A stretch of 34,433 bases of DNA, from the NCBI GenBank assembly GCA_024762735.1, contig JANTGU010000001.1:1-34433 (forward strand), given 5' to 3'. The translations under genes and the position numbers were made by a program. The number at the start of each line of letters is the position of its first letter. The stretch's first letter is position 1. Origin of the DNA: Bacteroidales bacterium (GTDB taxonomy: Bacteria; Bacteroidota; Bacteroidia; Bacteroidales; F082). A model generated the notes under the pieces. It did not search any database. It worked only from the letters and a program-made list of their open reading frames with translations, and was not told the DNA's origin. Of this stretch, positions 1 through 34,433 are shown in pieces.

Positions 1-1128
1 CATGCCCACGTTGACCGCGACATGAAAAAAGAGTACCGACGCCACCCCGTAACCATATATCCTGCTAAAGGCCGACCGCTGTCGCTCCGCTAAAAATACC
101 AGCCTAACAAGGAGCGCCCAAAATAGCAGCAAAAGAATGGAACTCCCCACGAAACCCCGCTCTTCTCCAACGGTACAAAAAATAAAGTCGGTGCTTTGCT
201 CAGGCACAAAATGATACCGGGTCAGCATCCCTTGTTTAAACCCTTTTCCCATCAGGCCACCCGACCCAATGGCAATTTTCGATTGATTAACATTGTAGCC
301 CACCCCTCGCGGATCGTGCATCATGCCCAGCAATACTTTAATTCGATTGCGTTGGTGGGGCTGCAAAACTTCCTCAAAAGCAAAATGCACCGAAAAGACA
401 AACATCGAGGACAAAGCAAACAACAGGATGACGGTTTTATAGCTCTTGCGAGCCTTTTTCGAAAGCCAAATCAGCAGCAGTGCCAGCACGGCTAACCCGG
501 CAATTAAATAGAACTTTCCTATTAACAGGGTAAAAACAAACAGGGCTGCCACCACCAATCCCAACACGATAAAAATACCCGAAAAGCCCTCGCGATAAAG
601 TACCAGTATAAAAGAAAAATAGACCAGCGCCGACCCCGTGTCATTTTGAAGAAGGATAAGCAACGAGGGAAACATAATGATGATAATGGCTACCAGTTTG
701 GTTTTTAAAAGCGCCATGTTGACATTAAGTTTTCCAAGATATTTTGCCAATGCAAGTGCCGTGGCAAATTTGGCAAACTCGGCCGGCTGAATGGCAAAGG
801 CTCCTATTTGAAACCACGATTTGGAGCCTGCCACCGTTTTCCCAAACAGCAGCACCCCAATTAACAAAAACAGAATAAAAAAGTATATCCACCAGGCAAA
901 AGCTGAAAAAAACTTGGCATCAATAATCATGATAACAAAAGCCAACAGCAGCGCCAGTCCAATCCATAAAGCCTGTTTCCCAAACCGTTCCGATAAATCA
1001 AACATGGAAGCCGATGGGTCGTCAAACGATGCCGAGTAGATGGTAAACCATCCCCCGATGATCAACGTCAGGTATAAGATAACGGTAATCCAATCGGTAT
1101 TGGCCAATATGTTTTCTCTTTTTGTCAC
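1..1128 (-). CDS. rodA: Peptidoglycan glycosyltransferase RodA (SEDS family), 3' end truncated by the window edge
   Basis: The minus-strand frame is open from position 1 to 1128. My translation begins VTKRENILANTDWITVILYLTLIIGGWFTIYSASFDD and reads ...FFHVAVNVGM at the window edge, which is typical of FtsW/RodA/SpoVE proteins. The candidate GTG start (1128-1126) overlaps the mrdA stop as GTGA. It lies directly downstream of mrdA. It is missing from the ORF track because it runs off the window. Confidence 0.85.
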   Translation of the reverse strand, partial: MTKRENILANTDWITVILYLTLIIGGWFTIYSASFDDPSASMFDLSERFGKQALWIGLALLLAFVIMIIDAKFFSAFAWWIYFFILFLLIGVLLFGKTVAGSKSWFQIGAFAIQPAEFAKFATALALAKYLGKLNVNMALLKTKLVAIIIIMFPSLLILLQNDTGSALVYFSFILVLYREGFSGIFIVLGLVVAALFVFTLLIGKFYLIAGLAVLALLLIWLSKKARKSYKTVILLFALSSMFVFSVHFAFEEVLQPHQRNRIKVLLGMMHDPRGVGYNVNQSKIAIGSGGLMGKGFKQGMLTRYHFVPEQSTDFIFCTVGEERGFVGSSILLLLFWALLVRLVFLAERQRSAFSRIYGYGVASVLFFHVAVNVGM

Positions 1129-2948
1129 TTTTTCTTTTTATGAATTAAATCGCCCTCAAGTATTCGTTTTTCAAGTCTTTTTCTCTTGACCGTTCCCGTT
1201 AAATATTTTTCAATAAGAAGGCTGGCAATGGGGGCAGCCCATTTTGACCCGTAGCCACCGTTTTCAACCACCACCGAAACAGCAATCTTCGGATCATCCA
1301 TGGGTGCATAAGCGATAAATAACGAGTGGTCTTCGCCGTGCGGGTTCTGAACCGTTCCTGTTTTACCACATTGCTGCAGGCTGTCCACCTCGTAATAGTG
1401 TGCTGTTCCGTGTTCCATGGCAAAAACATCGCGCATGGCATCCTGCACAATATCAAAATACTTTGGCTTTACCGCCGTGTTGATTTTTGTTTTGTATTGA
1501 GCCATAAGGCTGTCCTCTCCCTCGGCCTGCCGTAAAAAATGAGGAGGATAGTAGTAACCCTTATTAGCTATTACCGTCACGAGGTTAGCCAGCTGAATGG
1601 GGGTAACCAATATTTCTCCCTGCCCAATGGCCAGCGAGCGCACGGTTAAGGCATTCCAGCTTCCGCGATACAGTTTATCGTAATAGGCTTTCGATGGAAT
1701 ATTCCCTTTCAACTCGAATGGAATATCGGTATTAAACTTTTGTCCAAATCCAAAGCTCTTTACATCGTTATACCACTTTTCGTAAGCCTGATGAGTGCCC
1801 CCCAGCGATGGTTTATTTAACAAGCTTTTAAAGGTGTTCCAAAAATAGGGATTACACGACTGTTTGATGGCTTCGTTAAGATCCAGCGGTGTTTTATGGT
1901 GATGGGTACATTTAATTGGAACCGATTCGGGACCCTGGCAGGAAAACTTGGTGTTGGGAGTGATGGCACGCTCCTGCAAAGCTATCAGTGCATTAATCAT
2001 TTTAAAAGTGGATCCCGGTGGATAGGTACCCATCACGGCACGATTCATCAATGGCTTTAACGAATCTTTCCGCAACAAAGTGTAGTTCTTCGATCGTGAG
2101 CGGCCAATTAATAAATTCAAATCGAAGCCGGGACTGCTCACCATGGCTAAAATGTCTCCCGACTTAGGCTCGATAATGACAATGCTTCCTACTTTGTTTT
2201 GCATAAGCTTTTCACCATATGCCTGCAAACCGGCATCGATGCTAAGAGTCAGATTTTTGCCGGGAACCGCCAGGGTGTCGTACTTACCATTTTGATAGCT
2301 CCCTTTAATGCGATTATGGACATCTACCTGAATCATCGTGGTGCCCTTGATTCCCCGCAGCATTTTTTCGTAAAAACGCTCAATGCCCGACTTGCCGATA
2401 TAGTCACCCGACCGGTAATAACTATCACGCTTTAAATCGCGCTGGTTTACCTCTCCCACGCTGCCAAGCAGATGGCCGGCAATAGGTTTTGTGTATTTTC
2501 TTAGAGCACGGCGCTGTACAAAAAAGCCCTTGTACTTGTACATTTTATCTTCAATTTTGGCATACTCATCTTTCGACAGCTGCTTGATAAAAACCGAAGG
2601 CTTGTACCTGGAATAGTGGATGGCTTTTTTCATCCGCTTTTTAAAATAAGCCGAATCAATGTTTAACAACGTGCAAAACTCGTTGGTATCGAGATTTTTA
2701 ATTTGTCGGGGAATCACCATCAAATCGTAAACAGCGTCGTTGTAAACCATCAACTTACCCTTTCTGTCGTAAATAAGTCCGCGCATAGGGTACTCGGTCA
2801 CGGTGCGAATGACTAGGTTCTTCGCCGAAGTTGAATACTTGTTCTCAACAACCTGCAGATAGTAAAGTTTCACGACAAACAGCGCCAATATCATTGTAAA
2901 AATGAAAATGACAACATATTTTCGTGAAGTATAATCTCTCTTGTACAT
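1125..2948 (-). CDS. mrdA: Penicillin-binding protein 2 (elongasome transpeptidase)
   Basis: 607 aa ORF with an N-terminal TM anchor. It carries the transpeptidase motifs GSTFKM (SxxK), SCN (SxN) and KTGT. It forms the conserved mrdA-rodA pair. Confidence 0.9.
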   Translation of the reverse strand: MYKRDYTSRKYVVIFIFTMILALFVVKLYYLQVVENKYSTSAKNLVIRTVTEYPMRGLIYDRKGKLMVYNDAVYDLMVIPRQIKNLDTNEFCTLLNIDSAYFKKRMKKAIHYSRYKPSVFIKQLSKDEYAKIEDKMYKYKGFFVQRRALRKYTKPIAGHLLGSVGEVNQRDLKRDSYYRSGDYIGKSGIERFYEKMLRGIKGTTMIQVDVHNRIKGSYQNGKYDTLAVPGKNLTLSIDAGLQAYGEKLMQNKVGSIVIIEPKSGDILAMVSSPGFDLNLLIGRSRSKNYTLLRKDSLKPLMNRAVMGTYPPGSTFKMINALIALQERAITPNTKFSCQGPESVPIKCTHHHKTPLDLNEAIKQSCNPYFWNTFKSLLNKPSLGGTHQAYEKWYNDVKSFGFGQKFNTDIPFELKGNIPSKAYYDKLYRGSWNALTVRSLAIGQGEILVTPIQLANLVTVIANKGYYYPPHFLRQAEGEDSLMAQYKTKINTAVKPKYFDIVQDAMRDVFAMEHGTAHYYEVDSLQQCGKTGTVQNPHGEDHSLFIAYAPMDDPKIAVSVVVENGGYGSKWAAPIASLLIEKYLTGTVKRKRLEKRILEGDLIHKKKK

Positions 2949-3037
2949 ATTTTAACTGACCATCCTTTATTTGCGAGCCAGAACCCCCTCTACTTTAACC
3001 AAAACAACCAAAAATGCTTGTTGAAATTACCGGCACA

Positions 3038-3045
3038 CAAAAGTA
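3038..3045 (-). promoter_or_regulatory. Candidate Bacteroidota -7 promoter box (TActTTTG) upstream of mrdA-rodA
   Basis: Forward caaaagta is TACTTTTG on the minus strand, about 90 nt upstream of the mrdA ATG. This is a motif match only. Confidence 0.3.
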
Positions 3046-3191
3046 GCACAAAAATGTACAATCGTTTGCATAAGGGATTGCGAAAAACAGTTAAAAAAAA
3101 GCGCTTGCTAACAGAACTTCTTTTGGGCTGCTGTTAACAAATGAAAAATAAATCAGCTACTTTTGGCATCTTAAACAAAAAATTGAAAAAG

Positions 3192-4286
3192 ATGAAACGT
3201 TTGCTTATAGCCACCGGTGGCGGCGACTGCCCCGGGTTAAACGCCGTAATAAGAGCCGTGGTACATCGTGCCTCGCAGGAGAAAGATTGGGAAGTGCTTG
3301 GAAGTATTCAGGCGTTTAATGGTGTTTTGTGGGAACCAACCGAAATAGTGCCGCTTGACAACAAAGCCGTATCGGGCATCCATTTTCAGGGTGGAACCAT
3401 TATTGAAACCACCAACAAAGGAGGCCCGTTTGCCTGGCCGGTTAAAAATGGCGATGGAACCTGGACAACCGTGGATCGCTCCGACGATATGATTCGAAAA
3501 CTACAATATTTAAACATCGACGCGGTAATTAATATTGGCGGCGACGGCTCTCAACGAATTTCCAACAAGCTCTACGAAAAAGGGTTAAACATTATCGGGG
3601 TACCCAAGACCATCGACAACGATTTAAGTTCTACCGATTCTACTTTTGGATTTCAAACAGCCGTACAGGTTGCTACCGAAGCAGTTGACAAGCTGGTAAC
3701 CACCGCGGCCAGTCACAACCGTGTTTTCTTTTTGGAGGTGATGGGGCGTGATGCCGGTTGGATTGCCCTTAATGCTGCCGTGGCCGGAGGAGCCGAGGTA
3801 TGCCTTATCCCTGAAATACCTTACGATATCAACAAAGTTAAAGAGGCTCTGGAACAACGCTTTCATCGCGATCGCGGGTTTGCCGTGGTAGTGGTGGCCG
3901 AAGGTGCTTTCCCGAAAGGGGGCATGCCCGTGTTTGAACAGCCCAAAGAACCGGGATACGAAAACCGTATGCTGGGGGGCATCGCCCGTAAGCTAATGAC
4001 CGACCTAAAAGAGAAAGGGTTTAAGCCCGAAATGCGTGAAACCGTATTGGGGCACCTGCAACGGGGAGGCGTTCCCGTGGCTTACGACCGGGTATTGTCG
4101 GCACAATTTGGTGTAAAAGCCTTTGAAATGGTGCTAAATCAGGAATATGGTAAAATGGTGGCCTACCGCCATCCCGAATTTGTGGCTGTCCCCTTGAGCG
4201 AAGCAGTGGCAAAGCCAAACCTTGTTTCCATGAATAATGCACTGGTAAAAACGGCATTAGGTTTGGGTATATGCCTTGGAACATAA
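3192..4286 (+). CDS. pfkA: 6-phosphofructokinase (PfkA family)
   Basis: Motifs GGGDCPGLNAVIR, GGDGS, PKTIDND and MGR. The ORF track opens at 3141, but MKRLLIATGGGDCPGLN at 3192 matches the usual PFK N-terminus, so the start is ambiguous (3141 or 3192). Confidence 0.88.
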   Translation: MKRLLIATGGGDCPGLNAVIRAVVHRASQEKDWEVLGSIQAFNGVLWEPTEIVPLDNKAVSGIHFQGGTIIETTNKGGPFAWPVKNGDGTWTTVDRSDDMIRKLQYLNIDAVINIGGDGSQRISNKLYEKGLNIIGVPKTIDNDLSSTDSTFGFQTAVQVATEAVDKLVTTAASHNRVFFLEVMGRDAGWIALNAAVAGGAEVCLIPEIPYDINKVKEALEQRFHRDRGFAVVVVAEGAFPKGGMPVFEQPKEPGYENRMLGGIARKLMTDLKEKGFKPEMRETVLGHLQRGGVPVAYDRVLSAQFGVKAFEMVLNQEYGKMVAYRHPEFVAVPLSEAVAKPNLVSMNNALVKTALGLGICLGT

Positions 4287-4312
4287 TTTTGTTTATAAAC
4301 TTTATAAATTAA

Positions 4313-4320
4313 TATATTTG
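4313..4320 (+). promoter_or_regulatory. Candidate -7 promoter box (TAtaTTTG) for the MscS gene
   Basis: TATATTTG at 4313-4320, with a second match TATCTTTG at 4323-4330, lies 45-55 nt upstream of the ATG at 4376. Confidence 0.35.
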
Positions 4321-4375
4321 ACTATCTTTGCCGCCATAATTCTATTATAATTAACAACTTAAAATTTTAAACAAT

Positions 4376-5191
4376 ATGGATTTTGATGTAACTAAAATGA
4401 TTGATGAAATTCAACCAATCATTACCGATTATGGCCTAAAACTTATAGGTGCCATCGTGGTACTTATCATCGGCCTTTGGATTGCCAAAATGATTACCAG
4501 ACAACTTGGTAAATTACTGAAAATTAGAAACTACGATGCTTCGCTTCAGGGTTTCTTAACCAGCTTGGTGGGCATCCTGCTCAAAACGTTGGTTTTTATT
4601 GCCGCGTTGGGCATGATGGGTATCGAGATGACCTCCTTTATTGCCATTCTTGGTGCTGCCGGTTTGGCTGTGGGCATGGCTCTTTCGGGAACCCTGCAAA
4701 ATTTTGCCGGCGGGGTGATGATTTTAATCTTCAGACCTTTTAAAGTGGGTGATTTGATTGATGCACAAGGATACCTTGGCGTGGTAAAAGATATCCAGAT
4801 TTTTGTTACCATCCTGACCACTCCCGACAACAAAACCATTATTATTCCAAACGGTGGTTTATCAACAGGATCGTTAACCAACTACAGCACCGAGCCTAAA
4901 CGTCGGGTTGACTGGACAGTTGGTTTTGGCTATGGTGACGATTACGACAAAGCCAGAGAGTTGGTGTTGGGTATTTTAAAAGCCGATAAAAGAGTGCTGA
5001 CAGATCCCGAACCATTTGTGGCTTTAGGGGCACTGGCCGACAGCTCAGTAAATTTAACCGTGCGGGCATGGGTAAATGCAGCCGATTATTGGGACGTGTT
5101 TTTCGACTTCAACGAACAGGTTTACAAAGTGTTTAACAAAGAGGGTATCAACATTCCATTTCCACAAATGGATGTTCATATTCAAAAATAA
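4376..5191 (+). CDS. mscS: Small-conductance mechanosensitive channel (MscS family)
   Basis: 271 aa with three N-terminal TM helices followed by the MscS beta-domain signature (FRPFKVGDLIDAQGYLGVVKDIQIFVTILTTPDNKTIIIPNG). Confidence 0.85.
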   Translation: MDFDVTKMIDEIQPIITDYGLKLIGAIVVLIIGLWIAKMITRQLGKLLKIRNYDASLQGFLTSLVGILLKTLVFIAALGMMGIEMTSFIAILGAAGLAVGMALSGTLQNFAGGVMILIFRPFKVGDLIDAQGYLGVVKDIQIFVTILTTPDNKTIIIPNGGLSTGSLTNYSTEPKRRVDWTVGFGYGDDYDKARELVLGILKADKRVLTDPEPFVALGALADSSVNLTVRAWVNAADYWDVFFDFNEQVYKVFNKEGINIPFPQMDVHIQK

Positions 5192-5202
5192 TTTTTAATA
5201 CT

Positions 5203-5247
5203 GGCTGTAGCAAAGGTGCTTTTAGTACTTTTGTTACAGCCATTTTT
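5203..5247 (+). terminator. Rho-independent terminator after the MscS gene
   Basis: A 12-bp stem pairs ggctgtagcaaa (5203-5214) with tttgttacagcc (5230-5241), including one G-U pair. The loop is 15 nt and is followed by atttttat. Confidence 0.55.
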
Positions 5248-5259
5248 ATATCCTTTTAT

Positions 5260-5979
5260 ATGAGAAAAATACTAACCATCCTTTTTATTGGAGCCCTCGG
5301 TTTGCTTAGTACCGTTAAAGCACAAAAATTTTATACTACTTCGGGTGGGGAAATGATTTTTTCGTTTGCCACCATCGACAACAATGGAAATAGCGGCAAC
5401 AACATCATGCGGTGGTCGCCGGTTTTTAACTTCCAGTTTTTTGGAAACTACGATTTTTCAAAACATGCCGGGTTGATTTTTGGAGCCGCCGTAAGAAATG
5501 TTGGCTTTATTGATAACAACCCCGACGTTAACAACAGTGCTTACAAAAAAAAGTATCGCACCTACGACGTGGGTATCCCGGTAGGCATTAAAATTGGCAA
5601 TCTTGACCGGTTCTTTCTTTATGGCGGGTACGAAATCGAGTTTCCGTTTCACTACAAAGAAAAAACCTTTATTGACGGTTCAAAACAAGACAACAAAATT
5701 ACCGCCTGGTTTTCAAAGCGAACCCCCACTTTTTACAACACCGCTTTCGTGGGAATCCAGTTTCCCTACGGGCTTAACCTAAAAGTGAAATACTACTTTA
5801 CCAGCTTTTTTAATGAAGATTTTGTGCAGGTTGTTGATGGTATCGATACCAAGCCCTATGCCGGTATGAAAGCAAACATTATCTATTTTTCGTTAAGTTT
5901 CGATCTGTTTAAAAACTACAGCATCGATTACCACGACATGAAACCCCCGGCCAGCAAGGCGAACAATAACGTTTATTAA
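5260..5979 (+). CDS. Hypothetical secreted protein, probably an outer-membrane beta-barrel
   Basis: 239 aa with signal peptide MRKILTILFIGALGLLSTVKAQ. It shows an alternating aromatic/hydrophobic beta-strand pattern and ends in an aromatic-rich C-terminus. I recognise no specific family. Confidence 0.5.
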   Translation: MRKILTILFIGALGLLSTVKAQKFYTTSGGEMIFSFATIDNNGNSGNNIMRWSPVFNFQFFGNYDFSKHAGLIFGAAVRNVGFIDNNPDVNNSAYKKKYRTYDVGIPVGIKIGNLDRFFLYGGYEIEFPFHYKEKTFIDGSKQDNKITAWFSKRTPTFYNTAFVGIQFPYGLNLKVKYYFTSFFNEDFVQVVDGIDTKPYAGMKANIIYFSLSFDLFKNYSIDYHDMKPPASKANNNVY

Positions 5980-5990
5980 TAAAGATAACC

Positions 5991-6878
5991 GTGAGCGGTA
6001 TTAACAACAGGAAACAAACCAAACGACAAGTGGGCGCATCGTATGTTACCACCATCATCAGTATTATGTTGGTGCTGTTTACCCTGGGGTTTTTAGGCTT
6101 GATTTTACTGCAGGCACGTTCACTGTCGCGCTACATTAAAGAAAATATCGGCTTTGAAATAGTCATTAAAAAAGGGGTGAAAGATGCTGATATTTTCCGT
6201 CTTCAAAAAATGCTTGATGCCCGCAACTATGTTAAATCCACCGAATACATTACCAAAGAAGAGGCTGCAACTCGGTTAAAAGAAACCCTGGGAAACGATT
6301 TTGTCAGTTTTTTGGGAGAAGAGAACAACCCGCTGCTTCCCTCGCTGGAGGTTAGGTTTAATGCCGATTGGGCCAGCCCCGACAGCTTAAAGATTATTGA
6401 AAAGAACGTGCTTAAAAACGGCATTGTTAAAGAGGTTTACTACCATAAATCGTTGGTAGATGTCATCAATAAAAACATCAGTCGCATCGGCATTATTTTG
6501 CTTGCCATCAGTTTGATATTAATTGTAATATCGGTGGCATTAATTAACAACACCATCCGGCTGGCGATTTTTGCCAAGCGTCACACCATTAAAAGCATGC
6601 AGCTGGTGGGTGCCACCAATGCCTTTATCCGTCGGCCTTTTGTACAGCGGTCATTGTTACATGGTGCATTAAGCGCGTTGCTTGCCCTGCTGCTGTTAAG
6701 CGTTGTAACCACCCTTTTAAAAGAAAACATTCCCGAACTGCAACTGTTGGAAGATCGGTTGACCATGCTCGTGCTTTACCTGGCCGTCTTTGTTTCCGGC
6801 ATTGCCATTTCCGGTATTTCTACCTGGTTGGCGGTTACGCGCTATTTAAAAACTGGTTCTGACAAACTTTATGGCTAG
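5991..6878 (+). CDS. ftsX: Cell-division permease-like protein FtsX
   Basis: 295 aa with a GTG start. The layout is a TM helix, a periplasmic alpha/beta domain and three C-terminal TM helices, including the FtsX-type segment MQLVGATNAFIRRPF. Confidence 0.85.
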   Translation: MSGINNRKQTKRQVGASYVTTIISIMLVLFTLGFLGLILLQARSLSRYIKENIGFEIVIKKGVKDADIFRLQKMLDARNYVKSTEYITKEEAATRLKETLGNDFVSFLGEENNPLLPSLEVRFNADWASPDSLKIIEKNVLKNGIVKEVYYHKSLVDVINKNISRIGIILLAISLILIVISVALINNTIRLAIFAKRHTIKSMQLVGATNAFIRRPFVQRSLLHGALSALLALLLLSVVTTLLKENIPELQLLEDRLTMLVLYLAVFVSGIAISGISTWLAVTRYLKTGSDKLYG

Positions 6879-6958
6879 ATTGAGAGATTTCTATTACTTT
6901 TGAGGAAATTTTTTAACCAACGCAATATCCACATTATTTATTGCAATTTAAGTTTAAC

Positions 6959-7228
6959 ATGATGAAGACAAAAGAGGTAAAAAACAAAAATCAAAACGTG
7001 GAAGATTTATTCCCGTTTCATAAAGAAAATTATAAATACCTGTTTTTAGGATTAATTCTGTTGGCACTGGGTTTTATTCTAATGATTGGGGGTGGCTCCG
7101 ATGATCCCAATAAATTCAGCGATGCCCTTTTCGACACACAACGTCTTACCATTGCGCCATTGCTGTTAATTGCCGGGTTTGCCGTTGAAATGTGGGCTGT
7201 GTTAAAACGTCCCGGTCATAAAAACTAA
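6959..7228 (+). CDS. DUF3098-family small membrane protein
   Basis: About 89 aa with two TM helices and the motif FPFHKENYKYLFLGLILLALGFILMIGG. It sits in the conserved ftsX-DUF3098-uppP position seen in Bacteroidota. The ATG at 6959 is preferred over the TTG at 6941. Confidence 0.7.
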   Translation: MMKTKEVKNKNQNVEDLFPFHKENYKYLFLGLILLALGFILMIGGGSDDPNKFSDALFDTQRLTIAPLLLIAGFAVEMWAVLKRPGHKN

Positions 7229-7240
7229 CCTCTTTAATTT

Positions 7241-8032
7241 ATGGATATGACTTGGTTTCAAGCACTGGTACTGGCAATTGTTGAAGGCCTTACTGAATTT
7301 CTTCCCGTATCTTCTACCGGACACATGATTCTTACCGAGGGAGTTTTGGGCATGAAGAGCAACGACTTTATTCAGGCCTTTATTGTCAATATTCAGTTTG
7401 GTGCTATCTTATCGGTAGTGGTACTTTACTGGAAGCGGTTTTTTCAATCGCTTAAGTTTTATTACAAACTTTTCGTGGCTTTTTTGCCGGCAGCCTTTTT
7501 TGGCTTGCTGCTTCACGACTATATCGACCAACTGTTGGAAAGTGTTTATGTGGTGGCCGTGATGCTAATAATAGGTGGCGTAATTTTGATAATGGTTGAC
7601 CAATGGTTTAAAACCACCGCCGAAAAAGGGAAAGAAGACGTTACTTACAAAAACGCACTGGTTATCGGACTTTTCCAGGTGCTGGCCATGATACCGGGTA
7701 CGTCGCGTTCAGCTGCCACCATCATTGGCGGGATGGTTGAGAAAATGAACAAAAAAGCAGCTGCCGAGTTTTCCTTCTTTTTGGCAGTCCCCACCATGGT
7801 GGCCGCTTCGGGGTATAAACTGCTCGAAAACCACGAAGCCATTACCTCCGACAACATCGGGTTGTTGATTTTTGGCAACGTGATTGCTTTTATCGTGGCA
7901 CTGCTGGCTATCAAATCATTCATCAGCTTTTTAACAAACCACGGCTTTAAAGTTTTTGGCTACTACCGCATCATTGTCGGCGTGGTTATTTTGGTGCTCT
8001 ATTTGTTCGGCGTTGATTTAACAATTTCCTAA
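7241..8032 (+). CDS. uppP: Undecaprenyl-diphosphate phosphatase
   Basis: 263 aa polytopic membrane protein with the BacA/UppP motifs [14 protein letters not shown] and [10 protein letters not shown]. Confidence 0.9.
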
Positions 8033-8736
8033 TGGCTTTTGATTTTGTACAGGGCGAAGTGTTGCTGGTTGATAAACCGCTGGAGTGGACTTCGTTTGAC
8101 GTGGTAAATTTTATCCGTTCGTTTCTGCGTAAAAAATATGACCTTAAAAAATTAAAGGTAGGTCATGCCGGCACGCTCGATCCACTTGCCACGGGATTGT
8201 TGATAATATGTACCGGTAAAATGACCAGGCAGATTGATACGTTTCAGGGAATGGACAAGGTGTATGTTGGGCAGATGAAACTGGGAGCTACCACCCCGTC
8301 GTTTGACAAAGAGACCGAAGAAGACAGTCAGTTTGCCATCGATACTATTTCGGAAAAAGATCTTTTTGAAACCGCGAAAAAATTCCTTGGCGAAACAGAC
8401 CAAATTCCTCCCCTCTATTCGGCTGTTAAAATTGATGGCAAAAGGGCTTACGAGCATGCGCGCAAAAAGGAACATCGTGAAATAAAAGCCCGAAAGGTTA
8501 TTATTCACGATTTTAACCTGCTTAACATCGACTTACCGCTTATCGACTTTTATGTAAAAAGCAGCAAGGGTACCTACATTCGCTCGTTGGTACGCGACTT
8601 TGGAAAAGCGTTAAACAACGGGGCTTACCTTACTGCGCTACGACGCACCCAAATTGGCTCGTTCTCGGTAAAAGATGCCTATACCCTCGATGCTTTTAAA
8701 GAGGCTGTAATGATAGAAACTGATAACCATGAATGA
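8032..8736 (+). CDS. truB: tRNA pseudouridine(55) synthase
   Basis: 234 aa with the catalytic motif HAGTLDPLATGLL. Its start overlaps the uppP stop by 1 nt (TAATG). Confidence 0.92.
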   Translation: MAFDFVQGEVLLVDKPLEWTSFDVVNFIRSFLRKKYDLKKLKVGHAGTLDPLATGLLIICTGKMTRQIDTFQGMDKVYVGQMKLGATTPSFDKETEEDSQFAIDTISEKDLFETAKKFLGETDQIPPLYSAVKIDGKRAYEHARKKEHREIKARKVIIHDFNLLNIDLPLIDFYVKSSKGTYIRSLVRDFGKALNNGAYLTALRRTQIGSFSVKDAYTLDAFKEAVMIETDNHE

Positions 8737-9574
8737 GCAACATCAATCCATCGTAGTAACCAAAAATACGGGTGAAAAAGATGTTTTTGATGCGGAAAAA
8801 CTGAAGTCAGCCTTGCGTCGTTCGGGGGCTACTGAAACCGAAGTGGATTTGGTTGAGCAGGAAGTTTTGTATAACCTTTACGATGGTATCACCACCAAAA
8901 AAATTTACCGGCTGGCCTACAACCTGCTTCGGAACAAATCGAAACGAACAGCAGGCAGATACCGGTTAAAGAGTGCCGTGATGAGTTTGGGCCCTTCGGG
9001 CTATCCTTTCGAAAAATTTTTAGGCCGCTTGTTTGAAAGCAAGGGCTATAAAGTATCGGTGAATAAAATAATCAAGGGTAAATGTGTAACCCACGAAACC
9101 GACCTGATAGCCAATAATGGCACCGAGCAAATCATGGTCGAGTGTAAGTTTCACAGCAGGATTACACAAAAAAGCGATGTTAAAGTACCGCTTTACATTC
9201 AATCGAGGTTTCTTGATATTAAAGCTGTTTGGGAGCAAAATCCGGATTTAAAAAATACTCGGCTTTACGGCATGGTAGCCACCAATACCCGCTTTACCGA
9301 AGATGCCAAAGATTTTGCCCGCTGCGTGGGACTTAAAGTGATCAGCTGGGATTATCCCTCCGGGAACAGCTTGCGCGAATGGATTGACGATAGCGGTTAT
9401 TATCCCATTACCGCCTTGCAATCGTTGCGAAAAAAAGATACCGAACTGCTGCTTGAAAACAACCTGGTGTTATGCCGCGAGCTTGAACCAAACAGGCAAA
9501 AGTTGCGCGACCTTAACTTTAGCGAAAGCAACATAAAAAAAATACTTACCGAAGCCGCTCATCTGATTTCTTAA
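8729..9574 (+). CDS. ATP-cone domain protein fused to a PD-(D/E)XK (Mrr-like) restriction-endonuclease fold
   Basis: 281 aa. The N-terminal ~90 aa resemble an ATP-cone (VVTKNTGEKDVFDAEKLKSALRRSGA...KKIYRLAYNLL). The central region carries a D...ExK nuclease motif (HETDLIANNGTEQIMVECKF). It overlaps truB by 8 nt and ends 12 nt before rlmN. Confidence 0.7.
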   Translation: MNEQHQSIVVTKNTGEKDVFDAEKLKSALRRSGATETEVDLVEQEVLYNLYDGITTKKIYRLAYNLLRNKSKRTAGRYRLKSAVMSLGPSGYPFEKFLGRLFESKGYKVSVNKIIKGKCVTHETDLIANNGTEQIMVECKFHSRITQKSDVKVPLYIQSRFLDIKAVWEQNPDLKNTRLYGMVATNTRFTEDAKDFARCVGLKVISWDYPSGNSLREWIDDSGYYPITALQSLRKKDTELLLENNLVLCRELEPNRQKLRDLNFSESNIKKILTEAAHLIS

Positions 9575-9586
9575 AAACAATTTATT

Positions 9587-10612
9587 ATGAACGAAGCTCT
9601 TTTTGGAAAAACATTATCCGAATTACAGGAAATTACCAATACGTTGGGATTACCCAAATTTACTGCCAAACAACTCGCCGAATGGCTTTATAAAAAACAT
9701 GCTGTTTCGTTTGATCAGATGACCAACCTGTCGAAAAAGGCAAGAGCCATGCTGTCAGCGCAATACGACATTGGCTTAACAAAACCACTCACGGTTCAAA
9801 CCTCTTCTGACGGCACTAAAAAATATCTTTTTAAGTCCGATTCAAAAGGCTTTATCGAAGCGGCCTATATTCCCGAAACCAAGCGACACACGCTTTGTGT
9901 TTCATCGCAGGTAGGCTGCAAGATGAATTGCAGCTTTTGCGCCACGGGCAAACAGGGCTTTCAGGCAAACCTTTCTGCCAAAGAGATTATTAACCAGATA
10001 GCCTCTATCCCTGAGAGCGATCAGCTTACCAACCTGGTGTACATGGGCATGGGCGAACCACTCGACAACCTCGACGAGGTACTCAAAAGTCTTGAAATCC
10101 TGACGGCTGACTGGGGATTTGAATGGAATCCGAAAAAAATTACCGTTTCAACCATTGGGGTGATTCCTGCCATGAAACGGTTTCTGGAGGAAAGCACCGC
10201 CCATTTAGCGGTTAGTCTGCACAATCCTTTTGACGATGAACGGTCGGCTTTGATGCCTGTAAACAAAGCGTTTCCTATTAAAGAAATTATTGACTTGCTT
10301 AAAAAATATTCGTTCGACCGTAATCGAAGAGTATCGTTCGAGTACATCGTTTTTGGCGGACTTAACGATTCGCGACGCCACGTTAACGAGCTGGCTCGCC
10401 TGCTAAACGGCATGAATTGTCGCATCAACCTTATCCGGTTCCATACCAACCCCGGCTCCGACTTAAACGGCACCGATGAAGAGAGTCTGATGGCATTTAA
10501 AGAGGCACTTAACGCGAAGGGCATTGTTACCACCATCCGTGCTTCACGGGGTCAGGATATCGATGCTGCCTGTGGTTTGTTAAGCACCAAAGAGCTGCTA
10601 AAAAAACAGTAG
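9587..10612 (+). CDS. rlmN: 23S rRNA/tRNA (adenine-C2)-methyltransferase, radical SAM
   Basis: 341 aa with the radical-SAM cluster GCKMNCSFCATG, the MGMGEPL motif and the conserved C-terminal DIDAACG. Confidence 0.92.
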   Translation: MNEALFGKTLSELQEITNTLGLPKFTAKQLAEWLYKKHAVSFDQMTNLSKKARAMLSAQYDIGLTKPLTVQTSSDGTKKYLFKSDSKGFIEAAYIPETKRHTLCVSSQVGCKMNCSFCATGKQGFQANLSAKEIINQIASIPESDQLTNLVYMGMGEPLDNLDEVLKSLEILTADWGFEWNPKKITVSTIGVIPAMKRFLEESTAHLAVSLHNPFDDERSALMPVNKAFPIKEIIDLLKKYSFDRNRRVSFEYIVFGGLNDSRRHVNELARLLNGMNCRINLIRFHTNPGSDLNGTDEESLMAFKEALNAKGIVTTIRASRGQDIDAACGLLSTKELLKKQ

Positions 10613-10679
10613 TTGCATGCTTTTACAGACCTAACATCAATTTTTTCCAGAAAAAAAATTATTGAGAATTTTGTAATTA

Positions 10680-10695
10680 GTAACTTATAAGTTAC
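10680..10695 (+). promoter_or_regulatory. Perfect 16-bp palindrome, candidate toxin-antitoxin operator
   Basis: GTAACTTATAAGTTAC is its own reverse complement. It overlaps the -7 box and ends 9 nt before the toxin ATG. Confidence 0.45.
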
Positions 10696-10700
10696 TTTTG
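10693..10700 (+). promoter_or_regulatory. Candidate -7 promoter box (TActTTTG) of the toxin-antitoxin operon
   Basis: TACTTTTG ends 4 nt before the ATG at 10705, which implies a very short leader or none. Confidence 0.4.
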
Positions 10701-10704
10701 CAGA

Positions 10705-11052
10705 ATGGATCAAATAAGAAAAGTTGTTGCTTATAAAGACTATTTCGAGATTTTCTTGAAAAAGCAACCCATTAAGGTTCAAAATAAGATTTATAAGATT
10801 ATTGAAGCAATTGAGACCTTTGAGAGAATTCCGGAAAGTTATCTCAAATTAATCAAAGGTACTAAAGGTCTTTATGAAGCAAGAATTTCTTTAGCATCGA
10901 ATATTTGGAGAGTGTTTTGTTTCTTCGATAAAGGAAAACTTGTAATCTTACTTAATGGATTTACAAAAAAAACAAAAAAGACTCCAAAACGTGAGATTGA
11001 AAAAGCGATTCGTTTAATGAAAGAATATTATGAAAACAAAAAGGAGGAATAA
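10705..11052 (+). CDS. Type II toxin, RelE/ParE superfamily (HigB / phage Gp49-like)
   Basis: 115 aa. The pattern KDYFEIFLKKQPIKVQNKI...GLYEARISLASNIWRVFCFFDKGKLVILLNGFTKKTKKTP is typical of Gp49/HigB-like toxins. It lies upstream of an XRE antitoxin, the toxin-first order of HigBA modules. Confidence 0.75.
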   Translation: MDQIRKVVAYKDYFEIFLKKQPIKVQNKIYKIIEAIETFERIPESYLKLIKGTKGLYEARISLASNIWRVFCFFDKGKLVILLNGFTKKTKKTPKREIEKAIRLMKEYYENKKEE

Positions 11053-11053
11053 A

Positions 11054-11344
11054 ATGGATACTAAAAGTTGGACTGAGATAAAAGATGAAGTTTACGGGAA
11101 AAAAGGAACAGAAAGAAGAGATGAACTTGAACGTGAATTTGAATCTTTTAAAATTGGACTTTTATTAAAGAAAGCAAGAGAAGAAAAAAAAATGACGCAA
11201 CAACAACTAGGAAATATTGTTGACAAACAAAGGACTTATATCTCGCGTGTAGAGAATAATGGTAGTAATCTAACATTAAAGACTTTATTTGATATTGTTG
11301 AAAAAGGATTGGGTGGGAAAGTTAAAATCTCGATTGAATTATAA
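11054..11344 (+). CDS. XRE-family HTH antitoxin (HigA-like)
   Basis: 96 aa counted from the ATG at 11054, 1 nt after the toxin stop. The HTH segment is MTQQQLGNIVDKQRTYISRVENNGSNLTLKTL. AAGGAGG sits 6 nt upstream of the ATG. The ORF-track start at 11030 lies inside the toxin gene. Confidence 0.8.
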   Translation: MDTKSWTEIKDEVYGKKGTERRDELEREFESFKIGLLLKKAREEKKMTQQQLGNIVDKQRTYISRVENNGSNLTLKTLFDIVEKGLGGKVKISIEL

Positions 11345-11380
11345 AAGTTGTGTCCAGCAATTGTTAACTTCTAAATCTCG

Positions 11381-11872
11381 ATGAACAGCATACTATTCAA
11401 TTTAGCCGAAAAAGCACATCAGGCCGAACCACAAAACAAGGCACTGGTTAAGAAACTTAAAAAGAAAAAACCCAAAAATCTTGACAACATCGTCCACGGG
11501 CTGCATGAGGAGGTTTTTTCTGAAATCGACTGCCTGGCTTGTGCCAACTGTTGCAAAACGCTCGGACCACGTGTTACCGACAACGATATTGCACGGTTGG
11601 CCAAACACCTGAAAATAAAACCGGGAAAATTTATCGAAAGCTACCTGCGTCTTGATGAAGATAACGATTATGTTTTTAAGGAGATGCCCTGCCCGTTTTT
11701 GCTGCCCGACAACTACTGTATGGTTTACGAACAACGTCCAAAGGCATGCAGGGAGTACCCTCATACCGACCGGAAGCGGTTTTACCAGGCACTTGACATC
11801 ACCTTGAAAAACACCGCCACCTGCCCCGCCGTTTACGAAATAATGGAACGATTGAAACAGGCTAATATCTAG
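11381..11872 (+). CDS. YkgJ-family cysteine-cluster protein (CxxCxxCC, UPF0153)
   Basis: 163 aa with the motifs CLACANCC, PCPFL and C..YE.RP..CR.YP. Confidence 0.8.
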   Translation: MNSILFNLAEKAHQAEPQNKALVKKLKKKKPKNLDNIVHGLHEEVFSEIDCLACANCCKTLGPRVTDNDIARLAKHLKIKPGKFIESYLRLDEDNDYVFKEMPCPFLLPDNYCMVYEQRPKACREYPHTDRKRFYQALDITLKNTATCPAVYEIMERLKQANI

Positions 11873-11892
11873 CAACTCTCAGGTTTTGTACT

Positions 11893-11900
11893 TACTTTTG
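11893..11900 (+). promoter_or_regulatory. Candidate -7 promoter box (TActTTTG) for lipB
   Basis: TACTTTTG lies 22 nt upstream of the ATG at 11923. Confidence 0.35.
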
Positions 11901-11922
11901 ACCGCTTAAATATCAAAACAGG

Positions 11923-12618
11923 ATGTTGCATATGCAAACCATTAGCTTACATAAACCCGGGGTTGTAGATTACAAAGAAGCCTGGGAGATTCAAAAACGC
12001 TATTTTACCAATAACTTTGAAATTAAAACCGGTAAAAAAGAGGGAGAAACCTCCAACCACCTGTTTTTACTGGAACACCCCCACGTGTACACGTTGGGAA
12101 ACAGCGGTGACAAAAACAACTTGCTGCTAAGCGACGACCTTCTTAAAACAAAACAAGCTTCTTTTTATAAAGTGGAAAGAGGGGGTGATATTACCTACCA
12201 CGGCCCCGGGCAACTGGTGGGATACCCCGTTTTTGACCTTGATAAACTAAACCTCTCCATCAAGGATTTCGTGTATAACATCGAAGAGGGGCTCATACGC
12301 ACGGTTGCGCATTTTGGCATTCAGGCCGGCCGGCTGGAAGGAGCTACAGGTGTGTGGCTGGAACCTAATCACCCGCAAAAAGCACGCAAAATAGCTGCCA
12401 TTGGCATGAAAATCAGTAAAAAGGTAAGCATGCATGGTTTTGCCCTTAATGTAAACACCAACCTCGACTATTTCGGCTATATCATTCCCTGCGGACTACA
12501 GGATAAAGGGGTAACTTCAATCCAAAAGGAGTTGGGCAAAAGGATTGATATGGAAGAAGTAGAAGCTGTTTTATTGAAGATGTTTGAGGAGGTGTTTGCC
12601 ACCAAATTTATCTCGTAA
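11923..12618 (+). CDS. lipB: Lipoyl(octanoyl) transferase
   Basis: 231 aa with RGGDITYHGPGQLVGYP, the catalytic-lysine region AIGMKISKKVSMHGFALNV, and PCG. Confidence 0.9.
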   Translation: MLHMQTISLHKPGVVDYKEAWEIQKRYFTNNFEIKTGKKEGETSNHLFLLEHPHVYTLGNSGDKNNLLLSDDLLKTKQASFYKVERGGDITYHGPGQLVGYPVFDLDKLNLSIKDFVYNIEEGLIRTVAHFGIQAGRLEGATGVWLEPNHPQKARKIAAIGMKISKKVSMHGFALNVNTNLDYFGYIIPCGLQDKGVTSIQKELGKRIDMEEVEAVLLKMFEEVFATKFIS

Positions 12619-12621
12619 GGT

Positions 12622-13344
12622 TTACTCAAAAAGTTGTTGAAGCACTTCCAGGCTTTTAAGGTTGCCAAAGCCTGAAAGGTGCAACTGGTAGTAGGTAATC
12701 AGGCAGTTTAATAATTTCCGGCGTTGGCCGGAGGTGAAAGAGAGCTCACCCAAACCGGTAAAAGAAGTTGACAACAGCTGGTGAAACATTTCGGCAGTAA
12801 TACCGCTAATATAATGCGGGTGTGGCGGCTCACTGTTTACAAAAACCCCTTCCTGCAAGTCGAAATAGCCGGAAGCCCGCTCAGGATTTTTAGGGTAGAA
12901 TCCCAAAAACTTCGTCATCTGCATTAAAAAAACCAGATGAAAGTCAGCGCCGGGAGACGGAGCCAAATCGTACCATATTAAACTTTTCCACAACCACTCG
13001 AAAAGTGTTTGGTTGGCCGATTCTTCTTTGATAGAACGCGCCAGCACTTCGGTTAAAAACATCAACACCGAACGCTTCTGCATGTCAAACGGGATGGATT
13101 GATACGCAAAAGCAACCCTCGCTTCTTTTAAAAAATTAAGCTCCTTGTTTTCGCGGTGATGGGCGGTAATTTCCAACAGCTGCAAGGGTTGAAACAAAGC
13201 TGTTTTAATTTTAGCTTTTTTACTCCTGACGCCTTTAATGATGTACGATTGAATACCCAGGCGCTCTGTCAGAATTTTGACAATAATGCTTGTTTCGGAA
13301 TACTTAACAGTATGAAATACGATGCCTTTGGTACTCTCAATCAT
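12622..13344 (-). CDS. recO: DNA repair protein RecO
   Basis: 240 aa with the RecO-type N-terminal OB-fold (TKGIVFHTVKYSETSIIVKILTERLGIQSYIIKG). It is convergent with lipB, with only 3 nt between the stop codons. Confidence 0.88.
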   Translation of the reverse strand: MIESTKGIVFHTVKYSETSIIVKILTERLGIQSYIIKGVRSKKAKIKTALFQPLQLLEITAHHRENKELNFLKEARVAFAYQSIPFDMQKRSVLMFLTEVLARSIKEESANQTLFEWLWKSLIWYDLAPSPGADFHLVFLMQMTKFLGFYPKNPERASGYFDLQEGVFVNSEPPHPHYISGITAEMFHQLLSTSFTGLGELSFTSGQRRKLLNCLITYYQLHLSGFGNLKSLEVLQQLFE

Positions 13345-13435
13345 AAGTTAATTTCTTTCATTCCCCTTTTGAGAGGAAAAAAAGGGTGTGTCAATTTAAA
13401 ACGATATTTACTTCTTGATTTTCTGATTTTTACCC

Positions 13436-15772
13436 CTACCTTACCACCAAAATTTTTGTCACCACTTTTTGCGATCCGTCGCTGTTGGTTACAAAAACAA
13501 GATACACACCCGAGGCTGCTTTTCGCCCGTCCAGCGAGTAGCCGTTCCAAATAGCCTGCCCACCTTCCGACTTGGTAGCGTAAACAGCATTTCCATAAGA
13601 ATCGGTAATTTTTACATCGGCATTATTGACCAGTCCTTTAATGGCAATGGGACCGTTGTAGTTTGGGCGCACGGGATTGGGATAGGCATACACACTATCG
13701 TTGGTAGGGTTCGGGGGCGTGGCTTCTCCTTTGTACGAGATAATACCATTGGTGGTGCCGATAAACACTTCCCCGTCGCTATTGATGGTAATGCCAATGA
13801 TGCTGTTGGAAAGCAACGGGCTGTTTTCGGCGGTAAAATGGTTTAACTCCTTAAGGCCGTCAGGCGAAAACTGAAAAACCCCTGCCCGTTCAGTTCCAAC
13901 CCATTTGTTATTGGCTCCATCCACCGCAATGGCCGTAACTTGTTCGGTTTCCAACAGGTAATCCGCCAGGCCGGAACCGTCGTTTCGAGGGACAAGAATC
14001 TGGTGGGCATCAAAGTCGGCGCCGGGAGTAAAAATAAGCTCCGGGCTTGAAAACACGCTTATTCCTTTGTCCGAACCTATCCAAACTTCACCATCCTGAT
14101 CGGTAGCCATGGCAAAAACATCGGTACCCGGTATAGCCCCGTTTCCTGAAGAAGAGCTTAATACTTTTACTTTATCGTCAGCCGGGTTGTCCAGTGTGTT
14201 GTTATCATTAAAAACAATTAAAAAACCCTCTTTCCGTTTGAATATCCATTTTTGGTTTTGATGATCGACCATCAATTCAGAGATGTCAATGCCACTTAAA
14301 CCGCCACCCAGGTTAAACGATTTCCACGTTCCGTCGGTAAGCATCACCGACAAGAGTGTGGGAGACCCGGAGTTGGCTACCCACAGGTTACCCTCGCTAT
14401 CGAAATCGAGGCCACTGACAAGGGTTAAGTAATCGGCGGCAATCCAGGGTTGTAGTGTGCTGTTGCTCTTGTCGTAAATTTGCGTGAGGTTACCATTTTC
14501 AAATTTCAACAATCCTTTTCCCCAGGTGCCCACGTAAGCAATGTTGTGGTTTGCCGGGTTTACCTTTACACTAACAAAATCTGAAATGGTATCGAAGGCC
14601 GCCGTGTTGGTATAATTGTGGGTTTCCCAGGTATCGTCCACGAAAGAAAAGACCCCGTCGCGCATGTAAAGTTTACCCCAGTTAGAATTGTGCCCACCGG
14701 CTGCCACCCATACATTGGTGCCACCGGCATCTAAATCAAACACGTTGGGTGTACCGGGTCCGTTGGGTCGTATCAACTCGCCATTCCACCCCCTGTTCCA
14801 TGCTTTTAAAAGGCCTAAAAAACTGTCTCCTACCCAGTATTCACCGTTATCATCCATGTCGGCAGACAACGGCCTTAATGACATTTCACTGGGTTTCCAG
14901 ATACTAAAGTTATCCTCCGGGTTTTGATGTCCCACCAGCACATCATACCGTTCCGAAATTAAAAGATTTTCATGGGTAGCATTCAGTTGAAAGTGCCTCG
15001 AATGGTTATCGGGTAAGTAATAATCCCACGACGAACCGTTAAAGCTATAGAGTGTATCGCCATCAAACGATTCAGCTTCATAATTTACAATCATCTTTCC
15101 GTCAAACCATTCAACCTGATTGTAAAACAAATTGGGATTAGGAAGCCTGTTATCTTTATGCCACTGATTAAAATCGGCTAAATTGGGCGAATCGATACGG
15201 GCATAATAGACCCCCTTTTCGGTGGCAGCAAAAAAGGCTGTGTCGTTATAGGCTAAATCCTGCACATCAATAAACCCGCCATCAGGTCCTATGTACCAGG
15301 TATCACGAATTTCAAGCTTGTTAATATCAAGTACAACAATGCCAAAACCGCAACTCAGGTAGGCCAGGTTATCACGAAATTCAATGTTGTTGATGGTTTT
15401 GTTTCCAAGAATTTCTTTGTTCTTGATGTCGGCAATGTTAATGATGGAACCATCTTCATGTACAAGATCCATGTTGGTGTTCGCATAGGCAATTAACAGC
15501 GACCGGGTGCCGGCATGATAACCTATTTTACTGATTCCTATATCGTTTAACCCCTTCACTTTGTCAATCCTTTCAATACGGTTATCACCCGAATTGTAGG
15601 TGAAGATATCAAATGGCGTTGCCGCGTAAACCATGTTGTCTGTGGCAACTACATCAATTACCTTTTGATAGGGTAGATGAGTCCGCCATTGTCCGATGCC
15701 AATTTCCTGTGAAAACAGGTTAGAAGAAAATATTGTTAAAGTAAAGGTAAAGAGTAGCCACTTAAATTTCAT
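13436..15772 (-). CDS. T9SS-secreted double beta-propeller protein, PorZ-like
   Basis: 778 aa with a signal peptide. Propeller-blade repeats run throughout (Reg_prop-like: NKWVGTERAGVFQFSPDG, GEVFIGTTNGIISY, GEVWIGSDKGISVF). It has a C-terminal T9SS sorting domain (YAYPNPV...GVYLVFVTNSDGSQKVVTKILVVR). Size and architecture match PorZ, but the assignment is from memory of that family, not from a search. Confidence 0.55.
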   Translation of the reverse strand: MKFKWLLFTFTLTIFSSNLFSQEIGIGQWRTHLPYQKVIDVVATDNMVYAATPFDIFTYNSGDNRIERIDKVKGLNDIGISKIGYHAGTRSLLIAYANTNMDLVHEDGSIINIADIKNKEILGNKTINNIEFRDNLAYLSCGFGIVVLDINKLEIRDTWYIGPDGGFIDVQDLAYNDTAFFAATEKGVYYARIDSPNLADFNQWHKDNRLPNPNLFYNQVEWFDGKMIVNYEAESFDGDTLYSFNGSSWDYYLPDNHSRHFQLNATHENLLISERYDVLVGHQNPEDNFSIWKPSEMSLRPLSADMDDNGEYWVGDSFLGLLKAWNRGWNGELIRPNGPGTPNVFDLDAGGTNVWVAAGGHNSNWGKLYMRDGVFSFVDDTWETHNYTNTAAFDTISDFVSVKVNPANHNIAYVGTWGKGLLKFENGNLTQIYDKSNSTLQPWIAADYLTLVSGLDFDSEGNLWVANSGSPTLLSVMLTDGTWKSFNLGGGLSGIDISELMVDHQNQKWIFKRKEGFLIVFNDNNTLDNPADDKVKVLSSSSGNGAIPGTDVFAMATDQDGEVWIGSDKGISVFSSPELIFTPGADFDAHQILVPRNDGSGLADYLLETEQVTAIAVDGANNKWVGTERAGVFQFSPDGLKELNHFTAENSPLLSNSIIGITINSDGEVFIGTTNGIISYKGEATPPNPTNDSVYAYPNPVRPNYNGPIAIKGLVNNADVKITDSYGNAVYATKSEGGQAIWNGYSLDGRKAASGVYLVFVTNSDGSQKVVTKILVVR

Positions 15773-15978
15773 AAAATCAAATTATAATGTTCAAAAAACA
15801 AGCTGCTGAAAACAGCTTTTACTATAACTTATAAATTACAAAAATATTGTTTTATAAGAAGGTATTGGCAGGCAGGTGGCAAAATATTAACCCACAGTAC
15901 GGGGCGCTATCCATGTGAAAGCGGAAAATATTAACATAAACTTAAGGTTAAGGTAAAATAGAAGTAACGTTGCATACC

Positions 15979-15986
15979 TATATTTG
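15979..15986 (+). promoter_or_regulatory. Candidate -7 promoter box (TAtaTTTG)
   Basis: TATATTTG lies 23 nt upstream of the ATG at 16010. Confidence 0.35.
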
Positions 15987-16009
15987 CGACCAATAAAATA
16001 CGCTTAACC

Positions 16010-16372
16010 ATGAAAAAACATTTTTTAACCATAGTATTAGTTGCCCTGGTTGGCATTTTCGCTTATGCCGGCAATGATAACGACAAAAAAGAGGCTGCCT
16101 CTGACAATGCTCCTGCTCAAACCATTTCGGTTACAGGAAGCGTAAGTGATTTCGTATCCGGCGAAAATCTGACCGGTGTCGAGATTAAATTAGAAGGCAC
16201 AAATTTAAAAACCTATTCCGACTTTGACGGAAACTTTACCTTCAAAAATTTAAAACCGGGTACCTATAATATTATAGCTTCTTATATTTCGTACGATAAG
16301 AGCCTGGTTGAAAACTTTAAAGCTGCTAAAGATAACAACGAACTTTCCATTAAACTGCAAGCCTCCAAGTAA
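16010..16372 (+). CDS. Small secreted CarboxypepD_reg-like domain protein
   Basis: 120 aa with a signal peptide. The segment GSVSDFVSGENLTGVEIKLEGTNLKTYSDFDGNFTFKNLKPGTYNIIASYISY matches the carboxypeptidase regulatory-like fold. Confidence 0.6.
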   Translation: MKKHFLTIVLVALVGIFAYAGNDNDKKEAASDNAPAQTISVTGSVSDFVSGENLTGVEIKLEGTNLKTYSDFDGNFTFKNLKPGTYNIIASYISYDKSLVENFKAAKDNNELSIKLQASK

Positions 16373-16390
16373 CTCCACCATAAAACTTTA

Positions 16391-16429
16391 AAAAAACACG
16401 AATAATTTACCGGTTCGTGTTTTTTTTTG
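16391..16429 (+). terminator. Rho-independent terminator
   Basis: cacgaa (16397-16402) pairs with ttcgtg (16414-16419). The stem is extended by an upstream A-run and a downstream run of 9 T. Confidence 0.6.
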
Positions 16430-16524
16430 CATCATGATTTTTTAAAAAACGGGGGTTAAAACTTTACAAAACCATAAACATATCTTAATCATAGGGTATT
16501 ATACGTTGTTTTTCTTTGTCGGCA

Positions 16525-17385
16525 ATGAAGCAAAAAAGACGTAAAGTTGATATTGTCGTTATTTCAGATACTCATCTGGGAACGCGTGGCAGTCAGGCTA
16601 AAGATTTGCTTAGCTATTTAAAAAGTATTAAGCCGGGAAAGCTGATATTAAATGGCGACATCTTAGATATATGGCAGTTTAAAAAATACTACTGGCCCAA
16701 GGCGCACATGAAAGTGGTAAAGCAAATAATAAATTTTGCAGCCGAGGGTGTTGACACTTATTACATTACCGGAAATCATGATGAAATACTAAGGAAGTTT
16801 ACAGGTTTAACCCTGGGTCATCTTCATCTTGTTAATGATTTGGTACTTGACCTTAATGGAAAAAAGGCCTGGTTTTTCCATGGCGATGTTTTTGACATGA
16901 TTATTCAAAACTCAAAATGGCTGGCCAAAGCAGGTGCTTTTGGGTACGACCTGTTAATTGTGCTGAATAATGTGATTAATTATTTTGGCAACTTGATGAA
17001 GCAGCCTCGTGTTTCGATGTCGAAAAAAATAAAAGACAATGTAAAAACGGCGGTAAAGTATATTACTAATTTTGAAGATACCGCGGCACGTGTCGCGAGT
17101 AAAAAAGGGTATGACTATGTAGTATGCGGACATATTCATAAAGCTCAAAACCGACTTGTACAGGCTCATGAAGAGGGCAACGAAATTATTTATCTCAACT
17201 CGGGTGACTGGATTGAAAACCTTACAGCACTGGAGTATCACAATGAAACATGGAGCATCTATGAATACCGCAAGGACAAATCGGTGGGAGAACAACCGGA
17301 AGAAGAACAAGACGATGCCCTGGCCATGGTTGACCTAAAACCAGCTGTTTTGTTAGAAGAAATGTTTTTAAATTTTCAAAAATAA
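16525..17385 (+). CDS. Metallophosphoesterase, UDP-2,3-diacylglucosamine diphosphatase (LpxH)-like
   Basis: Calcineurin-like motifs VISDTHLG, NGDILD, GNHD, HGD and GHIH. The ATG at 16525 is preferred over the TTG at 16516. Confidence 0.7.
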   Translation: MKQKRRKVDIVVISDTHLGTRGSQAKDLLSYLKSIKPGKLILNGDILDIWQFKKYYWPKAHMKVVKQIINFAAEGVDTYYITGNHDEILRKFTGLTLGHLHLVNDLVLDLNGKKAWFFHGDVFDMIIQNSKWLAKAGAFGYDLLIVLNNVINYFGNLMKQPRVSMSKKIKDNVKTAVKYITNFEDTAARVASKKGYDYVVCGHIHKAQNRLVQAHEEGNEIIYLNSGDWIENLTALEYHNETWSIYEYRKDKSVGEQPEEEQDDALAMVDLKPAVLLEEMFLNFQK

Positions 17386-17390
17386 CAGCC

Positions 17391-18452
17391 ATGAGGGTTT
17401 TATATGCTATACAAGGAACCGGAAATGGTCATTTGTCGAGAGCTGCAGAAATATTACCTTTTTTACTAAAAAAGTGCACCGTTGACATATTGGTGAGCGG
17501 AAATCAATCGGAAATAAAATTGCGCTACCCTGTTAAATATCAGCTAAAGGGTTTGGGGTTTGTATCTGGAAAAGATGGTGGCATCAATTTTTGGAAAACC
17601 TATAGCGAAGCCGATCTCATTTCATTTCAAAAGGAGGTACGCGAACTGCCGGTTGAACAGTATAATTTCATTCTAAACGACTTTGAGCCGGTGTCGGCAT
17701 GGGCCGCTAAATATAAAAATATACCATGCATATCTTTAAGCCATCAGGCCAGCCTGCTGAGCTCCAAGGTGCCAAAACCAAAGTCGAAAGATTTGATTGG
17801 TGCAGCTGTTTTAAAACATTATGCCCCGGCTAATCATCATTTTGGATTTCATTTTTCACCCTACGATTCATTTATTTATACGCCAATCATTAAGCGTGAA
17901 ATTCGCAGGGCCAAAGTAAAAGACAAGGATCACTATACGGTGTACCTGCCTGCTTTTAGCGATGAAAAATTACTAAAAGTATTTGGTGCGTTTGAAAACG
18001 TAACCTGGCATATTTTTTCCAAACATGCGAAAAGAAAATTAAAATACAACAACATTACTATATTTCCTGTTTCAGAAGAGCAATTTATAACAAGTCTGAC
18101 AACGGGAAGAGGTGTCGTTTCTGCAGCAGGTTTTGAAACCCCCTCGGAAGCGCTTTACCTGGGGAAAAAATTACTGGTCATTCCACAAAAAAATCAGCTT
18201 GAACAGCTATATAATGCGGCAGCTTTAAAAACCCTGGGAGTTACGGTTATTAAAAACCTTAAACCCAAGAATGTTGAACGGTTAAGGCACTGGATAGATT
18301 TTGGCGAATCCATAAAAATTAATTATCCCGATAAAACCGATGTGGTTGTGAATAAAGTTTTTGAAACCTATTTGTATGGGGTTACCCGGCCATCGCTGAC
18401 GCGAAGAATTCATGGAAGAGCTAAACGCCTGGTTGAGTTAATGCTTGATTAA
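17391..18452 (+). CDS. Glycosyltransferase family protein (MJ1255-like, GT-B fold)
   Basis: 353 aa. The N-terminus MRVLYAIQGTGNGHLSRA and the C-terminal GFETPSEALYLGKKLLVIP are typical of this UDP-glycosyltransferase group. It starts 6 nt after the LpxH-like gene. Confidence 0.75.
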   Translation: MRVLYAIQGTGNGHLSRAAEILPFLLKKCTVDILVSGNQSEIKLRYPVKYQLKGLGFVSGKDGGINFWKTYSEADLISFQKEVRELPVEQYNFILNDFEPVSAWAAKYKNIPCISLSHQASLLSSKVPKPKSKDLIGAAVLKHYAPANHHFGFHFSPYDSFIYTPIIKREIRRAKVKDKDHYTVYLPAFSDEKLLKVFGAFENVTWHIFSKHAKRKLKYNNITIFPVSEEQFITSLTTGRGVVSAAGFETPSEALYLGKKLLVIPQKNQLEQLYNAAALKTLGVTVIKNLKPKNVERLRHWIDFGESIKINYPDKTDVVVNKVFETYLYGVTRPSLTRRIHGRAKRLVELMLD

Positions 18453-18487
18453 TTACCTGGCCTACATCTAATAGAATAAAAACAACG

Positions 18488-20269
18488 CTAATTTATAAAC
18501 CTGTTTGTTACCGAGCTCTCTTCCATTTCTTTAGAAAGAGATTGGATGGTGCTATATGGAATATCCAGCAAGTCCAGTATAATAAGTCCGTCAAGTGCCT
18601 TGTTAAAGCGGGGATCTACATTAAACTCAAGCAACTTAGCATTTTGTTTTAGGTATTTTTTTAACAATACCGGTACTTTAACGTGTCTGAGGTTTACATC
18701 CTCTATCAGGTTGTCAAGACGTTTAATGTTATCATCAAGACTTTTGAGTACCGTTTCCCGGTCAATATTTTTATAATCCGGCTTAAACGCTTTACGAGGC
18801 TTTACATATTGAGCAAAATTGGGGTGCATATAATTTTTTTGAAGGAAACCAATCATAATACTCTTGGAAAACCTTGAAAAACTGTTGCTGATGCTAACAG
18901 GGCCAATTAAATATCTGTAATCAGCATTTTTAAGTAAAACATATAAGATACCTTTCCATAAAAGAAACAATGATGCCGTTTTGCGCTGATACTCTTCTAC
19001 AATAAAGGAACGTCCCAATTCGATTGATTTTTCCAATACCCGGTTCAACTCTTTTCTAATTTTAAACAAACTGGATATATAAAATCCTTTTACACCAAAA
19101 AGTTCTATAATTTCTTTTCCTTTACCAATTCGGTAAGCTCCTGCAATTTTGTTGTTTTTGTTATCCCAAATGAACAAGTGCTCATAATAAAGATCATACT
19201 CATCTAAGTCAAAACTCCTGTTGGTGCCTTCGCCGACAGCCCGAAACGTTATTTCCCGCAACCTGCCAATTTCGTTTAAAATATTGGGTATTAAGGCTGC
19301 CGGGGAGCAGTAAACCTGATAATTACCACTTTCAAATAAAAGGTGTGTGGCCTCTATTAATTTTATTTCGTTTATTAAGGACTCCACAGGCTGGGGATCA
19401 ACTATCTTTTTTGCTTTTCCCTTTATTTTAATGCCACTGCTAAAAAAATTATTTACCGTAAAGGGGGTGCCGAGCGCATAGGTTCTTGCACGCAAGTACC
19501 TTCCATATTGAGCAATATTGGTAAACTCACTTTGCTGTTTTACTGAAATGGGAGAACCTATCCTGATAACGATGGTTTTATTTTTTTTATTAAGCATCTC
19601 CGAAGGCAGGCGGGCAGTACGAAGCATGGGGTTAATGGCACCCAACAAATGAAACAACAGGCTGTTGTGACCATGAAAATAGATAGGAATAACAGGCACC
19701 TTTGCTTTTTTAATTAGTTTGATGGCTGACGTTGCCCAGGGTTTATCGCTTACTTTGTTGTTATGATTAAAGGATGAAACTTCGCCTGCCGGGAAAATTC
19801 CCATGGGATGACCATCAGCAAGATGTGCCATGGCTTCGCGAATGCCTTTTAAATTTGGCCGCTTATCTTTATAATGTTCAAAAGGATTGACCCCAAATAA
19901 TTTATCTTCTATGGGCTTTATTTTTTGTAGCAAAAAGTTTCCCATCACCTTAAAATCAGGACGCAGGTCAGATAATATTTTAAGTAACAAGATGCCATCG
20001 ATACCCCCATAAGGATGATTTGATACGGTTATAAAAGCGCCTTTGGAAGGGATTTTAGCAAGTTCGGCCTCATCAAATTCAAACTTAATTTGTAAAACAT
20101 CCAACACGTTATTTAAAAATTCACCCTCGGGATTTTGGCTGGCTTTTGAGTAAAGTTTGTTGAATTTGTTTAGCTGTAAAGTACTCATTAAAAGTGTGGC
20201 AAGGCCTTCTGCCGGCATGCCGCTTAATGGGGTTAAGCCCGCTATCTCTTGTTTGTTAATCAAATTCAT
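18488..20269 (-). CDS. Bifunctional acyltransferase, OlsF-like aminolipid synthase (N-terminal PlsC-like O-acyltransferase plus C-terminal GNAT/OlsB-like N-acyltransferase)
   Basis: 593 aa. The N-terminal acyltransferase motif is VSNHPYGGIDG, followed by FPAGEVS. The C-terminal half resembles OlsB/GNAT N-acyltransferases. The two-domain order matches OlsF as described for Serratia and Flavobacterium. Confidence 0.6.
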   Translation of the reverse strand: MNLINKQEIAGLTPLSGMPAEGLATLLMSTLQLNKFNKLYSKASQNPEGEFLNNVLDVLQIKFEFDEAELAKIPSKGAFITVSNHPYGGIDGILLLKILSDLRPDFKVMGNFLLQKIKPIEDKLFGVNPFEHYKDKRPNLKGIREAMAHLADGHPMGIFPAGEVSSFNHNNKVSDKPWATSAIKLIKKAKVPVIPIYFHGHNSLLFHLLGAINPMLRTARLPSEMLNKKNKTIVIRIGSPISVKQQSEFTNIAQYGRYLRARTYALGTPFTVNNFFSSGIKIKGKAKKIVDPQPVESLINEIKLIEATHLLFESGNYQVYCSPAALIPNILNEIGRLREITFRAVGEGTNRSFDLDEYDLYYEHLFIWDNKNNKIAGAYRIGKGKEIIELFGVKGFYISSLFKIRKELNRVLEKSIELGRSFIVEEYQRKTASLFLLWKGILYVLLKNADYRYLIGPVSISNSFSRFSKSIMIGFLQKNYMHPNFAQYVKPRKAFKPDYKNIDRETVLKSLDDNIKRLDNLIEDVNLRHVKVPVLLKKYLKQNAKLLEFNVDPRFNKALDGLIILDLLDIPYSTIQSLSKEMEESSVTNRFIN

Positions 20270-20319
20270 ACATTTAAATAATAGGGTTCATGAAAAACCT
20301 ACCTCATAAAATAATTTTC

Positions 20320-21252
20320 TTATTTCAGTTTGTAGGCATAAAGTTTGGGGGATATTTCTTTTTGCTTTTCGCTATAAGTAAAATACTCTTTAGAAGAATT
20401 GCCCCAGCAGAGCGCCTCTCCTTTTGGCTCCTGAACATAAGGGAGCATGACAGGCTGCCGCGAAAACATGGTAACCAATGATTCTCTCCCGTTTCGTTTC
20501 CACCGATAAATATGCTGATAAGTTTTAACCAGTACATGCTTTCCATCCATGGTAATATCGGCAGCCGTTACCGGTTCTCCGTTAAAGTCAATTTTACCCA
20601 GAAACTCCAAAGTGTTTATTGCTTGATAACTATATGGAAAACCGAGGGTGTAAATTCTGCAACGACTATTAGATTTTGTAAGAACAACCATTTTTTTGGA
20701 TATTGGATCCACAAAAAAGGCATCGGCATCCTGAGACAAATCGGGATATTGTAAGCGTATGATACCCGTCGCTCTTATCTCTTCAAACCCTTTAGACGGC
20801 GTGAATGCCGGTTCATCAAAAGCAAACACGGTAACCGATTCTCGTTTGTTATAATTATCGCCAATATCGGCCAAAAAAAGTTGATTAAAAACGCCGCTGC
20901 TGTCAGGTCCAATGGCTATATCCTCGGCATCTCTAACTCTCCCGTGGATTATTTTATAGTTTGATATTTGCTGCCCATTTTTAGAATAGAGATACAGATA
21001 CGGGTTGTTGCCGTGATCCTGGTGAACCCAGAAACATTTTTTGTTTTTAATGCTTGACACTATTCCACTTACCTCCGGTAAATTTATACCCGGAGTTGTT
21101 GACGACACTGTTGCTTCAATAACCGGAAAGCGAGTAAAAACATCAAGATTAACAATGGAAGCACGCATCTCCCCGGGTTGATCGGCATGATAGCCGCACC
21201 CTGAAAACATAACAGATAAAAAACTCAATATTATAAAGAAAAAGGATTTCAT
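20320..21252 (-). CDS. Hypothetical lipoprotein, possibly a beta-propeller (SdiA-regulated/phytase-like) fold
   Basis: About 310 aa from the ATG at 21252 (the track start at 21258 is TTG). The lipobox is FSGC. Motifs LPEVSGI, DAEDIAIGP and LFLADIGDN are suggestive only. Confidence 0.45.
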   Translation of the reverse strand: MKSFFFIILSFLSVMFSGCGYHADQPGEMRASIVNLDVFTRFPVIEATVSSTTPGINLPEVSGIVSSIKNKKCFWVHQDHGNNPYLYLYSKNGQQISNYKIIHGRVRDAEDIAIGPDSSGVFNQLFLADIGDNYNKRESVTVFAFDEPAFTPSKGFEEIRATGIIRLQYPDLSQDADAFFVDPISKKMVVLTKSNSRCRIYTLGFPYSYQAINTLEFLGKIDFNGEPVTAADITMDGKHVLVKTYQHIYRWKRNGRESLVTMFSRQPVMLPYVQEPKGEALCWGNSSKEYFTYSEKQKEISPKLYAYKLK

Positions 21253-21530
21253 TACCAATGTTTTAACTTAGAAAACAGTACAATCTCCCTTGTTGAAAAA
21301 GGGTTATTATACTATGAAATTAACACGGCAATGTTATGGCATTAGTATTAGCTGAGTATTAATCGAATATTACTATTTGGTAAATATTTAACTGGTTGAC
21401 CCCCGTTATCCTTCCTGTTTTCCAGGGTTAAATTCAGCTTGGATTCGCATGCTGTGCGAATTCACCTGTCGCAGATGAATTCCTAAAAAGTTTGGCCATA
21501 CTTTTTATTGAAAAGAGGATGCCCTAATCG

Positions 21531-21569
21531 CAAAAAAGGCTGCCACTCCCCAAAAAGGAGCGCAGCCTC
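21531..21569 (-). terminator. Rho-independent terminator of the LamG gene
   Basis: The minus-strand RNA reads AGGCUGCGCUCC-UUUUUGG-GGAGUGGCAGCCU followed by a U-run. That gives about 12 bp with one bulge. Confidence 0.65.
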
Positions 21570-21638
21570 GAAACCAAATTCCTACCTTTGGTTATGTCGT
21601 TAATTTCCATTGGACGAACCTGAAACTGTCAGGGTTTT
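21531..21638 (-). repeat. Repeat R1, copy a: last 13 codons of the LamG gene, spacer and terminator
   Basis: It aligns with 28103-28212. The core 21557-21638 matches 28131-28212 at 78 of 82 positions by my hand alignment. Confidence 0.85.
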
Positions 21639-22553
21639 GCCATTGTTAATGGTAAATGTTTTTCCGCTTTCGGTAGTAATCTCGATAACCTCTTTATCCT
21701 CATCCAGCGTGATGTTGGAGTTGATTTTTACCCTCGACCAGCTTTTGGAAGGGCTTCCCTGCCCGTCTAACCAGTTGGCAGCTTCCGACCAGTTGCCATC
21801 GCTGCCGCTTTCGAAAGGTACAGGAGCGGTGGAGTTAACCCAATCATCATCTGTCATATTAGTCAGTGTGCCTTGATTTCCGGAAATAAGATCACTCGCC
21901 GTTGTTCCGCTCCCATCATTAAATTGCCAATAACTTATCAGGCCGGTTTCGCTGCCGGAAAGGGTACGGCACATATTCTCTCGGATTTGTGTTGAATCAA
22001 GGGCTACATTCCAGATGCGGACTTCATCCATTAATCCACTAAAAAAATACCCACCGTTTGTACCCGAAGCGATAACTTTATCATCTGTATTATCCACGAA
22101 AATATAATCAGCATCGGAAATCAGGGTTTGTTCTTCTCCGTTTACATAGATTTTATGCGTTCCGCTACCGGTTCCACTTCTGGTATAAACAATATGGTTC
22201 CATTGGTTGGGAACAATAGCATTATCATTTGTTTGAGCAATCCAGGTATTTACACCTGTAACGACGACACGGTTTGTTCCTCCGCTTCCGGGACCAACTT
22301 CCAATTGGAAACTACCCGAGCGGTTGTTTTTTCTTGTGGAATAAATTCCCTGCCTTGTAGAAAGATCGGTTGGTTTTATCCACGCTTCTACGGTTAATAC
22401 GTTTCCCGTATTTAACGAAGCATCATTTCCGATATTCACATAATCATCCGTTCCGTCAAAATCCAGAGCGTCACCGGAAAAGTTGTCCTGTGCACTTAGC
22501 AAGGTATACAGTATGACAAAAGTAAGTATTAAAATCAGTTTTATTCTTTTCAT
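21600..22553 (-). CDS. Secreted LamG (concanavalin A-like lectin) domain protein
   Basis: 317 aa with a signal peptide. Laminin_G_3-type motifs include ALDFDGTDDYVNIG, TVEAWIKP, WNHIVYT, IYVNG and GLMDEVRIWNVAL. The C-terminus ends abruptly after GKTLTVSGSSNGN, and there is no T9SS sorting domain. Confidence 0.8.
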   Translation of the reverse strand: MKRIKLILILTFVILYTLLSAQDNFSGDALDFDGTDDYVNIGNDASLNTGNVLTVEAWIKPTDLSTRQGIYSTRKNNRSGSFQLEVGPGSGGTNRVVVTGVNTWIAQTNDNAIVPNQWNHIVYTRSGTGSGTHKIYVNGEEQTLISDADYIFVDNTDDKVIASGTNGGYFFSGLMDEVRIWNVALDSTQIRENMCRTLSGSETGLISYWQFNDGSGTTASDLISGNQGTLTNMTDDDWVNSTAPVPFESGSDGNWSEAANWLDGQGSPSKSWSRVKINSNITLDEDKEVIEITTESGKTFTINNGKTLTVSGSSNGN

Positions 22554-22593
22554 AGCTTATCCATTTTATAGGTTTATCATTATTTCCCAATGT

Positions 22594-22899
22594 TCATTGA
22601 GACATAGTATCTGTTGTATCGATCATTGAATTTTCAAAGATTTTAAATGATGTATAAAGCCGGGGCTTTGATGGGAATATTTTGATGGAATTAATTACTG
22701 CTCCATCCGGGCCGATGCGGCAGTATTTAAGAAATTCTTCAAGATTGGTTTCTTCCCCTTCGGCTTCGATGAATATGGAATCGTCACCGGTATATTTTGC
22801 AAAGCCATTAATATGATATATTCCTGAAAACTGTTTAATATAAAACAGGAAGCCTGTTTTTTGAACTTTGCCCAATATTGTTATTTGCAAATTTTTCAT
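22594..22899 (-). CDS. Acylphosphatase-like fold mini-protein with a degenerate active site
   Basis: 101 aa. ILGKVQKTGFLFY...INGFAKYTGDDSIFIEAEGEE..LEEFLKYCRIGPDGAVINSI...FKIF follows the acylphosphatase pattern V.G.VQGV.FR...G.V.N..DGSV...EG. The phosphate-loop Arg and the catalytic Asn positions are replaced. Confidence 0.55.
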   Translation of the reverse strand: MKNLQITILGKVQKTGFLFYIKQFSGIYHINGFAKYTGDDSIFIEAEGEETNLEEFLKYCRIGPDGAVINSIKIFPSKPRLYTSFKIFENSMIDTTDTMSQ

Positions 22900-22925
22900 T
22901 CAAGTCAAATGTATGAACCGGGATA
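22846..22925 (-). repeat. Repeat R2, copy a: promoter plus first ~17 codons of the acylphosphatase-like gene
   Basis: It aligns with 26187-26266, roughly four-fifths identical by hand alignment. The shared part includes the -7 box and the ATG. Confidence 0.8.
22906..22913 (-). promoter_or_regulatory. Candidate -7 promoter box (TAcaTTTG) of the acylphosphatase-like/LamG pair
   Basis: Forward caaatgta is TACATTTG on the minus strand and ends 6 nt before the ATG at 22899. It is conserved in repeat copy R2b. Confidence 0.45.
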
Positions 22926-23084
22926 GGCGATCATTATTTTCTCCTCCAGGTCCGTCAATAAATACTTTTGAATAGTCGGTTCGGTTTTGCCCAATTATAC
23001 TCACTGAAAAAACAAAACTCTGGATTACGATAAACAGTAATTTTTTTTTATGATGTTTTAATTTTATGGCATTTTCAAAATATC

Positions 23085-24617
23085 CTATTCATTAATCGAC
23101 ACCTCCTTGGTAAGAACGGTTCCGTTTTTATTAATCAACCTGACAAAATATATCCCCGTTTTTACACCGGGACACAATACCACACGTGTCGTTTTGCTGA
23201 TTTTTGTTTGATAAGCCAGTTGACCTGTGATGTTATATATTCTCACCTCTCCCGATACCGGAGTGTTGTCTTTGGACTGAATATACACAAGGTTTCCGTG
23301 GGAATACAGCAGTGTTTTTTCATTGGCCTCCTGATCGTTTATTCCCATGTTGGGATTAAAGATTAAAATAAACCGTTTGCTGTCGCCGCTGGTCGCGGAA
23401 AATGTATAACTTCCGCCTTGAGTCAGGTTTGTTTGTGAACCGTTGTGAAGGTCTTTCAGGACAGCCTGTTTGTCTTCAAACACACCTGTTTGCTGTTGCA
23501 GGCTGACGCTGTAAGCCCCGTCAGAAGGGATACGGACACCGAGCTGGACGGCTTTTGCAGGATCCGAATCCGGATAGCTGTTGACCGCCACTTTTACACT
23601 GTCGGAAGTATAAGACCATATTTGGGGAACCGCAGCGTCAAAGCTCATCATCTTCAGAGCATCGTTTCTGTCCCTGGTGCATTGGGCGTTGTTTATTCCC
23701 CGAAGGACGGTTTCATCGTAATATTCATCAGAGCTCAGGCGCAAAATAATGGCCTCTTCACGGGTGGAAGTACTTTTTAGCAAAGTAGCGATGTTGTGAA
23801 CCTGCATGGCATGGGTAAAAGTAAAGTTGCCTGCATTTGACACGTCCACGAAGAAGGCCTGCCCCGGTGCGAGATAAGCCCCGGAGGCACCCCCGTCTAT
23901 TTCATCATATCCTGGCCCACCCGCTCTGTATGGGTTATACACGTAGGCAAAGTTGTCGGCAAAAGCAGAACGGTCTGCCAGGTTCCAGTCAATGGCCGAC
24001 GTGTAAGGATTTCCAATCAGGTTCCAGCCTGCCCAGTCCGCACCTGCAGTATAAGACAGTGCAGGGGCTGTTACATCCCCCGAATTGAACGTCCCGTTAA
24101 ATTCAAACATGGTTTTTCCATAGTCGTAAGCATAAGCTATCAGGTATCCTTTGCCGGGTGTAAACGTGGTTTCAAAACTGCTGTTCACAGTATTGCCCGA
24201 AGCCCGGATGTTGATCCAACAATTGTACTGTGACTGATCGAAACTATAAAAATCAAAGTTTGTAGGCAGCATTCCTCCGGAAGGTGACGGGACAAAGTCG
24301 GAGCCTACAATAATTTCGTCTGCAGCGGACGAGGCAATCATGTGCCAGCTGTTATCGTTGGCTATGTGCTGTTGGCGTATGAAGGCACCGCTGCCGTTGA
24401 CTGAGCCGTCAATAATTAAAGAGCCTTCGCTTATGGCATTGGCACCTATAATAAAGGTTCCGCTGTTGTTCAGGTTGCCTGAAAGAGTGAAGGTACAACC
24501 CGGCCCAAGGGCAAATGAAGTCCAGCTACCCATAGAAAAGCATCCGCTTTGTGCATCGACTGTTGCTGTGCACAACAGCAACAGGATTGTTATGATGTTA
24601 TGATATCTTTTTTTCAT
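23085..24617 (-). CDS. T9SS cargo protein of unknown function (type A C-terminal sorting domain)
   Basis: 510 aa with a signal peptide. It has a conserved GWNLIGNPYTSAIDW-type module and a C-terminal sorting domain (VRIYNITGQLAYQ...GIYFVRLINKNGTVLTKEVSI). Its ATG overlaps the stop of the upstream gene by 1 nt (TAATG). Confidence 0.7.
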   Translation of the reverse strand: MKKRYHNIITILLLLCTATVDAQSGCFSMGSWTSFALGPGCTFTLSGNLNNSGTFIIGANAISEGSLIIDGSVNGSGAFIRQQHIANDNSWHMIASSAADEIIVGSDFVPSPSGGMLPTNFDFYSFDQSQYNCWINIRASGNTVNSSFETTFTPGKGYLIAYAYDYGKTMFEFNGTFNSGDVTAPALSYTAGADWAGWNLIGNPYTSAIDWNLADRSAFADNFAYVYNPYRAGGPGYDEIDGGASGAYLAPGQAFFVDVSNAGNFTFTHAMQVHNIATLLKSTSTREEAIILRLSSDEYYDETVLRGINNAQCTRDRNDALKMMSFDAAVPQIWSYTSDSVKVAVNSYPDSDPAKAVQLGVRIPSDGAYSVSLQQQTGVFEDKQAVLKDLHNGSQTNLTQGGSYTFSATSGDSKRFILIFNPNMGINDQEANEKTLLYSHGNLVYIQSKDNTPVSGEVRIYNITGQLAYQTKISKTTRVVLCPGVKTGIYFVRLINKNGTVLTKEVSINE

Positions 24618-26017
24618 TAGTTTTTTACCATTCCGGATACAATTGTTTTCAATTCTTCAACACTTTTACTCAGCCCGGTAAGTTCACTTTTCATCTTTGC
24701 ATTTTCTTTTTTCAATTCAGCATTTTGTTTACTGAGTTGATGAGTTCTCTTAATAAGCGCTTGTATTGCAATTAAGTTCACACCCATTAAATCCGCCTGG
24801 TTGATGGTAGTGTCGTTTCCGGAAACCCCGTATTTATCATGTCCGAAAGCCGAAAAGAATTCCTGCGCCATAGGCCCGTAATGGCGGAATTTTGTGCTGT
24901 CCTGTCCTTTGTAGCTCCAAGTTCTCAAATTAAACTTATCTATTTTTTTTAGTACGCTCTCGCCGTTTATCGAAAGGAAAGCATATTTTTTTAAAGAATC
25001 TGATATAGTACTCCAACTGTTACCGCCTTCATTTAATGCTACCCCGGTTGTGCATCCTGAATTAGAATAAAATTTATATCCCCCGCTAAAACGCATGATT
25101 ATCTGATTCTCTGTAGTGCAGTTTTTCACAGTTGTTGTTGAGTGATCCCCAATGATAAATGCACCGGCATATCCGCCTACAGAAACATAACTTCCTAATG
25201 CTGTGGACCAATATCCGTTGGCAGTTGTATGATCTCCAATTGCTGTGGAAACATATCCACTGGCGGTTGTATTTAATCCTATTGCTGTGCTACAATCTTC
25301 ACTGGCGATTGTAAGTTGTCCCATGGCAGTAGAAGAAGATCCGCTGGCAGTCGTCTCGTCTCCCATCGCGGTGGATTTATTTCCGCTGGCAGTTGTTTTG
25401 TATCCCCATGCGGTAGAGCTAATTCCGATCGCAGTTGTTTGGTCTCCCATTGCGGAAGAATAATCTCCGCCGGCAGTTGTTTCGTTTCCCATCGCAGTAG
25501 AATAATCTCCGTTGGCAAATGTGCCGTATCCCAATGCGGTGGACCAACTTCCGTTGGCGGTTGTACTGCCTCCCAACGCAGTAGAATTAATTCCGCTGGC
25601 ATTTGTACTTGAGCCTATCGCGGTGGCACCACTTCCGCTGGCAGTTGTGTTACCTCCCAGCGCAACTGATTCATATCCACTAGCGAGTGTATTGGCTCCC
25701 ATGGCAACAGAGGCATTTCCTGTATTGTTCGCATCCCATTTGTCCCCTGTGACCGTTCCTGCTCTGAATGCTGCTTTTGCAGGGTACCACATTAAACGGG
25801 TTCCTGTGCCTGTGGTTGGGATCGTTCCGGTCGAGAGAGCTTCGCCAATATAAAAACCGGCATCGCCGTTTAATCTCATTAATACTACATTGACGCTGTT
25901 TTCTACTTTAAAACTGGCTGAACTATCTGCCGCCGGCAATGTTAAAATGGTGGACTGCGCAAATAAGCAGGTGGGAATTATTAGTATTGCTGCAATTACT
26001 AAAATTAGTTTTTTCAT
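24617..26017 (-). CDS. Tail-fiber domain protein: YadA-head-like 14-aa repeats plus a Peptidase_S74 intramolecular chaperone domain
   Basis: 466 aa with a signal peptide. It carries 13 tandem units of the S-T-A-x-G-x-x-T-x-A-x-G type (aa ~101-283). The C-terminal ISDSLKK...LRTWSYK...HYGPMAQEF...LIAIQAL resembles the endosialidase/tail-fiber auto-cleaving chaperone. A coiled-coil tail follows. Confidence 0.75.
   Translation of the reverse strand: MKKLILVIAAILIIPTCLFAQSTILTLPAADSSASFKVENSVNVVLMRLNGDAGFYIGEALSTGTIPTTGTGTRLMWYPAKAAFRAGTVTGDKWDANNTGNASVAMGANTLASGYESVALGGNTTASGSGATAIGSSTNASGINSTALGGSTTANGSWSTALGYGTFANGDYSTAMGNETTAGGDYSSAMGDQTTAIGISSTAWGYKTTASGNKSTAMGDETTASGSSSTAMGQLTIASEDCSTAIGLNTTASGYVSTAIGDHTTANGYWSTALGSYVSVGGYAGAFIIGDHSTTTVKNCTTENQIIMRFSGGYKFYSNSGCTTGVALNEGGNSWSTISDSLKKYAFLSINGESVLKKIDKFNLRTWSYKGQDSTKFRHYGPMAQEFFSAFGHDKYGVSGNDTTINQADLMGVNLIAIQALIKRTHQLSKQNAELKKENAKMKSELTGLSKSVEELKTIVSGMVKN
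25169..25717 (-). repeat. Imperfect 42-nt periodic coding repeat (13 units) inside the tail-fiber-like gene
   Basis: A repeating 14-aa unit is visible in the translation. The repeat also produces long stop-free alternative frames on both strands, seen in the ORF track at 25245-25853. Confidence 0.8.
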
Positions 26018-26138
26018 TTTTTCTGTTTTTATTTGTTATACTATTTAACTTTCTCAAGCTCTTTTTACCCTGCCTGCAATAAGGTGCTGTATTTTAATAA
26101 TTTTATACACTTTTTATTATCAGACCTTCGCTTTTACT

Positions 26139-26240
26139 TTACAATTTCTGTGTCGATTTCAAAGAATTGATTGTTATGCGCCTTGTCAGGAAGCCTGTTT
26201 TTCTAACTTTGCCCGATATTACTATTTGTAAATTTTTCAT
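26139..26240 (-). pseudogene. Internally deleted remnant of an acylphosphatase-like gene
   Basis: The ATG at 26240 opens a 33-codon frame, MKNLQIVISGKVRKTGFL..., matching MKNLQITILGKVQKTGFL of the 22594-22899 gene. The 3' part (tctttgaaa-tcgacacaga) matches the 3' end of the intact gene out of frame. The middle of the gene is missing. Confidence 0.65.
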
Positions 26241-26266
26241 TCAGGACAAATGTATATCCCGGAATC
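26187..26266 (-). repeat. Repeat R2, copy b
   Basis: See 22846-22925. Confidence 0.8.
26247..26254 (-). promoter_or_regulatory. Candidate -7 promoter box (TAcaTTTG), probably now driving the tail-fiber/T9SS operon
   Basis: The box and its spacing to the ATG are the same as at 22906-22913. I found no other TAnnTTTG between here and the tail-fiber ATG at 26017. Confidence 0.45.
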
Positions 26267-26287
26267 AGCCAAAACAAATTATAGTGG

Positions 26288-26323
26288 TTTGGAATCGTAA
26301 AAGGTAGTTCGGAATCGTCAAAA
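26288..26323 (-). promoter_or_regulatory. Direct repeat TTyGGAATCGTmAAAA x2, candidate activator (AraC-type) binding site
   Basis: The GGAATCGT cores sit at 26291-26298 and 26311-26318, 20 bp apart. A degenerate third copy, CGGAATCAGCCAAAA, lies at 26260-26274. The site is 35-75 bp upstream of the -7 box and directly downstream of the TPR-AraC gene. Confidence 0.35.
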
Positions 26324-26391
26324 ACGGGGGCTATTAACCTGAGTTAGATATATGGCTTGAAATAATTTACCCGACAGGGCTTAACTGCAAA

Positions 26392-28071
26392 TTAAACCTT
26401 GCCTTTAGTAATGGAATCCCTGAAATAAGATGGTGTGATACCGGTATTCTTTTTAAAGCAGGTGAAAAAAGTTGATTTGGAATTGAAGCCTGACATTTGT
26501 CCTATCCCTTCAATGGAGAGGTAATTGTTTGCCGGTTCCGCCAACAATTGTCTTGCCGTCCTTATGCGGTATTCGTTGATAAACGCATTGAAGTTTTGGT
26601 GATGATGCTCATTGATCAGTTTTGAGAGGTAACTCCTGTTGGTATTTAGTTTATGAGAGATGTCGTCCAACGAAATGTCGCTGTACAGGTAGGGCTTCTC
26701 CTCGGACATGTAATTATCCAGCTTTCTAAGAAGCTGCAATGATTGCTCATTATTCGAAATTGTATCATCTTCTATATTTCTCTTTTTATTTAGCTTTGAG
26801 AGTAAACCAAATTCCTTTTCCGATTTAACAATTTCAAGATTCCTGTTGACAAGGTCATCATAAGCCCTCTTCTTTTTCCTGAACTGAACGCTAATCAATA
26901 TAAACGATGCTGCAATAACGAAAATGCCCAAAGCTAAAAAGAGTATGGCTTTATTTTTAGCAGCTATTTGTAACAAGCGAATTTCATTATCCTTTTTCAA
27001 TAAAACAATTTCATGTTCCTTCTTTTCTGCTTCGTATTTTGCCGCCATATCATAGATGTTAGCCCTTATCTTGGCATTGTATAATTTCACCTGCATTGTC
27101 CTGGCAATCCGCAAATATTCATAAGCGTTATCCATATCGCCCAAATCATGGTGTATGCTGGCAAGTAAAAGGTATATCTTGAAAAATAAACTTTGATACT
27201 CATTTATATCGCCAAGTTCTATGGACTGTTTCAATATTTTTTTTGCCTGATATGGCTTGCCCATTTCCATATAAGTTTCTGCAATATTGGTGGATGTTTG
27301 CAAAGCCTGGGGCATCATTTCCGTTTTGATAAAGTTATCATAAGCTGCTTTGCCATAACCAAGAGCCACCTGGTATTTCTTTTTAAGCATGTAGAAATAA
27401 GCCAATTCGTTTTGAGAGGTCGCGAGATGATCGATAAAATTGTTCTCTTTTGATATTTTTATACAAAGATTTGAATATTTAAATACCGAATCGTATCGAT
27501 GTGGCACCATGTACGTCCCACACTCGGCATATAGTGCCGCAATCCTGTTACAGGCATAAGCCCTGTTGTTCAGGCTGATGTTTTCATTAAGGAGTTTGTT
27601 GATAATATCTATCCCTTTTTGGAATTCTCCTATCTTGCGGTAACCCTCTGCAAGGTAAATCCTGGCAAGAACAGCCGAATCGGAATGTTGGTCAACATCT
27701 TTAAGGTATTTAAGCAGCATGGGTATCGCGATATTCGGTCTTGTTTGGATGAGGTAACTCTTGGCTTTCTCAAGTACTGAGCCGTAATGGGTTGAATCAA
27801 TAACCGGGTATTGAGCCAAATTTTTATTTGACTCAATATCATAAAGATATTCAATACTGATTTTCAGATAATTGATTTTGGCTTTCTCAATATCATTTAA
27901 CTGTAGCTCTTTTTCAAGGGAATAGATTAAATGATTGACGGAATCCCTTGTACCTTTCAACATTTGCATAATATCTTCATATTCCGACTCAAAACGGAGG
28001 GAATCATTTTTTTGCCCAAAGGAAAGTTGCAAACCCAAAAATAGCAGCATTAAAACAAATAGCGGTTTCAT
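26392..28071 (-). CDS. Transmembrane one-component regulator: periplasmic TPR domain, TM helix and cytoplasmic AraC-type HTH
   Basis: About 559 aa from the ATG at 28071, with signal peptide MKPLFVLMLLFLGLQLSFGQ. TPR-like repeats are followed by the TM segment AILFLALGIFVIAASFILISV. The C-terminal AraC HTH reads LDDISHKLNTNRSYLSKLI...IGQMSGFNSKSTFFTCFKKNTGITPSYFR. The track start at 28125 lies inside a terminator and upstream of the predicted -7 box. Confidence 0.8.
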   Translation of the reverse strand: MKPLFVLMLLFLGLQLSFGQKNDSLRFESEYEDIMQMLKGTRDSVNHLIYSLEKELQLNDIEKAKINYLKISIEYLYDIESNKNLAQYPVIDSTHYGSVLEKAKSYLIQTRPNIAIPMLLKYLKDVDQHSDSAVLARIYLAEGYRKIGEFQKGIDIINKLLNENISLNNRAYACNRIAALYAECGTYMVPHRYDSVFKYSNLCIKISKENNFIDHLATSQNELAYFYMLKKKYQVALGYGKAAYDNFIKTEMMPQALQTSTNIAETYMEMGKPYQAKKILKQSIELGDINEYQSLFFKIYLLLASIHHDLGDMDNAYEYLRIARTMQVKLYNAKIRANIYDMAAKYEAEKKEHEIVLLKKDNEIRLLQIAAKNKAILFLALGIFVIAASFILISVQFRKKKRAYDDLVNRNLEIVKSEKEFGLLSKLNKKRNIEDDTISNNEQSLQLLRKLDNYMSEEKPYLYSDISLDDISHKLNTNRSYLSKLINEHHHQNFNAFINEYRIRTARQLLAEPANNYLSIEGIGQMSGFNSKSTFFTCFKKNTGITPSYFRDSITKGKV

Positions 28072-28094
28072 AATGGGGATAATACTTGAGAACT

Positions 28095-28102
28095 CAAATA
28101 TA
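28095..28102 (-). promoter_or_regulatory. Candidate -7 promoter box (TAtaTTTG) of the TPR-AraC gene
   Basis: Forward caaatata is TATATTTG on the minus strand. It follows the terminator U-run directly and lies about 23 nt upstream of the ATG at 28071. Confidence 0.4.
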
Positions 28103-28143
28103 CAAAAAAAAGGCTGCCTCTCCAAATTAAGGAGCGCAGCCTC
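28103..28143 (-). terminator. Rho-independent terminator (paralogous copy of the one at 21531-21569)
   Basis: The minus-strand RNA reads AGGCUGCGCUCC-UUAAUUUGG-GGAGAGGCAGCCU followed by a run of 8 U. Confidence 0.6.
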
Positions 28144-28212
28144 GAAACCAAATTCCTACCTTTGGCTTTGTCGTTAATTTCCATTGGGCGAACCCGAAAC
28201 TGTCAGGGTTTT
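28103..28212 (-). repeat. Repeat R1, copy b
   Basis: See 21531-21638. Confidence 0.85.
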
Positions 28213-28320
28213 AACTTTGGTAACAGATAATATCGTCCTGTTTCCAATTATAATCTTTGGGAATAAAAAACAAAACCGGACTGATTTTGAGTAAAAAGCA
28301 GGACAGGAAATAAACTTCTT
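28174..28320 (-). pseudogene. 3' remnant of a LamG-type gene with no start codon
   Basis: The frame is open for 49 codons without any Met and ends ...KTLTVSGSPNGN-stop. The intact gene ends GKTLTVSGSSNGN-stop. Only the last ~13 codons are clearly homologous. Confidence 0.55.
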
Positions 28321-28342
28321 TTAAATCCTTACCCTTCAAAAG

Positions 28343-28807
28343 TTAAAACTTACGTTTGTTTACCAGGGTTCCATCGGGAGCATACATTTTCCAAACACCG
28401 GTTTTCTTTCCTTTTTTATAGTGCATTTCGTATAACAGCACACCGTCATCACTCCAAATATACCAATCACCATCCTTTTTACCCTCTTTATAAAAGGCCA
28501 CGGCAGTTTTGGTTCCTTTGTTGTTCCATGTAATCCATTCGCCGTTTTTTATTCCATGTGAATAGGAACGTTGCTCCTGTTTTTGCCCATTCTCAAAATA
28601 GGTAATTACCAACCCGTTTTCGACCCCGTTTGAAATATGACGCTCTATTTTAGGGTTTCCGTTTTCATAATATTCGGTGTCAACCCCGGTGTACAGCATC
28701 CCTTTTTTATAATAATGACCCTCTTTATACTCAAGGTTTTGAGTAAAACCTGCCCACGTAATCGCGACAAAAATAAAGGAGAGGAGTATTTTTTTTAAAT
28801 TCATCAT
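28343..28807 (-). CDS. Secreted MORN-repeat-variant protein (YwqK-like family)
   Basis: About 154 aa from the ATG at 28807, with a signal peptide. It has repeated YYENG/YFENGQK/GEW..W..NG/DGDWYIW/GVWKMY units typical of MORN_2 repeats. Confidence 0.75.
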   Translation of the reverse strand: MMNLKKILLSFIFVAITWAGFTQNLEYKEGHYYKKGMLYTGVDTEYYENGNPKIERHISNGVENGLVITYFENGQKQEQRSYSHGIKNGEWITWNNKGTKTAVAFYKEGKKDGDWYIWSDDGVLLYEMHYKKGKKTGVWKMYAPDGTLVNKRKF

Positions 28808-28847
28808 GCTTTTTAAATTGAATTGATACAAAACTACTGTAAAAAAA

Positions 28848-31652
28848 TTAGAAATTATAACTTACTTTTAGCTCGTATAGCCTGCCAATGGTAAATTCAT
28901 AAAAGGGATATTGCACATCTTTGTAGGTGTAAGTCTGGCGTATTTTAGCATTTAAAATATTTTTAATTTTTAGCCCGACCGAAAAATGTTTGCCCAGATT
29001 TTTGGTGGCATTGAAATCAAGCTTGGGAGAGGGTTGCTCATACACTTCAGGAGTGCCGCCTTTGGTAACCAATGATATACGCGGACCCACCACGTTAAAA
29101 ACCAGGTTAGCTGACAAGCCTTCCTTAGCATTATTGTAACTTAACAGGGCATTAATAATATAGGGAGACTGGGCAAAAAGCGGCCGGGTGGAAGGGTGGC
29201 CCGGATCCACAGCATGAATGGCAGCCAGCTCGGCGGAGTCGATGGCCACTTCGGAGTAGATGTATGAAAAGTTGGCACCTAGGCTGAAATCTTTTAACAA
29301 GGCAATAAAATCCAACTTTTTGTTAATGTCAAACTCTGCCCCGTAAACTTTTGCCTGTTCCACGTTCTGATAAGAAATTTCAGGGTTGGCTGCCACCGGA
29401 TTATCCACCATTTCGATAGGGTTTAAAAAGTTTTTATAAAAGGCACCCACCGATATTACTTCGCCCGGTTTCATAAAGTACTCCCATTTTAAATCGAGGT
29501 TGTCAATTAGGGTTCGAACCAGGTTAGGATTACCTACAATGGTAGGGGCTACCGGACTAAACGACGCAAAAGGAGCAATCTCGCGAAAGGTAGGCCGCGA
29601 TAAAGTACGGGTGTAGGCAAACCTTACATTCATGTTTTCAATCAGCGTGTAGGTTAAGTTGATGGCCGGCAGAAAGTCGTGATCGTTTAATTCGCCTTTT
29701 TCGATATTGGCTTTCTTGCTCTTGGTAAGCATTTGGTTTCCTTCGTATCTTACTCCTGCTACCATACGTAATTTTTCTGCCAACGGCATATCAACCATCA
29801 GGTAACCTGCATAAACATTTTGGTAACCATAGTAACTGTTGCGCAAGTCTGTTGCGTTTTGAACATACAGTCCGTAATTTGATTTGGTAACAGGATCGTA
29901 AGTGGGAAAGTTTTGTCCAATATTGGCATCAGAAAAATAGTCGGTAATATTACCATTATAGTATTGCACCTGCGACTTATAATCCACCTTACTTTCGTTA
30001 AAATCGCGGTAGCGATGGTCGTAAGCACCCCCGAATTTAAGTTTTGATTTGGCACCGAGAAAAGTAAAGGGAAGTTCAAAATTAATTTTGATGTCACGGT
30101 TTATTTCGTCCATGGTTCTTCGGTAACGCGACGGCACTTTATACTTGGAAGGACTTAACTCGTACTGAAAGCCTTCCTCGTTTTCAGGAAAATAGCTATT
30201 GGTAAAAAACCTGAGATCCGGTTCTTTTTGGTTAGAAAGCGTGTAGGAAAATATCCAGTTGATTTTCAGTTTGCCCAATTTTTCAAAATAGTGGTCGCCT
30301 TTAAACTGATTGGCCAAAATAGAGCGTTCCATAAATCCAAGCTCGCGGCTTTGAATATACATTCCAATCTCGTCGGAAGCCCGCTCGCCGTAGTTGTATA
30401 TCGACGATTTGGTTCCGGAGTGATTGTAAAGAAAAATATAGCCTATTTTATGATTGTTGGTAATTTTAAAGTTTACATTGGCCAGGGCGCCCATCAGCAC
30501 CTCGTTGTTCCCGTTGGTTTCAGTAAAGTTTTGCTCTTCGTTTAATACGGTGGAGTTAGCATCCACAAGCTTGTAAATACCCCGATTACCATTGTTAAAA
30601 TAGGCCAGGTCGTTTTTGTAAATTAACCCGAGGTTAAAACCCAGTTGTTTTCCAAAAACAGAGGTCTGGTTACCGACGGAGAGGGTATATTTTTGATTCA
30701 TGAATGAGTTGGTAACTTCAGGCCCCATCACTTTATTAAAAGACGTGGTAACCTCGTCAAGCCGGTCACGATTACCCGGATACAATGGAATTTTCAAGGG
30801 ATCGATAGGAAAATCGCGTGTGCCATCATCAAACCCAAGCCAATCGGTTTTTCCTCCCTGATAGCTTAAAAAGTTTGTGTTGAATGACGATTGATCGTTA
30901 AAGCCAAACGTGGCTGAAAAATTAAGATTAAAAGTTTCGGGAAAGTCTTTGGTTCTGATATCCACCAGACCGCCTGTAAAGGTGTTTAAATCGGGGGTAA
31001 AGCTTTTATAAACCACCATGTTTTCGATGGCGTTTGAAGGAAAAATGTCAAGCTGCACCGTGTTTAGCTCAGGGTCGAGCGAAGGTATTTCGGCACTGTT
31101 AAGGGTTGTTTTGCTGTAGCGGTCGCCCAGACCCCTGATGTAAACATATTTACCCCCTTTAACCGAAACCCCAGGTAGCCTTTTCACGGCACCTGCAGCA
31201 TCGCTGTCGCCTGTTTTCATCATCTCCTGGGCAGAGATGCCTTCCATAACCCCTGCTGATTTTTTTTGCATGGTAAGCAGGGCACTTTCGGTATTTCTTA
31301 CCGCTTTAGCCGATACAACCACTTCGGTTAAGCCAACCGATACCGATTTAAGTTTAATGTTTAAAACGGTCACTTTCCCGGATGAAATAGTAATATCATT
31401 GATAAGTTGGGTTTCGTAAGATATGTAGGAACATTTGATCGCTATTTTTCCTTCCGGAATGTCAGTAATGGAGTAGTTTCCATCAAGGTCGGCTGAGGCA
31501 CCGTTATAGGTACCTGTTACCATAACCGATGCGCCAATGAGCTCTTCACCGGTTTCAGCATCAGTAATTTTCCCTCTTAATGTCCCGGTTTGCGCCAAGC
31601 CCGCCTGGATCATTACAAAGAGGGATATAAAAAAAATGATTGCTTGTTTCAT
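28848..31652 (-). CDS. TonB-dependent receptor with an N-terminal CarboxypepD_reg domain
   Basis: 934 aa with a signal peptide. The CarboxypepD_reg segment is GTLRGKITDAETGEELIGASVMV...GNYSI. The plug motif is YIRGLGDRYSKTTLNSAEIPSLDP. It has a long beta-barrel and a terminal aromatic residue (SYNF). Confidence 0.9.
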   Translation of the reverse strand: MKQAIIFFISLFVMIQAGLAQTGTLRGKITDAETGEELIGASVMVTGTYNGASADLDGNYSITDIPEGKIAIKCSYISYETQLINDITISSGKVTVLNIKLKSVSVGLTEVVVSAKAVRNTESALLTMQKKSAGVMEGISAQEMMKTGDSDAAGAVKRLPGVSVKGGKYVYIRGLGDRYSKTTLNSAEIPSLDPELNTVQLDIFPSNAIENMVVYKSFTPDLNTFTGGLVDIRTKDFPETFNLNFSATFGFNDQSSFNTNFLSYQGGKTDWLGFDDGTRDFPIDPLKIPLYPGNRDRLDEVTTSFNKVMGPEVTNSFMNQKYTLSVGNQTSVFGKQLGFNLGLIYKNDLAYFNNGNRGIYKLVDANSTVLNEEQNFTETNGNNEVLMGALANVNFKITNNHKIGYIFLYNHSGTKSSIYNYGERASDEIGMYIQSRELGFMERSILANQFKGDHYFEKLGKLKINWIFSYTLSNQKEPDLRFFTNSYFPENEEGFQYELSPSKYKVPSRYRRTMDEINRDIKINFELPFTFLGAKSKLKFGGAYDHRYRDFNESKVDYKSQVQYYNGNITDYFSDANIGQNFPTYDPVTKSNYGLYVQNATDLRNSYYGYQNVYAGYLMVDMPLAEKLRMVAGVRYEGNQMLTKSKKANIEKGELNDHDFLPAINLTYTLIENMNVRFAYTRTLSRPTFREIAPFASFSPVAPTIVGNPNLVRTLIDNLDLKWEYFMKPGEVISVGAFYKNFLNPIEMVDNPVAANPEISYQNVEQAKVYGAEFDINKKLDFIALLKDFSLGANFSYIYSEVAIDSAELAAIHAVDPGHPSTRPLFAQSPYIINALLSYNNAKEGLSANLVFNVVGPRISLVTKGGTPEVYEQPSPKLDFNATKNLGKHFSVGLKIKNILNAKIRQTYTYKDVQYPFYEFTIGRLYELKVSYNF

Positions 31653-31702
31653 TGGATGTTTTGTTCCTTTAAATGGATGTGTTTATAAACCAAAATAACT
31701 GA

Positions 31703-31720
31703 TAGCGCCCTAAGGCACTA
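31703..31720 (-). other. Intercistronic hairpin between the lipoprotein and TonB-receptor genes
   Basis: The minus-strand RNA reads UAGUGCC-UUAG-GGCGCUA, 7 bp including a U-G wobble. On the plus strand the equivalent position is a C-A mismatch. The sequence after it is only partly U-rich. Confidence 0.3.
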
Positions 31721-31750
31721 CCAGTTAATTATTAACCAAAATAATAAATG

Positions 31751-33445
31751 CTATTTATTCTTAAAGAATTCAGTCCAACCGGCAGCCCAGTTTTCATCGC
31801 CAAAGGCACCTTTATAGTTAACTGCATCAAACCATGAATCGGGATAGTCGGCCATGTTACCGGTAAGCGGGGTAGCGGGAACTGGATTGGCAGCACTGAT
31901 GCCCGGGTCGGAAACCACGTTTCCTGCGGTAGTAAAGTACGCAGCAAAGGCTTCAACAGCAGCGGTAGAGTCGGCAGGGCTTGAACCATGTCCGGAAACT
32001 TTAAAAATACCTTCTGCTGTTCCATCAGCCACATCCCAGAAAACATTGTTCTCAACGGTTAAAATACCATCCTGAAATTGTTTGTATGCATCCTGGTCGT
32101 CAGCAAGGTTTTCAATGTCAACCCCTTTTGCCTGGTTAAAGAAAATGGAGTTGGCATAGTGTCCACCGGCGTTATCGCGGAAAGTGATGGTGCGTTTTCC
32201 GGCATCGGCACCCCTACCAATGTAAGTAGCGTTATAAATGTTAGGCTGGGCGTAAGGAGTACCTGTTTCAGGGTCGGTACCACCATCGTGCTCACCAAGA
32301 CGGTCGCCTTCGTTAGGATCCTGAATGGCACACCAAAACTGACCTGATCCGCGGAAGCCTTCGTCGTAGTCAAAGCTGTCATCAGCGCAATAAACCGAAA
32401 GGATATGTTTTAGATGGGGGGTGCCGCCAAAGAACTCGATGCCATCATCTTTGTTGGCTAAAATCTCCACATAATCAATCACGGTACCTGAACCAACAGC
32501 ACCCAGAGTTAAACCGTTAATTTCGTTGCCATCGCCAATATCGGTACCACCGTGACGAATGGATACGTATTGAATAACCCCGGAGTTGTCAGCATCGTCG
32601 CTGCCACCGTACAAACCTCTTGGCTCGTTGGTTGGAATACCTTCAATTTGTGATTCGCCCGGTGTGGAGTTTAACTGCGCTTTACCCAGCACAATGAGTC
32701 CGCCCCACAGGCCTCTGTCAGCCAAACCCACTGATCCGTTCAGGTCGTCAGCTTCACAAGTAAAGATAATAGGTGCATCTTTTCTTCCTTCAGCCATAAT
32801 TTTACCCCCTCTGGCAACAATCAAAGCCGAAGCATTTTCACCTTGTCCGGGTTTTCCTTTGATGACTGTTCCTGCCTCGATGGTTAAAGTCTGACCGTCG
32901 TTTACAAAACAGAAGCCATCTAATAAATAGGTGTTGTTGGCAGTCCATGTTTGAGTACCTACACCATTTCCATCGTCTTTAATGGTTACGGTTTCGTGAA
33001 CCGTGCCCCCTAAAGTAATAGATTGCTTTTGGGAAGCTTCCATGGCAGTTCCTTCGTTGTCGTAAATGCTGGCAGCCGAGGATGGTCCCACGGTTAACAG
33101 TTCGTTTCCATCTGAAAAGTCAGTCAGCGTTACATCGATGGTTGCTTCGGTAGCTCCTGCGGTGTGGGTTACCTCGTACGATTCCAATGTTCCGGTACCA
33201 CCCGATATCGTTACATTAAAACTATTGTTATCCAGGTTTCCGGTTTTATCAGCATTTTTATAAACGGCCTCGCTAAAAGTTACCGTTGCTGTAAAAGCTT
33301 TGTTTTGACCTTCAATAGAAATATTGGTCATGGTTGGAGGCGTTGGATCGGGTGTAACGGGATCTTTACCATTACAAGCCGAAAAGGACAATACAATAAC
33401 AGATACCAATGCTGTTAATAATAAAGAAAGGTTTTGTTTTTTCAT
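31751..33445 (-). CDS. Surface lipoprotein with an N-terminal Ig-like region and a probable right-handed beta-helix, associated with the TonB-dependent receptor
   Basis: About 564 aa from the ATG at 33445 (the TTG at 33475 overlaps the predicted -7 box). The lipobox is LSFSAC. The motifs TLTIEAGTVIKG, GGLIVLG, GVIQYVSIRHGG and VIDYVEILANKDDGIEFFGG suggest beta-helix turns. I cannot name the family. Confidence 0.5.
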   Translation of the reverse strand: MKKQNLSLLLTALVSVIVLSFSACNGKDPVTPDPTPPTMTNISIEGQNKAFTATVTFSEAVYKNADKTGNLDNNSFNVTISGGTGTLESYEVTHTAGATEATIDVTLTDFSDGNELLTVGPSSAASIYDNEGTAMEASQKQSITLGGTVHETVTIKDDGNGVGTQTWTANNTYLLDGFCFVNDGQTLTIEAGTVIKGKPGQGENASALIVARGGKIMAEGRKDAPIIFTCEADDLNGSVGLADRGLWGGLIVLGKAQLNSTPGESQIEGIPTNEPRGLYGGSDDADNSGVIQYVSIRHGGTDIGDGNEINGLTLGAVGSGTVIDYVEILANKDDGIEFFGGTPHLKHILSVYCADDSFDYDEGFRGSGQFWCAIQDPNEGDRLGEHDGGTDPETGTPYAQPNIYNATYIGRGADAGKRTITFRDNAGGHYANSIFFNQAKGVDIENLADDQDAYKQFQDGILTVENNVFWDVADGTAEGIFKVSGHGSSPADSTAAVEAFAAYFTTAGNVVSDPGISAANPVPATPLTGNMADYPDSWFDAVNYKGAFGDENWAAGWTEFFKNK

Positions 33446-33472
33446 TTTTGTAAATTTTTGATTTTTAAATTT

Positions 33473-33480
33473 CAAAACTA
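33473..33480 (-). promoter_or_regulatory. Candidate -7 promoter box (TAgtTTTG) of the lipoprotein-TBDR-MORN operon
   Basis: Forward caaaacta is TAGTTTTG on the minus strand, about 27 nt upstream of the ATG at 33445. Confidence 0.4.
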
Positions 33481-33605
33481 TGGCTGCAAAACAACATTTC
33501 TTTTAATAACAGGGCGTTAACCAAATATTAATAAAACATTAATTTAATAAGAAAAAAAGTTTCATTATTTAACATTAAGTTAACACATTATAAATTGGTT
33601 TAAAA

Positions 33606-33613
33606 TAGTTTTG
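33606..33613 (+). promoter_or_regulatory. Candidate -7 promoter box (TAgtTTTG) of the response-regulator gene
   Basis: TAGTTTTG ends 7 nt before the ATG at 33621. Confidence 0.4.
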
Positions 33614-33620
33614 AACTGTT

Positions 33621-34304
33621 ATGAAAAATAGTGAAATAAAAATTCTTTTGGTTGACGACGAGATTGATACTTTGGAGTTTTTAAAGTATAATTTTGAAAA
33701 AGAGGGCTACCGTGTTTTTACCGCTTCAAGCGGTACCGAAGCAAAAAAGGAAGCCTTGAACATAAAACCGGATTTGTTTATTCTCGATATTATGATGCCG
33801 GGAATGGATGGCATTGAATTGTGCAATTCTTTAAAATCGATGCCCGAGTTTGAAGATTCTATCGTCGTTTTTCTAACGGCACGAGGGGAAGACTATTCAC
33901 AAATTGCAGGGTTTAACGTGGGTGCCGATGATTACATCATTAAACCTATTAAGCCTACCATATTAATGGCCAGGGTCAAAGCACTTTTAAAGCGCCATTC
34001 CAAGGAGAAGGCAAAAAACTCTGTTATTAATTTGAATGGAACTATCATCGATAAAGAAAAAAGGTTGGTAATGGTAGATGGGAATGAGGTCCATTTGCCC
34101 AAAAAAGAGTTTAGTATTTTGTTATTACTGGCCTCACATCCGGGAAAAATATTTACCCGCCAGGAGATATATGTTAACATTTGGGGACGGGATGTTTTTG
34201 TAGGAGATCGCACCCTGGATGTTCATATTCGTAAACTTCGCGAAAAGCTGCCCAATCAACTTATTAAAACAGTAAAAGGTATTGGTTACGGGGTGATGGT
34301 TTAA
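33621..34304 (+). CDS. OmpR/PhoB-family response regulator (receiver plus winged-helix DNA-binding domain)
   Basis: 227 aa with the receiver motifs LLVDDE, the phospho-acceptor region DLFILDIMMPGMDG, and KP. The C-terminal winged helix reads LPKKEFSILLLLASHPGKIFTRQEI...RTLDVHIRKLREKL...IKTVKGIGY. Confidence 0.9.
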   Translation: MKNSEIKILLVDDEIDTLEFLKYNFEKEGYRVFTASSGTEAKKEALNIKPDLFILDIMMPGMDGIELCNSLKSMPEFEDSIVVFLTARGEDYSQIAGFNVGADDYIIKPIKPTILMARVKALLKRHSKEKAKNSVINLNGTIIDKEKRLVMVDGNEVHLPKKEFSILLLLASHPGKIFTRQEIYVNIWGRDVFVGDRTLDVHIRKLREKLPNQLIKTVKGIGYGVMV

Positions 34305-34433
34305 GATGTCAGCATAGAGATTTTAGATTTTAAATTTATTTTAGAATAAACGATTGGCGGGAAGGTAGAATGAACTGATTTAAACTTCTATTTGCAAACT
34401 ATGCTTGCGGTGGCAGGGATAGTCGAAATATGA

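Follow-up and report, generated by a model that had tools for sequence, protein, structure and literature searches.

Membrane-spanning one-component activators include SusR of Bacteroides and the ToxR/TcpP/CadC-like proteins, and activators of the AraC/XylS family act on promoter-adjacent tandem direct repeats, as do AraC at I1-I2, RhaS and XylS. The capsular polysaccharide loci of Bacteroides have the leader genes UpxY and UpxZ, the former coding for a NusG-like protein, and AraC-family activators of type III secretion work with small partner proteins (InvF-SicA, MxiE-IpgC, ExsA-ExsD). Here we analyze a 34,433-nucleotide stretch of a Bacteroidales genome assembly (hereafter the window), where a TPR-AraC regulator, a small acylphosphatase-fold gene (the minigene) and genes for secreted and surface proteins lie on the minus strand (Table 1). 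We consider it highly probable that this arrangement reflects a recurring module of Bacteroidota with the architecture described below, which is apparently undescribed. That the locus is an internally rearranged copy of this module, with both the mechanism and the present state that we propose, has in our estimate an even chance of being correct as a whole.

Table 1. Features of the locus, with positions in the window.
Feature	Position	Strand	Description
Regulator -7 box	28095..28102	-	TATATTTG, 23 nt upstream of the regulator ATG
TPR-AraC regulator	26392..28071	-	559 aa from ATG 28071
R1	21532..21649	-	Hairpin ACCAAAGGTAGGAATTTGGT 21592-21573; terminator hairpin 21567-21538; T-run 21537-21532
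R1'	28106..28256	-	LamG-type 3' end relic, two hairpins, T-run; last 13 codons well conserved
Operator-like tandem direct repeat	26287..26322	-	TTTGACGATTCCGAAC / TTTTACGATTCCAAAC, 20 nt start to start
R2' (probable promoter) and stub	26187..26278	-	-33 TTTG 26278-26275; -7 box TACATTTG 26254-26247; ATG 26240
Stub ORF (truncated minigene)	26139..26240	-	33 codons, MKNLQIVISGKVRKTGFL then TRRITINSLKSTQKL and stop
Tail-fibre-like secreted protein	24617..26017	-	466 aa; signal peptide, 12 x 14-aa YadA_head repeats, Peptidase_S74, C-terminal coiled coil
T9SS cargo	23085..24617	-	510 aa; type A C-terminal sorting domain
R2 at intact minigene	22846..22924	-	-7 box 22913-22906, ATG, first 18 codons
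Intact Tyr-type minigene	22594..22899	-	101 aa; Leu18 for catalytic Arg, Tyr36 for catalytic Asn
Secreted LamG protein	21600..22553	-	317 aa; signal peptide; Laminin_G_3 4.7e-29

The gene order on the minus strand is that of the original prediction, and profile searches upheld all of its domain calls (Laminin_G_3, Acylphosphatase, Por_Secre_tail, YadA_head with Peptidase_S74, and TPR with HTH_18). The tail-fibre-like protein has seven matches to YadA_head and one to Peptidase_S74, an intramolecular-chaperone domain, and its stop codon is overlapped by 1 nt by the start of the T9SS cargo gene, whose Por_Secre_tail scores 33 bits against TIGR04183 (cutoff 23) and whose product is homologous to the C-terminal part of the cargo of locus L022. 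The same pair of genes, in the same order, is present in L095. Their segment has a GC content of 0.43-0.50 against 0.35-0.42 in the flanks, and we propose that they form a GC-richer two-gene insert, the composition of which could stem from Gly/Ala/Thr-rich repeats and not from a foreign origin. The LamG protein, where no T9SS sorting domain was found, is orthologous to the protein that ends the L017 module; in L021 it aligns with the C-terminus of the cargo, and in L022 with an internal stretch of it.

The intact minigene matches the Pfam Acylphosphatase profile at 6.8e-12, misses every NCBIfam equivalog cutoff, and has HypF (3vth) as its best sequence match in the PDB. Its relatives are labelled ‘acylphosphatase’ in the sources. 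The predicted structure (pLDDT 91.5) has the acylphosphatase fold and matches 3br8, 8jfs and 2w4d with TM of 0.83-0.96 and rmsd of 0.8 Å. The catalytic degeneracy proposed earlier is borne out, since both catalytic residues are replaced while the fold is retained, and the protein is apparently non-catalytic. It belongs to a distinct and coherent sub-family, here called Tyr-type, throughout which the V-Q-G-V signature is degenerate; G10, G16, Y36 and G63 are invariant.

The regulator is made of an N-terminal signal or anchor, a TPR region, a coiled coil (YEAEKKEHE...), a transmembrane segment, and a C-terminal HTH_18/HTH_AraC domain. A longer ORF starting at TTG is probably spurious, and the TATATTTG box is presumed to be the regulator promoter. 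Homologues with 31-61% identity (61% in L102, 53% in L017) lie upstream of minigenes in other loci, the one of L013 showing a weak Pfam match to TPR_SusR. The TPR-AraC regulator belongs to the module itself, as its conserved first element in at least 13 loci, and is no mere neighbour between cassettes, as it had been taken to be.

Self-blastn of the window recovered the two repeat pairs originally reported, R1 and R2, and no other dispersed repeats; the one additional repeat, a 42-nt YadA-head tandem, is inside the tail-fibre gene. The R1 copies (21532-21649 and 28106-28223) share 118 nt at 89% identity (E 3e-38), extending to 151 nt when identity drops to 81%. They take in the final 13 LamG codons, then a small hairpin and a GC-rich one with a T-run after it. 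Stable folding is predicted for both copies (-28.9 and -28 kcal/mol, z about -3.5). The onset of the homology is sharp, and the similarity of only ~60% upstream of it fades near 28256, making the limit of 28320 first assigned to the LamG remnant too generous. R1' is the relic of the 3' end of an earlier LamG-type cargo gene. Given its position 86 nt past the stop of a MORN_2 gene and directly abutting the -7 box of the regulator, it probably now terminates the MORN_2 transcript.

The R2 copies (22846-22914 and 26187-26255) are 88% identical over 69 nt (E 1e-18), or 85% over 79 nt (26265-26187 on the R2' side), and contain the -7 box along with the minigene's ATG and 18 codons of its 5' end. 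The operator-like repeat upstream of R2' occurs only there in the window, and none of 500 shuffles was as good, whereas the intact minigene copy has lost its operator and -33, neither being found upstream of it (best repeat 7/12, reached by 411/500 shuffles). Minus-strand -7 boxes are limited to three sites of the window, before the regulator, at R2' and at R2, and the scan found none other than that of R2' upstream of the tail-fibre and T9SS genes. Because R2' alone retains an operator together with -33 and -7, and no other -7 box is available, it probably still functions as a promoter, with a stub ORF behind it, and probably drives these two genes. No terminator-like fold was found between the T9SS gene and R2, for which reason the intact minigene is probably co-transcribed with the genes upstream. 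The supposedly decayed cassette thus occupies the canonical position with the sole operator, while of the promoter held to be intact at the complete minigene only the -7 box stands.

About 17 independent loci have a Tyr-type minigene followed by a secreted or surface gene, and in most cases a homologue of the TPR-AraC regulator comes before it, the cargo being LamG/T9SS giants, PLD, PI-PLC, BNR, BACON, and tail-collar proteins. Most are short metagenome contigs of uncultured organisms, and the carriers are Lentimicrobiaceae and Bacteroidales MAGs. In the minigene-anchored set (L001, L003, L013, L014, L011, the P0161 contig, L097, L099, L101, L102, L104), all loci with enough flank have downstream, on the same strand, a gene with a signal peptide or secreted domain (Collar, LamG/Por_Secre_tail giants, BACON, BNR, LamG+FG-GAP, PI-PLC-X). 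The TPR-HTH_18 regulator lies directly upstream in six of the nine assessable loci of this set; no adjacent regulator was found in L011, the P0161 contig, and L097, the last of which nevertheless has the operator. In the regulator-anchored sample, which is not independent evidence for regulator linkage, a downstream Tyr-type minigene accompanies all seven closest homologues (L017-L023) and none of 73 more distant ones. Among ~48 Asn-type acylphosphatase controls, the regulator was present in none, a -7 box near the ATG in two, and a strong phased repeat in one. These loci therefore support the claim that interchangeable cargo genes, secreted or surface, recurrently follow a minigene whose promoter is near-leaderless, and the claim of novelty is supported as well, no description of the module or of a system linking such a minigene to such cargo having been found in the literature searched.

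In nearly all regulator-linked loci the best direct repeat has a 20-nt spacing, and its second half-site starts 51-67 nt before the ATG. The operator of L104 is near-identical to that of the window, L102 and L017 have a related TTTACGATCCTGAAC, and all four share the half-site TTTACGATTCCGAAC, although their minigene proteins are only ~50% identical. The -7 box of Tyr-type loci lies 4-8 nt before the ATG, which points to a leaderless mRNA: as the sigma-A box spans -12 to -5 (PMC9723704), transcription would begin, given a 4-nt gap, at the A of the start codon. Few mRNAs in the phylum have such short leaders or none at all: 3.7% of 5' UTRs are shorter than 10 nt in B. thetaiotaomicron, and 5.5% of mRNAs are leaderless in F. 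psychrophilum. The gap between minigene and cargo ATG is 12-120 nt overall.

The same promoter-stub duplication occurs in an unrelated MAG (L020), as a 166-nt repeat at 93% identity, where 20 nt separate the end of a 15-codon stub from the cargo ATG. The intact minigene of L020 lies further down, and what comes after it is a fragment of a membrane transporter and not cargo. The window and, independently, L020 have cargo behind a promoter with a 14-18-codon stub and an intact minigene downstream.

Across the loci, the module consists of a membrane-spanning one-component regulator, predicted to have its TPR sensor in the periplasm and its AraC-type HTH in the cytoplasm, with a transmembrane segment between them; two (sometimes four) putative direct-repeat half-sites with 20-nt phasing just upstream of a -33/-7 sigma-A promoter; a predicted leaderless promoter with its -7 box ending 4-8 nt before the ATG; a ~95-aa acylphosphatase-fold protein without the catalytic Asn and, in the clade of the window, also without the Arg; and one or more variable genes downstream, the products of which are secreted proteins, lipoproteins, or proteins sorted by T9SS. 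We propose that the regulator senses a cue from the envelope or from outside the cell; it would bind the tandem repeats and activate the leaderless promoter. The minigene product would be made first and, without acting as an enzyme, may partner the regulator in trans or modulate it by feedback, the cargo being exported meanwhile. We advance this regulatory role tentatively, on the basis of genomic association and the exclusion of alternatives. Action in trans, and not as a cargo-specific factor, seems most likely because the cargo types are mutually unrelated and because the window and L020 keep an intact minigene downstream of stub-led cargo. In the window, the native operator/promoter at R2' now carries only an 18-codon minigene stub and would drive the tail-fibre and T9SS insert, with the intact minigene and LamG following without operator or intervening terminator and ending at the R1 terminator. 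The restriction of -7 boxes to the regulator, R2' and R2, and the lack of a terminator before R2, argue for such a single transcription unit.

The original prediction saw instead an array of three autonomous promoter/leader/cargo/terminator cassettes, one intact and two dead relics, with the AraC gene merely adjacent. Both repeat pairs are real and at gene-unit boundaries, and tandem modules seem to exist elsewhere, since in both L013 and L019 the regulator is closely preceded by T9-like cargo genes, and a repeat flanks the module in L019. Duplication and erosion indeed stand, but autonomy is unlikely: the regulator comes first in at least 13 loci, R2' holds the sole operator with a full -33/-7 and has no rival as candidate promoter of the tail-fibre and T9SS genes, and the intact copy is operator-less. 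Given these features, the locus is better understood as a single module under the control of the regulator, in which promoter and 5' end have been duplicated internally, with one upstream cargo 3'-end relic. A role of the minigene product as a holdase or export chaperone that serves very large cargo in the cytoplasm, or some other action on cargo before Sec export and T9SS secretion, is quite unlikely. It might be suggested by the position of the minigene, which in many loci directly precedes the genes of giant LamG/T9SS proteins of 1,100-2,250 aa, and by a tight spacing suggestive of co-expression (12-26 nt). The cargo, however, is extremely diverse and in many cases small (a 359-aa PI-PLC lipoprotein, a 300-aa Collar, a 284+-aa BNR lipoprotein, a 577-aa PLD), in the window and L020 it sits behind a stub promoter with the minigene after it, and we know of no chaperone role for the acylphosphatase fold.

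The minigene might also be a leaderless leader cistron, loading 70S ribosomes at a 5'-terminal AUG for termination-reinitiation at the cargo in a phylum without Shine-Dalgarno use, with the protein itself secondary. The conserved leaderless geometry, a 12-26 nt gap to the cargo ATG in most loci, and the L020 stub, which preserves this geometry, are all compatible with it. We nevertheless judge it very unlikely given the constraint on the protein (high-confidence fold, invariant residues, coherent sub-family), the retention of intact copies after stub formation, and the window stub, which ends 121 nt before the tail-fibre ATG. Highly improbable, finally, is an ordinary and possibly active acylphosphatase lying by chance near surface genes, with R1 and R2 as generic dispersed elements. 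Its Pfam score of 45.9 bits exceeds the gathering score of 22.5, its relatives bear the enzyme's name, and a 20-nt core of the R1 hairpin is also present in L017 and L095; but both catalytic residues are replaced and the equivalog cutoffs all missed, the linkage is a property of the Tyr-type that the Asn-type controls do not share, and R1 and R2 have just two copies each in the 34 kb, each holding coding sequence of the adjacent gene, the R1 30-mer having no match across the metagenome collection.

The regulatory module that we favour combines features of several known systems. The minigene product has the β-α-β-β-α-β fold and length (~90-100 aa) of acylphosphatase (PF00708, EC 3.6.1.7) and of the HypF N-terminal domain, but Leu18, Tyr36, and a degenerate signature in place of the phosphate-binding Arg, the catalytic Asn, and V-Q-G-V, and its context is a regulator with secreted cargo instead of housekeeping genes. 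Like SusR and the ToxR/TcpP/CadC-like activators, the regulator is predicted to have a periplasmic sensor, one transmembrane segment, and a cytoplasmic HTH, and its candidate operator resembles the AraC I1-I2, RhaS and XylS sites in having two direct-repeat half-sites about two helical turns apart and abutting the -33. It differs from these activators in its sensor, where a long array of TPRs precedes a coiled coil, and the module differs from their systems in having a leaderless acylphosphatase-fold protein as first regulated gene and T9SS or surface proteins, not sugar utilisation, as putative targets. With UpxY and UpxZ, the minigene would share the role of a small, locus-specific, trans-acting regulatory first gene kept while the downstream surface content varies, although there is no kinship in sequence or fold and no invertible promoter in the window. 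The hypothetical partnership also recalls InvF-SicA, MxiE-IpgC and ExsA-ExsD, where an AraC-type activator of secreted-protein genes, a small locus-encoded modulator, and TPR modules likewise meet; in the window, however, the TPR is part of the regulator itself and predicted to lie in the periplasm, the small protein is of the acylphosphatase fold, and the secretion route is Sec plus T9SS.

The product of the minigene, a gene of about 100 codons with an acylphosphatase fold, was modelled with high confidence by AF2 (pLDDT 91.5), and Foldseek superposed the model on solved acylphosphatases with TM scores of 0.83-0.96 and an rmsd of 0.8 A. Its phosphate-binding loop reads GKVQKTGFL, placing Leu18 at the position of the phosphate-binding Arg (V-x-G-x-V-Q-G-V-x-F-R), and Tyr36 aligns with the catalytic Asn, including in the alignment with 8jfs. 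In vertebrate acylphosphatase this residue is Asn41. The relatives of the minigene fall into two groups, canonical members with the catalytic Asn versus members with an invariant Tyr (Asn in 116 and Tyr in 63 of about 200 aligned sequences), and the nearest neighbour of a Tyr-type protein is mostly another Tyr-type protein even when the catalytic site is masked (49/62). The Tyr-type group has lost the Q-G-V signature of the loop; the catalytic Arg is present in most of its other members and is replaced by L or P in the clade of the window. None of the 21 NCBIfam acylphosphatase equivalog models reached its cutoff (best NF011009, 53.6 bits against 119). Because Asn and Arg are replaced, the fold is retained and the equivalog cutoffs are missed, the description of this protein as catalytically degenerate and acylphosphatase-like in the original prediction is, judged from these alignments and the model, correct. 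The minigene has no close relative: a word-indexed homolog search returned its own protein alone, and an exhaustive HMMER scan across 1.84 billion representatives yielded 787 matches, the best at 53% identity.

Two further observations concern the family. A third degenerate variant (MVKHYDITLLYESQIEGFRF...YVQRQLNNSV), in which the HMM alignment puts Arg where the catalytic Asn would be, occurs in the comparison loci L113/L129 (6261-6536), L126, L127, L142 and L166, and in L113 and L129 lies 3.7 kb from a canonical Asn-type gene. The minigene of locus L021 (about 5244-5565) carries a 1-nt frameshift, either a pseudogene or a MAG assembly error.

Features of the window and the evidence for each
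Feature	Coordinates	Strand	Evidence
Mrr_cat-like restriction endonuclease domain gene	8729-9574		
Overlapping small genes	10705-11344	+	Gp49/HigB-like toxin (PF05973, 3.5e-23); HTH_3 protein
PorZ homolog (T9SS component)	13436-15772	-	PorZ_N_b_propeller 6.7e-42
ORF, 120 aa	16010-16372	+	CarboxypepD_reg-like domain alone
ORF, 312 aa	20320-21258	-	lipoprotein-like signal; no Pfam/NCBIfam match
R1 / R1'	21532-21649 / 28106-28223		89% over 118 nt, E 3e-38
Inverted repeat in R1 / R1'	21573-21592 / 28145-28164	-	20-22 nt
LamG protein gene	21600-22553	-	Laminin_G_3
Minigene	22594-22899	-	Acylphosphatase PF00708, 45.9 bits (gathering cutoff 22.5)
R2 / R2'	22846-22914 / 26187-26255		88% over 69 nt, E 1e-18
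T9SS cargo gene, 510 aa	23085-24617	-	type A sorting domain: TIGR04183 33.2 bits (cutoff 23); PF18962 27.6 (cutoff 27)
Tail-fibre-like gene	24617-26017	-	YadA_head repeats; Peptidase_S74
YadA_head tandem units	25193-25700		twelve 42-nt (14-aa) units, 60-80% identity
Stub ORF from R2'	26240-26139		33 codons
Operator-like direct repeat	26322-26287		TTTGACGATTCCGAAC / TTTTACGATTCCAAAC; 11/12 match, 20-nt spacing, 0/500 shuffles
TPR-AraC regulator	26392-28071	-	HTH_18 1.5e-16; HTH_AraC 4.7e-10; TPR
-7 box before regulator	28102-28095	-	
ORF, 574 aa	31751-33475	-	no Pfam or NCBIfam match

Comparison loci were collected through minigene context look-ups, a regulator alignment and a later, tighter minigene alignment. 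In species-representative genomes, a Tyr-type minigene lies downstream of all seven closest homologs of the regulator (L017-L023, from Lentimicrobiaceae and Bacteroidales MAGs) and of none of the 73 more distant ones, and the cargo of these seven loci comprises a T9SS protein, Beta_helix+LamG, an FGE-sulfatase-domain protein, Glug+LamG, LamG x2, and PLD with a sorting domain. A metagenome scan added the Tyr-type loci L101-L104, among which L102 carries a PI-PLC lipoprotein and a nucleoside hydrolase. Asn-type members L005-L010 and L100 sit in unrelated housekeeping contexts, and about 45 distinct Asn-type controls from the metagenome scan included no regulator, two -7 boxes near the ATG and one strong phased repeat. 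This recurrence in minigene-anchored, regulator-anchored and metagenome loci, together with the absence of the regulator from Asn-type controls, identifies regulator and minigene as the conserved core and the cargo as interchangeable. The linkage of minigene to secreted cargo that had been predicted thus recurs in related Bacteroidota, and extends to the regulator. As a separate observation, locus L019 contains small paralogous ORFs (about 9480-9720 and 15521-15835) that combine a proline-rich stretch with a hydrophobic C-terminal tail (GAPIGxGTLLLxGLGxxYGG[KR]K); they flank the module on either side, each 218 nt past a T9-like cargo gene, and contain a 72-nt repeat of 83% identity.

Genes upstream and downstream in individual comparison loci
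Locus	Upstream	Downstream
L001	TPR-HTH_18 regulator	tail-Collar protein and large ORF
L003	regulator	2040-aa LamG x2 / Por_Secre_tail protein
L013	regulator	2081-aa LamG x2 / sorting-domain protein
L014	regulator	2022-aa and 1148-aa LamG / sorting-domain proteins
L011	no regulator	BACON protein
P0161 contig	no regulator	BNR protein
L097	no regulator	LamG + FG-GAP giant
L099	not assessable	2255-aa LamG protein

The regulator, whose matches in Pfam and NCBIfam combine TPR with a C-terminal double HTH, most likely starts at the ATG at 28071 rather than at an upstream TTG. It has a hydrophobic N-terminus (MKPLFVLMLLFLGLQLSFG) and a hydrophobic segment (AILFLALGIFVIAASFILISVQF) followed by RKKKR, this segment with its RKKKR being conserved in 5/5 aligned homologs; it may be a membrane-spanning one-component regulator of the SusR/ToxR kind, with an extracytoplasmic sensor and a cytoplasmic DNA-binding domain. 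Its identity to the regulators of minigene-anchored loci is 31-37% over about 450 aa, and to that of L102 it is 61%.

Regulator-linked loci share a direct repeat whose best spacing is 20 nt (L014: 21 nt); its second half-site precedes the ATG by 51-67 nt. Each half-site is made of a common TTTAC/TTGAC part and a lineage-specific part, and in the clade of the window the sequence itself is kept, in L104 (TTTACGATTCCGTAC / TTTACGATTCCGAAC), in L102 (TTTACGATCCTGAAC, in four copies) and, in a related form, in L017, though the minigene proteins are only about 50% identical. A perfect tandem repeat is also present in L097 (no adjacent regulator) and in L099 (upstream not assessable). Such phased direct repeats are the pattern expected of an AraC-type activator site (in the AraC/XylS family, half-sites lie about 21 bp apart beside the promoter), and binding of the regulator is predicted. 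The four consecutive half-sites of L102 (about 2040-2125, upstream of the minigene, ~21-nt phasing) exceed the usual number of two and suggest possible higher-order binding of the regulator.

Upstream of the Tyr-type minigene, most loci have a TAnnTTT[GA] box separated from the ATG by 4-8 nt. Since the Bacteroidota sigma-A box spans -12 to -5 (PMC9723704), transcription is predicted to start at the A of the ATG where the gap is 4 nt; the 6-nt gap of the window would leave a leader of about 2 nt. Leaderless or near-leaderless transcripts are rare in the phylum: just 3.7% of 5' UTRs in B. thetaiotaomicron are under 10 nt (PMC7366714), and leaderless mRNAs make up 5.5% in F. psychrophilum.

Self-comparison of the window bore out the two dispersed repeat pairs that had been noticed from the sequence alone, the sole further repeat being the 42-nt tandem repeat within the tail-fibre-like gene; an ungapped repeat finder lengthens R1 to 151 nt (81%) and R2 to 79 nt (85%). 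On the minus strand, R1 combines the final 13 LamG codons with two hairpins, one small and one GC-rich, and a T-run. Folded directly, each copy adopts a terminator-like structure (-28.9 and -28 kcal/mol, z about -3.5), which a simple terminator scan had overlooked owing to its rules on loops and bulges. Across the whole window Rfam gave no match, placing R1 outside known RNA families, and an R1 30-mer found no match among metagenome contigs, a collection that does not include the window itself. The homology sets in sharply, and further upstream reaches only about 60% similarity up to about 28256, so that the outer limit of 28320 first proposed for the R1' remnant was too generous. R1' lies 86 nt past a MORN_2 gene and adjoins the regulator promoter; it probably survives because it terminates the MORN_2 gene. 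It is best explained as the last fragment of a cargo gene of a former upstream module; L013 and L019 have T9-like cargo genes immediately upstream of the regulator and L019 also has a repeat flanking the module. Both R1 copies keep an inverted repeat, AACCAAAGG(T/C)AG(G/A)AATTTGGTT, which is also found in L017 (about 8333-8356) downstream of the orthologous LamG gene and in L095 (about 502-537) at an unrelated position; it has no Rfam match and could serve as a palindromic protein-binding site or form a small RNA hairpin.

R2 comprises a TACATTTG box, the ATG and 18 minigene codons. The original prediction, whose domain calls were all reproduced by Pfam and NCBIfam, divided the locus into three cassettes of promoter, minigene, cargo and terminator, one intact and two decayed. 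The repeats on which it drew are real, and its interpretation is supported in part and considerably sharpened. The operator is confined to the stretch beside the regulator, upstream of the stub copy R2', where a TTTG also lies 20 nt upstream of the -7 box. The intact copy R2 retains a -7 box, with no -33 and no convincing operator (best repeat 7/12, 411/500 shuffles). Scanning of the minus strand of the locus located noncoding -7 boxes only before the regulator, at R2' and at R2, with none before the tail-fibre-like or T9SS genes, which share one overlapping base, and no terminator-like structure was found between the T9SS gene and R2. Three separate cassettes thus seem unlikely, and the most economical arrangement is a single putative regulated unit running from the R2' promoter through the stub ORF, the tail-fibre-like, T9SS cargo, minigene and LamG genes to the R1 terminator; R2 would then mark the left edge of a displaced minigene segment. 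The tail-fibre/T9SS segment (23200-25800) has a GC content of 0.43-0.50 versus 0.35-0.42 in its flanks, which could reflect foreign origin or a Gly/Ala/Thr-rich composition. This difference, and the presence of the same pair in unchanged order in L095, suggest that the two genes came in as a unit.

A comparable event is seen in L020, an unrelated Bacteroidales MAG, where a 166-nt direct repeat of 93% identity extends through operator and promoter to codon 14: one copy follows the regulator and leads through a 15-codon stub into BNR and T9SS cargo genes, and the other precedes the intact minigene. The promoter-stub duplication has arisen twice independently and is a reproducible pattern. An integron-like or site-specific cassette array was rejected, as there is no fixed junction site and no integrase, recombinase or transposase domain in the 34-kb window. 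The absence of a recombinase and the differing stub junctions (L020 breaks after codon 14, the window after codon 18) argue in favour of duplication and deletion, or of homologous exchange.

The LamG and tail-fibre-like proteins have a signal peptide and no sorting domain. The LamG protein aligns to the C-terminal 290 aa of the L021 cargo at 45% identity, and the L022 cargo (1499 aa) has a LamG-like segment (765-1046) that continues into a region (1032-1498) homologous to the T9SS protein of the window. In L017, the closest relative, an orthologous LamG gene closes the module and is followed by the R1 hairpin core; this ortholog (7288-8275) has an in-frame TAG and a frameshift, from pseudogenization or MAG assembly error. 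An exact look-up of the LamG protein returned no contig on record.

Outside the locus, the window is ordinary chromosome (PBP2, PFK, MscS, FtsX, UppP, TruB, RlmN, RecO, PorZ homolog, TonB-dependent receptor), and the PorZ homolog indicates that the organism has the T9SS implied by the cargo sorting domain. A prophage or tailocin was rejected, since the neighbours are chromosomal housekeeping and envelope genes (including TonB-dependent receptor, MORN, acyltransferase, PorZ and RecO) and the phage-like domains are Peptidase_S74 and Collar only. Elsewhere, the small genes at 10705-11344 look like a toxin-antitoxin pair, with the Mrr_cat-like gene nearby, and the 312-aa ORF lies just downstream of the R1 terminator. 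TonB-dependent receptors of Bacteroidota usually carry a CarboxypepD_reg-like domain as their N-terminal module; the 120-aa ORF could be either a truncated receptor gene or a domain standing alone.

The comparisons show the architecture and its recurrence; for the function of the minigene product we infer, as the favoured reading, that it acts in trans, as a non-enzymatic partner of the regulator or a feedback modulator of it. The loss of catalytic residues and the co-occurrence with a single regulator clade and operator both point to such a role; an ordinary, possibly active acylphosphatase adjoining by chance, with R1 and R2 as generic dispersed elements, is scarcely credible. Rival readings are a chaperone for the cargo and a pure leader cistron loading ribosomes. 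The retention of the minigene while cargo changes completely, and its integrity when cargo genes have moved in front of it, favour the partner or modulator role; we regard the chaperone as quite improbable and the leader cistron as very unlikely.

More tentatively, the Tyr-type minigene may encode a protein without enzymatic activity that serves as dedicated signalling partner to a SusR-like TPR-AraC transmembrane activator, the pair forming, with the phased operator and a strictly leaderless promoter, an undescribed portable expression platform that captures new cargo by duplication of promoter and 5' stub. This reading, possible though doubtful in its entirety, would put arbitrary secreted or T9SS proteins, including adhesins, phospholipases, sialidase-like and tail-fibre-like proteins, under envelope-signal control in uncultured Bacteroidales and Lentimicrobiaceae.

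To our knowledge, little has been described of how Bacteroidota regulate their very many genes for T9SS cargo and surface proteins. The module offers a defined and testable regulatory unit of sensor-regulator, operator, leaderless promoter and small predicted partner protein recurring with many cargo types, and the two independent promoter-stub duplications suggest that new secreted-protein genes can be brought into an existing regulon by a simple route. It also gives a candidate function to a sub-family annotated as acylphosphatase that is almost certainly not one, and a clear case of conserved, predicted leaderless transcription in a phylum that seldom has leaderless mRNAs. Like the original prediction, which knew of no described system of this kind, our literature searches found no paper linking acylphosphatase-like proteins to T9SS, LamG or Bacteroidota surface genes. 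Set against known systems, the module is, from its predicted features, a one-component regulator with its regulon, made unusual by two conserved traits, a leaderless promoter and a dead enzyme as first gene.
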